Shown one piece after another: positions 1-64,000 of a DNA stretch of 64,000 bases (position 1 is its first letter; each line of letters begins with the position of its first letter). Position numbers and translations under genes: made by a program. The stretch is from Proteobacteria bacterium UBA981 (GTDB lineage: Bacteria; Pseudomonadota; Gammaproteobacteria; Ga0077536). The notes under the pieces were generated by a model that made no database searches, was not told where the DNA came from, and saw only the letters and a program-made list of their open reading frames with translations. The stretch lies in assembly GCA_002292285.1 (NCBI GenBank), contig DBBP01000002.1, positions 133,214 to 197,213 on the forward strand, written 5' to 3'.

Positions 1-597
1 CGCAGTTAAATGCAGAGCCAGCTGACGGAGCTCGGGGTCCATACGGTCCTCGGAGCGAAAGATATCGAGCGCCAGCGCGTGCATAAACCCAGCGACCACG
101 ATCGCCGCCACCAGCCCACTGACCCGCGCTGGGCCTAAACTGCGCCCGGTTCCGCGGCGAAAGCTAAGCGCGAAGGCGGCGCTCATGAGCGCCAACGACA
201 CCAGGCAATAGGTGCAATACGTTCCAATGACGATGCCCGAGACGGCGGTCAAATAAACGCTGACGACAAACCCGGCAGTGCCTAACAAAGCAGCCCAGAA
301 GTTGCGCCGGCCTGGCCGCTTCTGCGCTGCCACAATGCCTAAACTGGCATAGGCGAAAAAACCCCAGGCCGCGAGTGGAAGTCCGACAAAACTTGACCAC
401 GCGCTTTGCTGAACTAGGTCGCAACCACTCCCGGCACCGCAATACGGCAAGCTGCCGCTCGTAAAATCGCCCCATAACAAGATGCCGGTCACGACCAGGC
501 CGGCGATCGACACGCCAAGCAACATGTGGTCTAAGCGGGCCGCCTTGCCGTGGGCGCCGGCGTCTTTGGCGCGTTTTTCAGTTCGGCCTTTAGCCAC
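1..597 (-). CDS. VKOR (vitamin K epoxide reductase) family membrane protein, N-terminal part; CDS runs off the window start
   Basis: Minus-strand frame not in the ORF track because it has no stop in the window. GTG start at 597-595, preceded by a strong SD (AAGGAG, forward 609-614 as ctcctt). Translation MAKGRTEKRAKDAG...LLGVSIAGLVVTGILLWGDFTSGSLPYCGAGSGCDLVQQSAWS...GTYCTYCLVSLAL shows TM helices, loop cysteines and the TYCxxC active site typical of bacterial VKOR. Confidence 0.6.
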   Translation of the reverse strand, partial: MAKGRTEKRAKDAGAHGKAARLDHMLLGVSIAGLVVTGILLWGDFTSGSLPYCGAGSGCDLVQQSAWSSFVGLPLAAWGFFAYASLGIVAAQKRPGRRNFWAALLGTAGFVVSVYLTAVSGIVIGTYCTYCLVSLALMSAAFALSFRRGTGRSLGPARVSGLVAAIVVAGFMHALALDIFRSEDRMDPELRQLALHLTA

Positions 598-766
598 GGG
601 GAGTTCTCCTTAACATTGGACGGGCACGCGAGAACGGCAATTCTACCCGAGCCATTCCTGGCCCCGGAACCACTCAAGCTCAGGCGGAACACGCCGCGCA
701 TTTATCCACACTCTTCGAGTAGACTCTGGGACGAAGCTGCCACGCACTGATTTACCTGAGCTTGCC

Positions 767-1738
767 ATGCCACAATCGATTTCGAGTGTTGCCGAACACT
801 TCAATCTGGAATTCAGCGGCGACGGGACCCTGGAAATTGCCGGCATCTGCGGCTTGTCGGATGACTTTCCCGGCTATTTGTCGTTTATCGCTGACCCGGC
901 GCATGCCGCCACTGCTGCCAGCTCCCGCATACCCGCTTTCATTGCCGCCGCGAACGTCGATGTTCCTGGAAAAACGCTGCTTCGTCACGACGATCCGGAA
1001 TATCTGATCGCTCGCGTCGCCGCGCTGTTCTCGCCAAGCCAGTTGGCCGACGGCATCGGCGTCCATGCCAGTGCCGTCGTTGACCACAGCGTCCAGATGG
1101 GTGCCGATGTCCATATCGGAGCCAACGTCGTTATCGGCGAGGCCGTGCGGCTTGGAGCTCGGACGAGGATATTTGCCAACGTCGTCATTATGGACCGGTG
1201 TGAAATTGGTAGTGACTGCATCATCTACCCTAACTGCACACTGCGCGAGGACAGCGTCCTTGGCGACGGCGTCATTCTCCAACCGGGCGTGTCGATTGGT
1301 GGCGACGGCTACGGCTACGTGGAGCATGAAGGGGAACACGTGAAGATTCCGCAACTGGGACGCGTGGTACTGGAAGACCATGTGGAAGTGGGCGCGAACT
1401 CAACGATTGACCGCGCGCGATTCAGCGACACTCGTATCGGTCGCGGAACGAAAATCGATAACCTGGTAATGGTCGCGCACAATGTTGTCACTGGCGAACA
1501 TTGTTTGCTCGTTTCACAAGTTGGCGTCTCAGGCAGCACCAAGCTCGGTAACCGAGTGGTCCTCGCCGGTCAGGTCGGTACTGTTGGCCACGTTGAGATT
1601 GCGGACGATGTCACCGTCCTAGGTAAAGGCGGTGTCACTAAAGATATTCGCGAAGCTGGTATCTATGCCGGCATGCCGCTAAAACCGGCCCGCCTGTGGC
1701 GCCGCGCAATGGCCCGCCTGTATAGCGGTATCAAGTAA
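767..1738 (+). CDS. lpxD: UDP-3-O-(3-hydroxyacyl)glucosamine N-acyltransferase (LpxD)
   Basis: 323 aa; long run of hexapeptide (left-handed beta-helix) repeats ([14 protein letters not shown]..., [10 protein letters not shown]...) and the overall LpxD architecture. Confidence 0.8.
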
Positions 1739-2645
1739 CTGCGCGACGCGCCTCAAGCACCACGACCCCACCGATGATCAACAGCGTTCCCAATACTTGA
1801 ATGGGATGCATGCTCTCACCCAGTACCACCACCGCAATTCCGATTGTCGCCGGCGGTCCAATACTGCTGATGATGGACGCACGCTGGGCGCCGAGACGCT
1901 GCATGCTCGCCGAAAACAGAAAGAGCGGCAGTACATTTGTGAAAGCCGTCATCAAAAACAACAGCCCCCACGCGTGTGCCGACAACAGTAATTCGCCGGA
2001 CGAACCGAAAACCGCGAAATGAAGCGTCAAGCCAAGTGCCGCGCCGCACGACGCATAGACAATAAAAGCCTCGCTCGGTGCGCTGTTTGTGAAACGTTCG
2101 TTGGCCATCAGGTAGTAAGCAAAACTGGCCGCAGCCGCCAGCACCAGAGCTGCACCAACCCCGTTGGCTTGCCACAACGATTGAGCGACTCCGCCTACCG
2201 CGCAAAGGATTCCGAAGTACGTTAACGCAACCGCAGCAAGCACCTTCGGCGCGGGCCAACGGCGTTGCGTAATGGCGCGGGCGACGACCACCATCGCCGG
2301 ATAAGAAAACATCAGGACGCGCTCGAGACTGGCATCGATCATGGTTAACGCGACGAAGTCGAACCAAGTGCCCAGGTAGTAGCAGGTGATGCCGGCAAGG
2401 CCTGCGCCGAGCGCGAGATCAGATCGTACAGATAACAAGCGCCGCGGCCCGATTCGATACATTGCCCAGGCCAGCACCAGTGGTAAGGCTATCCACCCGC
2501 GCAACAGAATCAGCGCCTCTACGCTCACGTTCTGCTGGTACATCAATTTGGCGATGATCCCCTTAAGGGACATAAGGACTGCGCCTAGTACAACGAGGGA
2601 AACGTCGAAAAAATCGGGTTGCCCCGCCCGACCGGCGCCGCTCAT
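1731..2645 (-). CDS. DMT superfamily (EamA-like) membrane transporter
   Basis: 304 aa, about 10 predicted TM helices in a duplicated EamA-type arrangement. Confidence 0.65.
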
Positions 2646-2723
2646 CGAACGGCTTCTGGAGAACGATTGGCTATTGAGCCGTTCGCGCGTTCGTATCGTG
2701 CGGTATGTGAAAGCAATGCGGGC

Positions 2724-3632
2724 TCACGCGGCAGGGCGGTGCGGGAACACACCAGCGTGGGTCAGCATGGCTGGCATGGACGTTTGCAAGGGCTGTTCCA
2801 GCCATTTGGCGGTCGCGATAACTTCCTCAATGTCGATGCCGGTGGCATAGCCCAATCGATGCAGCAGATACAGCACGTCCTCGGTACCAACGTTACCGGT
2901 GGCTCCCGGCGCGAACGGGCAGCCGCCGACGCCGCCACAACTTGCATCGAAAATTCGCACACCGGCCTCGACTGCAGCATAAACGTTGGCAATGCCGGTA
3001 TTGCGGGTGTTATGGAAATGCAGGCGAAGCGGAATTGCGCCACTGACTTCGCGCACTGCCATGACCACTCGGGTCACGTCTGACGGAACCGCGACGCCAA
3101 TGCTGTCGGCTAAGGAAATTTCGTCAATGCCCATTGCAGCAAGCCGCTGCACGATGTTAACCACGGTATCGACCGCCACTTCACCTTCAAACGGACAGCC
3201 AAATGTCGCCGCGACCGTAACCCCGAAAAACCTGCGCGATCGTTGCGCGGTGAGCGCCATCGCGGCAATGGCTTCGAGCATGTCCGACGCATTCTTACCT
3301 TGGTTGCGCTGACAGAATGTATCGGTCGTCACCATGACGCAATTGAGCTGATCGATATCAGTATCAAGCGCCCGCTCCAGGCCTTTCTCGTTCAATACCA
3401 GACCGATGTAACTGACATCCTCGTGACGAGGAAGTTGTTCGATGACCGCGTCGGCATCAGCCATTTGGGGTACCCGTTTCGGATTCACGAAACTCACCGC
3501 TTCCAAACGCCGTATCCCGGCTGCAATCAGGCGCTTGATAAGCGAGATTTTAGTTTGCGTGTCGACCAGTTGCGGCTGACTCTGCAAACCATCCCGTGGG
3601 CCAACATCCACTATTTCAATATTCTCGTGCAT
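2724..3632 (-). CDS. hydroxymethylglutaryl-CoA lyase (HMGL-like DRE-TIM aldolase)
   Basis: 302 aa; N-terminal VEVGPRDGLQ motif, HFHNTRNTGIANVYAAVEAG, CGGVGGCPFAPGATGNVGTEDV are diagnostic of HMG-CoA lyase. Confidence 0.8.
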   Translation of the reverse strand: MHENIEIVDVGPRDGLQSQPQLVDTQTKISLIKRLIAAGIRRLEAVSFVNPKRVPQMADADAVIEQLPRHEDVSYIGLVLNEKGLERALDTDIDQLNCVMVTTDTFCQRNQGKNASDMLEAIAAMALTAQRSRRFFGVTVAATFGCPFEGEVAVDTVVNIVQRLAAMGIDEISLADSIGVAVPSDVTRVVMAVREVSGAIPLRLHFHNTRNTGIANVYAAVEAGVRIFDASCGGVGGCPFAPGATGNVGTEDVLYLLHRLGYATGIDIEEVIATAKWLEQPLQTSMPAMLTHAGVFPHRPAA

Positions 3633-3842
3633 GCCCAGCGGCCCCGCGCCTTGTTTATGACGGTTTCAATTGTACTCAATCGAACGGTAAGTCGATGGTC
3701 GCAGGCGCCAGCTTGCGACGCTGGCACATTCCGGGCGCGATAGGCACCCCGTTTGCCCCGATGACCACGCACAGCCGCAGCACCAAATTCATATACTATT
3801 TGCGCGTCCGGGTACCTTTGCAATATTTGAGTTGGCGATGAC

Positions 3843-5192
3843 ATGAGCGAGTACGACTTCGATCTTTTTATTATCGGTGGCGGTTCTGGTGGCGTGCGCG
3901 CTGGACGCATGGCTGCAGGGTTCGGGGCTCGCGTCGCCGTTGCGGAAGAACGCTATATGGGCGGCACTTGTGTCAACGTGGGTTGCGTGCCGAAAAAACT
4001 GTTTTCCTATGCGGCCCACTTTGCGGAGGATTTCGAGGACTGCGCAGGCTTCGGATGGCAGGTCGGCGCACGCAGCTTTGACTGGCAAACACTGGTAAGA
4101 AACAAGAACACCGAAATCGAGCGCCTGAATGGTATTTATCAGCGCCTGCTGGATAACGCCGGCGCGACCGTCATACGCGGGCACGCCGAGCTCCGGGACG
4201 CCCATACGGTCGCTGTCGGGGACAAGACCTACACCAGTGAGCGCATTCTGGTGGCGACTGGTGGCTGGCCATTTGTGCCTGAATTCCCGGGTAGCGAACA
4301 CGCGATTACATCCAACGAAGCGTTTTTCCTCGATGAGTTACCGGAACGCGTCGTAGTCGTCGGCGGCGGTTATATCGCGGTCGAGTTTGCCGGCATCTTT
4401 AACGGACTGGGGTGTCAGACTTCCCAGCTCTACCGCGGGTCACTGTTCCTGCGCGGGTTTGATGATGATGCGCGCACTTTTCTTGCCGATGAAATGCAGA
4501 AGAAAGGTATCGATCTGCGCTTCGACACAGACGTGAGTGCGATCGAAAAATCAGATAACGGTTATCGTTTGCAGCTCACCGATGGCACGTCGTTCGAGTG
4601 TGATTTGGTGATGTATGCCACCGGACGCAAGCCCTTGTCTGACAAAGTTGGCCTGGAGACGTGTGGTATCGAAACGAATGCGCAGGGCGCCATTGTGGTC
4701 GACGAAAACTACCAAACCAACGTGCCGTCTATTTATGCGCTTGGCGATGTTACCGACCGTATCAACCTCACGCCTGTTGCACTCGCTGAGGGTATGGCGC
4801 TGGTATGGCATTTGTACCGGGACGCCGGCAAACCGGTCGATTACGAGTACATTCCAAGTGCGGTTTTTAGTCAGCCTAACCTCGCCTCGGTCGGCTATAC
4901 CGAAGCACAAGCCAGAGAAAAATTTGGCGACGTCACTATATTCCGCTCAGGATTCACACCGCTGAAACACACATTGTCCCGCAATGCCGAAAAAACCCTG
5001 ATGAAGCTGGTTGTCGACACGGCTAGTGATCGCGTCGTCGGAGTGCATATGGTCGGCCCCGACGCTGGCGAATCGGTGCAAGGGCTCGCCATCGCCCTGA
5101 AAGCCGGCGCGACTAAGGCACTGTTCGATCGAACGATTGGCATTCACCCCACCTCGGCAGAGGAATGGGTGACGATGCGCGAGCCGGTGTGA
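3843..5192 (+). CDS. gor: glutathione-disulfide reductase
   Basis: 449 aa; FAD GGGSGG motif, redox-active [14 protein letters not shown]-terminal [12 protein letters not shown], collinear with E. coli Gor throughout. Confidence 0.85.
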
Positions 5193-5308
5193 GCGTCATG
5201 GCACTTATGCGACATGCGACTTGGCATTCGCTCAAGCAAGCGAAGCCGGTTACGGGGCGCTGGAAACCCGTTTTTTTCCACGCAATATCGGTCCAGAGGC
5301 TAGTTACG

Positions 5309-5836
5309 ATGCGCTATTTCTCCCTCGGTATCCTCGTCGCTTCACTCACCCTATGTGCGCCGTTGTTGTGGGCCGTCGATGTCAGCGTCGGCCAACCGGC
5401 GCCGCAGTTCGAACTAACGGGTTCCGACGGCGCACTGCACGACCTTGCGAGCTATCGCGGTAAAACTGTGGTGATCGCCTGGTTCCCGAAAGCGTTTACC
5501 GGTGGCTGAACGGCCGAGTGCAAATCGCTCCGTGAGAGTGGTGAATCATTACGTGAATTCGATGTGGTTTATTTCATGGCGAGTACCGAAGACATCGCTA
5601 CCACTACTGCCTTTGCGCAAGCTAATCAGGCAGATTTCGTGATTCTGAGTGATGCAGGAAAAGACGTCGCACGGGCCTATGGGGTGTTAACACCGGCTGG
5701 ATATGCAGCACGCAGAACGTTTTACATCGATCCGACAGGCGTCGTGAGTTTCATCGATTCGCAAGTTAGCGCGTTACACGCCGGCCGCGATATCGCGGCC
5801 AGACTGTCAGCACTTGGCACCGCCGGGGCGCGCTGA
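5309..5836 (+). CDS. periplasmic peroxiredoxin (BCP/PrxQ-like) with in-frame TGA at 5507-5509 at the peroxidatic Cys position; candidate selenoprotein (or TGA-disrupted pseudogene)
   Basis: ORFs 5165-5509 and 5564-5836 share a frame and are separated only by TGA. Joined translation reads KTVVIAWFPKAFTGG-[TGA]-TAECKSLRESGESLREFDVVYFMASTEDIATTTAFAQANQADFVILSDAGKDVARAYGV, collinear with E. coli BCP (FYPKAMTPGCTVQA...VLGISTD...FTLLSD). The TGA falls exactly in the PxxxTxxC motif. ATG at 5309 with SD AGAGG; signal peptide MRYFSLGILVASLTLCAPLLWA. Confidence 0.65.
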
Positions 5837-5915
5837 AGAATTGTCAGATGTGTTGCCATTTGTTCCTGAGCGTTCCCAGCTGTAGCTTCGTCGACATTTA
5901 GCCTGACCCGCACAA

Positions 5916-6569
5916 TCACCACTGATTACGATGGATGTAGCGGTCGAGGTCCTTGCGAGGCGCAGCGCGAAACTGGGTTCCGACGGTATAAGCGACCGGT
6001 ACCATTGCCACCTGAGTATATTGTTCGTAAGGAATGCCGAGGATGTCGGCTGCCTCTCGTTCATACATAAGATGTATCGTCGTCCAGCACGTACCAAGCG
6101 AACGTTCACGCGCAGCCAGCATAAAACTCCACACCGCTGGCAATATTGAACCGAACGCACCCGCTGTAGCACTCGTGTCGAGCTTGTCGTACCGACCTGT
6201 AATGAGTGGAACGACCAGCCACGGCGCGCGGCCCATATTCTCAGCAAGATATTCAGCAGAGTCCGTCGCCCGCCCGGCAATCTCAGTCATCGACGAATCG
6301 CCTTTGTGCAAGTTGTAGATTGAATACGGTTGTTCGGCATAAACCGGCCATCCACGCCGATAAAGATCACCCAGCGCTGCGCGCTTGTCCGGGTCGTCTA
6401 CCAGCATGAAATGCCAGAATTCGCCAACCGAACCGGTCGGTGATTGAACCGCGATATCGAGACACTCGCGAATCAGTGAAAATTCGACCGGACGGTCGAA
6501 ATCCAGACGCTTACGCACTGCGCGGGTCGTGGTTAATACTTCGTCAACACCGAGATTTAGGCGGCTCAT
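5916..6569 (-). CDS. nitroreductase family protein
   Basis: 217 aa; nitroreductase-fold signature stretches (RAVRKRLDFDRPVE..., LGTCWTT). Confidence 0.65.
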   Translation of the reverse strand: MSRLNLGVDEVLTTTRAVRKRLDFDRPVEFSLIRECLDIAVQSPTGSVGEFWHFMLVDDPDKRAALGDLYRRGWPVYAEQPYSIYNLHKGDSSMTEIAGRATDSAEYLAENMGRAPWLVVPLITGRYDKLDTSATAGAFGSILPAVWSFMLAARERSLGTCWTTIHLMYEREAADILGIPYEQYTQVAMVPVAYTVGTQFRAAPRKDLDRYIHRNQW

Positions 6570-6787
6570 AGTAGCGTTCCTGCATTGTTGTTCAGTCTGA
6601 GAATTCTAGACAGACCGCGCGTATTCACAAGCGCCCCGAAAGAGCCATGCCTGAGTCGATGCAAGGGCACATTGCACTGGCTACGTTCTCGGCGCGCCTG
6701 AAGATATTTTCGGGAGTCCGCGTTCCGCGCTCATTCTCAAGCTAAACTAGAGCAACAATCACGTACAAGTCGCCAAGGAGCCCCGTC

Positions 6788-7210
6788 ATGTCGAGCGCAA
6801 TCGAAGAGATCACGATGGTCAAACAGGCCATTCACAACCCAGCAGACGCGCGGCACTTTATGCGTCTCGGCGAACCGACACATACGATAACGGCGACATT
6901 CAAAGGCATTGAATTGGCCCGCAGTAACAAAGCACTGAAGTGCAAGGAAGTAGGCTTTGATATTTACGACAGTGTCATTTACTTCCCGCGGGACGATGTT
7001 GATATGCAACGCCTGGAGAAAAATGCCAAAACGACTCACTGCCCACTAAAAGGCGATACTGAGTATTTCGATGCGGCAGGACCATCCGGCCAGATCGAGA
7101 ACATCGCGTGGTCTTACAACACGACCATCGACCGGGCCAGTGCCTTGACTGACTATATCGGATTCGACAGTCGGCAAGTTCAAATCGTAGAGCACACGGC
7201 CGAGGCTTGA
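6788..7210 (+). CDS. DUF427 domain protein
   Basis: 140 aa; YFPRDDV...THCPLKGDTEYFD matches the conserved core of the DUF427 family. Confidence 0.55.
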   Translation: MSSAIEEITMVKQAIHNPADARHFMRLGEPTHTITATFKGIELARSNKALKCKEVGFDIYDSVIYFPRDDVDMQRLEKNAKTTHCPLKGDTEYFDAAGPSGQIENIAWSYNTTIDRASALTDYIGFDSRQVQIVEHTAEA

Positions 7211-7278
7211 CGGGCGGCACTGCGCGAGCCTTGACGCCCGCACACCGGCGGCCGCTGTCCATGGGCTGGTCGGAGACG

Positions 7279-8700
7279 CTAGCGGAGTGGCTGCAGGTCT
7301 GACAACTCCGCTTGCGTCGCGCATAAGCGCCGGGTTACGACCCTAAATCGGGCAATCAGCAAGATACCGGCCGTCAACAGCGCAGTTGCCAGACCGATCC
7401 AGATGCCGCGCGCGCCATAGCCGAGCACGATGCCCAACACATAGGCAAGCGTGAACCCGAGTCCCCAGTAGTTGGCGGCGTTCAACAGCAGCGGTACGCG
7501 AGTATCTTTCAGACCGCGCAGCGAAAATGCCGCTGCCACCTGAATACCGTCGCCGAGTTGCAACACGGCCGCGATGCGGAACAAATCTGCGACCAGAACA
7601 GCGAGTTCAGCATCGTCGGTGTAGACGGCTGTAATCGTGTCGGCGAGAAAAAAAGTCGTGACCGCCGAGATTAACGACAGCGAGCCACACAACACGATTC
7701 CCGTATAGCCGATTCGCGCTGCTGCCACGACATCCAGGCGCCCTACTGCATGACCGACACAAACGGTCAGCGCCATAGCGAGCCCTAGCGGAACCATGAA
7801 CACGAGACCGGAATAGTTCAGCACGATCTGATGGCCGGCGACGGCAAATGTTCCTAATGCCCCCATCATCAGCGCGACACAGGTGAACAATCCGGATTGC
7901 AGGAACAGCGACAATCCGATCGGTACCCCAAGTGTTAACAGGCGACTCAAGGCGCGTGCTTCCGGCCAGCTCCAGTGCCGCCATAGTCCGAACGCGCGAT
8001 AGTGTCGCGACCGACCGACGTAAAGCGCCAACAGCGCGAACATGATCCAGAAGCTGATCCCGTTGCCGAGACCGCAACCCACCGCGCCAAGCTGCGGCGC
8101 ACCGAAGCGTCCGAACATGAACGTGTAATTCAGCGCGATGTTGATTGGTAACGCCACGGCCATCACAACCATGATCGGCACCGTACGACCGACGCCTTCG
8201 CTCATCTGCTTCAAGGTGTGATAAGCATAGGCGGCAAATACGCCCCAACTCAACGCGTCCAGATAACCCTGCGCCAAAGTGCATACATCTGTGGCAATGC
8301 CCATCATCAATAGCAGCGGTTCTATCGAACGCATGGCAACAACGATGATCACGCTGATCACCAAACCAAGCCAAAAACCCTGGCGCGTGTCGTCGCCAAT
8401 CTCGTGGCCGCGCCCGGCGCCGAAATGTTGCGCGACCGTTGGCCCAATCGCCATGATGGTTCCAAGCCCGAGTAGAAACAGCGCTATCCATATCCCGGAA
8501 CCAATCGCAACGGCGGCAAGCTGCGTCGCACCGAGCGTTGAGGCCATAAGCGTATCCGCGACGGTCACGCCAATACTCGAAACGTTGTTGATAATGAGGG
8601 GCAGGCCAACCCGGAAAATAATCCCGAGGTCGGATGCCAGATGTCCACCGCGCAGTTTCAGCACGGGCGATTTTCCGCTTCCAGCAGATTTAGAACGCTC
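7279..8700 (-). CDS. MATE family efflux transporter (true start likely internal to the 515-aa ORF)
   Basis: 12-TM polytopic protein with MATE-like duplicated halves. The longest ORF (to 8826) would overlap the upstream ABC ATPase gene by 127 nt, so an internal or alternative start near 8700 is more plausible. Confidence 0.65.
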   Translation of the reverse strand, partial: ERSKSAGSGKSPVLKLRGGHLASDLGIIFRVGLPLIINNVSSIGVTVADTLMASTLGATQLAAVAIGSGIWIALFLLGLGTIMAIGPTVAQHFGAGRGHEIGDDTRQGFWLGLVISVIIVVAMRSIEPLLLMMGIATDVCTLAQGYLDALSWGVFAAYAYHTLKQMSEGVGRTVPIMVVMAVALPINIALNYTFMFGRFGAPQLGAVGCGLGNGISFWIMFALLALYVGRSRHYRAFGLWRHWSWPEARALSRLLTLGVPIGLSLFLQSGLFTCVALMMGALGTFAVAGHQIVLNYSGLVFMVPLGLAMALTVCVGHAVGRLDVVAAARIGYTGIVLCGSLSLISAVTTFFLADTITAVYTDDAELAVLVADLFRIAAVLQLGDGIQVAAAFSLRGLKDTRVPLLLNAANYWGLGFTLAYVLGIVLGYGARGIWIGLATALLTAGILLIARFRVVTRRLCATQAELSDLQPLR

Positions 8701-10327
8701 AAGCGGCCGTATCAATAACAGGAACTGCAGCCAAAAGAGCGCGTGTGTAATCGTGTTGCGGCCGCTGCAGAATCTGTTCCACATCGCCGTATTCGACAAT
8801 CTGACCCTGGTACATAACCGCGACACGATGAGCGAGATACGCCACCACCCCGATATTGTGGGTGACGAACAGATAAGTCAGCCCCAGCCGCCCTTGCAGG
8901 TCGCGTAACAACTCGAGAATCTGCGCTTGTACAGAAACATCCAGTGCGCTGGTTGGTTCGTCGCACACGATCAGTTTCGGATCGACAGCGAGCGCACGCG
9001 CAATACAAATTCTCTGTCGTTGTCCGCCCGAAAATTCGTGCGGATAGCGCAAGGCGTGCAACGGCTCCAGACCGACCTGCACGAGTAGCTCGGCAACGCG
9101 CGCATCCTGCTGTTGCATGGAACCGCCCAGCTTCTGCGCGAGCATCCCCTCTTTAACGATATCGCCAACAGTCATGCGCGGGTTCATTGATGAATACGGA
9201 TCCTGGAAAACAACTTGCAACTCACCACGTAGTTTGCGCATTTGCGCACGACTCAATTCAGCGAGATTGTGCCCGTCATAGGAGACTTGTCCGTGTGCGA
9301 TGTCGGTGAGGCGTAATATGCCCTTCCCCATCGTTGTTTTGCCCGACCCGGACTCACCGACGACAGCGAGGGTCTGCCCCCGAATAATCTCGAGGTTAAC
9401 GCCATCGACAGCCTTCACATGTCCGACGGTTCGACGTAAAACACCACGCTTAATCGGGAACCAGACTTTCATGTCACGAACGGTGAGAATTGGCTGCTCA
9501 TCCACGGCCTCGGGTTGATGCCCCTCGCGCAAGCGTTTTTCCCAGCTTGGCAGCGAGTCGAATAGCTGCCGCGAATACTCATGTTGTGGGTTGCTGTAAA
9601 AAGTGTCGCGACGTCCCTGTTCGACGATGCGGCCGTTCTTCATCACCACGACACGATCGGCCACCTGGTGCGCGACCGCGAGATCATGAGTAATAAACAA
9701 AATACCCATGTTGCGCTTGCGCTGAATCGATTTGATCAACTCAAGTACCTGAGCTTGAATAGTGACGTCGAGTGCTGTCGTCGGTTCGTCGGCGACCAGA
9801 AGTTTCGGATCGCCCGCCAGCGCAATTGCGACCATCACCCGTTGCTTCATGCCGCCTGAGAACTGGTGCGGATACTCATCCAGGCGTCTGTGTGAATCCG
9901 CGATGCCGACATCATCCATCAGTTCTTGTACGCGTTGCCGCAACGCTTGCCCACGCAGTCCGTGGTGACGACGTACGGTTTCTCCGATTTGAGCCCCGAT
10001 CGTCATGACCGGATTGAGCGACGACTGCGGCTCCTGGAAGATCATGCCGATCGCGGCGCCGCGAACGTCGCGCATACGGTATTCCGGAAACTTGAATATA
10101 TCCTCGCCGGCGAGCAGGACCCGCCCACTGTGAATTCTGGCCGTTGGTGGCAACAAACGCGCAATGGCAAGCGCCGATAGCGACTTTCCACTGCCGGACT
10201 CGCCAACCAGGACGACGGTTTCTCCTGCATCGATGTCGAAACTAATGCCGTCTACGGCTCGTGTCAGCGCCTCACCGTGACCGAAGTGGATAGCGAGATC
10301 CTCCACGCTCAGCAAAGTCTCACTCAT
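8699..10327 (-). CDS. ABC transporter ATP-binding protein with two fused nucleotide-binding domains (YejF/DppDF-like)
   Basis: 542 aa; two Walker A motifs (GESGSGKS twice), two LSGGQ/LSGGM signatures, two Walker B motifs. Confidence 0.85.
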   Translation of the reverse strand: MSETLLSVEDLAIHFGHGEALTRAVDGISFDIDAGETVVLVGESGSGKSLSALAIARLLPPTARIHSGRVLLAGEDIFKFPEYRMRDVRGAAIGMIFQEPQSSLNPVMTIGAQIGETVRRHHGLRGQALRQRVQELMDDVGIADSHRRLDEYPHQFSGGMKQRVMVAIALAGDPKLLVADEPTTALDVTIQAQVLELIKSIQRKRNMGILFITHDLAVAHQVADRVVVMKNGRIVEQGRRDTFYSNPQHEYSRQLFDSLPSWEKRLREGHQPEAVDEQPILTVRDMKVWFPIKRGVLRRTVGHVKAVDGVNLEIIRGQTLAVVGESGSGKTTMGKGILRLTDIAHGQVSYDGHNLAELSRAQMRKLRGELQVVFQDPYSSMNPRMTVGDIVKEGMLAQKLGGSMQQQDARVAELLVQVGLEPLHALRYPHEFSGGQRQRICIARALAVDPKLIVCDEPTSALDVSVQAQILELLRDLQGRLGLTYLFVTHNIGVVAYLAHRVAVMYQGQIVEYGDVEQILQRPQHDYTRALLAAVPVIDTAA

Positions 10328-10348
10328 CGCAGCTTGCCTCTCCTGGCC

Positions 10349-12415
10349 TCACAGGGCGTGCCAACCGGGGTCGGCGGCGAAGCGCGAGCCGAATTGATCC
10401 TCGAATCGTTGCAGACGAAATAATATTTCACCAATACCGCGGTCCCGCGCGTACTGGATTGGGCCGCCGCGAAATGGCGCGAAGCCGGCACCAAACACCA
10501 ACGCGACGTCGATTAGATCCGCGTTATCGACGATCCCTTCACGCAAACAGGCAACCGCCTCATTAAGGAGCGGCAGCAGCAGGCGGTCGCGGATATCAGC
10601 GGTCGCGGCGCCGCTTTGCGATCGACTGCGTGGTAATCTTTGCCGCGCTATCTTGCCATTCACATAAGCGTGGTAGCCGGTGTTTGATTTGCGCCCAAGG
10701 CGCCCAGCACTAACGTGCCCGCGTAGACTCTGTGGCACCTCGCCGCCAAATGCCGCGCCAAGAATTTCCCCAACGTGCAGGCAAATATCGAGCCCGACTG
10801 TATCGGCAAGCTCGAGGGGGCCCATCGGCATGCCGAAGCTTTTCGCGACAGCATCGATCTCCGTTGCCTGTAAACCTTGTTCGAGCATCAACATCGCTTC
10901 TTGCAGGTAGGGTGACAGGACCCGGTTGATTAAGAACCCTGGCGCACTGCGCGCACGCAAGGGTAAGCGATCAATGGCCGTGGTGAAGGCCGCTGCTCGC
11001 GTCACAACGGCCTCATCAGTCTGTTCGGAACTGATAATTTCGACCAACTGCATTTGTTGGACGGGATTGAAAAAATGAATGCCGACCAAGCGCGTCGGAT
11101 CATTCAGCGACGAGGCGATATCAGTCAGCGGAATACTGGACGTGTTGGTCGCCAGTATCGCGTCCGGCCGTGCCCGAGCTTCCAGTGCGCTGAACAACTC
11201 ACGCTTCGCTTCAACGTCCTCGATAATCGCCTCGATAATCACGTCGGCGCGCACGATGCCGTCGCCATCAAAGTCGGCGACCAGGCGATCGCCAAGCATT
11301 AAACGCTCATGGCGCCGCTTGACCCGACGATCGAAAAGACCGGCGGCACGTTGCATGGCGGGGGCGATGTACTGCGGAGCGCGATCTTGCAAGGTCACGT
11401 GCATGCCACGCAGAGCGCACCAGGCAGCGATGTCGCCCCCCATCGTACCGGCGCCGACAACGTGTACGTGTGTTGGTTGCTTAGCAGAGGACTCGATGGC
11501 GCGCTTGAGCCCCTCCTGAAGCTTGAACAAACGAACCAGATTGCGGCTTGCCGGACTGACCAGTAATCGCGCCACAGACCGTGCTTCCTCGGGATACATC
11601 CGAGTAGGGTTACCGGCGAATCGCTGCCATAAATCGAGGAGTGAATACGGTGCCGGGTAGTGTTGCGGCAGTACTTTTTTGGCGACTTCGTTGCGGGTAA
11701 TACGGGCGACTATGGGTCGAGCCAAAGCATGCGAGGCGAGGCGCTTGGTAACGCCTGGGGTACGCTGCTGCTGCCGCTTGTGGACAAACGATAGTGCGGC
11801 TGCATCGAGGTGACGGGTCGGGACTGCGCGGTCAATCAAACCGCACTGTTCGGCACGCCGTGCGTCCACCAGGCGCCCGGTTAACATCAAGTCCAGTGCA
11901 GCTGGCGCGCCACAATAACGTACGGCTCTAACGGTCCCTCCAAAGCCCGGGTGAATGCCCAGCAACACCTCCGGGAAACCCAACCGGGTCGCCCGACCGT
12001 CGTCGGCAACAATATGCTTACATGCCAACGCCAATTCCAGTCCACCACCGAGGCAAAATCCGTGCACGCGCGCGACGCTCGGAAAGCTCAGATTCTCGAT
12101 CCGCGCAAAGAGTGAGTGCACCTCGTCAATTCGCTTTACAGTGTCGTCGACATCGAGCATCTGCTCGAACTCGCGCACATCTGCACCTGCAGCGAACCCA
12201 CTCTCTTTAGCCGAATAGACGATCAAGCCGCGCGGGCGCTCGGCGACAACAGCATCGATGGCGACCTGCAACTCCTGCAAAACCAGTGAGGACAGGGTGT
12301 TGGTTGACTCGCCAGCGCAATCCAGGCCAAGCCACAAAATATCGTCTGCATCGCGATACAGCTGCCAGTTGTGCAGGTCTTCAAGCGCGACCGGCGTTTT
12401 CGATGTGTCGTTCAT
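10349..12415 (-). CDS. fatty-acid oxidation complex alpha subunit (enoyl-CoA hydratase + 3-hydroxyacyl-CoA dehydrogenase), FadJ/FadB-like
   Basis: 688 aa; N-terminal crotonase fold, central NAD-binding VGAGTMGGDIAAW, C-terminal 3HCDH domain. Gene order thiolase then dehydrogenase resembles fadIJ. Confidence 0.8.
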   Translation of the reverse strand: MNDTSKTPVALEDLHNWQLYRDADDILWLGLDCAGESTNTLSSLVLQELQVAIDAVVAERPRGLIVYSAKESGFAAGADVREFEQMLDVDDTVKRIDEVHSLFARIENLSFPSVARVHGFCLGGGLELALACKHIVADDGRATRLGFPEVLLGIHPGFGGTVRAVRYCGAPAALDLMLTGRLVDARRAEQCGLIDRAVPTRHLDAAALSFVHKRQQQRTPGVTKRLASHALARPIVARITRNEVAKKVLPQHYPAPYSLLDLWQRFAGNPTRMYPEEARSVARLLVSPASRNLVRLFKLQEGLKRAIESSAKQPTHVHVVGAGTMGGDIAAWCALRGMHVTLQDRAPQYIAPAMQRAAGLFDRRVKRRHERLMLGDRLVADFDGDGIVRADVIIEAIIEDVEAKRELFSALEARARPDAILATNTSSIPLTDIASSLNDPTRLVGIHFFNPVQQMQLVEIISSEQTDEAVVTRAAAFTTAIDRLPLRARSAPGFLINRVLSPYLQEAMLMLEQGLQATEIDAVAKSFGMPMGPLELADTVGLDICLHVGEILGAAFGGEVPQSLRGHVSAGRLGRKSNTGYHAYVNGKIARQRLPRSRSQSGAATADIRDRLLLPLLNEAVACLREGIVDNADLIDVALVFGAGFAPFRGGPIQYARDRGIGEILFRLQRFEDQFGSRFAADPGWHAL

Positions 12416-13731
12416 GTGCGCTCAACCAGCATTGCGCCGCCCTGCCCACCACCAATACAGATCGCAGCAACGCCACGCCTGGCCTGCCTTTGCTCAAGGA
12501 CCTTAAGGAGATGCAAAACAATGCGCGCGCCACTGCTACCGACCGGATGTCCCAACGCGATCGCGCCGCCGTCAACGTTCAACTGCCCCTCGTCAATGCG
12601 TCCCATCGCGTTGCGTAAACCGAGTTCCTTGCGGCAGTAATCCACATCATCGAAAGCCCGGATACAGGCAAGCACCTGGCCTGCAAACGCTTCGTTAATT
12701 TCCCAATAGTCAATCATGTCGAAATTCAAGCGGCGACGCTTGAGTAACGGTGTCGCTGCGTGTACCGGGCCAAACCCCATTTGCGCAGGGTCGAGACCTG
12801 CCCATTGCGTGTCGACGAGCTTGCCGAGCACCGGCAACTTGTGGTCGTTCACGGCCTGCTCGCTGGCCAGCAATACCCACGCTGCACCGTCGGTAATCTG
12901 TGAGCTATTGGCCGCCGTGACGTTACCAAATTCGCGGTCGAAAAACGGCTTTAGTCTGGCAAGTTTCTGTACGCTCGAGTCCGGCCGTACGCCGTCATCG
13001 TGATCGTAGACCTGACCGTTTGTGTCTATCAGTGGCACGATTTCGTCGAGACGCCCGGCAGCTTGCGCTTCGGCCAGTCTGTGATGACTTCTTACCGCGT
13101 AGGTATCCATGGCGAGACGGTCGATCCCATAACGTCGACTGATCACTTCGGCGGTCTGCCCCATCGACAGACCAACCACGGGATCCGTGAGACCGAGCAA
13201 TAACGCGATAACGGGTTTCAGATGCATGGGGCGTAAGCTGGCAATAACCCCCAAGCGTTGGCGCAAATTTCGCGCCGCCGCCCATTGCGCTAGCAGAGCA
13301 GTAGTCTCGCGCGAAAACAGCACGGGTGCATGGCTCATCGACTCGGTGCCGCCAGCCAGAATCAGATCAGCACGTCCACTGACAATCGCGCCCGCCGCGC
13401 TATCTATGGCCTGCATACCGGACGCGCAATTGCGCTGCACGGTCCAGGCCGGAACCTGATCGCCACAACCCAGGCGCAACGACACGACGCGCGCGATATT
13501 GGCCTCCTCTGGGCCGGGCATAATGCAGCCAACAATGACTTCATCGAGTTCCGGCGGCTCGAATTGCTGCCTCGCCAACAACGGGCGCGCGGCGTGAACG
13601 GCGAGATCGGAGGGTCGAAACGGTCCCGGCCCCACCCGTGCCTTCAGAAACGGTGTTCGCGTTCCGTCAACGATGTACACCGCCCGTCGCGCTGGGCTGC
13701 GGGAAGTTGTGCGATTTGCTGCCTTAGCCAC
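12412..13731 (-). CDS. acetyl-CoA C-acyltransferase (3-ketoacyl-CoA thiolase), FadI/FadA-like
   Basis: 439 aa thiolase fold; catalytic-Cys region and C-terminal GGGQGGAMLVE motif. A 4-bp overlap with the downstream dehydrogenase gene indicates translational coupling. Confidence 0.8.
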   Translation of the reverse strand: MAKAANRTTSRSPARRAVYIVDGTRTPFLKARVGPGPFRPSDLAVHAARPLLARQQFEPPELDEVIVGCIMPGPEEANIARVVSLRLGCGDQVPAWTVQRNCASGMQAIDSAAGAIVSGRADLILAGGTESMSHAPVLFSRETTALLAQWAAARNLRQRLGVIASLRPMHLKPVIALLLGLTDPVVGLSMGQTAEVISRRYGIDRLAMDTYAVRSHHRLAEAQAAGRLDEIVPLIDTNGQVYDHDDGVRPDSSVQKLARLKPFFDREFGNVTAANSSQITDGAAWVLLASEQAVNDHKLPVLGKLVDTQWAGLDPAQMGFGPVHAATPLLKRRRLNFDMIDYWEINEAFAGQVLACIRAFDDVDYCRKELGLRNAMGRIDEGQLNVDGGAIALGHPVGSSGARIVLHLLKVLEQRQARRGVAAICIGGGQGGAMLVERT

Positions 13732-13789
13732 AAGCGATTACCCGACGGACTCAATTTGCACAGCCGATTCCCTACTTCGGATCACGAAT

Positions 13790-15193
13790 TCAGCGCGCTT
13801 CACGTAAGCGCGGGTCGAAAGCATCACGGACCGCATCCGCGAACACGTTTGCAGCAAGAACCAGAATAAACATAAACAAAAAGGCTGCGCATAGCGACCA
13901 CCACACGACCGGTTCGCGGGCGAGTTCGAGGCGCGCACTGTTAATCATGTTGCCCCACGATTCCATGCTTGGGTCGACACCAATATCGATGTAGGTCAGG
14001 GCCGCCTCGGCAAGCACCAAGCCACTGAAATCGAGGACGATTGAAATCATCACAATATGCATGATGTTGGGTACGATATGACGCACCACGATGACCCAAT
14101 GTGCGACGCCAAATGCGCGTGCCGCAACAATGAAATCAGCCTCGCGGAGTTTCAGAGCCTCGCCGCGTAAATAACGGCACAGTCCCGTCCAGGTCGTGAC
14201 GCCAAGGATCATGCAGAGCGCCAGTAGCCGTAAATCGGCACGCGCTGCAAGGTTTGCAAAATCTTCGCCGTGGCGTGCCATATAGACTTCGAGCATCAGC
14301 GCCGAGGCGGCAATCAACAGGACGCCGGGAATCGATGATAGCGTGGTGTAAATGTACTGGATAACATCGTCAACCCAGCCACGAAAATAGCCGGCTGCGA
14401 TGCCGAGCACGATAGCAAACGGCAACATCACCAGGGTAGTCAGCGTGCCAATCAGGAGACCGGTGCGAATGCTCTTAATCGCCTGATATAGCACGTCTGT
14501 CCCGACTTTATCGGTACCCATGATGTGGTAATAAGGCCCTACTCGCACGCAAAATCCGACAGCCATCGCAAGCAACATGACGGTTAGCACGATGGCCCGC
14601 CATGGAACTTCTGTACGACCGCTCACCACGGCGCTCAGGCTTTCCGACCAGGGTCCGGCAGTGCTGCGGGCACGCAAGGTCACGATGACCAGCACCACTG
14701 CCAGCGTTGCGCCGAGCCCCAGCACGACACCCCCCAGGCTGCGCTGCATAATGTCTGAACGGCGCTCCAGTGGATCCCGTAAATGGACGCCGGCATGGCG
14801 CAGGCGAGGATAATCGCGTCGGGTTGCGCCACCCTCCACCTCGATGGTTTCTTTAGCGTAGGCATAAATCGCGAAGGGCGCCGAATAGGTTTTCTCGAAG
14901 TTGTTCTTCAGTGGTGCTATCAACAACTCAAGTACGCTACTGATTTCGCCACTGTGCCTGGTATCCGAATTCTCAGCACCGTCAAGGCGCGGATGGAAAT
15001 GGCACGAGTCCAGTACCGCCACGAGCAAGAATGCACTCAGTACTACAGCCGCTGACATCCCCAATGGTCGGCGCGACACTTGTCGCCAGGGTGCGGCAAG
15101 ATGCTCGCGCCGTGATGCGTAAATGGCATACACCGAAATGCTCGTGAGGAGCACGAAAAACAGCACGTCGGTGGTCAGGAATACGATTTGCAT
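13790..15193 (-). CDS. ABC transporter permease (DppC/OppC/YejE-like) with extended N-terminal region
   Basis: 467 aa; C-terminal half carries the BPD-transporter inner-membrane domain; long N-terminal TM and periplasmic extension. Confidence 0.75.
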   Translation of the reverse strand: MQIVFLTTDVLFFVLLTSISVYAIYASRREHLAAPWRQVSRRPLGMSAAVVLSAFLLVAVLDSCHFHPRLDGAENSDTRHSGEISSVLELLIAPLKNNFEKTYSAPFAIYAYAKETIEVEGGATRRDYPRLRHAGVHLRDPLERRSDIMQRSLGGVVLGLGATLAVVLVIVTLRARSTAGPWSESLSAVVSGRTEVPWRAIVLTVMLLAMAVGFCVRVGPYYHIMGTDKVGTDVLYQAIKSIRTGLLIGTLTTLVMLPFAIVLGIAAGYFRGWVDDVIQYIYTTLSSIPGVLLIAASALMLEVYMARHGEDFANLAARADLRLLALCMILGVTTWTGLCRYLRGEALKLREADFIVAARAFGVAHWVIVVRHIVPNIMHIVMISIVLDFSGLVLAEAALTYIDIGVDPSMESWGNMINSARLELAREPVVWWSLCAAFLFMFILVLAANVFADAVRDAFDPRLREAR

Positions 15194-15196
15194 TAG

Positions 15197-16174
15197 TTAG
15201 TTCAGGCGAACTCTGGGGTCAACCATGGTGTAGGAAATGTCGGTCAGAACCAGTCCAATGATGTACAGAACCGAGCCCAGAAAGACCATCGCTCTAACGA
15301 TGGCGAAATCCTGAGACTGGATTGCCTCGATGGTGTAGCTGCCGAGACCGGGAATTCCAAAGAATGCTTCGGTAATGAGACTCCCTAGAAATAACGACGG
15401 CAATACGACAACAACGCCCGTCAGAATCGGGATCAATGCGTTGCGTAGTACGTGGCCGTAGAGAACCATCTTCTCGGACAAACCCTTAGCTCTTGCAGTG
15501 CGAACATAATCTCGATTGATCTCTTCGAGAAAAATCGTTCTATACCAGCGTGTGCCGTGCCCAAGGCCTCCGATAACGCCGATCAGGACGGGCAGGGCAA
15601 GAAATTTGATCGCAGAAAAACCGACGTCATAGCCGGAAATCGGCACCAGGCGAAGCATCTTCCCGATCAAAAACTGCCCGCCGATAATGTAGAACAAGCC
15701 GGAAATGGACATCATCGCAACGCAAATCACCACCGCCCAGGAGTCAATATACGTCCCTCGAAAAAAAGCGATCGCAAGCGCAATCGTGATGGTCAAAAGA
15801 AGACCGAGGACGAATACCGGCAAAGTAATCGCGAGACTCGGCCACATCCGTTGCGAAATGTCATAGCCAATATCCCGACCGCTATCTGATTGACCGAAGT
15901 CGAACAGGAAAAGTTTGACTGTATTGCGATAGAAAATCGTATCCGTAAAGCGCTCACTGCTCGACTGCGCTTCGTTAAACAGTAGCGGTTTATCGTAGCC
16001 TCGTTCCGATTTCCATTTCTCGATGGCCGTTGCAGTGACATGCTTGTTGCCCAGATGCAGGCGCGCCATGTCGTCTGGTGAGTTAACAACAAAAAACAAC
16101 ACGAACGTGATGACATTAACGCCCAGTAATATGGGGACCGCATACGCAAGCCGGCGAATAATGTAGGCGATCAT
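15197..16174 (-). CDS. ABC transporter permease (DppB/OppB/YejB-like)
   Basis: 325 aa; MIAYIIRRLAYAVPILLGV start typical of DppB-family permeases, 6 TM helices. Confidence 0.8.
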   Translation of the reverse strand: MIAYIIRRLAYAVPILLGVNVITFVLFFVVNSPDDMARLHLGNKHVTATAIEKWKSERGYDKPLLFNEAQSSSERFTDTIFYRNTVKLFLFDFGQSDSGRDIGYDISQRMWPSLAITLPVFVLGLLLTITIALAIAFFRGTYIDSWAVVICVAMMSISGLFYIIGGQFLIGKMLRLVPISGYDVGFSAIKFLALPVLIGVIGGLGHGTRWYRTIFLEEINRDYVRTARAKGLSEKMVLYGHVLRNALIPILTGVVVVLPSLFLGSLITEAFFGIPGLGSYTIEAIQSQDFAIVRAMVFLGSVLYIIGLVLTDISYTMVDPRVRLN

Positions 16175-18336
16175 CGCGCGGCGGCCCTCTGGCGCGCGAC
16201 ATAAGTTCGCCAGGCTGGCAATGCGCTAATGAGCAGAACGACGAACAACGCCGCCACTGGCCAGACAACGGCGTCATTCCATTGGCCGCGCTTGCGCTCG
16301 CGTAATTGTGCGTCGATAGTTTTGTACTTCAACGTGTTGCGCGCCATAAGATTCGGTTTCACGTTGCCGTACCAATCGTGATAGAGCGTATAGCCAGTTG
16401 GGTGAAAGCCCCATACCCATGGACTGTCCCGACGAAGTATTTCCGTCATATCGTTGATGAGTTCCTGCCGCTCAGAACCATCCGACATCGAGCGCATGCG
16501 CACGAACAATTCATCGAATCGGGGGTTCTGATAATTGACCGCATTCTCCCCCTGCGAGGCAACCTTGGCGTTGGGCCCGTACAGCAAGAATAGAAAATTC
16601 TCCGGATCGGGATAGTCAGCGTTCCAACCCCAACCAAAGATCTGCGCGCTACCTTTACGGATCTTTTCCTGAAAGCGGTTGTAGTCAGTCGCCCGGATCA
16701 CGAGTTGAATGCCGAGTTTATCGAACTGCTTGCGGTACCAGTTAAGCATCGCCTTGCTGCCCGGACCTGAGGAAACAGTTTCGAAATATAAGGTCAATTG
16801 TTCTCCGCTCTCAGCGTCGCGGCCGTCGGGATAACCAGCTTCACTCAGTAGTTCGCGCGCCGCTGCAACGGATTTCCGCACGGGATGGCCGTCACGCCAC
16901 TCGTAGACGTAGGGGTTAATCCCCTCGGGGCCGCCGATCTGACCAAAAATCCCAGGGGGGATAGGCCCCTGCGCAGGCACGCCGCGACCGTTAGCGAATA
17001 TCGAAATTAGCTCCTCGTAGTCGATAGCGATCGAGATGGCACGACGCAGCTTACGGGCGCGCTCGGTGTCCCCTCCTACAACATTGTCGACCATGTTGAA
17101 GCCGAGATAGGAAATGGACGTGGTCACCGCAGTGACCAGGTTAATGCCCTTTTCGCGCATAACGTTGGTGAGTTGAGCTTCACCTTGCGGGTTGAACTGG
17201 ATTGCCTGGTCAAAGCTATCGGAGAGAATGCTGGACGCATCGTAGTAGCCTTGCAGGAATTTGGTCCAGCCTGGAATAGCTTCTTTCTCGAGACTGTAGT
17301 GAGCCACGTCAATGAACGGCATGCGCTGGTCAGCGCTGGCCAGCAAGCCATTGCTCGCGTCATCCGCTGCGCCAGTCGTGGGATATAGCTCGCCGCGAAA
17401 ATTTGGATTTTTTACAAGCACCATGCGCCGATTCGGATTGTTTTCCGCGAGCATGTACGGTCCCGTACCAATCGGGTACCAATCCAGCGAAATATTGCGC
17501 GCCTTCATACCCGGTTGGTTGTAAAACGCGTCGGCCTCCCAAGGTACAGGCGCAAAAAAAGGCATGGCCAGCCAGTAACGGAACTGCGGGTACTTTTGCG
17601 TCAAACGGATTTCATAAGTGTAGCGATCGACGGCCTTCGCGCCCGCGAAGTCGTACGCGCGCAAATCGACGAAACTATCATTTGCATGCTCATCAGCGGC
17701 AACGCGGGTCGACAATTCCGGCAGCCCTTTGATGTACTTACCCATCAGCCCGGCTATCGGTGAATGCAAGTGCGGGTGTACCAGTCGTTTGATCTGGTAA
17801 ACATAGTCCTCAGCCACAAGCTCACGGCTTCCGGTAAGCTCGAAATCTGCGAGGGTCGCCCGATGTTCAAGGTCGGCTGCGGTCAACGTGTGATACTGAA
17901 AACCGTTGTTCTCGTTGCGCGCGAAGGCGGGATGCGGTTGGTACATGATGCCGGGCTGGATCTGTATCCGATACACGGTCTCCTGCACATCCTCCTGGGC
18001 CGCGTCGGCCGCTAGTTGTTGCCCGGAAGGGTCGAAATAAGTCGGCTCCGGCAGCGCAACCGCAGTCAGAGGAGTGAGTTCGTAGGGACGCTTCAGATAG
18101 TGATACTGGACCACTGGCTCGTAAATCTGACTGTTAAAGCGCGCCTCGTTTTCGCTGTATGAGGAGACCGGGTCGAGATGCTTGGGTCGCTCGCGGAACG
18201 AGTCGTAAAAAACCGCCTCGCTACTGCTCGACGCGGCATAGGGGTTGTTCAACGGGCCATCGCTGCAACCAATCAACGTCACGCACATAATCACGATGAC
18301 ACGGCGTGTGATTGCAGCTGTGATCGGAGATTGCAA
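16171..18336 (-). CDS. ABC transporter substrate-binding protein, family 5 (peptide/opine type, YejA-like), lipobox plus C-terminal hydrophobic tail
   Basis: 721 aa; N-terminal signal with LIGC lipobox; family-5 SBP core; unusual C-terminal predicted TM helix (AVVWPVAALFVVLLISALPAW). Confidence 0.75.
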   Translation of the reverse strand: MQSPITAAITRRVIVIMCVTLIGCSDGPLNNPYAASSSSEAVFYDSFRERPKHLDPVSSYSENEARFNSQIYEPVVQYHYLKRPYELTPLTAVALPEPTYFDPSGQQLAADAAQEDVQETVYRIQIQPGIMYQPHPAFARNENNGFQYHTLTAADLEHRATLADFELTGSRELVAEDYVYQIKRLVHPHLHSPIAGLMGKYIKGLPELSTRVAADEHANDSFVDLRAYDFAGAKAVDRYTYEIRLTQKYPQFRYWLAMPFFAPVPWEADAFYNQPGMKARNISLDWYPIGTGPYMLAENNPNRRMVLVKNPNFRGELYPTTGAADDASNGLLASADQRMPFIDVAHYSLEKEAIPGWTKFLQGYYDASSILSDSFDQAIQFNPQGEAQLTNVMREKGINLVTAVTTSISYLGFNMVDNVVGGDTERARKLRRAISIAIDYEELISIFANGRGVPAQGPIPPGIFGQIGGPEGINPYVYEWRDGHPVRKSVAAARELLSEAGYPDGRDAESGEQLTLYFETVSSGPGSKAMLNWYRKQFDKLGIQLVIRATDYNRFQEKIRKGSAQIFGWGWNADYPDPENFLFLLYGPNAKVASQGENAVNYQNPRFDELFVRMRSMSDGSERQELINDMTEILRRDSPWVWGFHPTGYTLYHDWYGNVKPNLMARNTLKYKTIDAQLRERKRGQWNDAVVWPVAALFVVLLISALPAWRTYVARQRAAAR

Positions 18337-18445
18337 AGTGATGGGCTACCACTAGAAAGGCTCAGGATTATAAACTCCGGCTGGACACTGTACACTCACC
18401 AGCCGTTCGGGAACGCTCAATCAGGTACAACAGGAAGGTCTCAAC

Positions 18446-19228
18446 ATGGGGATATTAGAAGGCAAGCGCGCGCTGATATTCGGCGTCGCCAGCAACAAAT
18501 CGATTGCCTGGGGAGTTGCTCGCGCCATGCAACGAGAGGGAGCCGAACTGGCCCTCACCTACCAGAATGAGCGACTGCAGTCGCGCGTAGAAGATTTCGC
18601 GGGCGAGCTGGGCTCAGAAATCACCCTGGAATGCGATGTTGCTACCGATGACAGTATCCAGAAGGCGTTCGAACACCTGGACGATTACTGGGACCATTTC
18701 GATATTCTGGTCCACTCCCTCGCCTACGCCCCGCGTGAGGAACTTCAGGGCGGCTATCTTGACAGTGTGACCCGCGAGGGATTCCGGGTCGCGCACGAAA
18801 TCAGCTCATACAGTTTCGCCGCGCTCGGCAATGCGGCCCGCCCGTTCATGAGTGGGCGCAACGGCGCCATGCTAACGCTGAGCTATCTGGGTGCTGTTCG
18901 CACCATGCCGAGCTACAACGTGATGGGCTTGGCCAAGGCCAGCCTTGAAGCCAACGTCCGCTATATGGCGGAAAGCCTTGGCCCCGAAGGCATTCGGGTC
19001 AATGGTGTTTCTGCCGGCCCGATTCGGACGCTGGCAGCATCCGGGGTGAAAGATTTACGCAAGTTTCTCGGTTACGTCGAAAACACCGCACCACTGCGTC
19101 GCAATGTCACGACGGACGAAGTCGGAAACGTCGCCGCATTCCTATGCTCAGACATGGCCTCCGCCGTGACCGGCGAAATCACCTTTGTCGACTGCGGTTT
19201 CAATATTATGGGACTGGCTGGCATCTGA
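18446..19228 (+). CDS. fabI: enoyl-[acyl-carrier-protein] reductase (NADH), FabI
   Basis: 260 aa; MGxLxGKRxLIxGVASxxSIAWG N-terminus and catalytic YxxxxxxK spacing, collinear with E. coli FabI. Confidence 0.9.
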
Positions 19229-19405
19229 TACGTCGGCCGGCATCGCGGTGACGAGACATGACCCGCAGGTGCGCAACAAACGAGCCTGTTTGGCCTGAGA
19301 CCCGGCGTCAGTAGTCGCGCCGCAGCGCGCACTTGATTCGCGTTTCGCAGACAGGGCCGTTCAGCAAAAAGCAAGCCGTCAATACGCCTCCGTCGGCGAC
19401 CAGAG

Positions 19406-21310
19406 CTAGAGATTGTTGCGATAGACTTCGACGTCGCTCCTGGAGCGCAGCGCACCGACAAATTCGCGCCAGGTAGATTCGGCACGTGAGCCGACCAGTT
19501 CTTTCTGAATCCGCCCAACTTCGGCGTCATCGAGTTCGTCGGTGGCCGGTGTCGCGATGTTAGCGATCCGAATCACCGCGTAGTCGGCGTTACCCATAGG
19601 AATACCTTCGAATACGGGAGCCGAGTGAGATCCGGATACGCGGAAAGCGGCGCGCAAAACCGCGCGATTGACCTCATTGGACTCGCGCCCAGCCGCTTCG
19701 ACACTCTCCCAACCGAGACCAACTTCTTCGACGACTTCGGACAGGAGGGCCCCACCTCTTAAGCGTTCTAACAAAGATTTCCCGGCCGCTTCGGTAAGCG
19801 CGCGCCCTTTCTCGGTGACGATTGCTGCCTCGATGTCTTCACGAACGTCGGCGAGAGGAGGAATGCGTGCCGGGAAATGTTCGCCAACACGAATGGCGAC
19901 GACCCGGCCATCATCAAGCTCGATGGGTTCAGCGTTTAGCCCTTCGAGTAATACTTCCGTCTCGAATGCTGCACTGGCGACTTTATCGGAGAACAGTGCA
20001 GCGATCTCACTTCTACCGAGGTTCTCGGTTTCCAATATATTTAACGTGAGTGACTCTGCTGCAACGTCGAGCCCGTCAGGATGTTCGTAGACCAGATTGG
20101 CAAACTGGTCGGCCTGGTCGATAAACATTCGCTGCGCTTCCGCCTCTCGATAGGCCGTCTCCACTTCAGCACGCGCTTCGGCAAAGGTTTTCGTGCCGCC
20201 AGGCTTGATCGCTTTGAGCTTGATCAGGTGATAGCCGAATTTAGTTCGGACCGGTTCACTCACACCACCAACTTCGAGGTCGAAAGCGGCCTGCTCGAAT
20301 TCTGGCGCCATGACACCGCGGGGAAAATAACCGGTCTCGCCGCCGTCAGCACTCGAACCCACATCGTCCGATAGTTCTTGCGCCACGGTTTCGAAGGCCT
20401 CCCCACCCTTGGTACGAGCCATCGCGAGCGCGATTTTCTCTAATGCTGCGGCTTCCTCTTCGCCCGACGCCACCTCAGGGGTGTGGACGAGAATATGATT
20501 AACGTTGCGCTCTTCATCGACGGTATAGGTTGCCTTGTTGGATTCGTAAACTTCCTGGAGGACGTCCTCGCTGATTTCGACTCGGTCGTGCAGTGTTGCC
20601 GCGCTGATTTCCAAGTACCGCAGGGTGACCCGCTCCGCGACACGAAATGTCTCAGCATGTTTGGCGAAGTAGGTCGATATATCGTCCTCGCTCACTGTAA
20701 TTTGATCGCTGTAATCGCTGGCCGGGATCGTCGCGTAACCGATATCACGCTTTTGTTCACGCAATTGCTGGATGACCTCAGCTTCGGTCTGGGTAACAAA
20801 TTCTGATGCCGCGATGCCAGCACGAAGCTGCGCCCGTGCCATATCTTCGCGCAATTTTTGCTCAAACCCGGTTGGTGATAAACCAAGTAGCGGGACTCGC
20901 TGAACGTACAAGTCGCGTGAAAAGGTGCCGTCGGCCTGGAAAGCCGGAATCTGCTGCAACTGCCGCGCAACCTGCACATCCGCGATGCTGATGCGTGCGG
21001 AATTGATGACCCGGCCCAGAATGCGTTCATCGATAAGTTGGTCCAGCGCTCGCTGGCGAACTTCAGGACTGTCCCACGCTCCTGAATCAAACTCCTCTCC
21101 CAAGACTGACTGGGCCTGAGTTCGGTATCGCTGCAGACTTTCCTGAAACTCTTGCAGCAAGATTTCCTGGCCATCCGCCTCCGCCACGACAACTTGCGAG
21201 TCGCCGTCAATGTAGCTCTGCACTCCCCACAACACGAAGGTAAGGGATATCAGGAAAACAATGACGCCGGCGATAATGCCTTTGGAGCCGTCTCGAATAG
21301 TTTGGAGCAT
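19406..21310 (-). CDS. ppiD: periplasmic chaperone / peptidyl-prolyl isomerase PpiD
   Basis: 634 aa; N-terminal membrane anchor MLQTIRDGSKGIIAGVIVFLI, parvulin-like domain. Sits downstream of lon-hupB as in Enterobacteria. Confidence 0.85.
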   Translation of the reverse strand: MLQTIRDGSKGIIAGVIVFLISLTFVLWGVQSYIDGDSQVVVAEADGQEILLQEFQESLQRYRTQAQSVLGEEFDSGAWDSPEVRQRALDQLIDERILGRVINSARISIADVQVARQLQQIPAFQADGTFSRDLYVQRVPLLGLSPTGFEQKLREDMARAQLRAGIAASEFVTQTEAEVIQQLREQKRDIGYATIPASDYSDQITVSEDDISTYFAKHAETFRVAERVTLRYLEISAATLHDRVEISEDVLQEVYESNKATYTVDEERNVNHILVHTPEVASGEEEAAALEKIALAMARTKGGEAFETVAQELSDDVGSSADGGETGYFPRGVMAPEFEQAAFDLEVGGVSEPVRTKFGYHLIKLKAIKPGGTKTFAEARAEVETAYREAEAQRMFIDQADQFANLVYEHPDGLDVAAESLTLNILETENLGRSEIAALFSDKVASAAFETEVLLEGLNAEPIELDDGRVVAIRVGEHFPARIPPLADVREDIEAAIVTEKGRALTEAAGKSLLERLRGGALLSEVVEEVGLGWESVEAAGRESNEVNRAVLRAAFRVSGSHSAPVFEGIPMGNADYAVIRIANIATPATDELDDAEVGRIQKELVGSRAESTWREFVGALRSRSDVEVYRNNL

Positions 21311-21447
21311 GGTTAATGTATGTCCCGGATTAATCAGTTCGATTGACGTTGAACTAGCGTGCGATGCCGTGCTGTGTCTGATTTTTAGACGACACGCCGA
21401 TACGTTCTGTTATCGCTGTCGGTAAGTATTTTTGAGACCGCGAGTGC

Positions 21448-21478
21448 ACAAAAGGAAAAGCGCACCGAGGTGCGCTTC
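21448..21478 (-). terminator. rho-independent terminator downstream of the tRNA-Val/tRNA-Asp pair
   Basis: Minus-strand RNA AAGCGCACC-UCG-GGUGCGCUU hairpin followed by UUCCUUUU. Confidence 0.5.
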
Positions 21479-21506
21479 GTTTGTTTGTCACATAGGCAGA
21501 AGTAAA

Positions 21507-21583
21507 TGGCGGAGTGGACGGGACTCGAACCCGCGACCCCCGGCGTGACAGGCCGGTATTCTAACCAACTGAACTACCACTCC
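21507..21583 (-). tRNA. tRNA-Asp (GTC)
   Basis: Reverse complement reads GGAGTGGTAGTTCAGTTGGTTAGAATACCGGCCTGTCACGCCGGGGGTCGCGGGTTCGAGTCCCGTCCACTCCGCCA; cloverleaf with GUC anticodon, near-identical to E. coli tRNA-Asp. Confidence 0.9.
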
Positions 21584-21595
21584 GGTGGCTTTACC

Positions 21596-21672
21596 TGGTG
21601 GGTGCTGAGGGGATCGAACCCCCGACCTTCGCCTTGTAAGGGCGACGCTCTCCCAGCTGAGCTAAGCACCCG
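21596..21672 (-). tRNA. tRNA-Val (TAC)
   Basis: Reverse complement GGGTGCTTAGCTCAGCTGGGAGAGCGTCGCCCTTACAAGGCGAAGGTCGGGGGTTCGATCCCCTCAGCACCCACCA; anticodon loop CUUACAA. Confidence 0.9.
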
Positions 21673-21692
21673 AGCGTGCCCTGGAAGGCGCG

Positions 21693-21965
21693 CTAGTTTA
21701 CGGCATCCTTTAGAGCTTTGCCAGGTTTGAACCCGGGCACTCTGGATGCCTTGATTTGAATCGTCTCGCCCGTCTGCGGATTGCGTCCAGCACGGGCCGC
21801 TCTGCTTCGGACAACGAACGTACCGAAGCCCACGAGGGTGACTTGGTCGTCGGATTTAAGTGCACCAGTAATGTTGTCGATGACGGCATCAACCACTCGT
21901 GTTGCGGATGCTTTGGATAGGTCTGCCGCTTCGGCAACTGCATCAATCAATTCTGCTTTATTCAT
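21693..21965 (-). CDS. hupB: DNA-binding protein HU-beta
   Basis: 90 aa; [12 protein letters not shown]...[26 protein letters not shown] is the canonical HU sequence. Confidence 0.9.
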
Positions 21966-22124
21966 CGGTGTCGTCCCCTTAGGAATCTTGTCCGGCGTAG
22001 GTGGAAAGCTGACTTGGCGACCAGAACCCGAGTGTTCTTCGCGGAAAGTGCCTGCGTTATATCAAGCACCGTATAGACCGTCAAGCGAGCAAGCATGCAC
22101 GTTAGTAGCGTTGTGATTTAAACC

Positions 22125-24533
22125 TCAATGATGCCGCAATACATCCGCGTCGTCGTCACCATCGGACTTTTCTTTACCCACCTCATTGGCGTCTTCAGGA
22201 GCGGCCACAATGGGTTCAGGAAGACGCTGAAGTGCTATCGCAAATACTTCATCTATCCATTGCACTGGTTTGATTTCGAGACCCTGTTTTATGTTCGCAG
22301 GGATTTCCTTGAGCTCCCGCTCGTTCTCTTGTGGGATCACGACTTCCTTGATTCCTCCACGCAAGGCTGCGAGAAGTTTCTCCTTTAACCCTCCGATGGG
22401 CAGGACTTCTCCGCGCAGGGTGATCTCTCCGGTCATGGCGACACTCCGTTTCACAGGGATGCCAGTGAGAGCGGAAACCAGCGACGTACACATGCCAACG
22501 CCGGCGCTCGGACCGTCTTTGGGTGTGGCGCCTTCAGGCACGTGGAAATGCGTATCGTGGTCACGGTAAAAATCCGGTTTGATGCCGAGCGACTGGGCGC
22601 GACTTCGGACGACCGTCATGGCGGCTTTGATGGACTCCTGCATCACGTCACCAAGGCTACCCGTATAGATTTCTTTGCCTTTGCCAGGCACAACCACCGA
22701 CTCAATCGTCAGCAGATCGCCGCCAACTTCAGTCCACGCCAGGCCAGTAACCTGGCCAACCCGGTCCTCGGTATCCGCAAGGCCATAACGAAACTTCTTG
22801 ACGCCCAAGTACTTCTCTAGCGTCTTGGAAGTGACATTGGCGGACGTCACAGCCGGCTTTTGCAGTATCTCTTTGACGACCTTACGGCAAATGTTTGCCA
22901 GTTCCCGTTCCAGACTACGTACCCCGGCTTCGCGCGTGTAGTAGCGCACGATGTCTCGCAGGACGCCTTCGGAGACCTTGATTTCGGCATCCTTTAGTCC
23001 AGCATTCTTAATCTGCTTGGGTAGCAAGTACTTCTGCGCGATGCTGACCTTCTCACCCTCGGTGTACCCCGAGATCTTAATCACTTCCATTCGGTCTAGA
23101 AGCGGCCCGGGTATATTCAGACTATTTGCGGTCGTAATGAACATGACATCGGAGAGGTCGTAGTCGATCTCCAGGTAATGGTCGTTGAATGAATTGTTCT
23201 GCTCGGGATCCAGAACCTCCAGTAAAGCCGACGCCGGATCGCCACGAAAATCCATTGCCATCTTGTCAACTTCATCGAGCAGGAATAGCGGGTTGCGGGT
23301 TTCAACTTTCGCCATGTTCTGCAATATTTTGCCTGGCAAAGAACCGACATAAGTTCGTCTGTGTCCACGGATCTCCGCTTCGTCGCGGACGCCACCCAAG
23401 GACATGCGTACAAATTTGCGATTGGTCGCTCGCGCGATCGAGCGGCCGAGCGATGTTTTACCGACTCCCGGCGGGCCCACCAGGCACAAGATCGGACCTT
23501 TCATCTTCTTGACCCGTTGCTGAACGGCAAGGTACTCAAGGATCCGTTCCTTGACCTTCTCAAGTCCGTAATGGTCCGCCTCAAGAATCTCTTCCGCGCG
23601 ATTGAGATCGCGACTGATTTTAGAGCGTTTCTTCCAGGGTACGGAAAGAATCCAGTCAATATAGTTACGCACCACTGTCGCTTCGGCGGCCATCGGCGAC
23701 ATCATGCGAAGTTTCTTAAGCTCGGCGTCGGCTTTACCCCGCGCCTCCTTGCTCATGCCTGATTCGGCAATTCGGATGGCAAGTTCCTCGAACTCGTTGA
23801 CACCGTCCTCGCTCTCGCCGAGTTCGTTTTGGATCGCCTTCATTTGCTCGTTCAGATAGTACTCGCGCTGGCTCTTTTCCATCTGTTTCTTAACGCGACC
23901 GCGCAGACGTTTTTCGACCTGCAGCAGATCGATCTCGCCTTCCATTAACAAGATCAGGTGCTCAAGCCTTTCCCGTAACGCAACGATCTCGAGTACCCCT
24001 TGTTTGTCCTCGATTTTTACCGCCATGTGGGCGGCAATCGTGTCTGCGAGGCGCGACGGATCATCGATACTGGATAGTGAAGAGATAATCTCTGGAGGAA
24101 CTTTCTTATTCAGTTTTACGTACTGATCAAACTGTGTCATCAATGACCGACTGAGCACTTCGGCTTCCCGGTCTGTCACTTCTTCGACGTCAATTTTCTC
24201 CACTTTAGCCGCGTACAAATCGCTGGTTTCCGTAAACGATTCGATACGACCACGATACTCGCCTTCAACTAGCACCTTGATCGTCCCGTCCGGGAGCTTC
24301 AGGAGCTGAAGAATGTTCGCAACGGTACCAATCGAGTAGATATCGGCCGGTTTTGGATCGTCGTCGCCGGCACTTTTTTGCGCAACCAATAGAATCTGTT
24401 TGCCGGCTTCCATCGCGCGCTCGAGCGCGCGTATCGATTTTTCACGCCCAACAAAAAGTGGGATCACCATGTGCGGGTAAACAACCACATCACGCAATGG
24501 CAAGACGGCTAGTTCACAGATTGATTCACTCAT
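22125..24533 (-). CDS. lon: ATP-dependent Lon protease
   Basis: 802 aa; N-terminal [27 protein letters not shown]+ Walker [10 protein letters not shown], protease domain with catalytic PKDGPSAG. Confidence 0.95.
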
Positions 24534-24699
24534 TACGGGGTTACTCCGCCCGGCCGGCTACATCGAAAAGCAGATGCCTCGAATGCAGCCGTCGGCATTG
24601 GGGAATTGACCGGCACCACGGTGCCGAATTTTGAATGTGGGAAGCGGGCCGCAACAAGTTCATTAGTTGGCGGCCGCAGCAGCGAGGAAATAGCCAACC

Positions 24700-25977
24700 C
24701 TAATCTGGGGCCGCCTTGGGAATTTCCGGGCTCTCGTAAATCACAAGAGGATTCGACTCACCCTTAATCGCACCTTCGTCGACCACCACTTTGGTCGCGT
24801 TGTCCAACGAAGGCAGGTCGTACATTGTGTCGAGCAGACTCTGTTCGAGGATCGAACGCAAACCACGCGCGCCCGTTTTACGCTCGACAGCACGCGCAGC
24901 AACCGCCCGCAGTGCGTCTTCGCGGAATTCCAGTTCGCAGGATTCCATTTCGAAAAGTTTCGCATACTGTTTGGTTAGCGCGTTCTTTGGCTCAAGCAAG
25001 ATCTCAACGAGCTGGTCTTCATCCAGTTCGTCCAGTACCGCGAACACGGCCAGGCGGCCGACGAACTCAGGGATCAGACCGTAACGAATCAGATCTTCGG
25101 GTTCAACTTGATGCAGCAGTTCGCCAGACGTTTGCTTGTCATCTTTGGTTTTCACCTCAGCAGAAAATCCAATACCACCTTTTTCTGAGCGGTCCCGAAT
25201 GATCTTATCGAGTCCTGAGAAGGCGCCACCACAGATAAACAAAATATTGCGTGTATCAACCTGCAGGAATTCTTGCTGAGGATGCTTTCTGCCACCTTGT
25301 GGCGGGACGGAAGCGACCGTTCCTTCGATGAGCTTAAGCAATGCTTGCTGCACGCCCTCGCCCGAAACATCGCGGGTGATCGAGGGGTTATCCGATTTGC
25401 GAGAAATTTTGTCTATTTCATCAATATAGACAATGCCGGTTTGAGCTTTCTCGACGTCGTAATCACATTTCTGCAAAAGCTTTTGAATGATGTTTTCGAC
25501 ATCTTCACCAACGTAGCCCGCTTCGGTGAGGGTCGTGGCATCGGCTATCGTAAACGGAACGTTTAACAACCGCGCCAGCGTTTCCGCCAGCAAGGTCTTG
25601 CCGCTACCAGTCGGACCGATTAGCAGTACATTGCTTTTGGCCAACTCGACATCGTTTTGTTTGACCCGGGTGTCGAGCCGTTTGTAATGGTTGTACACCG
25701 AGACCGAGAGAATTTTCTTTGCCTGATTCTGACCAATCACGTACTCATCAAGTATCGCGTTGATTTCGTGAGGTGTCGGCAGTTTACTACCGACGCCGCC
25801 AGGCGATTTCTCCTGGATTTCTTCCCGGATGATGTCATTACACAGCTCAACACATTCGTCGCAAATAAATACGGACGGTCCCGCAATTAGTTTGCGCACC
25901 TCGTGCTGGCTTTTGCCGCAGAAGGAACAATAGAGCAACCGATCGCCATCGCCCTTGGAGTTCTTGCTATCACTCAT
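24700..25977 (-). CDS. clpX: ATP-dependent Clp protease ATP-binding subunit ClpX
   Basis: 425 aa; zinc-binding CSFCGKSQ...CDEC, Walker [12 protein letters not shown] loop region. Confidence 0.95.
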
Positions 25978-26010
25978 CGCACAAGTCCTCGAGATCTCAT
26001 TCGTTACCGC

Positions 26011-26664
26011 CTAGCTTTCCGCAGTGGGCGTTGCACGTTTCGCCAGCATGCCGTCGATAATACCGTAATCGACAGCCTCGTCGGCGCTCATGAAACGATC
26101 GCGATCGGTGTCGCTGGCGATTTTGTCCAAGGACTGGCCAGTATGGTTGGCCAGAATTTGATTCAGACGCTCGCGCGCATACAGGATTTCCTTGGCATGG
26201 ATGTCGATATCCGACGCCTGCCCCTGAAATCCGCCCAGGGGTTGGTGAATCATCACCCGTGAATGCGGCAAACAATAACGCTTACCAGCTGCACCGCCGC
26301 ACAGTAAGAGCGCCCCCATGCTCGCGGCCTGACCGATGCACATGGTGCTAACGTCCGGCTTAATAAATTGCATGGTGTCATAAATTGCCAGCCCGGCGGA
26401 GACAGAGCCGCCCGGCGAATTGATGTAGAAATGGATGTCCTTATCGGGGTTTTCCGATTCCAGGAACAACAGTTGGGCCACAATGACATTGGCCACGTAG
26501 TCCTCGACCGGACCAACGAGGAATATCACCCGTTCTTTGAGAAGACGGGAATAAATGTCGTAAGCGCGCTCTCCGCGTGCTGACTGCTCGACAACCATCG
26601 GCACGAGGTTTAGCGCGTGCGGGCCTGAGCCCATATTTGAATCTGAGTAATCTATAGACTTCAA
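26011..26664 (-). CDS. clpP: ATP-dependent Clp protease proteolytic subunit ClpP
   Basis: 217 aa; catalytic triad context [14 protein letters not shown]. Confidence 0.95.
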
Positions 26665-26678
26665 GAGCTTACCTCTAT

Positions 26679-27995
26679 CTATGAGCCAGTCTGAACCGGG
26701 TTCATCAAGGCGTCAAACGCCAGATCAAGTTCGGTCACTTTCGCCTGTTCGGCAATCCAATTAACAGCATCTTCTTCGAGACATAAGGCCTCGACCTGCT
26801 GCATTTGTTCCGGATTATCGTAATACCATTTAACCACTGCTGCCGAATCTTCGTAGCTTGAGGCCATATTTTCGATCATTTTGCGAACCCGTTCCGCGTC
26901 TGCCACGATTTCGGCCTTTCTGACGACTTCAGCCATTATCAGCCCAAGTTTGACCCGACTGGTGGCTCGCTCGCGCACCGAGTCCTCAAAACCCTGCCCA
27001 CCTGCCGATGGGTCGATTCCGCGCATCATCATTTCCTGTGCGACTTGCTGACGTAAACGTCCGGATTCGGCCTCGACCATGGCGTTCGGAACCGCGAAAT
27101 CGTTCGCCTCGGCGACCTTCTCCATGACTTCGTTGCTGAATCGCTGGCGCAGAGCCCGTTCGCGCTCCTTCTCCATATTGGCGCGAACGTCGGTGCGAAA
27201 AGCGTCGATGTCGCCTCCGCTAACTCCGAACTTGTCGATAAACGCCTCGTCGAGCTCCGGGAGTACGGGCTCGGAGACCTTGTTGATCGTAATCTCGAAC
27301 CGAACAGCCTTGCCGGACAAGTCCTCTTTGCCATAATCGTCCGGGAAAGTGAGATTGAGATCGGCGGTCTCACCGGCGCTTTTGCCGGCCAATCCGTCCT
27401 CGAAGCCCTCAATCATCATCCCAGTACCAAGCTCAAGGTCGAAGTCCTGTCCGGAACCGCCCTCAAAAGGCTCGCCTTCGATTGTGCCCTCAAAACTGAT
27501 TTGGAGTTGGTCGCCATCAGTCGCCCCGCGCTCCACCGCCACCCATTCCTTGTTCTGTTCGCGTAACTTTTCGATCATGAGATCGACGTCGGCGTCGCCG
27601 ATGTCGCAGGTATGGCGCGTGAGCGCCACCTGCTCAAACGGAGCCAACTCTATTTCCGGGAATACTTCGAAAGTCGCGGTGTAGGTCAAGCCACTCCCCG
27701 TCTCGCTGGAAACCGGATCGATGACTGGCTGTCCGGCGGGCCGCAAAGCCTCTTGCCCCATTGCTTCGCCGAAAGTGCTCTGCACAACCTCGCCCACGAC
27801 TTCATCACGGACACGCTGGCCAAATCGTTGTTTCAGCACTGTCATGGGCACTTTGCCCTGACGAAAACCGTCGATACGTGCGGACTTACGCATATCTTCG
27901 AGCCGAGACTTAACTTCGGTCGAAATACGTTCTTCTGGCACTTCGACCGTCATACGACGTTCAAGCGCCGATGATTCTTCAACGGAAATTTGCAT
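26679..27995 (-). CDS. tig: trigger factor
   Basis: True start [20 protein letters not shown] matches the E. coli MQVSVETTQGLGRRVTITI start; the track ORF has an 8-codon N-terminal extension. FKBP-type PPIase domain in the middle. Confidence 0.9.
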
Positions 27996-28074
27996 GGGTA
28001 AACCGAATCTATAGTGCAAATGTAGCCCCGCGACAGTCGCGGAGGCATCAATTCGCTGTTGAACATTTATGGAT

Positions 28075-28159
<85 letters not shown>

Positions 28160-28410
28160 GGCTGCCGAACCATAATTAGAACGTCGCCCAGGCCCCTGAA
28201 ACCAGGCCCGGAGTGCCGTTACCAGCGCCGATGATCAAGAGCCAGCGAGCCCTTGCCGCGGGCGGCGGCGCGCACTGGCGGGCGCCATTATAGGTGCAGC
28301 CTCAACACGTTGGTAGCCCCGCAATTGCCCGCCAAACTGCGCTTGCATACTATACTGGCCAGCGCGAACCGACTGATGTTGGGACGCTCCCACAAATTGA
28401 GGTGCGACCG

Positions 28411-28890
28411 ATGAATAAGCTTTTGCCTGCGTGTGTATTCGCCTTAGTTGTGATGAACACCCCGAATGTGTCGGCGGTCACCGTTGTCGAATGCGTCGAT
28501 GCTGATGGCAACACCTCATTCCGGGACCAATGTCCGCCCGGCTCAAGCCAAAAAGGCAAGAAGGAAATCAGCGGCCTGGGGGGCAACGACGGCCCGGACC
28601 TGAGCGCCGTTGCAGCAGCAAATCCGATTACGCTCTATACCGTGCCGGACTGCGATGCCTGCGATCTGACCCGCAACGCCCTGAGCGGACGGGATCTGCC
28701 CTTCACTGAGAAAAATGTCCAGGACAACGCGGAAATGCAGGAAGAGCTGAAAACGGCCACAGGCGGACTAACCGTTCCGGGCATCGTGATTGGCGACAAA
28801 GTGCTCACCGGCTACAGCCGCGATGCAATTGACAGTGCGCTAAACGGGGCGGGCTATCCGGCTCCAGCTGAATCCGGAACGCCGCAATAA
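28411..28890 (+). CDS. secreted DUF4124-glutaredoxin fusion protein (CxxC = CDAC)
   Basis: ATG at 28411 with GAGG SD; signal peptide MNKLLPACVFALVVMNTPNVSA. A DUF4124-like segment (VECVDADGNTSFRDQCPPG) is followed by a glutaredoxin-fold domain: ITLYTVPDCDACDLTRNALSGRDLPFTEKNV...GLTVPGIVIGDKVLTGY. Confidence 0.6.
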   Translation: MNKLLPACVFALVVMNTPNVSAVTVVECVDADGNTSFRDQCPPGSSQKGKKEISGLGGNDGPDLSAVAAANPITLYTVPDCDACDLTRNALSGRDLPFTEKNVQDNAEMQEELKTATGGLTVPGIVIGDKVLTGYSRDAIDSALNGAGYPAPAESGTPQ

Positions 28891-28902
28891 TCCCCCGACA
28901 GT

Positions 28903-29349
28903 TTGTTACTGGCCGTGTTTAATTCGTCAATCGATGCTGAAGCGGCATTTTACGCCGCCTTTAGCAACGCCGATATTGATGCCATGGCCGCTATCTGGAT
29001 GCCGGGATCAGATGCAATCTGCGTTCATCCCGGCGGCCCGCGTCTATGCGGTCTGGACGCAATACGCCAGAGCTGGTCACTGATTCTGAGCGATTCGATG
29101 CCGCGGCAGTTCGAACTCCGTGGGCGCCTCATTATCGGCTCCGGTGATTGCCGCATTCACACTCTTGAGGAAAACATCAGTGTACCCGGGACCGAATTCG
29201 TCGCGCCGCCGGTGCTGGCGACGAATATTTATCAAAAACATCGGGATGGCTGGTTGATGGTGCTACATCACGCCAGTGTGTCTCCAGAATCAGTCGCGGA
29301 CACGAAAGATACCGACAAGCCGCGCCATTCATCGCAGGTTCTGCATTAG
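28903..29349 (+). CDS. NTF2-like (SnoaL/DUF4440-type) small protein
   Basis: 148 aa; AEAAFYAAFSNADIDAMAAIW is the typical SnoaL-like N-terminal helix. Start codon uncertain (TTG 28903 or GTG 28915). Confidence 0.45.
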   Translation: MLLAVFNSSIDAEAAFYAAFSNADIDAMAAIWMPGSDAICVHPGGPRLCGLDAIRQSWSLILSDSMPRQFELRGRLIIGSGDCRIHTLEENISVPGTEFVAPPVLATNIYQKHRDGWLMVLHHASVSPESVADTKDTDKPRHSSQVLH

Positions 29350-29478
29350 ACCAAATTGAGACGACGACGACGGTAACCCAGGTTGGGTGCCGCTTGGCGG
29401 TTTCGCAATATCCTGCGCTAGGATTACGTCGGGAGTCGCGCGATCAAAGTTCGGAATTCTTCAATCCAACGAGAAAAT

Positions 29479-29554
<76 letters not shown>

Positions 29555-29612
29555 GCTAAAGCGGAAGGTATCTCGGCAATTCGCTCGTGAAATTGCTGAA
29601 ATATTTATTTAG

Positions 29613-29689
29613 TGGGGTGGACGATGGGGTTCGAACCCACGACATCACGGACCACAACCGTGTGCTCTACCAACTGAGCTACGCCCACC
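29613..29689 (-). tRNA. tRNA-His (GTG) with encoded G-1
   Basis: Reverse complement G-GTGGGCGTAGCTCAGTTGGTAGAGCACACGGTTGTGGTCCGTGATGTCGTGGGTTCGAACCCCATCGTCCACCCCA. The extra 5' G pairs with discriminator C73, the histidine identity element. Confidence 0.85.
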
Positions 29690-29796
29690 ATAGGACTAAA
29701 ATGCTTGGATTGAACAGCAACCGCGTTCGGTGCGAGCTAGCCGCTCACCCTGCCACAGTAACGTGCAATCCGTCACTCGAGCCAATCTTCATAGAT

Positions 29797-29873
29797 TGGC
29801 GCGCCTGGCAGGATTCGAACCTGCTACCCTCGGCTTAGAAGGCCGATGCTCTATCCATATGAGCTACAGGCGC
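29797..29873 (-). tRNA. tRNA-Arg (TCT)
   Basis: Reverse complement GCGCCTGTAGCTCATATGGATAGAGCATCGGCCTTCTAAGCCGAGGGTAGCAGGTTCGAATCCTGCCAGGCGCGCCA; anticodon loop CUUCUAA. Confidence 0.85.
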
Positions 29874-29941
29874 ACGACATCGGACGCCTGAACGTGACAC
29901 CCTGCAAGTACAAGTTTAAACCTTGCGACTGCCAACTCAAA

Positions 29942-30018
<77 letters not shown>

Positions 30019-30323
30019 GGCACCGTATCCGTGGCCGAAACCGCGGAGGGGCGATAATACGCACGCCCCGAACAAGCGTCAACGTGCGGTGTCAGCCGAT
30101 TGACGAGCCTTCAGTGGCCTCAATAGAGCACCACTTCGGGACGCTATTCACACACCCGCAAACTTGCGCTCAGACCCGCACCTCGGCACCATATGCCCGG
30201 CTTGGCGCGACCGCATCGGGTCCGCCGGTAAGCACAACCCGCAGCCCCTTAAACTTATTCCCAAGAACTCGGCGGCGCCAAACGGCGTGCCGACAAAATC
30301 ACAGCACAGTGACGGAGCTTTCC

Positions 30324-30827
30324 ATGACCCGCGTAAAACTTGCCACGACCTCAGGCGACATTACCCTTGAGCTGAACAGCTCTGCCGCGCCAGAAACGGC
30401 GCAAAACTTCCTGAACTACGTAGAGAGCGGTCATTACGCCGGTACGATTTTTCATCGGGTCATCAACGGATTCATGGTTCAGGGTGGTGGCATGGATCGC
30501 GATATGCAGGAGCGCGCCACGAACGCATCGGTAAAAAACGAGGCGAACAACGGCCTCGGCAACGACGAAGGTACGGTCGCAATGGCGCGCACATCCGACC
30601 CGCACTCAGCATCGGCGCAATTCTTTATTAACGTAAAGGACAACGACTTTCTTAACCATACTGCAGAGACGCAAAGTGGTTGGGGCTACTGTGTCTTCGC
30701 CAAAGTTGTCGATGGGATGGATACGGTCAACACCATCAAAGCCGTGGCAACTTCGAATCGCGGGGCGCACCAGGACGTCCCCACAGAGCCTATCGAAATC
30801 ATTAGCGCAACCGTGGAGACGAACTAG
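30324..30827 (+). CDS. ppiB: peptidyl-prolyl cis-trans isomerase B (cyclophilin)
   Basis: ATG 30324 with GGAG SD; [17 protein letters not shown]...[14 protein letters not shown]...[16 protein letters not shown] is the cyclophilin fold. Confidence 0.9.
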
Positions 30828-30829
30828 GA

Positions 30830-31588
30830 TTGCGGACCGACGCGCCTGCCTTGACGACACTATTCGTCTCAGATCTGCATTTATGTGCCGAGCGCGCAGA
30901 CAAACTCAAGCTGTTCGAACAGTTTGCGGAGCACGCACGTAGGCGCGCCGACGAAATTTATATCCTCGGTGATTTGTTCGAGGTCTGGATAGGTGACGAC
31001 AGCGGCGCGCCTGCGCATCGCCGAGTCGTTGACGCAATCGCTGCTCTCAGCCGGAGTGGGGTCAGGGTCTCGATTACCCGAGGTAATCGAGACTTTTTAT
31101 TGGGGCAGAAATTCTGCAACGAGACTGGCGCCACACTACTCGATGATTTCACCACCATCACTTTGCAGGGCCAGCAAACGTTGCTGACACACGGCGATGT
31201 GTTGTGTACGGCAGACACCAAATATCAAAAATTTCGGCGTGTCGTGCGTAATCCCGTGTTGCAAGCCGTGTTCCTTGCTTCGCCACTATCGTGGCGTTCC
31301 CGCATTGCGCAGCACACCCAATCAGGCACCCAGGCGTCTATGGCTGTCAAAGCGCCTGAAATCATGGATGTCGAGCAGGAGACTGTGGTGGCCGCCATGC
31401 ACCGCTATGGTTGCAGCCAACTCATCCACGGACACACCCATCGCCCCGACACCCATGAGTTCGAGCATCAAGGAGAAGTATGGCGACGAATTGTGCTCGG
31501 CGATTGGTATGAACAAGACGAAGTACTCGTGTGTCGTGACGCAGAACCGCGCAGTTTACGCATCGACGAATTTCTTTCGTCCGCCTGA
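30830..31588 (+). CDS. lpxH: UDP-2,3-diacylglucosamine diphosphatase LpxH
   Basis: 252 aa; LFVSDLHL, GNRDF, THGD, GHTHRP calcineurin-like motifs, collinear with LpxH; adjacent to ppiB as in E. coli. Confidence 0.85.
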   Translation: MRTDAPALTTLFVSDLHLCAERADKLKLFEQFAEHARRRADEIYILGDLFEVWIGDDSGAPAHRRVVDAIAALSRSGVRVSITRGNRDFLLGQKFCNETGATLLDDFTTITLQGQQTLLTHGDVLCTADTKYQKFRRVVRNPVLQAVFLASPLSWRSRIAQHTQSGTQASMAVKAPEIMDVEQETVVAAMHRYGCSQLIHGHTHRPDTHEFEHQGEVWRRIVLGDWYEQDEVLVCRDAEPRSLRIDEFLSSA

Positions 31589-31589
31589 T

Positions 31590-32465
31590 TTACCGGATTA
31601 AGAGCGCGACGCCCGCCATCAACACTATCCATGCCGTCAGGGTCCGTAACAGTAGCGCGTACATGGCATCGATACGGTGAGCACGAATATCACCACTGAT
31701 TGGTACGTCGATCCGACCGTTGTCTGTTGCGGCAAGCGCCGCACGAGCGAGTAGTTCGCGGCTGCTGCCCCAACGAAACACGCCGAAGTCGCGCCCACAG
31801 TCGAGTACCGGCAGCAGGGTCCCCGCGATGCCGAGCAGAAACATGCTGAGGCGCGCCGGCAACCACTCAAGCGCTTCGCACAAATCGCCCAGCAACGCTT
31901 CAATTTCCGCACTTAGCCCAGCGCGCTCACGCAGGTTGCAGATCAATCGGTAGGCGATAGCGCCTAGCGGACCCGCAGCGAAGAACCACATCACGGGCAC
32001 GAACCACGCACGATTGGCCGACACCGCAAGAGCGGCTAAATCGCCGCGGGTCGCGTTGAATTGCACGTCATCGGTAGCGTCACCGACATCGTAATCCGAT
32101 CCAGCTGTAGCAAACGTAACTTGCGGCACTCCAGACGAGCCCTCCCCGGCAAGTTGGTTTTTGTACGTCTCGACTTCATCGCTCAAGTCTTCCGGCCCAA
32201 AAGCTAATAGCAATGTCGCGAAGCTTGCAAGATAACCAAGAAACGGTGCGAGGCCATGCAAGATGGAAAACAACGCGCTCGCGACACACAGCGGCAATCC
32301 GACGATAACAGCGATTGCGACCGACTTAGTCCACCACTGGTAGCGTGCGCAAAATCCTTCCAGCCACGTGACCCACAATATAGTCCAGCCACGGCGTCGC
32401 TGTTCGACCATGCTTTTGACGATGAATTCGACCACGACGGCGAGCAAAACGATGAGAAAATTCAT
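31590..32465 (-). CDS. ampE: AmpE-like membrane protein
   Basis: Polytopic membrane protein directly downstream of ampD, overlapping it by 4 bp. Start taken as MNFLIVLLAVV (32465) rather than the longer ORF. Confidence 0.6.
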   Translation of the reverse strand: MNFLIVLLAVVVEFIVKSMVEQRRRGWTILWVTWLEGFCARYQWWTKSVAIAVIVGLPLCVASALFSILHGLAPFLGYLASFATLLLAFGPEDLSDEVETYKNQLAGEGSSGVPQVTFATAGSDYDVGDATDDVQFNATRGDLAALAVSANRAWFVPVMWFFAAGPLGAIAYRLICNLRERAGLSAEIEALLGDLCEALEWLPARLSMFLLGIAGTLLPVLDCGRDFGVFRWGSSRELLARAALAATDNGRIDVPISGDIRAHRIDAMYALLLRTLTAWIVLMAGVALLIR

Positions 32466-33022
32466 GGTCGAAATGCCGCATCGATCCGGGACCACTCAAA
32501 GCAGGGTCCGGGATCGGTTTTACGCCTCGGTGCAATGTCACTGTGACCTACAAATCTGTCGCGCGTCAGCGTTGGCATGCGCCGCCTCAATTCATCGATC
32601 AGTGTCTGCAACGTCTTGTACTGGTGCTCAGAGAACGGCATTTCGTCGCAGCCTTCCAACTCAATGCCGAGTGAAAAATCGTTACAGGCGCGACGGCCAC
32701 ACCATTGCGACACGCCAGCATGCCAAGCACGGTCTTGGGTGGCGACGAACTGCAGAAGATCCCCTCCCCGTTCGATATAGAAATGAGCGGACACCCGCAC
32801 ACCTTCGAGCGTGGCGAAGTAGGGGTGTAGAGAATAGTCAAGCTGGTTAGTAAAAAGCCGCTCGACATAGCCGCCGCCAAACTCATTCGGCGGCAGAGAA
32901 ATCGCGTGTATAACGACCAGTTCTACCTCGGCGCCAGCGGGGCGCTGATCGAAATTCGGTGAAGAAATACGACGCGCCAGGGGTAGCCACCCCCCCTCTA
33001 CTTCGAGTGCTTCTATTGCCAC
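32462..33022 (-). CDS. ampD: 1,6-anhydro-N-acetylmuramyl-L-alanine amidase AmpD
   Basis: 186 aa; amidase_2 family; SPNFDQRP, VIHAISLPP, AWHAGVSQW, VGHSDIAPRRKTDPGPCF are AmpD hallmarks. Confidence 0.85.
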   Translation of the reverse strand: MAIEALEVEGGWLPLARRISSPNFDQRPAGAEVELVVIHAISLPPNEFGGGYVERLFTNQLDYSLHPYFATLEGVRVSAHFYIERGGDLLQFVATQDRAWHAGVSQWCGRRACNDFSLGIELEGCDEMPFSEHQYKTLQTLIDELRRRMPTLTRDRFVGHSDIAPRRKTDPGPCFEWSRIDAAFRP

Positions 33023-33088
33023 CGTCTGACGGATATCTGCATGCGCAGTTTTAAGTTGTGACGTGGTCTCAACTGGCGTCGACGTGAC

Positions 33089-34108
33089 CTATACGGGGTG
33101 AGCCAGCACGAGCGAAAATTTCGTGCCTGCCGATTCGTAGTGGTTGGCAATCGTGAAGCCCGCCTCACGCAACAGGCGCTCGAGCTGCGCACGGGTGAAC
33201 TTCCTACTGATTTCCGTGAGGATGTGGTCGCCCTCCTGGAATTCAATAACCTGATCGAGAGCGTTCAGCCGAACTTGTTGCCCGCACATTGAAATCAAGT
33301 GCATCTCGATGCGCGATTCCAGAGGATTAAAGTGCGCATAGTGCTCAAAACTTTCAACGTCGAAATCCGCACCAAGCTCCCGATTCAGCACGTGCAGCAG
33401 GTTGAGGTTAAACGCGGCGGTGATGCCGGCGTCGTCGTTGTACGCAGCGTGCAGAACATCCGGCTGCTTGACCCGATCGGCGCCTATGAGCAGGCTGTCG
33501 CCAGGCGACATGGTGGCGCGGAGTTCAGCAAGAAAATCACGCGCGTCAGATTCGGCGAAATTACCGATTGTGCCGCCCAGAAACACCACCAGATTTCGTC
33601 CCTTGTGGCGCGGCAGATTGCCGAGCCCGGCCGTGTAATCCCCAACCAGCGGACGCACGTCGAGCCACTCATAGTCCGCCTGTAGAGATTCGCTCGAACT
33701 GACCAGAATTTCATCGCAAACATCGACCGGTGAGTAAACCGGATACCACGCTTGCTCAGTACAGGCATCGAGCAGATAGCGTGTCTTTCGGGACGTACCG
33801 CTACCCAGTTCTACGATGCATTCCGGTTTCTCCGCGGCGATAACTTCGCTTGCGATCTCACGAAGCAAAGCCGCCTCGGTCCGGGTTGGATAGTATTCAG
33901 GAGCGTCGCAAATTTGATCGAATAGCAGTGACCCGCGCTCGTCATAAAAATATTTGGGCGGCATTGTGCGAGGTTCGAGCAAAAGCCCGCTTTCGACGTC
34001 CTCTGACAGGCTGTTTATCGACCGTGTCGGGAGGATTTGTTGACAGGCCACGGGGACGGAAGTTGCTGTGTTCACGGTAGAATCCTTGTGCGATACTCGC
34101 TTGCGCAA
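33089..34108 (-). CDS. EgtD-family SAM-dependent histidine N-alpha-methyltransferase homologue
   Basis: 339 aa; PPKYFYDERGSLLFDQICDAPEYYPTRTEA, ELGSGTSRKTRYLL, LVVFLGGTIGNF, AAYNDDAGITAAFNLNLLHVLNRELGADFDVESFEH are collinear with M. smegmatis EgtD. Confidence 0.75.
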   Translation of the reverse strand: MRKRVSHKDSTVNTATSVPVACQQILPTRSINSLSEDVESGLLLEPRTMPPKYFYDERGSLLFDQICDAPEYYPTRTEAALLREIASEVIAAEKPECIVELGSGTSRKTRYLLDACTEQAWYPVYSPVDVCDEILVSSSESLQADYEWLDVRPLVGDYTAGLGNLPRHKGRNLVVFLGGTIGNFAESDARDFLAELRATMSPGDSLLIGADRVKQPDVLHAAYNDDAGITAAFNLNLLHVLNRELGADFDVESFEHYAHFNPLESRIEMHLISMCGQQVRLNALDQVIEFQEGDHILTEISRKFTRAQLERLLREAGFTIANHYESAGTKFSLVLAHPV

Positions 34109-34209
34109 TCGGACAGACTAGAGCGGGTTCACCCCGTACTCAGGATGTACTAGGTTAGCATTCACCCGAGTATTATTCACGAGTCGATTGCGCATTCCGC
34201 CCCTTCAAC

Positions 34210-34734
34210 ATGTCAACTGCACGCCTTGGCTCAACCATGTACGTCGTTGCGATTGTCAGCTTCATCGGACTGATGGCTTGGCTATTCTCCCAGCAGATTG
34301 ACGAACAAAGAAACCCGAATCAGGCGCCCACTGGCAGCACAACGCCGACCGGAGCCACCCAAGTCCGCTTGCAGCGGAATCGGCAGGGCCATTACATTGC
34401 TAACGGCGAGATTAATGGTGCGAGGGCGGAATTCATTGTCGATACTGGCGCGACGGATGTTGCGGTCTCGGCGGAGGTGGCTCGCCGGGCCGGCCTGGTC
34501 GCCGGGCCAGCAGTCGCCGTGACAACTGCTAATGGCCGCGCAACTGCTTACGTGACGCGCATCGATGAATTGAAACTGGGCACCATCGTCGAGCACAACG
34601 TGCGGGCCACAATCGTACCTAACCTCGGCGAGATTGAAGTGTTACTCGGGATGAGCTTCCTGAAACGTCTCGACTTTGCCCAGAATGGAGACGCATTGAT
34701 CCTGACCTCGCATCGACAGCAGCGCAGCGACTAG
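34210..34734 (+). CDS. membrane-anchored retropepsin-like (clan AA, TIGR02281-type) aspartic protease
   Basis: 174 aa; N-terminal TM helix; ANGEINGARAEFIVDTGATDVAVS contains the DTGA active-site motif. Confidence 0.6.
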   Translation: MSTARLGSTMYVVAIVSFIGLMAWLFSQQIDEQRNPNQAPTGSTTPTGATQVRLQRNRQGHYIANGEINGARAEFIVDTGATDVAVSAEVARRAGLVAGPAVAVTTANGRATAYVTRIDELKLGTIVEHNVRATIVPNLGEIEVLLGMSFLKRLDFAQNGDALILTSHRQQRSD

Positions 34735-34745
34735 GTTCGAAAGCC

Positions 34746-36095
34746 ATGCCGGACACGTCACTCAGTAACTTACTCACGTCTTTCAGCAGTGTGCTGTGGA
34801 GCGAATATTGCCTGATTCCGTTGCTGGCCGGCGTTGGGGTCTATCTCACCGTCGGACTGCGCGGCTTTCCGTGGCGCCGCATCGGCCAAGCAGGCGGTCT
34901 CCTTTGGCGTGGACGTCGACCCGATACGGGTAAAGGCACGATATCTCCCTTTCAAGCCCTTATGACCGCCCTTGCTGCGACCATCGGCACAGGCAATATT
35001 GCGGGCGTCGCCGCTGCAATTCATTTTGGCGGTCCCGGTGCAGTTTTCTGGATGTGGGTGATCGCCTTGTTCGGCATGGCAACCAAATATGCCGAGGCTG
35101 TTCTGGCGGTCCACTTTCGCGAATTCGACGCATTCGGTAACGCTGTTGGCGGGCCGATGTACTACATCCGTAACGGTCTGGGCCCCGGGTGGGCGTGGCT
35201 TGGCACGTGCTTCGCCGTTTTCGGCATGATCGCCGCGTTTGGTATCGGCAACATGGTGCAGGCGAATTCAGTCGCCGATGTCATGTTCTCGGAATTCGCC
35301 GTCCCGACGTTACTTACCGGAATCACAGCAGCCGTGCTCACGGGCCTTGTGATTATTGGTGGCGTAAGACGCATCGCGCAGGTCGCTGAGGCCGTGGTGC
35401 CCGTAATGGCAGTCGCCTATGTCAGTCTTGCGTTGGTGATTCTTACCCTGAACTGGGTCGCCATACCTGCCGCAGTCCATCTGATTGTCACCAGCGCCTT
35501 TGAGCCTGCCGCGGGCGTCGGCACCGGCATCTGGGTGGCGATGCGTTGGGGATTTGCACGCGGTATCTTCTCAAACGAAGCCGGACTGGGCAGCGCGGCG
35601 ATTGCACATGCTGCAGCTCGCTGCGACAACCCGGTTGAGCAAGGCATGGTCGCGATGCTTGGCACTTTCATCGACACCTTGTGCGTTTGTTCCATGACGG
35701 CATTGGTGATTATTGTGACCGGCGCCTGGAGCGGCCCAGAGCAGGGCGCGGCACTGTCGGCGAACGCATTTACGCTCGGCATCGGGGCACTGGGGGCGCC
35801 GATCGTTGCGATAGCCCTGGCAGTTTTCGCCTTCACGACCATTATCGGCTGGAGTTATTACGGCGAACGCTGCGCGGCTTATTTGTTTGGCGCGCGTGTC
35901 ATTGTTGGCTATCGGATAGCCTGGGTGTGCGCTTTATTGGTCGGCGCGTTGATCAAACTGGAACTGGTGTGGACCATTGCTGACATCTTCAACGGCATGA
36001 TGGCCTTACCGAACCTCGTTGCGCTGGTTCTACTCAGCCCGATTGTATTCAGGCTCACACGAGAACAGGCACCGCAAGTAAGCGCCCGCCGCTGA
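34746..36095 (+). CDS. alanine/glycine:cation symporter (AGCS family)
   Basis: 449 aa; ISPFQALMTALAATIGTGNIAGVAAAI is the AGCS signature; about 11 TM helices. Confidence 0.85.
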   Translation: MPDTSLSNLLTSFSSVLWSEYCLIPLLAGVGVYLTVGLRGFPWRRIGQAGGLLWRGRRPDTGKGTISPFQALMTALAATIGTGNIAGVAAAIHFGGPGAVFWMWVIALFGMATKYAEAVLAVHFREFDAFGNAVGGPMYYIRNGLGPGWAWLGTCFAVFGMIAAFGIGNMVQANSVADVMFSEFAVPTLLTGITAAVLTGLVIIGGVRRIAQVAEAVVPVMAVAYVSLALVILTLNWVAIPAAVHLIVTSAFEPAAGVGTGIWVAMRWGFARGIFSNEAGLGSAAIAHAAARCDNPVEQGMVAMLGTFIDTLCVCSMTALVIIVTGAWSGPEQGAALSANAFTLGIGALGAPIVAIALAVFAFTTIIGWSYYGERCAAYLFGARVIVGYRIAWVCALLVGALIKLELVWTIADIFNGMMALPNLVALVLLSPIVFRLTREQAPQVSARR

Positions 36096-36110
36096 CACGA
36101 AGGTTTCACC

Positions 36111-36962
36111 ATGACTGACTTATCCTTGCCCGCGCCGTTACCCGACGATATAGCGACGACAGTCGCACGCGCCCTGGCGGAAGATGTCGGCAGCGGCGAC
36201 GTGACCGCAAGCCTGATCCCGGCTGCGCATCATTGCAGTGCCGAAGTCCTCTGCCGGGAGCAGGCCGTACTGGCCGGGCAAGCATGGTTCGACGCGGTCT
36301 ACGCCTCGCTCGACCCAACTGTCGCAATTGAGTGGCACCAGACAGACGCGCAAGATCTCAGTCCTGACTCGCTCGTTTGTACCGTGCGAGGCCCGGCCCG
36401 CAGCATCGTCACTGGCGAGCGCTGTGCGCTCAATTTTCTGCAAACATTGTCGGCAACCGCAACGGCGACGCGCAGCTACGTAAACGAATTAGCAGGCAGC
36501 GGAACACAAATTCTGGACACGCGGAAAACCATTCCGGGACTACGCTCGGCGCAGAAATACGCCGTGCGGTGTGGCGGCGGCGCAAACCACCGGCTCGGAT
36601 TATTCGATGCCGTTTTGATTAAGGAGAATCACATTGCAGCGGCCGGTTCGATTGCCGCGGCGATAAGTGCCATTCGCAACACCCATCCGGGCCTACGCGT
36701 GGAAGTAGAGGTCGAGACAATGGCGGAACTCGAACAAGCACTCAACGCCAACACTGACATGGTGTTACTGGATAATTTTGCCGTGAACGAAATTCACGCG
36801 GCCACGCAACTCGTAGCGGGCCGAGCCAAGGTCGAAATATCGGGTGGTGTTGATTTCAATCAATTGCGGCAACTCGGGCAAACGGGTGCGGACTACATCT
36901 CGGTAGGCGCCCTGACAAAGCATGTGCGCGCGATCGATTTTTCCATGCGCGTGTCGGTCTAA
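36111..36962 (+). CDS. nadC: nicotinate-nucleotide diphosphorylase (carboxylating), NadC
   Basis: 283 aa; QPRTase fold; LDTRKTIPGLR, AGADYISVGALTKH. Confidence 0.9.
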   Translation: MTDLSLPAPLPDDIATTVARALAEDVGSGDVTASLIPAAHHCSAEVLCREQAVLAGQAWFDAVYASLDPTVAIEWHQTDAQDLSPDSLVCTVRGPARSIVTGERCALNFLQTLSATATATRSYVNELAGSGTQILDTRKTIPGLRSAQKYAVRCGGGANHRLGLFDAVLIKENHIAAAGSIAAAISAIRNTHPGLRVEVEVETMAELEQALNANTDMVLLDNFAVNEIHAATQLVAGRAKVEISGGVDFNQLRQLGQTGADYISVGALTKHVRAIDFSMRVSV

Positions 36963-37127
36963 TGGCTCGAACTGGCAGTAATTACTGCCGCTCGTTGGTC
37001 GCACCTGTCAATCGACTGCCGGCTCGACAAGGCGCTGCGCGAAGCACTCAAACTTGTTATCGGACGGCCTTGTGCACGCTCGTTCATCCGCGTTAATGTG
37101 CGCTGACAATCGGCGGCCGCCCGACGC

Positions 37128-37997
37128 ATGAAAAAGATCCTCTTCCAGCTCGACACCGATCCAATCCCCAATACCTTCGATACCGTGGTCGCCTACGACG
37201 GCGGCGCAGAGCACGTGTCTTGCCGCGGCAATGTTAAACCCAGTACGGTCGGTACGATGGTTGACGGCGCCGTGTTCACGCGACCGCCGCGCGCAAAGAA
37301 AAATACCGCTTTATTTATTACCGGCAGCAACATGGGCGAAGGCGAGGCCGTGCTCGCTTCCATCCGAAATCATTTCTTCGCTGATTTTCGCGTCTCAGTC
37401 ATGCTCGATAGCAACGGTAGTAACACCACAGCTGCTGCGGCTGCCGCTGTCATCGGCAACCATCTCGACGTACGCGGCAAGCGCGTCGTCATCCTGGCCG
37501 GGACTGGCCCTGTCGGTCAAAGGGCGGGGGTCATGCTGGCCGGCGAAGGCGCTGAAGTGACGTTGACCTCGAGACGTCTTGACCGCGCCGAAACCGCTTG
37601 CGAAGCCATGCGTAGACGCTTCAAAGTTGAGCTGACGCCTGCCGCTACGGGTGACCCGGCTTCGTTAAGCGAAGTTGTCAGTCGCGCCAACATATTGCTG
37701 GCGACGGGCGCCGCGGGCGTGCAGCTAATTCACAACGTAGAGTGGCAAAGCGTTACCGAACTCGAACTCCTACTTGATGCCAATGCGACCCCACCATTGG
37801 GTATCGAGGGCGTCGACATGATGGATCGTGCCACCGAGCGCCACGGCAAAATTTGCTATGGCGCAATAGGTTTTGGTTCGTTCAAACTCGAAGTCCATCG
37901 CGCTTGCATCAGCCAACTGTTCGAATCAAATTCGCGCGATCTCGACGCACCAGAGATATTTGCATTGGCGAAGTCCATGGTGGAGGGCCGCGCGTGA
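37128..37997 (+). CDS. MtdA-like NAD(P)-dependent methylene-tetrahydromethanopterin/methylene-tetrahydrofolate dehydrogenase homologue
   Basis: 289 aa; MKKILFQLDTDPIPNTFDTVVAYDGGAEHV, FRVSVMLDSNGSNTTAAAA, VILAGTGPVGQRAGVMLAGEGAEV, LEVHRACISQLFES are collinear with Methylobacterium MtdA. Confidence 0.7.
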   Translation: MKKILFQLDTDPIPNTFDTVVAYDGGAEHVSCRGNVKPSTVGTMVDGAVFTRPPRAKKNTALFITGSNMGEGEAVLASIRNHFFADFRVSVMLDSNGSNTTAAAAAAVIGNHLDVRGKRVVILAGTGPVGQRAGVMLAGEGAEVTLTSRRLDRAETACEAMRRRFKVELTPAATGDPASLSEVVSRANILLATGAAGVQLIHNVEWQSVTELELLLDANATPPLGIEGVDMMDRATERHGKICYGAIGFGSFKLEVHRACISQLFESNSRDLDAPEIFALAKSMVEGRA

Positions 37998-38025
37998 TCT
38001 CCGGACCAGCGGGACATAACCTCTA

Positions 38026-38691
38026 ATGTGCGGGCGCTTCGCTCTCATCAGTGATCCGGCGGAATTGGCAGAACAATTCGGCGCCGAGTTACCCGCCCGA
38101 TTTGCACCGCGCTATAACATCGCACCATCGCAAGCGCTGCTGAGCGTACGCATGGAACACGGTGAACGTCGCTCGGCATTGTTGCAATGGGGACTGTTGC
38201 CGAGCTGGGCCAAAGACGCGTCCGCCAGCCGCCGGCCGATTAATGCGCGCGCCGAAACGGTCGCCGAGAAACCTTCCTTCCGGGCCGCTTACCGACGGCG
38301 TCGATGTTTGGTCCCGGCAGATGGATATTACGAATGGCGAAGCGAGGACGGGCGCAAACAACCCTACTTCATTTACCGCCGCGACCGCGCCAGTTTCGCT
38401 ATGGCCGCGCTGTGGGAATATTGGGAGCAGGACGGCAGCGCGATTGAAACTTGCGCATTGCTGACCTGCGCAGCTAACCAGATCATTGCCCCGGTACATC
38501 ACCGCATGCCAGTGATTATCGACTCGACAGACTACTCGGTGTGGCTGGATCCGGCAGCCGGATCCACACACGTCGCACATTTACTGCAGGCGAGTAGCGA
38601 TGAAACGCTTGCCTATTATCCGGTCTCGACACGGGTCAATTTACCCGCGAACGATTCCGTGGAATGCATCGAGGAGAAGCTTGTTGGCTAA
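38026..38691 (+). CDS. SOS response-associated peptidase (SRAP/YedK family, abasic-site processing protein)
   Basis: 221 aa; N-terminal MCGRFAL with catalytic Cys2; conserved YNIAPSQ, ADGYYEW motifs. Confidence 0.85.
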   Translation: MCGRFALISDPAELAEQFGAELPARFAPRYNIAPSQALLSVRMEHGERRSALLQWGLLPSWAKDASASRRPINARAETVAEKPSFRAAYRRRRCLVPADGYYEWRSEDGRKQPYFIYRRDRASFAMAALWEYWEQDGSAIETCALLTCAANQIIAPVHHRMPVIIDSTDYSVWLDPAAGSTHVAHLLQASSDETLAYYPVSTRVNLPANDSVECIEEKLVG

Positions 38692-39652
38692 GCCGTACTA
38701 CCTGTTGCTGGCGCTTCTCGCTGTGTGCCCTGGAAGCATTGCAGATAACCATCTTGCTGGTTCAAACACTCAATCCCCACACGCCTCTGCGGGCCAATCG
38801 GGCGCATCGGCGGCTGCTTCCGATCCCGGAGCGGCCATGTTCAAGGCGGCCCGAGCAGCGAGCGCTGCGTATCTCGCCGGCGACCCTGGTACAGCTATCG
38901 ACTGGTGGCAACGCGCACACGAACTCGGATACCCCGATGCGGCATTCAACCTCGGCTTACTGTTGTTGCGAGAAACCGCTACCGTCGAGCAAGGCCGGCA
39001 ATGGTTGCACCTGGCAGCGGCTACAAACGATCCGTTGGCATGTTTCGTTCTCGGCACGAGCCTTGCCGAAGACGGCCGTACGGAATGGTCTGCGGAAGCG
39101 CTAAAGTTTCTTGAATGTGCGGCCAGTCAAGGTTACGCGCCGGCCCAGTACAACTTAGCGACGCTATTGGCCGGGCAGGAATTGTCACCCGCAACGCTGA
39201 GCAGCGCGCGCGCCTGGTACGCGGCAGCAGCAATCACCTTTGCGCCCGCCCGCGGGGCTTTGTCCGCACTCCCGACACAGGCGCCAGTGAGGGCGCCAGC
39301 GACAGCAGTTGTTCAGCCGGGTGTCCACGGGATCGACTGGGTTATGTCCCGCCCGTCAGACTATTTCACGGTGCAAATCGGCGTTGGTCGAGACACGGCG
39401 GCGCTCGAGGCGATGCTAAAACGTCACGTAAAAGATGTTGATACTGCATGGTTTCTCCATCGCCCTGCGGCGCGAGCGCCGTATAGCGCTATTGCAGGTG
39501 CTTACGCGGATCAAAGCGAAGCGGAACAGTTACTTGCAGGGCTCCCTGCCAGCCTTAAACGCAACGGACCATGGGTTCGGCGCTTCGCTACTTTGCACGC
39601 GGAACTGGCGCTCATCGAAGCACCGGCTCTCCCCCCTCCGTCGCCAGAGTAA
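38681..39652 (+). CDS. secreted Sel1-repeat protein with C-terminal SPOR domain
   Basis: Probable TTG start at 38681 with GAGGAG SD, overlapping the SRAP stop. Signal peptide LLAKPYYLLLALLAVCPGSIA, Sel1-like repeats (AQYNLATLLAGQ...), C-terminal SPOR-like domain (YFTVQIGVGRDTAALEAMLKRHV...). Confidence 0.6.
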   Translation: MLAKPYYLLLALLAVCPGSIADNHLAGSNTQSPHASAGQSGASAAASDPGAAMFKAARAASAAYLAGDPGTAIDWWQRAHELGYPDAAFNLGLLLLRETATVEQGRQWLHLAAATNDPLACFVLGTSLAEDGRTEWSAEALKFLECAASQGYAPAQYNLATLLAGQELSPATLSSARAWYAAAAITFAPARGALSALPTQAPVRAPATAVVQPGVHGIDWVMSRPSDYFTVQIGVGRDTAALEAMLKRHVKDVDTAWFLHRPAARAPYSAIAGAYADQSEAEQLLAGLPASLKRNGPWVRRFATLHAELALIEAPALPPPSPE

Positions 39653-39698
39653 GGTGATATGATCGCGCCCTTCCTTCTGTAATTTACGTACTCTGGAG

Positions 39699-40436
39699 AT
39701 GTCCCGATTCGAGGAGATCCTAACCGCGCATAGCGAAGTCCTGCTCAAGGCCCTCTACAGATCCGCGAGTAGTCACGACGATCGCGCACCAGGCGGCACT
39801 GCTCGCACGCGTCAGGTCGCCGAAAACCTCGGCCTCAGCTATCCACAGTTGGTTTGTGCGGTTGGCTTCAATCCCCATATTGAGAATTTGTCAGACGTTA
39901 TCGCGATAATGGGCTTCAGCTCCTACGATGCGCTGGCCCGCGAGCGAAATCTCGCTTTCGTCAATGACATCTACCAGCAACTTTCAATCAGAGACATTCT
40001 GGCGCTGTATCTGCACGTGGCTGGCAGCGCACCGATGCTCGAGATAATTCAGCATCTGCTGCAAAAACGTCTGGAAAAAATTGAAGAGCGCATAGAGCAG
40101 ACGGTGAGCTCGTTGTTCATCGAGCGCTATAAGAAAGAAATGCGGGCCATTTACAGTGACGGCGTGGCGCAAATTGATTTCGCGGAGACCAGACTGGAAA
40201 AAACCCACAGCGGTTTCCGCGCGTTGCTGAACAAGGTGGCCTTGATTGTAGAAAGTCGCTTGATCCCGGTTGGGGATATCTTTTTTCGCGCCTCAATCCT
40301 GCCTGAAGAAAAACGACGTCTGATTATCCGCGGTCTGATTCCGCGCGAGATTGTTGAAGCGCGTTTGGCGGATGCGAAAATTTCCGAACAAGAGCGGTAC
40401 GTTCTGGAAGACCAACTCAAGTTACTCGACGCATGA
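39699..40436 (+). CDS. uncharacterised protein, paralogue A of a tandem pair
   Basis: 245 aa, predicted all-alpha, no recognisable motifs. Shares collinear similarity with the next gene (QLVCAVGFN / QLVCALGFN; VGFSSY; IVESRLIP / IVESDLLP; PEEKRRLI / PAEKRFLI; C-terminal EQERYVLED / EDERQMLED). Confidence 0.55.
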   Translation: MSRFEEILTAHSEVLLKALYRSASSHDDRAPGGTARTRQVAENLGLSYPQLVCAVGFNPHIENLSDVIAIMGFSSYDALARERNLAFVNDIYQQLSIRDILALYLHVAGSAPMLEIIQHLLQKRLEKIEERIEQTVSSLFIERYKKEMRAIYSDGVAQIDFAETRLEKTHSGFRALLNKVALIVESRLIPVGDIFFRASILPEEKRRLIIRGLIPREIVEARLADAKISEQERYVLEDQLKLLDA

Positions 40437-40503
40437 ACGCTCGCTGCACATCCACACTCTCGCATGTCCGTTTGATTGTTGATCGCCAGGATAACCATTA
40501 AGC

Positions 40504-41220
40504 ATGTCGTCATTTCGCGAAGTACTTACTGCCAGTGACGCCGAGTTGGTCAAGATCTTTTATAAGATCGCGCCCAGCGACGAAAGCGATTTCATCAAGA
40601 AAATAAACAGTACCGCAGCCCAGATAGGGCTCAATCACAGCCAGTTGGTGTGTGCGCTAGGGTTCAATACGAATATTCGCGATCTCACCGATATCCTGTC
40701 CGTGGTGGGTTTCTCGTCTTACAAACTGCTCACCTATCGGCGTAACGAACTGTTCGCAAACGACATCTATCGCCATCTCGACATCGACAATATTGTCGAT
40801 GTCTATGCTGAGCATATTGAAGATGAAGATATTCTTGCGACCTTGCGTGAATTGTTGCCTGCGCGCCTTGGCAACATCGAAGCCTTACTGGCGGACTCCC
40901 CCGACCCCGCCGCGCTTATCAGTTACAAGATGGAAGTGCATTCCGTCTACAGCGGCGGTGTAGTGACTGCGGAGTTAATCAACCAGCGCCTCGAATCTCC
41001 GATCGGTGGTATCCGGGTGATGATTGAGGAAATCCAGATGATCGTCGAAAGCGATCTCCTCCCGCGCAGCAATATGTTTTTCTCCGAGCATCTCCTGCCT
41101 GCCGAGAAGCGCTTTTTGATCGAAAACGGTGATATCGATCAATCGATGATCGTGAATCGTCTGAACAATTCAGAAGTGTCCGAAGATGAACGGCAAATGC
41201 TCGAGGATTTCGTCGAGTAG
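40504..41220 (+). CDS. uncharacterised protein, paralogue B of a tandem pair
   Basis: 238 aa; see paralogue A. 67-bp spacer between the two genes. Confidence 0.55.
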   Translation: MSSFREVLTASDAELVKIFYKIAPSDESDFIKKINSTAAQIGLNHSQLVCALGFNTNIRDLTDILSVVGFSSYKLLTYRRNELFANDIYRHLDIDNIVDVYAEHIEDEDILATLRELLPARLGNIEALLADSPDPAALISYKMEVHSVYSGGVVTAELINQRLESPIGGIRVMIEEIQMIVESDLLPRSNMFFSEHLLPAEKRFLIENGDIDQSMIVNRLNNSEVSEDERQMLEDFVE

Positions 41221-41365
41221 GGCTGGGGTTCCCGGAGAACACTGCGAAAGTGCTTGCGCTGCCCACTATCCGCATTGCGCGGCTTAACCACCATGCATAA
41301 ATGCGCGTCCCCGAGCAGCCCACACATTGCCCGCAGGCAAGCCCACTCACTGTTGCGGCGATTGC

Positions 41366-43735
41366 CTAATTGCGCGCCGCAAGATCAAGCCAAGTTTGCA
41401 CCACCGTATCCGGATTGAGCGAAATGCTCTCGATGCCCTGATCAAGCAGCCATTCAGCAAGATCTTCATGATCTGATGGCCCTTGCCCGCAGATCCCAAC
41501 GTATTTGTCAGCCGCCCGACAGGCTGCAATCGCTTGCGCCATAAGCGCTTTAACCGCGTCGTTGCGCTCGTCGAAACGATCGGCAACGAGCCCCGAGTCG
41601 CGATCCAGGCCGAGCGTCAATTGAGTTAAATCGTTCGAGCCGATGGAAAAACCATCGAAATGTTCGAGAAATTGTTCTGCAAGTAGTGCGTTGGAGGGCA
41701 ACTCACACATCATGATGACGCGTAAATCATTCTCACCGCGAGCCAATCCGTTCGCGCCGAGCAATGTCATTACTTGTGCCGCCTCTTCCACCGTTCGCAC
41801 AAACGGGACCATCACTTGTACGTTACTGAGACCCATCTCATTGCGGACATAGCGCAAGGCCTCACATTCCATTTCAAAGCAGGGTTGAAACGATTCGGCG
41901 ACGTAACGCGACGCGCCTCGAAATCCGAGCATAGGGTTCTCTTCGTCCGGCTCGTAGCGCTGTCCACCGATGAGATTCGCATATTCATTCGATTTAAAGT
42001 CAGACAAGCGGACAATCACCGGCTCTGGGGCAAACGCCGCGCCAATCGTTGAGATACCTTCAATGAGGCGCTGGACAAAGAACTCCCGCGGACTCGGGTA
42101 GGCGGCGATAAGCGGCGCGATTGTGGCCTTCAGATCGACCGGTAAGTGGTCGTATTCGAGTAACGCACGTGGATGAATGCCAATCATCCGGTTGATAATG
42201 AACTCAAGGCGCGCGAGACCAACACCACGATGCGGTAATGCGGCGAACGCGAACGCGCGGTCAGGATTGCCGACATTCATCATGATTTTGAGGCCGATTT
42301 CGGGCATCGCATCGAGTTTTATTTCGCGTCGCTCAAAATCCAGATCGCCGGCATAGACATACCCGGTATCACCACCCGCGCAAGACACTGTGACGGCGTC
42401 GCCGGCCTGGATCGCGTCAGTGGCGTCGCCGCAACCCACGATAGCGGGAACGCCTAGTTCGCGCGCGATGATCGCGGCATGACAGGTGCGGCCACCGCGA
42501 TTGGTGACGATCGCCGAAGCGCGCTTCATGACCGGCTCCCAATCCGGGTCAGTCATGTCTGTTACGAGCACATCGCCTTCCCGTAGCGTGTCCATTTGTT
42601 CAATGCTACTGAGAACGCGCGCGGTGCCGGCACCAATTTTCTGACCAATACTACGACCTTCGGCGAGCACTGGGCCTTCGCCCTTCAATTCGTAGCGTTC
42701 GATGATTTGGCCGCTGTGGCTTTGCACGGTCTCGGGGCGAGCCTGCACGACATAGAGCTGGCCGTCGATACCATCTTTGGCCCACTCGATGTCCATCGGA
42801 CGGCCATAATGGGCTTCGATCGCCATCGCGAGGCGAGCGAGTTCTTCAACCTCGTCGTCCGTAATGCAAAAGCATTGACGTTTGGCCTCGGCAACTTCTG
42901 TGGTGATCACCGGTTCTGCGCCGTCGGCACCTTTATCGGCGTAGATCATCTGCAAGTGCTTACTGCCCGCAGTGCGTCTCAAAATGCCTTTTTTAGCAGC
43001 AGCAATTGCCGGCTTGTAGACGTAAAACTCGTCAGGATTTACTGCCCCCTGAACGACCATTTCACCCAGTCCGTAGCTGGCCGTCACAAATACAACATCG
43101 CGAAACCCCGACTCGGTATCGAGCGTGAACATCACGCCGCTGGCGCCGATGTCACTGCGTACCATGCGCTGGATTCCGGCCGACAGGGCGACCTGATGGT
43201 GGGAGAATCCCTGATGCACGCGGTAGGAAATCGCGCGGTCGTTAAACAACGAAGCAAACACATCCTTGATGCGGCGGCAAACGTCGGCAATGCCATTAAC
43301 GTTGAGGTAGGTCTCCTGTTGACCGGCAAATGAAGCGGTCGGTAAATCTTCGGCAGTGGCCGATGAGCGCACTGCAACGGAAAATTCTTCGCCAATGTCG
43401 CTCTGCATCGCGCTGTAGGCAGTCTCGACGCTTTGCTGGAGGGCTGGAGGAAATGGGGCGTCGATAATCCATTGTCGGATTTCCTTGCCGGTGCGCACCA
43501 GTTCTCCAACGTCTTCGACATCCAGACCGTCAAGCGTGTCATTGATGCGCTGGTCGAGGCCAGCAGCGTTGAGAAAATCGCGGAATGCCTGTGCGGTGGT
43601 GGCGAAACCGCCTGGTACACGTACGCCAGCGGCGTCGAGGTGGCGGATCATTTCGCCAAGCGACGCATTCTTACCACCGACGCTGTCGACGTCATCGATA
43701 CCCACGTCTTTCAGAGAGACGATATAATCGTTCAT
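41366..43735 (-). CDS. ppsA: phosphoenolpyruvate synthase (pyruvate, water dikinase)
   Basis: 789 aa; [29 protein letters not shown] start, phosphohistidine-domain [24 protein letters not shown]-utilising C-terminal domain. Confidence 0.95.
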
Positions 43736-43845
43736 TGCAATTTTTTTAGTCCCTGGAAACCATGCTGAGGGTCGCCAGTAGACCGGCCGGTCCTGGCAAC
43801 TTCAGGCCCGGGATTGTACCCGAGACCAGCGATACCCCATAAATT

Positions 43846-44652
43846 ATGAAACGTCGTGTTTTTTTTATCTCCGATCGCACCGGAATCACTGCGGAAATGC
43901 TGGGAGCCAGCCTGCTCACGCAGTTCCCTGATATCGAATTCCAGCGCACGAATATCCCGTTCGTGACCAATACGTTGGCAGCGCAGAGCGCCGTCGCCAC
44001 AATCACCAAGGCAGCCAACGAGAGTGACGCGCCGCCACTGGTGTTCAGTACTCTTACCGACCCGGACGTGCAGCACATTATTGCGACCAGCAGCCCCTAC
44101 GTCTTCGACCTGTTCGGCACCTTCATTGAGCCACTTGAAGCGGCGCTTGACCGCGAATCTTCGCATACGGCCGGGCGCATGCACGGTATCGGCGACGCCA
44201 ATGTCTACGAACGCCGTGTACACGCACTCAATTTTACCCTTGGACACGACGATGGACTCAGTCCCCGTAGTCTTAATGAAGCCGATATTGTCCTGCTGGG
44301 CGTGTCGCGCTGCGGGAAAACGCCGACGTGCCTGTACCTGGCGATGCATTATTCGCTCAAGGCCGCCAATTACCCCCTTACCGACGACGATTTTGACGAC
44401 CAGCGCCTGCCCAAAATTCTCATGCCTGCGCGCGACAAATTATATGGCCTGACAATCGTTCCCGAGCAATTAAGCCGTATTCGCCGTGAGCGCCGCCCGC
44501 AGGGAAAGTACGCGACACTACCTCAGTGCCGGGCTGAAGTATCGCAGGCGGAAGCGATGTTTCGTGCCGACAACATTCAATTTATCGACACAACCACTGT
44601 CTCGATCGAAGAGATCGCCGCCACTATCGTGCGCGATATGCAGCTCCACTAG
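43846..44652 (+). CDS. ppsR: PEP synthase regulatory protein (bifunctional kinase/pyrophosphorylase, DUF299)
   Basis: 268 aa; FFISDRTGITAE, GVSRCGKTPT P-loop; divergent from ppsA as in E. coli. Confidence 0.9.
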   Translation: MKRRVFFISDRTGITAEMLGASLLTQFPDIEFQRTNIPFVTNTLAAQSAVATITKAANESDAPPLVFSTLTDPDVQHIIATSSPYVFDLFGTFIEPLEAALDRESSHTAGRMHGIGDANVYERRVHALNFTLGHDDGLSPRSLNEADIVLLGVSRCGKTPTCLYLAMHYSLKAANYPLTDDDFDDQRLPKILMPARDKLYGLTIVPEQLSRIRRERRPQGKYATLPQCRAEVSQAEAMFRADNIQFIDTTTVSIEEIAATIVRDMQLH

Positions 44653-44972
44653 CCGTCGGCGTGCGGCCCGTCGTTCACGCTGTAGGCGAACCGGTTCCAG
44701 CGAACTAAGGAGGGAACTCCGTGCCACCAGCCCACTCGAGCATCACATCGCGGTGAATCGCTGAGGGCGGGGAAACGCATATCTGAACTCGATATATGCA
44801 GCGAATACCGCGACAATGCCGGGCGTAAGGTCAGTGCGACCGCCGCGTAGCGGATCGCTGATCTGGTGCTCAGTCTAGAATCATCCACAAGCCTCGACCC
44901 GCTAGTGCGGGCTGTGACGTCCGCTCTCGATATCGGACTGGCTTCCTGAAACTCTGTTGTTGGCGGTGACCT

Positions 44973-45551
44973 ATGCGAATTGTGACCCTGATTTTTGCCC
45001 TTGCGCTGTTTTGCTCAACGGCTCAGGCCGAGTCGACGACTTTTCAACAGCATGAAGTCGATATTTACTCGGCGTTGATCAACCACGGTCTGGGTACCCG
45101 GGTACCGATTGTGGTGCTCTCCGAGCAGACCACCGGTGTCCCCGCCGCTATCGCGGAACACGAAGACACTGCGGCCCTGGTCAACGAACTCGGCGCACCC
45201 GCCACCGCACTGCGAAGCTGGCAACGTCGCAATGACTCCCGCCACGCGATTGAAAGCCCGCTCAAACTCGACGTGTCCTATCAAATGCTGGATGCCGAAA
45301 TGCGCGCCGAACTATTCGATGGTGTGGAACCGGCTGCCGGTTGGGGTCGATTCTTTGCCCACTTCGAGGGCGCACCGGGCCTGCTACGAGTGTCGCGCGC
45401 TGGCTTTGACGACGTTCTCAAACACGCGCTGGTCTATGCGGAGTTCCAATGCGGGATCAATTGCGGCTCTGGGCGTCTAATCCACCTGATCAACGACACC
45501 GGTAAGACGTGGCAAGTGAGCAATGCCGCTGTCGTGTGGATGGTCGAGTAA
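44973..45551 (+). CDS. secreted hypothetical protein
   Basis: 192 aa; signal peptide MRIVTLIFALALFCSTAQA; no recognisable domain; first gene of a tightly spaced plus-strand cluster. Confidence 0.5.
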   Translation: MRIVTLIFALALFCSTAQAESTTFQQHEVDIYSALINHGLGTRVPIVVLSEQTTGVPAAIAEHEDTAALVNELGAPATALRSWQRRNDSRHAIESPLKLDVSYQMLDAEMRAELFDGVEPAAGWGRFFAHFEGAPGLLRVSRAGFDDVLKHALVYAEFQCGINCGSGRLIHLINDTGKTWQVSNAAVVWMVE

Positions 45552-45670
45552 CGGTCATCTGTGCCGATGGCAACAGCGGTCTCGGGTCATGCGCAGGTTT
45601 TATTTTCGATCGGACGCAATTCCAGCGCCGCTCTAACCAGCGACGCCTAATCACAAGGTAGCATTCGATC

Positions 45671-46222
45671 ATGGCCTATTCGGTCTGCGTGTTCTGCGGC
45701 TCACGCAACGGCAACGACGAAGTTTATCGCGACGCTTGCGATAATTTCGGTCGCGAGCTCGCCATGCGGGAGATGTCGCTGGTGTACGGCGGCGGCAAAG
45801 TGGGTTTAATGGGCGCAGTCGCCGACGGCGCGCTCGATTTAGGTGGCCACGTAGTAGGCGTCATCCCGGATTTCCTCAGTCGTGACGAAGTGATCCATCC
45901 CGGGCTGCATGAGAATCTGGTTGTCGATGACTTGTTCGAGCGTAAGGCCATGATGATTGAACGCGCAGACGCCTTCGTCGCACTGCCGGGCGGGATCGGC
46001 ACTTACGACGAGGTCCTCGAAGTAATCGCCTGGCGACAACTGCGTCAGTTACGCCAACCGATTGGATTTCTGAATGTGATGGGTTATTTCGATCCATTTA
46101 TCCAGCTGCTGGACCACACCGCGAGTCAGGGTTTCCTAGCACAGCAGGAATACGCTCATCTGATTGTTGAAGCAAATGCCGCGACATTGCTCGACGCGCT
46201 TGTCGACGCCCCCGCCCCATGA
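45671..46222 (+). CDS. LOG family protein (TIGR00730 Rossmann-fold nucleotide-binding / cytokinin riboside 5'-monophosphate phosphoribohydrolase-like)
   Basis: 183 aa; VFCGSRNG, LVYGGGKVGLMG, PGGIGTYDE motifs. Confidence 0.8.
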   Translation: MAYSVCVFCGSRNGNDEVYRDACDNFGRELAMREMSLVYGGGKVGLMGAVADGALDLGGHVVGVIPDFLSRDEVIHPGLHENLVVDDLFERKAMMIERADAFVALPGGIGTYDEVLEVIAWRQLRQLRQPIGFLNVMGYFDPFIQLLDHTASQGFLAQQEYAHLIVEANAATLLDALVDAPAP

Positions 46223-46899
46223 GTAAAACCCACAGCCATTTCCGAGCCGTCGTGTTCGATATGGACGGCATCCTGATCGACTCCGAACCGCTGTTTCGTA
46301 GTGTCGCGAAACAGACCGCGGCGGATTTGGGCTATACCTTGAGCGACGCCGTCTATGTGCAGTGGATGGGGCTGCCACCCAAGGCCGTCGAAGCGGCTGT
46401 CGTTCAGAGCATGGGACCTGAATTCCCGATTGAAACATTTCGCGAACGCTTCTCTGAGCACTGGACGACCCATACCGACTTGCATGGCGTCCCGGCGCAG
46501 CCGGGCATCCCCGAGCTACTGGCTGAATTGCAGGCCCGTGATATCCCCTTCGCAGTCGCGACATCGACGCGGCGCAATCACGCAGAGCGCTCGCTCGAAA
46601 TGGCCGGATTAGCAAGCTTCATCGATGTGCTGGTCGGCGGCGATGAAGTTGAGCAAGGGAAACCGGAACCTGAAATCTTTCAGTCTGCGGCTAAAAAGAT
46701 CGCGGTGCCTGCGGCATCATGTGTGGCGCTGGAAGATTCAAGCGTCGGCGTACGCGCTGCCTCAAGCGCCCGCATGCTGACCATTATGGTGCCTGACCTA
46801 CACTTGCCGAGCGCCGAAATTGCCGCGCTCGCTCGCTTCGTCGTACCGTCCACAAGTCGTGCCGCCGAAGTCGTCCTTACGCTGTTCGATTCCCGGTGA
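46219..46899 (+). CDS. HAD-IA family phosphatase
   Basis: 226 aa; motif I VVFDMDGILIDSEP, motif III K, motif IV ED; 4-bp overlap with LOG gene. Confidence 0.75.
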   Translation: MSKTHSHFRAVVFDMDGILIDSEPLFRSVAKQTAADLGYTLSDAVYVQWMGLPPKAVEAAVVQSMGPEFPIETFRERFSEHWTTHTDLHGVPAQPGIPELLAELQARDIPFAVATSTRRNHAERSLEMAGLASFIDVLVGGDEVEQGKPEPEIFQSAAKKIAVPAASCVALEDSSVGVRAASSARMLTIMVPDLHLPSAEIAALARFVVPSTSRAAEVVLTLFDSR

Positions 46900-47396
46900 A
46901 TAACGCCATGATGAAAACCGTCGCGGCAACAGTGCTGCTTACCCTACTCTCAGTAGCCGCCGCCGAAACCTTACAAGCGCCGGCTCTACCGAGCGCAGCG
47001 GAGGCACTCGCCGCCTACAAGGAATTCAACGCCGCGCCGGTCGCAGGTCTCAGAGCGGCGCAGACGTTCGTAGATTTCATCCGCGGCACCGGCGAAATCC
47101 ATATTGTGCTGAACGAAAACTTGCTGAGCTGGATGTATAAGGACTTCGACCCGCAATCGAAAGCAGTCCTGTACGCTGCCTTTCTGGGTGGCAATATGCG
47201 CGCGCAATTAGAAGATGGTGAAAGCAGTAACGGGGATGTCGCCGGTATGCTGAGCGCTGTCGCGGCCTATCGCGCTTTGCAGGCACAGAACGCGAATTTT
47301 TCACTACCGTTTTTCGAGCGCTTACTCAGCGCCGAGACGAATGGTGATCTGACGTTAAAACTCAATCAGCTCATGGCCGGAGCGGACAACGACTGA
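46896..47396 (+). CDS. secreted hypothetical protein
   Basis: 166 aa; signal peptide MMKTVAATVLLTLLSVAAA; 4-bp overlap with the upstream HAD gene. Confidence 0.5.
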   Translation: MNNAMMKTVAATVLLTLLSVAAAETLQAPALPSAAEALAAYKEFNAAPVAGLRAAQTFVDFIRGTGEIHIVLNENLLSWMYKDFDPQSKAVLYAAFLGGNMRAQLEDGESSNGDVAGMLSAVAAYRALQAQNANFSLPFFERLLSAETNGDLTLKLNQLMAGADND

Positions 47397-47399
47397 CCG

Positions 47400-47909
47400 A
47401 TGAGTGGCACTCGCTTGGTTACCAGCGTCGTTGATATCACCAGATTGAAATACGACGCGATTGTCAACGCGGCCAACGAGTCTTTGCTTGGCGGCGGTGG
47501 CGTGGACGGCGCGATCCATCGAGCTGCCGGACCGGAGCTGCTCGAATTCTGCCGTCACCTTGGCGGCTGCCCGACGGGCGCAGCCCGGATCACGCCCGCG
47601 TTCCAGCTACCAAGCCAACACATCATTCATACTGTCGGTCCGGTATGGCAGGGCGGCGTAGCGCACGAGGCGGACCTTCTGACGAGTTGCTATAACGTTT
47701 CTCTCACTTTGGCGCGAGAAAACGAGATTAAATCGATTGCCTTCCCAGCGATCAGTTGCGGGGTCTACGGCTACCCGCATGCTGAAGCTGCTGTCGTCGC
47801 CGTCGAGACTGTCCGAGCCAGTGTTGCCCGCTCCGATGAGATAGAATTGGTTCACTTCGCGTGCTTCAGCGAACCCATGCTTGAGCTGTACGCAGCACTG
47901 CTCGAATAA
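47400..47909 (+). CDS. macro-domain protein (YmdB-like O-acetyl-ADP-ribose deacetylase)
   Basis: 169 aa; [23 protein letters not shown] and HTVGPVW are the macro-domain ADP-ribose-binding signatures. Confidence 0.8.
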
Positions 47910-47918
47910 ACCGGCGTC

Positions 47919-48803
47919 ATGGCGAGAAAACAACGCTTCCACCGCAAAACACTGGCCATCGTTTACGACTTCGACGGCACGTTAACGCCGCAGCCCATGC
48001 AGGAATACACGGTGCTGCCTGAACTCGGCATCTCTGCCGCGGAATTCTGGTCTGAGGTCAACGACGAAGTACGCCGCACCGGTGGCGATTCGATCCTGAC
48101 CTACATGCGTTTGCTGGTCGAAAAAATTGAAGCTAACAAAGCGCACCTGAGCCGCGAAGCGCTGCGCCAATTGGCCTCTGACATCCAGTACTACCCTGGC
48201 GTCGAGGGGTGGTTTGATCACGTCAACGACTATGTGGCAAAAATCAGTGGCGATACGGTACAGACGAAGCACTACATTATTTCTGCCGGACTAAGCGAAA
48301 TTCTCGAAGGCATCAGTATCAAGCATCACTTCAGCCGAATTTACGCCTCGCAATATTATTTCGACCATCATGAAGCTGCACGTTTCCCCACCATCGTGAT
48401 CAACGACACCGCAAAAACGCAGTACCTTTTTCGAATCAACAAAGGACGTGAACAAGCGCTGGAGACGATTAATGAGTACATGCCTGAAACTGAGCGCCCG
48501 GTTCCGTTTCAACACATGCTCTATATCGGCGACGGCCTCACCGACGTGCCGTGTATGACAGTCGTTAAAAACTATGGTGGCTTCGCGTTGGCCGTGCATA
48601 AACCGCGTAGCGCGCCGGCGGTCGCGGTGTGCAAGGAGCTCGCCGATGCGAATCGCATCGATTTTTACGCACCAGCGGACTATCGCCCGGGTCGTACACT
48701 CGAGCGTCGGGTGCAGAAGATTCTCGACTTGATCGTTGCGCGCATCAGTTTCGAAACTGAGCGCAATGAATTTCTCCACGACATTGATAAAGGCCAGGCG
48801 TGA
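47919..48803 (+). CDS. HAD-superfamily hydrolase (subfamily IB-like)
   Basis: 294 aa; motif I VYDFDGTLT, motif IV YIGDGLTDVP, with a large cap insert. Confidence 0.6.
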   Translation: MARKQRFHRKTLAIVYDFDGTLTPQPMQEYTVLPELGISAAEFWSEVNDEVRRTGGDSILTYMRLLVEKIEANKAHLSREALRQLASDIQYYPGVEGWFDHVNDYVAKISGDTVQTKHYIISAGLSEILEGISIKHHFSRIYASQYYFDHHEAARFPTIVINDTAKTQYLFRINKGREQALETINEYMPETERPVPFQHMLYIGDGLTDVPCMTVVKNYGGFALAVHKPRSAPAVAVCKELADANRIDFYAPADYRPGRTLERRVQKILDLIVARISFETERNEFLHDIDKGQA

Positions 48804-49402
48804 CCTCAATAGTACGGCGCGAATTTCCTCGGGACGCGATTGCGCCCTGTCGTTTAGCGGACACCAAACCCGGACGACGTCAGCTGCTGGTACTCGCGCT
48901 GCTCTTTGGACTGCTTAGTAGCGGCGGCTGCAGCAAAGTCGCTATGCCGTCAATGCCAAACGTATCGATGCCGAAAGTCTCAATGCCCAAGCTCCCAAGC
49001 CTTGGCGGCGATGACGTAGCGGATTCGACGGCGACACCGCGCGATTTACTGACCGCACGCCTGGTCAATCCCCGCGCTAGTGAAAACACACCGAATATGA
49101 CTGTTGGAAAGATGATCGAATTCGCCGACCGTTACCTGGCCTGCGATTGTTCCAGTACCCGTTTCGTACGTGCATGGGAACGCACCGATCGGGGCTATAA
49201 GCTACTCACGAATTCAGATGTTCTGCGCCCGATCGAATTCATTTGCCAGACTGCCGACAGCGGTCGCGAATGTTTTCTGACCGAAATCGACCGCGGCGCG
49301 AACGAGCCGGCGCTGGCTGAGCGTTTTGTACCCGGTTCACAATTCATACAGTTTCTTTACGACAACGGCGTGCGCTGCGATCGTGAAGAACCGTGCCCCT
49401 AA
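48800..49402 (+). CDS. lipoprotein with short tandem MP(S/K)x peptide repeats
   Basis: 200 aa; lipobox LLSSGGC; repeat AMPSMPNVSMPKVSMPKLPS encoded by a near-perfect 12-nt DNA repeat at about 48944-48995; 4-bp overlap with the upstream gene. Confidence 0.5.
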   Translation: MTSIVRREFPRDAIAPCRLADTKPGRRQLLVLALLFGLLSSGGCSKVAMPSMPNVSMPKVSMPKLPSLGGDDVADSTATPRDLLTARLVNPRASENTPNMTVGKMIEFADRYLACDCSSTRFVRAWERTDRGYKLLTNSDVLRPIEFICQTADSGRECFLTEIDRGANEPALAERFVPGSQFIQFLYDNGVRCDREEPCP

Positions 49403-49485
49403 TCGAAATAGACGCTAAGCTATCGATACACTGAAATATCGGGTGCCGAACGACCGAGCAGACCGAGGCAAAGACGGGTAAATCC

Positions 49486-52131
49486 ATGGCAGAAGCTGAC
49501 AGCGACCCGCAAGAGACACAAGAATGGCTTGAAGCTCTGGACGCGGTGATCGACGTCGAGGGGGTTGAACGCAGCCACTATCTGCTCGAGAAACTCATCG
49601 ACCAGGCACGCCGCTCGGGCGTCAACTTGCCCTACTCTGCCAAGACCGCCTACATCAACACAATCCCACCGCAACGTGAAGTCTACACACCCGGCAACCC
49701 CGAACTCGAATGGCGAATTCGTTCGATCAATCGCTGGAACGCGATGGCGATGGTGGTCAAAGCAAATCTGCACAACAGTGAACTTGGTGGTCACATAGCG
49801 AGCTACGCCAGTGCAGCTACCTTGTACGAAGTTGGTTATAACCACTTCTGGCACGCTCCCAGCGCCGACCACGGTGGTGACCTGGTGTTTTTTCAGGGCC
49901 ACTCGGCGCCTGGAATCTACGCGCGAGCGTTTTTACTCGGGCAGCTCGACGAACAGCAACTGAACAATTTTCGCCAGGAAGTCGATGGCGGCGGGCTGTC
50001 GTCGTACCCCCATCCGTGGCTGATGCCGGGCTTCTGGCAATTCCCCACAGTGTCGATGGGCCTCGGCCCAATCATGGCGATTTATCAGGCGCGCTTCATG
50101 CGCTATTTGCAGAACCGGGAACTCGTACAGAGCCCGCAACGTAAAGTCTGGGCTTTCATGGGCGACGGCGAGATGGACGAGCCGGAAGCTTTCGGCGCTG
50201 CCGCGCTGGCTTCGCGGGAGAAGCTCGACAATCTGGTCTTTGTCATCAATTGCAATTTGCAGCGCCTCGACGGTCCGGTGCGCGGCAACGGCAAAATCAT
50301 CCAGGAGCTCGAATCTGATTTTCGCGGCGCCGGTTGGAACGTGATCAAAGTCATTTGGGGTTCAGCCTGGGATCCGCTGCTGGCGAAAGACGCTAAGGGT
50401 TTGCTCCAGGACCGTATGGAAGAATGCGTCGACGGCGAATACCAGGCCTACAAAGCGTTTAACGGTGGCTACGTGCGCGAACATTTCTTCGGCAAATATC
50501 CCGAGTTGAAGGCGATGGTCGCGAGCATGAGCGACGATGATATTTGGCGCCTCAATCGCGGCGGTCACGACCCCCATAAAGTCTACGCGGCCTACGCCGA
50601 GGCGGTCGCGCACACCGGCCAACCGACCGTCATCCTGTGCAAAACCGTCAAGGGTTACGGCATGGGCGAGGCCGGCGAAGGCAAGAACATCACACACGGC
50701 CAGAAGAAGATGGGCCTTGATGCACTCAAACACTTTCGCGATCGTTTCAATATTCCGGTCGCTGACGAAATCATTGCCGACGCGCCGTACTACAAACCAG
50801 CCGAAGACAGTGACGAGATGCGCTATTTGCGCGAGCGTACTGAAGCACTCGGTGGCTTTCTGCCACAGCGTCGTACCCATGCCGAACCGCTCACGATTCC
50901 CGATATCTCGATCTTCGACAATCTCCTGGCAGGCTCAGGTGAACGTGAGTTGTCGACCACCATGGCTTTTGTGCGTCTGCTCAATGCGCTGGTCCGGAAC
51001 AAGGAAATCGGCCCGCGCGTGGTCCCCATCGTGCCGGACGAAGCGCGCACCTTTGGCATGGAAGGGATGTTCCGCCAGCTCGGAATTTATTCGGCCGTCG
51101 GGCAACTGTATGAGCCGATGGATCATGATGAATTGATGTACTACCGCGAGGACATCAAAGGACAGATCCTCGAGGAAGGCATCAACGAGGCAGGTGGCAT
51201 GTGCTCGTGGATTGCTGCGGCGACGGCCTATTCCAGTCACAACCTGCAGATGATTCCATTCTTCATCTACTACTCGATGTTTGGTTTTCAACGCATTGGT
51301 GATCTCGCCTGGGCGGCCGGCGATATGCAGGCACGCGGATTTTTGCTCGGTGGGACAGCGGGACGTACAACCCTCGCCGGCGAAGGGCTCCAGCATCAGG
51401 ACGGCCACAGTCACATTCTCGCCGCGACCATTCCTAACTGCGTCAGCTATGACCCCGCGTTTGGCTACGAACTCGCGGTCATTGTGCATTACGGCATGAA
51501 GCGCATGTTCGAGCGGCAGGAGAACGTGTTTTATTACCTCACTGTGATGAACGAAAACTATGCCCACCCCGCCATGCCGGACGGCGTTGAAGACGCGATA
51601 GTAAAAGGCATGTATCTGTTTCGCAGTGACGCTGGTGCACAGGTGCAATTGCTAGGTAGCGGCACCATTCTGCGCGAGGTGCTCGCGGCTGCGGATCTTC
51701 TGGCGGCAGATTTCGGCGTTAGCGCCAACGTCTGGAGCGTAACCAGTTTCAATGAGCTGTTACGCGACGGACTCGAGTGTTCGCGTTGGAACATGCTGCA
51801 TCCCGCCGAGGCGCCGAAAGAAAGCTATGTGACCGGTCAACTGAGCCCGCATCGCGGTCCGTGTGTCGCGGCGACGGATTACATCCGCGCTTACGCTGGG
51901 CAGATCCGGGAATACGTACCGGGGCGTTATAGCGTGCTCGGTACGGATGGATTCGGGCGCTCGGACTCGCGCGCAAAATTGCGTGCCTATTTCGAGATCG
52001 ACCGCCACTATGTTGTCGTCGCCGCCCTGAAGGCGCTCGCGGACGACGGCGATATCGATATACAGCTGGTTGCCGATGCTATCAGCCGCTATGGCATCGA
52101 CGCAGACAAACCCAACCCAATGAGTCAGTAG
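49486..52131 (+). CDS. aceE: pyruvate dehydrogenase E1 component
   Basis: 881 aa; homodimeric E1 (AceE-type) collinear along its full length, thiamine-diphosphate GDG motif region. Confidence 0.95.
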   Translation: MAEADSDPQETQEWLEALDAVIDVEGVERSHYLLEKLIDQARRSGVNLPYSAKTAYINTIPPQREVYTPGNPELEWRIRSINRWNAMAMVVKANLHNSELGGHIASYASAATLYEVGYNHFWHAPSADHGGDLVFFQGHSAPGIYARAFLLGQLDEQQLNNFRQEVDGGGLSSYPHPWLMPGFWQFPTVSMGLGPIMAIYQARFMRYLQNRELVQSPQRKVWAFMGDGEMDEPEAFGAAALASREKLDNLVFVINCNLQRLDGPVRGNGKIIQELESDFRGAGWNVIKVIWGSAWDPLLAKDAKGLLQDRMEECVDGEYQAYKAFNGGYVREHFFGKYPELKAMVASMSDDDIWRLNRGGHDPHKVYAAYAEAVAHTGQPTVILCKTVKGYGMGEAGEGKNITHGQKKMGLDALKHFRDRFNIPVADEIIADAPYYKPAEDSDEMRYLRERTEALGGFLPQRRTHAEPLTIPDISIFDNLLAGSGERELSTTMAFVRLLNALVRNKEIGPRVVPIVPDEARTFGMEGMFRQLGIYSAVGQLYEPMDHDELMYYREDIKGQILEEGINEAGGMCSWIAAATAYSSHNLQMIPFFIYYSMFGFQRIGDLAWAAGDMQARGFLLGGTAGRTTLAGEGLQHQDGHSHILAATIPNCVSYDPAFGYELAVIVHYGMKRMFERQENVFYYLTVMNENYAHPAMPDGVEDAIVKGMYLFRSDAGAQVQLLGSGTILREVLAAADLLAADFGVSANVWSVTSFNELLRDGLECSRWNMLHPAEAPKESYVTGQLSPHRGPCVAATDYIRAYAGQIREYVPGRYSVLGTDGFGRSDSRAKLRAYFEIDRHYVVVAALKALADDGDIDIQLVADAISRYGIDADKPNPMSQ

Positions 52132-52148
52132 AGGCTGGCCCCCGACAC

Positions 52149-52710
52149 ATGAGTGAAATCGAAATAAAGGTCCCGGATATCGGCGATTTCGATGTTGTCG
52201 ACGTCATTGAGGTGCTGGTCAAACCTGGCGACGTGGTTGCGCTCGAAGATCCTCTCATCACGCTCGAAAGCGACAAAGCCACCATGGACATCCCGGCACC
52301 CCAGCCTGGCGAGGTGGTGTCTATACTCGTGAGTGTGGGCGATCGGGTGGGTGAAGGGACCGTCATCATCACACTGCGCAGCGCTGCCGATGCAGCGTCG
52401 ACGGCAGTGTCGGAAAGCGCACCGTCTGCTCCCATCGCTGTTCCCTCCGCCAGCCCGGCTAGCGCGACCTTGTTTGAAGTTCGAGTACCGGACATCGGCG
52501 ACTTCGACGCTGTTGATGTGATCGAGATTATTGCCCAAGCCGGAGCAGCCGTGGCTCTGGAGGATCCATTGCTCACGCTCGAAAGCGACAAAGCGACGAT
52601 GGACATCCCGGCCCCCGCAGCCGGTATTGTTGCCAGCATTGACGTCGTCGTCGGTGACAAAGTCCGCGAAGGCGACCTTATTGCAACGCTCACTGTAGAG
52701 ACTGAAAACG
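52149..52710. repeat. internal tandem duplication encoding the two lipoyl domains of aceF
   Basis: DNA-level direct repeat: 52243-52300 (GAAGATCCTCTCATCACGCTCGAAAGCGACAAAGCCACCATGGACATCCCGGCACC) versus 52557-52614 (GAGGATCCATTGCTCACGCTCGAAAGCGACAAAGCGACGATGGACATCCCGGCCCC). Confidence 0.7.
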
Positions 52711-53711
52711 CTGCGCAACCGGCCTCGCCAGTTGAGGTTCCGCGCGCCCCTGCTTCAATCCCGAAGAGCCCCACGCGAGTCGAGACGCCGCCGCTGCCTG
52801 CCAAGTCCAATAAAGCCTACGCCAGTCCGTCCATTCGCAAGTTTGCGCGTGAACTTGGCGTCGATATCGCGCTTGTTTATGGCACCGGCAATAAGAGTCG
52901 CATCCTCAAAACCGATGTGCAGGCGCATGTCAAAGAGGTCATGCGTGGCACGCGCGGGCAGGCAGCGGGTAGTTTTGCGCTGCCCGCGGCGCCTACGATT
53001 GATTTCACTAAGTTCGGCTCGGTCGAAGTCACGCCGCTCAACAAAATCAGAAAACTCACGGGGCAGAATTTACATCGCAGCTGGATCACCGCACCGCATG
53101 TGTTCCAGATGGACGAAGCCGACATTACTGAGCTTGAAGCGTTCCGTAAATCGAAAGCCGATGAAGCCGAACAAAAAGGCGCCAAGCTGACTTTGCTAAC
53201 CTTTCTGGTCAAAGCGGTCGTTGTGGCACTGAAGAAATTTCCGGACTTTAACGCTTCGCTGTCACCGGATGGTGAAGCCCTGATTCACAAGCAGTACTTC
53301 CACATTGGCATCGCAGTGAATACCGAAAACGGATTGATGGTGCCGGTGATACGCGATGTCGACAATAAGGGGCTCTACGAGATCGCACTTGAAGTACGCG
53401 AGTTATCGACAAAAGCGCGCTCGAGAAAAATCAGCCCGGCAGAAATGCAAGGCGCGTGCTTCACGATTTCGAGTCTCGGTGGTGTCGGCGGGACGGCGTT
53501 TACGCCAATCATCAACCTGCCCGAAGTCGGCATACTCGGCATTTCGCCGTCAGCCATGAAGCCAGTCTGGCGCGGCAGCGAATTCGTCCCGCGCCTGATG
53601 CTGCCGTTCACTTTATCTTACGACCATCGCGTCATCGATGGCGTCGCGGCAGCGCAATTTACCCGCTATCTAACCACCGTGCTGGGCGATATCCGGCACA
53701 TTCTGTTGTAA
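52149..53711 (+). CDS. aceF: dihydrolipoyllysine-residue acetyltransferase (PDH E2) with two lipoyl domains
   Basis: 520 aa; two lipoyl domains (LESDKATMDIPAP twice), E3-binding domain (AYASPSIRKFARELGVD), catalytic DHRVIDG. Confidence 0.9.
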   Translation: MSEIEIKVPDIGDFDVVDVIEVLVKPGDVVALEDPLITLESDKATMDIPAPQPGEVVSILVSVGDRVGEGTVIITLRSAADAASTAVSESAPSAPIAVPSASPASATLFEVRVPDIGDFDAVDVIEIIAQAGAAVALEDPLLTLESDKATMDIPAPAAGIVASIDVVVGDKVREGDLIATLTVETENAAQPASPVEVPRAPASIPKSPTRVETPPLPAKSNKAYASPSIRKFARELGVDIALVYGTGNKSRILKTDVQAHVKEVMRGTRGQAAGSFALPAAPTIDFTKFGSVEVTPLNKIRKLTGQNLHRSWITAPHVFQMDEADITELEAFRKSKADEAEQKGAKLTLLTFLVKAVVVALKKFPDFNASLSPDGEALIHKQYFHIGIAVNTENGLMVPVIRDVDNKGLYEIALEVRELSTKARSRKISPAEMQGACFTISSLGGVGGTAFTPIINLPEVGILGISPSAMKPVWRGSEFVPRLMLPFTLSYDHRVIDGVAAAQFTRYLTTVLGDIRHILL

Positions 53712-53868
53712 CAACAGCAATTGGGGCTGGCGGCCCGAAACTAAGTTGATCTGCGCTTGAGGGCAACGGCCGGGTTGGGCTGCAATCGCAGACCAGCGAT
53801 TAGCACCTCAGCTTGAGCGGTGCCACAATGACGTCCCCCTCATTGCTCATTCGGGAGGCGCACGGCCC

Positions 53869-55074
53869 ATGCCTGCATTAACTGGTCTTAGAGTCCTTGA
53901 TCTCACCCAATGGGAGGCCGGCACGTCCTGCACCCAGGCACTGGCGTGGATGGGCGCCGATGTGGTCAAGATTGAGCCGTTCACGACGGGCGATCCAGGT
54001 CGCGGAGTTGGTGACTCGTCGGATTATTTCCTGAATTGGAACGCGAACAAACGTAGCGTCGAACTCAATCTGCGCGATCCGCGCGGTCGCCAGTTGCTAC
54101 TCGATCTCGCACCCCGCTTCGATGTATTTATCGAAAATTTTGGACCGGGGGTCGTCGAGAAGCTCAATATCGGCTACGACGTCGTGAAAGCATTACACCC
54201 GCAAATTATCTACGCGCAATTGAAGGGCTTCGGCCTCACTGGGCCCTATGCCCATTACAAATGTTTTGACATGGTCGCGCAGTCAGCCGCCGGCGCGCTT
54301 TCAGTAACCGGCGCTCCCGACGGCCCGCCGCAGCGGCCCGGCCCGACGTTGGGGGATTCAGGCACGGGGGTGCAGATGGCGCTTGCGGTCACTGCCGCCT
54401 ACGCCCAGAAACTTCGCGACGGTACCGGCCAGCACATTGAATTGTCGATGCAGGAAGCGGTCACCTACTACATGCGTTCGATGGTTGCGCTCGGGGCGGA
54501 TGGTGGCAAAGCCGTTGCGCCGCGGCTTGGCAACGATCTCGGCCCGACTATCTCTCTGCACGCGTGCAAACCATTTGGCGCTAACGATTACGTCTACGTG
54601 ATGACCGCAACAGAACCGCAGTGGGTGACGCTCTGTAAGGCGATTGGGCGGCCGGAGCTCGCCGCTGACCCGCGTTTCGCTGATGCGGACTCAAGAACAG
54701 TACATGAAGCGGAGATCAAGGCAGTGCTGGCAGCGTGGATGGCTGAACACACAAAGCACGAGTCCATGAAGATCTTGTGCGATGCGGGCGTCCCGGCCAG
54801 TGCCGTTCTCGACACCGTCGATCTGTTCGCCGACCCGCACCTGAATGAGCGTGACTTCGTCAAACGTTTGCCTGCCGACCAGGGTGACAAGGAGATCGCG
54901 TTGCTTGGGTGGCCAATACGATCGTCGTCCGGAGAGGTGCCGATCAGTCGCGCGCCGGGTCTCGGCGCACACAGCGCCGAGATTATGCGCACCGAACTCG
55001 GTTTGTCGGAAGACGAGATCGCAAACCTGCTGAACGATGGCGTCATTGGCGCGACGAGTTTAATCGGGCGCTAG
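53869..55074 (+). CDS. CoA-transferase family III (CaiB/BaiF) protein
   Basis: 401 aa; LTGLRVLDLTQWEAGTSCTQALAWMGADVVKIEP N-terminus, catalytic Asp region, typical of family III CoA-transferases. Confidence 0.8.
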   Translation: MPALTGLRVLDLTQWEAGTSCTQALAWMGADVVKIEPFTTGDPGRGVGDSSDYFLNWNANKRSVELNLRDPRGRQLLLDLAPRFDVFIENFGPGVVEKLNIGYDVVKALHPQIIYAQLKGFGLTGPYAHYKCFDMVAQSAAGALSVTGAPDGPPQRPGPTLGDSGTGVQMALAVTAAYAQKLRDGTGQHIELSMQEAVTYYMRSMVALGADGGKAVAPRLGNDLGPTISLHACKPFGANDYVYVMTATEPQWVTLCKAIGRPELAADPRFADADSRTVHEAEIKAVLAAWMAEHTKHESMKILCDAGVPASAVLDTVDLFADPHLNERDFVKRLPADQGDKEIALLGWPIRSSSGEVPISRAPGLGAHSAEIMRTELGLSEDEIANLLNDGVIGATSLIGR

Positions 55075-55121
55075 AAAAACCAATCGGCAATCGTGGCGAG
55101 CGCGCCCGCCATCCGCCGCCT

Positions 55122-56138
55122 CTAGGCCAGTTTGATTATCCGTTTACCAAGATTTTCGCCGCGATAAAGGCTCGCAATGGAATCCGGCGCGTGCTCGATA
55201 CCTTCCGCGATCTCCTCGCGGTATTGAATCAATCCATTGCGTACCCAAGGGGTCAGGGCTGCCAGCGCTTCGTGGTAGCGCGCCGCATAATCGAATATCA
55301 CGAAGCCCTGCATACGCGCGCGACGGGTCAGCAAAATGCGTTCAGCACGTGGACCGAGTGGCGCCGGGTCCCAGTTCGAAACCGACGCTGTGCCACAGAT
55401 CACCACCCGTGCGCCGACATTCAGATGGCGTAGCACGGCATCGGAAATAGCACCTGCAGTGTTATCAAAATAGACATCAACGCCGGCGGCACAAGTGGTT
55501 GTCAAGGCCGCATCAACATCTTCAGACTTGTAATCTATGGCTGCCGCGAAACCGAATTCATCGGTGCAGATCTGCTTCTTGGCTTCCCCACCCGCGATGC
55601 CAACCGTTCGACACCCCATAATGTTGGCGATTTGACCGACGCACGATCCAACCGAGCCCGCTGCCGTTGAGACGACGACGGTCTCCCCAGGACGCGGCTG
55701 TCCAACCTCCAACAGACCAAAATAGGCAGCCAGCCCGTTAATGCCAAGCACCCCGAGTGACGTCGATAAGGGCAGGTCAGGGTCCGCAACCTTGCGCTCG
55801 ATCTGTGCTGCATCAATCGTCGCGTAGTCCTGCCAACCGAACATGCCTTTGACGAACTCACCGCGCTCATAGCCGGGTAGGTTGCTCGCCTCGATTCGGC
55901 CAACCGTAAGCGAACGCATGACCTCACCAATCCCTACTGGTTGGGAGTAGTTTCCGACGTCGGCAACCCAACCGCGCATCGCCGGTTCAACGGACAGGTA
56001 CAGATTGCGCACCAGTAGTTGCTCAGTACCAGGCTGCGATATCGGACCGTCGACAATCTCGAAATGTTCCGCCTGCGGTATGCCGGTGGGACGAGATTTG
56101 AGTAAGACCTGACGATTGCCTGCAACACTCATACGCAA
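55122..56138 (-). CDS. NADP-dependent oxidoreductase (MDR superfamily, YncB/CurA/prostaglandin-reductase-like)
   Basis: 338 aa; GETVVVSTAAGSVGSCVGQIA nucleotide-binding motif, overall MDR fold. Confidence 0.8.
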   Translation of the reverse strand: MRMSVAGNRQVLLKSRPTGIPQAEHFEIVDGPISQPGTEQLLVRNLYLSVEPAMRGWVADVGNYSQPVGIGEVMRSLTVGRIEASNLPGYERGEFVKGMFGWQDYATIDAAQIERKVADPDLPLSTSLGVLGINGLAAYFGLLEVGQPRPGETVVVSTAAGSVGSCVGQIANIMGCRTVGIAGGEAKKQICTDEFGFAAAIDYKSEDVDAALTTTCAAGVDVYFDNTAGAISDAVLRHLNVGARVVICGTASVSNWDPAPLGPRAERILLTRRARMQGFVIFDYAARYHEALAALTPWVRNGLIQYREEIAEGIEHAPDSIASLYRGENLGKRIIKLA

Positions 56139-56280
56139 TAACTCCGCTTGTTGGATACGACTGCGCGCAGTCTAACCGCTAGAGGCGTGTGAGCGCAGTG
56201 AATCACAGCCCTGCCGCGTCGTTTTCTGGTCCATGGCAGTTGTTCAATCAACACGTCCGGCAGGGACAGGCCGGCGTTCC

Positions 56281-57587
56281 TTACTCCTCGCTAAGGTCGA
56301 TCTCGGTCTCCGGATGAATGCCGAGCCAGCACAACCCGGCGAGCAGACTGAGCACACCCATCACTGACAATGCAGTTTGCCAGTCGTAAGTTTGGGCGAT
56401 ATATGGCGTCAGGGTGGGTGAAACAGTGCCACCCAGATTCCCCCCCATGTTCATAAACCCGGAGATCGTCCCGGCGTACGTGCGGGATAAATCAATAGTC
56501 ACTGCCCAGAAAGACGAGACGCTCAAATACAGTGCGCCGAGGCTGAGCGACAACATCACCACGGCAATCACAGCGTCCTCAATACTCGCGCCAACCAGCA
56601 ACAACAGACCGGTCAGGGTCATGCTCACGAAGCCGAGTCCGCAGCGCCCGGCACGCTGACCGTAGCGTTGACACAAACGGTCACTCAGCCAGCCACCGAA
56701 TGGGCCGGCGACTGCGCAGGTAAGGAACGGCGCCATGGTGTAGAAGCCGCCGCTGGTCACAGAAAAGCCCCGTTCGTTAACCAGATACAAATAAAACCAT
56801 GCGAAATAAAAATACACGATGTAACCCAGCACCACGTAGGCCGCGGTCAATAGCCATAAGTCACGCGCGCCAAACAGCTTGCGCCACGGTACTTTCAGAC
56901 CGAGTGCCGCTGCTGCCCGTGTCGCCTCGGCGTCGATATCGATCAAATCACGCTCGGCCGCGTTAGTCCGCGGATGTTCAGCGGGCGTATCGGTACTCAG
57001 CCAGTACCACAGTACGGCCACCAGCACGCCGGCGGCGCCAGAAATATAGAAGGCCTCGCGCCAGCCCCAGGTGATCATGATCCAGACAATCAGCGGTGGC
57101 GTTAGCGCCGCACCCAGCGAGGTGCCGCTAATGGCGATTCCCAGGGCAAATGCACGCTCGTTGGGAGCGGCCCAGTTGGCCACGATGCGGTTGCCGTTTG
57201 GCGGGGCTGCTGCTTCGCCAAGGCCGGTCAGAATTCGCACGATTGCGAACGACCCGACGACCCCGAACATTGACGCCAGGAATAACTCACCTGCGACAGC
57301 TGTTACGGCAGTAAAAACCGACCACCAGATGATTGCCCAGGTCATCACTCGCCGAGGCCCGAACCGATCGCCGAGCCAGCCGCCCGGAATTTGTGCGAGC
57401 GCGTAACCGAGCACGAAGGCACTGAAGATCCAACCAAACTCAACTTCGCTGAGCCCGTACTCGGGCATGATGAATTTCGCGGCGATAGAAATGTTCACCC
57501 GATCGATGAACATCAGCACATAGATTAGAAATACCAGGCCAACGATCTGCCAGCGCACGCTGGTCGGTGATTGCGGTTCGGTCATTG
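56281..57587 (-). CDS. MFS transporter
   Basis: About 435 aa from the internal start MTEPQSPTSVRWQIV; 12 TM helices; MFS motif-A-like GWLGDRFGPRR. Confidence 0.75.
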
Positions 57588-57752
57588 CCAGATTCTCGTT
57601 GCGGGGCTGGACGTTGTGCTCAGTATGCGCGAGGAGCGACTGCGGCGCAGCAAAAAATGGCCCTGACCTGAACGTCGGGATAGTATCGGGTCGACACACC
57701 AGCGGCTTCGAGAGGACACGACTTCGGGTCCGGAGCACGCTGTCAACACCTT

Positions 57753-58775
57753 ATGGGGAGCCAGGCTTTGGACAATTTGGGCATCGGTATTTCTTACGAC
57801 TTTCGTAATCCACCTGACTCCGGCGTCAGTGATCAGCGCCTGTACGAAGAAATCCTGTCACAGGTGCAATGGCTAGACCAGCTGGGCGCCGATTTGGTCT
57901 GGTTCACTGAGCATCATTTCGTCGACGACGGCTATTTACCCAGTTGGGTGCCAGTTGCCGGCGCCATGGCAGCGATGACCGAACACGTCCGTTTCGGCAC
58001 CGATATTTGTCTGATGCCGTTTAATCACCCATTGCGCCTCGCCGAAGACCTCGCGGTACTCGACAACCTGTCCAATGGCCGTATCGAACTCGGTCTGGGT
58101 ATGGGCTACGCGCCGCACGAGTTCCGCGGCTTCGGCATACCGGTCAGCCACCGCGTATCGCTGACCAACGAGGGCATCGAAGTGCTGCAACATTGTTTCC
58201 GGGGTGAGCGCTTTAGTTATCACGGCAAACGCTATCAGTTCGATGACGTCAAAATAACACCCGGCTATGTTCAACCGGGCGGGCCGCCGCTGTGGATAGC
58301 TGCAATGTCTGAAGCCGGTGCCCTGCGCGCCGCTCATTACGACACCCACTTTTTGCCGCAAGGATCAGTGGAGGGGGTATTCAACCCGTGGGTGAATGCC
58401 TTGCAGAACAGCGGTCGTAAACCGGGCGATTATCGGGTCGGGGTTATTCGCAGCATTCTTGTCACCGATGACCGTGATACGGATTGGCCCATCGTACGCG
58501 CCGCCGAGCGCTACCGCATGGAACTGTACAAACGTTTTTTCAAAGAAAGCGGCGAAGGTTTTGGCGAACCCAGCGAAGCGCTACCGCAGACGTGGATTGT
58601 CGGCGACGTCGATCATTGCGTGAATGAGCTCAAGACCTTCATTAATACCTTCGGGATCACAGACATCGTCTCCATGGCCGTGCCCCCAGGGCTTCGCGCC
58701 GAGCAAATGTCGAGTAGTCTTGAACGCTTGTTTCGCGAGGTGGTTCCACGGCTGAAGGCTGAGCTCGCAGCTTGA
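57753..58775 (+). CDS. LLM-class flavin-dependent oxidoreductase (luciferase-like monooxygenase)
   Basis: 340 aa; TIM-barrel LLM signatures (LWFTEHHF, GRIELGLGMGY). Confidence 0.75.
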   Translation: MGSQALDNLGIGISYDFRNPPDSGVSDQRLYEEILSQVQWLDQLGADLVWFTEHHFVDDGYLPSWVPVAGAMAAMTEHVRFGTDICLMPFNHPLRLAEDLAVLDNLSNGRIELGLGMGYAPHEFRGFGIPVSHRVSLTNEGIEVLQHCFRGERFSYHGKRYQFDDVKITPGYVQPGGPPLWIAAMSEAGALRAAHYDTHFLPQGSVEGVFNPWVNALQNSGRKPGDYRVGVIRSILVTDDRDTDWPIVRAAERYRMELYKRFFKESGEGFGEPSEALPQTWIVGDVDHCVNELKTFINTFGITDIVSMAVPPGLRAEQMSSSLERLFREVVPRLKAELAA

Positions 58776-58842
58776 TTTCGCAATCACCAATAATCACACC
58801 GCACCGCCCGGCACAGCGACCCAGACTCAAGCCGGGGATACC

Positions 58843-60642
58843 GTGCTGATGCAGAACGCAAGCGAGGACTCGCGTGTGACTCGCTTCCAGACCATGGTCG
58901 AGATGTCAGATGGCGTGCGCCTGAACACATTCGTATTTCTTCCTGCCGCCGGCGGACCACGCTTCCCCGTCATCGTGCAACGCACCCCCTACGGCATCAC
59001 GGCGTCACAAAGCGTCGACCCGCAAGATTGCACTCGAGCCTGGCTACCGACCGCCGAGCGACCACTGGGTGGCTCAATTTTACGTGGCTGGGAGCAGATC
59101 ACAGCTCACGGTTACGCGGCGGTCTATCAGGACACGCGTGGCCGCCATGGTTCCGAGGGAGAAGATCGTGTCTACGCTGATGACGCCGACGATGGGCATC
59201 AGACATTAGCCTGGACCGCCGCGCAACCCTGGTGCAATCAGTACGTCGGCGTGTCCGGATCATCGGCCGGCGCGACCACGGCAATGGCCGCAGCGTCGCG
59301 CCGTCATCCATCCTTGCGCGCGATGTTCGTGCAGGTCGGCGGATCGAGTATTTACGACGATGTCGTCTACGAGGGCCAGTCGATTGAGCTGGAACGGCTG
59401 TGGTTGTGGGTGGGTCGCAATCTCGCCGGGCTCTCGGCACCGCATCGCGACATTGTCATGCAGCGGCTCGGATTGAGTAGCGAACAAATGGACGCCACAG
59501 CGAAGGCCGCCATGGCGCGTTGCGAGTCGCTCGAGGCTACGGTGAACGATGCGACAGCGTTTACGGACAACCCGGCGTGGATGCATTTGCCGCTATCTGG
59601 TTACCCGGACTTCAGCATCGGGCAACCGTGGCTTGATGAAATCATCACACACCCCGGCCCGGACGAATTCCGCGCGCAGCACAATTTTCGCCGCACCATC
59701 GATGTCCCCGGACTACATGCAACAACCTGGTTCGATATATTCCAGACTAGCGTGATCGCCGCTTTCAATGACATCCAGGGACGCGTCGGTAATCAGCAAT
59801 TGTGGATTGCGCCGAACGACCATTTCGCAATCTACCGTGAGAACTTCTGGCCACACGATCCGTATTTCGAATGGTTCGACCATTGGTTAAAGGGCAAGCC
59901 GAATGATCTCGTCGCCCGCCCATCGGTGCACTATAGTCCGCGTGCCTGGGTCGACGACCCCGATACTTACCAAGCCACCGATTGGCGCTACACCGAGCGC
60001 TGGCCACCCGCGGGAAGCCGCCCGGCGCGACTTTATCTGTGCAGCGACGGCAGTCTGTGCAGCGAATCGCAGGATGGCGAGCCACGCAGCTTTCGCTACG
60101 ACCCACGGCACCCTGTCACGACCTGTGGTGGGCGTAACATGCTCATAGCTGCCGGTCCGCTCGATCAAAGTTCGTTGTACGCGCACCATGACTACGGCCT
60201 CTGCTATCGCGGTTCGCCGCTCGAACGTGAGGTCACTCTGGCTGGCGAGGTTCGGGTCACCCTGAACGTGCAATCGGATTGCCCCGATACTGACTTTGTC
60301 GCCAAGTTGATTCAATGCGAGCCCGATGGCAACGCACGATTGTTGATGGATGGCGTGATACGCACCATGTATCGCGAACCAGCCTTGGGCGCGCAGCCGC
60401 TCACGGCCGGCAGCACCTGTGTCGTCACTATCCACCTTGCCCACATCTATCACACCGTGCCGGCGGGCTGCCGCATGCAAATAGACATCACCAGCAGTAA
60501 CTTCCCACGCCGTGCGCGCAACACGAATAGCGGAAATCCGGTTTTGGCATGCGATAGTCCTAGCGATATTCGGGTAGCAACCAACACCGTCCTGCATTCG
60601 AATCACAATCCGTCTTACGTGACCTTGCCGGTTCTCGCTTAA
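58843..60642 (+). CDS. CocE/NonD family hydrolase (S15 X-Pro dipeptidyl-peptidase-like alpha/beta hydrolase)
   Basis: 599 aa; nucleophile elbow GVSGSSAG, long cap and C-terminal beta-sandwich region typical of CocE/NonD. Confidence 0.75.
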   Translation: MLMQNASEDSRVTRFQTMVEMSDGVRLNTFVFLPAAGGPRFPVIVQRTPYGITASQSVDPQDCTRAWLPTAERPLGGSILRGWEQITAHGYAAVYQDTRGRHGSEGEDRVYADDADDGHQTLAWTAAQPWCNQYVGVSGSSAGATTAMAAASRRHPSLRAMFVQVGGSSIYDDVVYEGQSIELERLWLWVGRNLAGLSAPHRDIVMQRLGLSSEQMDATAKAAMARCESLEATVNDATAFTDNPAWMHLPLSGYPDFSIGQPWLDEIITHPGPDEFRAQHNFRRTIDVPGLHATTWFDIFQTSVIAAFNDIQGRVGNQQLWIAPNDHFAIYRENFWPHDPYFEWFDHWLKGKPNDLVARPSVHYSPRAWVDDPDTYQATDWRYTERWPPAGSRPARLYLCSDGSLCSESQDGEPRSFRYDPRHPVTTCGGRNMLIAAGPLDQSSLYAHHDYGLCYRGSPLEREVTLAGEVRVTLNVQSDCPDTDFVAKLIQCEPDGNARLLMDGVIRTMYREPALGAQPLTAGSTCVVTIHLAHIYHTVPAGCRMQIDITSSNFPRRARNTNSGNPVLACDSPSDIRVATNTVLHSNHNPSYVTLPVLA

Positions 60643-60693
60643 CTGACTTTGCGAGGGCAACGTCCATCTTCTCGATCCCAATCAGGAGCTACC

Positions 60694-61914
60694 ATGACTC
60701 AGGAAAATGAACACGTACTCAGCGGCTTACGCGTACTCGATCTCACTCGCGCACTTGCCGGCCCGACCTGTACTCGCATGTTCGCCGAGATGGGCGCAGA
60801 TGTGATCAAAGTCGAATCGGCGCCCAACGGCGACATGACTCGGCAGATATCGAAAATACGCAATGAACGCAGCATGTATTTCGTGCAGCAGAATCTCGGC
60901 AAAAAAAGTCTTTGTGTTGATCTGCGCGATCCACGCGGCATGGCCTTGGTGACTTCACTGGTGCCCAAAGTCGACGTCGTCGTAGAAAACTTCAAACCCG
61001 GTACGCTGGCCGCGATGGGCCTCGGTTACGAGCGTTTACGCGAGATGCGCGAAGACATCATCCTGTGTTCGATATCCGCCATGGGGCAATCCGGCCCGCT
61101 GTCGGGGCTGCCCGGTTACGACTTCATCGCACAGGGCTATTCGGGGGTGACTTCGATGATTGGTGATGCGGATGGCACGCCACACATCCCGCCGCTCGGC
61201 CTGGGTGATGTGAGTACCGGTGTGCACGGCGCGTTAGCGGTGTTGGCAGCGTTGCGCTATCGGGACCGAACAGGCAAAGGCCAGCATCTCGACGTCGGCC
61301 TGCTCGACGTTTACTACCACTGCAATGAAGTCACCGTACACCAGTGCAGTGGCAGTGACGGCGAACTCAAACCCAGCCGGCAGGGCCCGCATCTGAATTA
61401 CATTTGCCCCGCCGGCGTATTCAAAGCCAATGGAGGGTGGGTTGTGATCATGGCGTTCCTGCACCACTGGAAAGATCTGTGCAGCGCGATGCAGCGCCCC
61501 GATTTAATTGACCACGAAACCCTCGGCAACGACACCGGGCGCCTCGCGAACCGTGCAGAGGTGGTCGAACTGCTGGAATCCTGGCTGGCCGGCTTCCCCG
61601 ATCGGGACAGCGCGATTGACGCCCTGCACGCCCACGGCGTGCCGGCAGCACCAGTATTGTCCATCGAAGAAACTCTGACTCACCCCCACCTGCAAGCACG
61701 CAAAACCGTGCGCACGATTAACGACCGTCTAACCGGCGAATTTCAAATCCCCGGCATGCCGCTCAAGTTCTCGGAGTTCCCCGATGATCTGCCCCTACAG
61801 GCTGCAACGATGGGCGAGCACAACGCTGACATTCTGCGCGAGTGGCTTGGCCACAGCGATGATGAGATCGCACAGCTACGCGCGGCTGGCGTGCTGCACG
61901 ACGCCGAAATTTAG
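60694..61914 (+). CDS. CoA-transferase family III (CaiB/BaiF) protein, second copy
   Basis: ATG 60694 with AGGAG SD; LSGLRVLDLTRALAGPTCTRMFAEMGADVIKVES N-terminus, paralogous to the 53869-55074 product. Confidence 0.8.
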   Translation: MTQENEHVLSGLRVLDLTRALAGPTCTRMFAEMGADVIKVESAPNGDMTRQISKIRNERSMYFVQQNLGKKSLCVDLRDPRGMALVTSLVPKVDVVVENFKPGTLAAMGLGYERLREMREDIILCSISAMGQSGPLSGLPGYDFIAQGYSGVTSMIGDADGTPHIPPLGLGDVSTGVHGALAVLAALRYRDRTGKGQHLDVGLLDVYYHCNEVTVHQCSGSDGELKPSRQGPHLNYICPAGVFKANGGWVVIMAFLHHWKDLCSAMQRPDLIDHETLGNDTGRLANRAEVVELLESWLAGFPDRDSAIDALHAHGVPAAPVLSIEETLTHPHLQARKTVRTINDRLTGEFQIPGMPLKFSEFPDDLPLQAATMGEHNADILREWLGHSDDEIAQLRAAGVLHDAEI

Positions 61915-62002
61915 TTATGCGCTACGGTATGTCGTGGCACGACGGCGGCGTCTGACGAGTGTGAGAAGTTGCGGGTTAACAGCATTCACCATTAGCGTCG
62001 CG

Positions 62003-62680
62003 CTAGATAATTTGCCGCCAGGTCTCCAGATCTTCGACCTGTAGATAAGGGTTCTGGGCTTTCGTATCGCCCATCGACGCACTCGGCTGATGACCGTAGT
62101 TATGTCCTGGCAACAACAGGGTATCGTCCGGCAGGGCTTTCAATTTAGCCATGCTGTGATACATGTCTTCCTTGTTCGAGCCGGGCAAATCCACTCGACC
62201 GCAGCCGTTAATAAACAAAGTATCGCCGGACACCAGGGTGTTCTGGACGCGAAAGCACTGCGAGCCTGGCGTATGTCCGGGTGTATGAAGGAACTCGATT
62301 TCAACCTCGCCGACTTTCAGTGTGTCGCCGGAATCCACTTGTACGAGATCGGTCTCGGAAACGCCGGTCACTTTGCACACACCACTCGCCTCATGCTTGT
62401 TGGCGTAAATCCGCACCGGGTTCGCGGCCAGTAATTCGGGCAAGCCGATGACGGTGTTGGTACCGAAACTACCGCCGATGTGATCTGGGTGGTAGTGAGT
62501 GACCAAAGCGCCTCTGAGGATGTAGCCCGCGTTGTTCACCCGTTCGAGTAACGCATCGATATCCCAAGCAGGATCGACAATCACGACTTCACGCGTGCTG
62601 CGCGAACCAATGACGTAGCAAAAATTCTGCATCGGGCCAATTTGAATTTGCTCGACAATTAATTCACTTTCGGCTTCCAT
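62003..62680 (-). CDS. MBL-fold metallo-hydrolase (glyoxalase II / persulfide dioxygenase-like)
   Basis: 225 aa; THYHPDHIGG metal-binding motif, HTPGHTPG. Confidence 0.75.
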   Translation of the reverse strand: MEAESELIVEQIQIGPMQNFCYVIGSRSTREVVIVDPAWDIDALLERVNNAGYILRGALVTHYHPDHIGGSFGTNTVIGLPELLAANPVRIYANKHEASGVCKVTGVSETDLVQVDSGDTLKVGEVEIEFLHTPGHTPGSQCFRVQNTLVSGDTLFINGCGRVDLPGSNKEDMYHSMAKLKALPDDTLLLPGHNYGHQPSASMGDTKAQNPYLQVEDLETWRQII

Positions 62681-62809
62681 GGCATTCCCTGTGCACTATC
62701 AACGAGCATCGACAGTTAGTTTAACGTGAGGTATGAAGACGCGGCCGGGGTCATTCAACTCTAGTCGCAGAATGAATGCTTGAACTGCACCCGCGTGGTC
62801 GCGAGAAAG

Positions 62810-63226
62810 CTATGCCGCAGACGCTGCGGTGTGGACTACCGCAGCGACGAACTTCCAGCCACCGCCGGATTTACGCAACGTGTATTTGGCACCTGTGCGC
62901 TCGAGTTCGGAGCCACTGCTGTCAAACCGTACTGCAATTCCAGAGACTTCCGCGAGGCGGTCGCTTAACATCTCGACAGTCAATTCTCGAACGTCTGAAT
63001 GGTCGTAGTCACGCGCTTGAAGCCCGCTGATAATTGTTTCAAACAGGTTCCTGACCTCATCCTCGCTGGAGAACGAGAGAACGACCTCGTCGCTGATGAA
63101 AAGACACGGTGGCGCATAAAATGGCGCCACTAACTCCGCGCGCTGGGTATGGAAAGCGGACAGGTATTGGGCGTATACATCACGAATCGCCGCCTCTTCA
63201 GCACCGTTCCCCGCTATCAGAGTCAT
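62810..63226 (-). CDS. NTF2-like (DUF4440/SnoaL-type) protein
   Basis: 138 aa; N-terminal EAAIRDVYAQYLSAF helix typical of SnoaL-like folds. Confidence 0.45.
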   Translation of the reverse strand: MTLIAGNGAEEAAIRDVYAQYLSAFHTQRAELVAPFYAPPCLFISDEVVLSFSSEDEVRNLFETIISGLQARDYDHSDVRELTVEMLSDRLAEVSGIAVRFDSSGSELERTGAKYTLRKSGGGWKFVAAVVHTAASAA

Positions 63227-63253
63227 CGGTATCGACGGTCCGCAAAGCCAGTC

Positions 63254-63476
63254 TTACGGCTTAAGACCGAGTACGCAGTGCTTGGTATACGCAGCTGCAT
63301 CGTCGCCGTTCCATTCGCCCTTGGGCTTGTCATTCATCATCGTGCACCAGTCTTCGCTGCCGACTTTTGGTGAACATCCACTCACCAGTACGCCGACCGC
63401 AATTACAGCCAATGTGGCGCGCAAAAGACGTGCAGTCTCGCGCAGACTTGAAACTATGTTATTCATCGTTGATTCC
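63254..63476 (-). CDS. DUF3012-like small lipoprotein
   Basis: 74 aa taken from the internal start MNNIVSSLR; lipobox LVSGCS; conserved EDWCTMMNDKPKGEWNGDDAAAYTKHCV. The track ORF carries a long Arg-rich 5' extension that is probably not translated. Confidence 0.5.
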
Positions 63477-63503
63477 GTCCTGTCAGTTTGCGTTAGTACG
63501 ACG

Positions 63504-63926
63504 TTAGTAACGTGGCACTTCTGGATCGATATGCTGCGACCACGCATCAATCCCGCCGGCGAGATTAAACACGTTGGTAAAACCCTGGGTGCGAAAGTAT
63601 TCGGCTGCTGATTGGCTGCGCATGCCCGAGTGACATTGAAAAACCAATAGCGCATCGCGCGCAAGCGTATCAATCGCCTTGACCGCTTCTTCGTCGAGCA
63701 TTTGCGACCCTTCAATGCACGCGATGTCGCGCTCTGCTTGTTCTCGGACATCGAATAAATGGACTGACTCCCCTGCGTCCATGTGTGCTTTCAATTCTTG
63801 CACCGACATCTGCGGCACTGGCGCGGGCGCGTTCGGGTTGCTGATACTGAAACCGGAACCCTGTGGGGTTTCTGTCATGTCGAGACTGAGGCCGTCGGCG
63901 CGCGCGGCCGAATCAAGGTCGAACAA
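63504..63926 (-). CDS. rhodanese-like domain protein (sulfurtransferase); start uncertain
   Basis: Active-site loop CHSGMRS; single rhodanese domain probably beginning at MSVQELKAHMDAG (63809); the longer ORF adds a 39-aa low-complexity N-terminus. Confidence 0.65.
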   Translation of the reverse strand: MFDLDSAARADGLSLDMTETPQGSGFSISNPNAPAPVPQMSVQELKAHMDAGESVHLFDVREQAERDIACIEGSQMLDEEAVKAIDTLARDALLVFQCHSGMRSQSAAEYFRTQGFTNVFNLAGGIDAWSQHIDPEVPRY

Positions 63927-64000
63927 AATATCGATACCGTTTGCGGCCCCGACAATTTCATGCCCCTTGGCGGGAGCCAGACTAAACTCGTGATTGAACG

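Follow-up and report, generated by a model that had tools for sequence, protein, structure and literature searches.

Six genes follow aceE and aceF in a 64,000-nt stretch of DNA (hereafter the window) from an uncultured, probably gammaproteobacterial organism: two family-III CoA-transferases (CoAT1 and CoAT2), an MDR oxidoreductase, an MFS transporter, a luciferase-like (LLM) oxidoreductase, and a CocE/NonD hydrolase. Do these genes constitute one dedicated catabolic pathway, as the first-pass annotation proposed when it described a single coherent catabolic island, or are they neighbors with separate pasts? Our analysis supports the first-pass annotation in part. The enzymes are of the families claimed, but the orthologs are scattered in relatives at every adjacency tested, and the block genes have separate evolutionary histories. 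On this basis, we consider it more likely than not, at roughly 60%, that three or more distinct transcription units came to lie side by side within a core chromosomal region of this one species and that they form no conserved dedicated pathway.

Gene Content and Enzyme Families

All six open reading frames were verified by ORF and domain searches and by alignments; their catalytic residues are intact, and JGI's independent annotation of the source contig gives the same coordinates (table 1). The Pfam and NCBIfam domains are those described in the first-pass annotation, the family matches of the six genes and of aceE/aceF lie far beyond chance, and the generic chemistry attributed to the block (anion uptake, ene-reduction, flavin-dependent oxidation, ester/amide hydrolysis, and CoA transfer) is right. 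None of the six genes reaches the cut-off of a function-specific model.

Table 1. Features of the block and its flanks, in window coordinates.
Feature	Position	Strand	Basis
aceE and aceF, pyruvate dehydrogenase E1 and E2 (core-genome flank, outside the block)	49486-53711	+	TIGR00759, 1494 bits; TIGR01348, 609 bits
CoAT1, family-III (CaiB/BaiF) CoA-transferase, 401 aa	53869-55074	+	PF02515, E=5e-100
MDR-superfamily NADPH oxidoreductase, CurA/YncB/PTGR1 type (alkenal/enone double-bond reductase), 336 aa	55122-56132	-	PF16884 and PF00107
MFS transporter, anion:cation symporter (ACS) type, 434 aa	56281-57585	-	PF07690, E=1e-68
Intergenic region between the divergent MFS and LLM genes, 167 nt	57586-57752		Sequence read
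LLM-class (luciferase-like) flavin-dependent oxidoreductase, 340 aa	57753-58775	+	PF00296, E=2e-51
CocE/NonD-family serine hydrolase, 597 aa	58849-60642	+	TIGR00976, 275.6 bits (cut-off 66.3); PF02129 and PF08530
TGG codon of the family-invariant Trp in TTWFDIFQ, two residues before the catalytic Asp	59728-59730	+	TAG in the sister strain
CoAT2, family-III CoA-transferase, 406 aa	60694-61914	+	PF02515, E=5e-105
GloB-like metallo-beta-lactamase-fold hydrolase, 225 aa (right flank)	62003-62680	-	PF00753, E=5e-21

The two CoA-transferases had been described as paralogs, and both indeed carry PF02515 over its full length (profile positions 1-365 of 366 in CoAT1 and 1-366 of 366 in CoAT2), but they are distant ones, 35% identical, with no recent duplication. 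CoAT1, which starts 157 nt past the aceF stop codon and converges with the MDR gene across a GC-rich palindrome, is probably monocistronic. Its best PDB match is YfdW (E=2e-65) and its top NCBIfam match is formyl-CoA transferase, and Frc Asp169 (LGDS) aligns with the LGDS motif of CoAT1 (alignment to 1p5h). The assignment of CoAT1 as Frc was nevertheless rejected because it falls below both Frc model cut-offs (317 bits vs. 442 for NF003809; 313 vs. 504 for TIGR03253) and lacks the Frc-specific insert, the alignment to Frc/YfdW splitting in two with about 25-30 residues missing. CoAT2 best matches 9br6 (SUGCT, the succinate-hydroxymethylglutarate CoA-transferase, a dicarboxylate enzyme; E=1e-63), misses all NCBIfam equivalog cut-offs (259 bits against the Frc model TIGR03253, under 504), and has its catalytic Asp in LGDV, at the position aligned to Frc Asp169. 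With the family-III dicarboxylate CoA-transferases (Frc/YfdW, SUGCT, succinyl-CoA:mesaconate, and succinate-glutarate), the block enzymes thus share PF02515 and the Asp in LGD(S/V), whereas the equivalog and subfamily cut-offs are widely missed (317 vs. 442, 253 vs. 700, and 235 vs. 750 bits).

The MFS gene, whose start codon was taken as in the JGI gene call, precedes the MDR gene on the minus strand, with 148 nt between them. The transporter scores 251.6 bits against TIGR00893, under the cut-off of 395, and is labeled "ACS family, glucarate transporter" by JGI. An N-terminal PF16884 domain, a Rossmann domain, and a full-length alignment to NF058644 liken the MDR protein to the CurA/YncB/PTGR1 NADPH-dependent alkenal/one reductases, but its 362.7 bits lie under the equivalog cut-off of 440, on which ground curcumin reductase CurA was rejected; the protein belongs to the broader set of MDR enzymes that bear PF16884.

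The MFS and LLM genes diverge across the intergenic region listed in table 1, an arrangement suggestive of shared regulation. The promoters of both units presumably lie there, and neither an inverted repeat, a sigma-70-like site, nor an Rfam match was found in it. In the LLM protein, the Bac_luciferase domain spans residues 21-299 (E=1.6e-51), and all NCBIfam sub-family models (F420- or FMN-dependent, SsuD, type II BVMO, etc.) remain below cut-off, the best being TIGR03619 with 122 bits against 167. Among solved structures, luciferase alpha chains come closest to it (E about 1e-23), and it has no specific similarity to diketocamphane-type or known type II Baeyer–Villiger monooxygenases (BVMOs). 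The hydrolase gene begins 73 nt after the LLM gene and ends 51 nt before CoAT2, all three on one strand, and this gene order likewise suggests coregulation.

The hydrolase shares PF02129 and PF08530, the triad, and the oxyanion Tyr with CocE of Rhodococcus sp. MB1 and with the alpha-amino-acid ester hydrolases of the CocE/NonD (S15) group. It conserves S117, D259, H287, and Y44 of cocaine esterase, with an intact Ser-Asp-His triad in the motifs GSSAG, WFD, and NDH, but it resembles CocE weakly (157 bits, E=5e-45) and belongs to a separate sub-family. This sub-family is large, strongly conserved (mean column identity of 77% in an alignment of 25 members), mostly from uncultured soil bacteria, and without a characterized member.

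Genomic Context of the Block

The block is flanked by ppsA, aceEF, and GST/thiol-type genes, and the aceE and aceF models both exceed their cut-offs. The first-pass annotation placed the block directly after aceF, where lpd sits in Escherichia coli. The first half of this statement stands, aceE and aceF being immediately upstream, but the missing lpd is no evidence of displacement, since Pseudomonas-type genomes normally have an aceEF operon that lacks lpd. To the right, the GloB-like gene is convergent with CoAT2; its product scores 110.6 bits against TIGR03413 (cut-off 200.8) and is 29% identical over 133 aa to the metallo-beta-lactamase protein that follows the closest CoAT2 orthologs, and its membership of the block is doubtful.

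No foreign signature was seen. The block has a GC content of 0.57-0.60 and a GC3 of 0.60-0.69, against a GC3 of 0.58-0.68 in the housekeeping genes of the window. The closest tRNA gene lies some 24 kb off, neither an integrase nor a transposase turned up in the few flanking ORFs that were scanned, and no inverted repeat bounding the block was detected in its intergenic regions. Plus-strand terminator-like sites were detected only at the ends of aceF and CoAT2. The block holds no riboswitch (Rfam), flavin reductase, or dehydrogenase gene, and no regulator gene lies in or beside it.

Gene Neighborhoods in Relatives

We surveyed synteny directly around relatives of four block genes, namely LLM, hydrolase, CoAT2, and MDR. 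The whole block is common only to strains about 98% identical in DNA (loci L092-L094). Orthologs of the LLM gene (77-82% identical) occur in seven different contexts (L086, L088, L090, L095, L096, L180, and L181), none of which holds an ortholog of any other block gene. Homologs of the hydrolase (55-68%) have heterogeneous neighbors at 77 loci, and their 146 immediate neighbors include only four LLM and four CoA_transf_3 proteins, none of them orthologous. Likewise, none of the CoAT2 relatives (54-81% identity; 27 loci checked, 18 with usable flanks) adjoins a hydrolase or LLM ortholog, and no MFS or CoAT1 ortholog lies near the MDR orthologs (76-80%), found at three loci in unrelated contexts. 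The first-pass annotation had considered that it would be overturned if the genes were scattered in relatives and individually annotated to unrelated known pathways: the scattering is what we found, but no ortholog has a known pathway.

The block genes also differ in where their relatives reside. LLM and MDR orthologs (76-82%) were found in MAGs labeled Gammaproteobacteria or Pseudomonadales, and the closest hydrolase and CoAT2 relatives in MAGs and metagenomes from soil, peat, and further non-marine settings. Soil MAGs commonly carry hydrolase homologs (55-68% identical), the closest of which lie mostly in MAGs labeled Alphaproteobacteria, Stellaceae, Binatia, or Acidimicrobiia, and the plasmid collection yielded none above about 30% identity.

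At the level of families, some associations recur. An (alpha/beta-hydrolase)-LLM-SDR-CoAT-CoAT cluster is conserved around CoAT2 orthologs of about 65% identity: in L106-L109, L113, L114, and L123, the CoAT2 orthologs have an LLM, an SDR, and two CoA-transferases around them, with or without the alpha/beta-hydrolase. A gene for an FMO-like monooxygenase, which the window lacks, comes after two of the three sampled MDR orthologs (L177 and L178), and in L178 this BVMO-type enzyme flanks the MDR ortholog together with an LLM and an Abhydrolase_1 protein. Directly upstream of two LLM orthologs lies a fused double CoA-transferase, and those of L096 and L180 stand beside CoA-transferase, ECH, thiolase, and ACAD genes. 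A weaker version of the proposal, in which LLM, hydrolase, and CoA-transferase chemistries are loosely linked in function, is possible, since the same families recur near CoAT2, MDR, and LLM orthologs. The recurring LLMs and hydrolases are, however, only 21-36% identical to those of the window or belong to other sub-families, and some co-occurrence is expected by chance because both families are among the most expanded in such genomes.

Decay of the Hydrolase Gene in a Sister Strain

In the closest sister strain, the hydrolase gene is a decaying pseudogene with still conserved neighbors. The codon of the invariant Trp is an amber TAG in both L092 and L093, which stem from two different sequencing runs, and the triad is lost through this stop two residues before the Asp. 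The sister-strain gene carries 16 other substitutions besides the amber codon; all 17 polarizable amino-acid differences are derived there, and eight of them strike family-invariant residues. Between the window and the sister strain, dN/dS reaches 0.335 in the hydrolase gene vs. 0.04-0.18 in the five other block genes (MDR, 0.04; MFS, 0.09; CoAT1, 0.18). The members of the block are therefore not all selected together: the flanking LLM (0.12) and CoAT2 (0.06) genes stay under purifying selection around a pseudogenized hydrolase, which is dispensable to its neighbors.

A Pathway, an Island, or Neighbors?

If the block were a recently assembled, genuine catabolic module for a carboxylate bearing an ester, lactone, or enone, which is essentially the model of the first-pass annotation, the MFS transporter would import the anion, the MDR enzyme would saturate a conjugated C=C bond, the LLM would oxygenate the product (possibly turning a ketone into an ester in Baeyer–Villiger fashion, as type II BVMOs do), the hydrolase would open the ester or lactone, and CoAT2 and/or CoAT1 would activate the acid so released for beta-oxidation. 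Gene orientation and the short gaps are in line with this route, as are the lack of a plus-strand terminator-like site from the LLM gene to the end of CoAT2, the family-level recurrence described above, the kept catalytic residues, and purifying selection on the five non-hydrolase genes; a recently assembled functional operon is also compatible with an absence of conserved synteny. We nonetheless regard it as possible but rather improbable: outside the species, no tested adjacency is conserved at the ortholog level, the loss of the hydrolase beside conserved LLM and CoAT2 genes is unexpected for an obligatory linear pathway, neither a regulator nor a flavin reductase is at hand, the LLM bears no specific likeness to diketocamphane-type BVMOs, and the recurring LLMs and hydrolases are remote from those of the window or of other sub-families, with some co-occurrence expected by chance. 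Alicyclic and terpenoid ketone pathways, such as those of camphor (with LLM-type diketocamphane monooxygenases), cyclohexanone, and dihydrocarvone degradation, combine a BVMO, a lactone hydrolase, and CoA activation. The block resembles them in logic only, with its ene-reductase, candidate flavin monooxygenase, candidate ester/lactone hydrolase, and CoA activation; it is not a member of this group, for its LLM is unlike type II BVMOs, flavin reductase and dehydrogenase are missing, and the arrangement is not conserved. We find it unlikely that LLM, hydrolase, and CoAT2 form a newly assembled operon for an undescribed ester/lactone degradation route, possibly with the divergent MFS-reductase unit supplying it.

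An altogether different account, in which the block is a genomic island that arrived by horizontal transfer and integrated behind aceF at the E. coli position of lpd, strikes us as highly improbable. Lateral acquisition of the hydrolase and CoAT2 genes could follow from the distance of the hydrolase homologs and the labels of their MAGs, and from the nearest CoAT2 relatives (as much as 81% identical) being on other metagenome contigs. However, GC and GC3 are indistinguishable from those of the flanking housekeeping genes, the flanking ORFs scanned include no mobility gene, an adjacent tRNA gene and bounding inverted repeats are lacking, nothing has been displaced, and the LLM and MDR orthologs in related gammaproteobacterial MAGs fit vertical descent.

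Under the juxtaposition that we favor, we infer three units and the individual chemistries of their products: CoAT1 alone; a minus-strand unit of MFS then MDR; and a plus-strand unit of LLM, hydrolase, and CoAT2, which may be a young operon. Each gene encodes an apparently functional, generically assigned enzyme of accessory metabolism. CoAT1 and CoAT2 would act as acyl-CoA:carboxylate CoA-transferases through their conserved Asp, presumably by the anhydride mechanism of their family; the MDR protein as an NADPH-dependent C=C reductase; the MFS protein as an organic-anion symporter; the LLM as a flavin-dependent oxidoreductase relying on a flavin reductase from another locus; and the hydrolase as a cytoplasmic Ser-Asp-His ester/amide hydrolase.

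Implications

Should a new ester/lactone route exist after all, an LLM-type oxygenase and a CocE/NonD hydrolase of an uncharacterized sub-family would work with a dicarboxylate-type CoA-transferase, and the sister strain would be a natural hydrolase knock-out. The natural inactivation of the hydrolase in a sister population offers a way to test its importance to its neighbors. As a by-product, the survey revealed that CoAT2 orthologs from other metagenomes, soil samples among them, lie within a truly conserved LLM-SDR-CoAT-CoAT cluster. If the patchwork reading holds, it calls for caution: where a genome abounds in paralogs of LLM, CoA-transferase, and alpha/beta-hydrolase genes, juxtaposition alone can mimic a pathway, and such plausible-looking neighborhoods do not warrant annotation as a catabolic island.

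Gene content and predicted activities

The first-pass annotation had placed six genes in the block at 53869-61914, and both the genes and the families named for them are borne out by the ORF listing and by profile searches, with coordinates identical to those that JGI called for the 229-kb metagenome contig from which the window derives. The two family-III CoA-transferases, CoAT1 and CoAT2, share only 35% identity and are the sole CoA-transferases in the 64-kb window.

Genes of the block, with family assignments from profile searches
Gene	Coordinates	Strand	Length (aa)	Family evidence
CoAT1 (CoA-transferase)	53869-55074	+	401	PF02515, E=5e-100
MDR reductase	55122-56132	-	336	PF16884/PF00107, curcumin-reductase-like
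MFS transporter	56281-57585	-	434	PF07690, nearest to the ACS/D-galactonate group
LLM oxidoreductase (luciferase-like)	57753-58775	+	340	PF00296
CocE/NonD hydrolase	58849-60642	+	597	TIGR00976, 275.6 bits vs cut-off 66.3
CoAT2 (CoA-transferase)	60694-61914	+	406	PF02515, E=5e-105

In the profile search, no block protein reached a function-specific NCBIfam cut-off, the broad CocE/NonD model excepted. The hydrolase can be aligned with cocaine esterase from end to end, and its nucleophile Ser (GSSAG), Asp (WFD), His, and oxyanion Tyr are all in place; its sub-family is very strongly conserved (mean column identity 77% in an alignment of 25 members), spans MAGs labelled Alpha-, Beta-, and Gammaproteobacteria, Binatia, and Acidimicrobiia, and includes no characterised member, nor did the plasmid collection hold a close homolog. 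Both CoA-transferases retain the Asp that matches Frc Asp169; the Frc-specific insert is absent from CoAT1, which is therefore not a formyl-CoA transferase. Among solved structures, CoAT2 is nearest to the dicarboxylate CoA-transferase SUGCT and the LLM to luciferase alpha chains (about 1e-23), the comparison giving no pointer to a specific LLM sub-family. Overall, the enzymes and the gene organisation of the block do not depart from known kinds.

The MFS and LLM genes diverge over 167 nt, a region in which no operator-type inverted repeat was found, and in the promoter/terminator scan promoter-like sites were rarer than in shuffled sequence. No regulator or flavin reductase lies in or beside the block, and no riboswitch was detected, the Rfam scan returning tRNAs only.

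Genomic surroundings

The block directly follows aceE and aceF; lpd does not come after aceF here, as is normal for genomes of the Pseudomonas type. At 3843-5192 (+), 45 kb from aceEF, lies the gene for a 449-aa pyridine-nucleotide-disulphide oxidoreductase that bears a dimerisation domain, resembles glutathione reductase or lipoamide dehydrogenase, and is a possible candidate for the missing E3. Further along, an Opp/Dpp-type ABC transporter run (8699-18336, -) encloses a fadB/fadA-like beta-oxidation pair (10349-13731), and seven tRNA genes (Asp and Val, 21507-21671; Leu, 28075-28159; Lys, His, Arg, and Pro, 29479-30018) have among them ORFs that fit tig-clpP-clpX-lon in size and order (22125-28019), ClpX alone being confirmed by the source annotation. 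Both stretches, 8699-18336 and 21507-30018, look like an ordinary core-genome region.

Downstream of the block, at 62003-64000 and beyond, the JGI calls give a minus-strand run of thiol/glutathione type comprising a GloB-like metallo-beta-lactamase-fold (MBL) protein, a DUF6841 (NTF2-like) and a DUF3012 protein, a glutaredoxin-rhodanese fusion, two GSTs, a cupin, an SDR, and a thiolase, which may form a sulfur or glutathione-dependent detoxification cluster.

Conservation of the block in relatives

The proposal of one coherent, conserved catabolic island is not supported by comparative genomics, in which orthologs of the hydrolase, LLM, CoAT2, and MDR genes are scattered among unrelated contexts. 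The block as such is present only in contigs that are 100% (L001-L005) or ~98% (L092-L094) identical to the window. Samples with this organism include JGI 3300072015, ERR9769276, and SRR5204266. Homologs of the hydrolase number in the thousands, the best ones outside the species reaching only 63-68% identity. We collected 77 loci with a usable hydrolase gene from species-representative genomes, mostly MAGs of soil Alphaproteobacteria, Stellaceae, Binatia, and Acidimicrobiia; tblastn of all block proteins against the fetched loci returned no ortholog of another block gene near the hydrolase homologs. Neighbour clustering over these 77 loci gave no dominant partner (the largest cluster covering 9 of 77), tight hydrolase-to-CoA-transferase adjacency occurred in only two of them (L077 and L079), and the 146 immediate neighbours, when sorted by Pfam family, included 6 lactonases, 5 TPP enzymes, 4 LLM proteins, 4 CoA-transferases, and 4 SDRs. 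When the plasmid collection was searched with the hydrolase by tblastn for annotated contexts in cultured organisms, homologs appeared only at ≤ ~30% identity.

The other anchors told the same story of dispersal. Gammaproteobacterial MAGs carry many LLM orthologs (77-82% identity), and the best LLM and MDR homologs are labelled Pseudomonadales or Gammaproteobacteria MAGs; among the seven LLM-ortholog loci inspected (L086, L088, L090, L095, L096, L180, L181) every neighbourhood was different, and all seven lacked orthologs of the other five block genes. None of the CoAT2 relatives obtained from the metagenome scan, at 54-81% identity, adjoins a CocE/NonD gene or an LLM ortholog, and MFS and CoAT1 orthologs are not found near the three MDR orthologs (76-80% identity). 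Between them, the hydrolase, LLM, CoAT2, and MDR anchors reach each junction inside the block. Nothing relevant came up when the full-text literature was searched for CocE/NonD hydrolase, luciferase-like monooxygenase, and CoA-transferase in combination.

Similar families nevertheless recur together elsewhere. The ~65% CoAT2 relatives lie in a conserved (alpha/beta-hydrolase)-LLM-SDR-CoAT-CoAT cluster (L106-L109, L114, e.g. L114:6919-12584, and L123), which looks like a real conserved operon distinct from the arrangement in the window, and LLM genes are also near the CoAT2 relative of L113. The closest CoAT2 orthologs, at ~80% (L097:5936-9187, L098:9542-12786, L105:9436-12748), have in common another conserved order, namely cupin, CoAT2, a 262-aa MBL-fold protein, and Zn_ribbon_8; that this MBL protein might be the counterpart of the one to the right of the block was rejected, since the two share only 29% identity over 133 aa and therefore belong to different sub-families. 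In two loci with MDR orthologs (77-80%; L177:10001-12521, L178:8729-12511), an FMO-like/Pyr_redox_3 monooxygenase of ~486 aa is encoded 25-38 nt after the reductase, a pairing that is conserved there but has no counterpart in the window; L178 also carries a divergent LLM and an alpha/beta-hydrolase. Finally, two LLM orthologs (80-81%) have directly upstream a fused double family-III CoA-transferase of 750-796 aa (L096:6929-11008, L180:7340-11011), in CoA/beta-oxidation contexts, with differing flanks on both sides. The architecture of these fusions recalls DddD-type tandem CoA-transferases; searched for DddD or another specific NCBIfam model, they gave generic matches only.

Decay of the hydrolase in a sister population

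In the ~98%-identical sister population, the hydrolase gene carries TGG -> TAG at window positions 59728-59730, as seen in two independent runs (ERR12117676, ERR9575718), and this amber codon stands where the family has an invariant Trp (TTWFDIFQ), two residues ahead of the catalytic Asp. When the 20 amino-acid differences between the strains were polarised against 24 homologs, all 17 informative ones were derived in the sister strain, and 8 of the sister-derived changes fall on invariant positions, one of them being the first Gly of the nucleophile motif GxSxG. Between the two strains, dN/dS is 0.335 for the hydrolase and 0.04-0.18 for the other five block genes. The sister-lineage hydrolase is thus decaying, and the adjoining LLM and CoAT2 are still under purifying selection, a pattern that speaks against LLM, hydrolase, and CoAT2 forming an obligatory pathway.

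The window hydrolase deviates at 16 of 227 positions that are invariant in the other members. Decay of this copy was considered and rejected, every polarisable substitution being derived in the sister and none in the window; the copy looks intact, its 16 deviations reflecting an outgroup branch position.

Over window 52259-61428, neighbouring genes differ more than five-fold in dS against the sister contig L092 (CoAT1 0.024, MDR 0.092, aceF 0.134), which suggests recombination between populations; the two gap openings reported there by blastn were resolved as mismatches by global alignment.

Alternative readings of the block

That the block is a foreign genomic island seems very improbable to us, as its GC (0.57-0.60) and GC3 (0.60-0.69) match those of housekeeping genes elsewhere in the window, no integrase or transposase occurs among the flanking ORFs scanned, and the nearest tRNA is ~24 kb away; the flanks themselves are core genes, with ppsA and aceEF upstream and the glutathione/thiol-type cluster downstream. 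A more serious rival, doubtful in our view, is a young lineage-specific operon for the catabolism of an ester, a lactone, or an enone-carboxylate. It is favoured by the same-strand order of LLM, hydrolase, and CoAT2, which are 73 and 51 nt apart, by the divergent placing of MFS and LLM, and by plus-strand terminator-like sites that occur only at the aceF and CoAT2 ends. The family-level recurrence around CoAT2, MDR, and LLM relatives lends it weak support, because families of the LLM and CoA-transferase type are highly expanded in such genomes and the partner genes are not orthologous to those of the window (LLMs 21-36% identical). Against it stands the sister population, where the hydrolase decays while LLM and CoAT2 stay conserved.

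Of the initial interpretation, which joined uptake, hydrolysis, oxygenation, and CoA activation in one island, the families and the generic chemistry hold, and the coherent conserved island is not supported, no ortholog-level adjacency having turned up in the relatives examined. On balance, the most likely reading, with a probability of about 0.6, is that three transcription units encoding generic enzymes of accessory metabolism would have come to lie side by side in this species alone.
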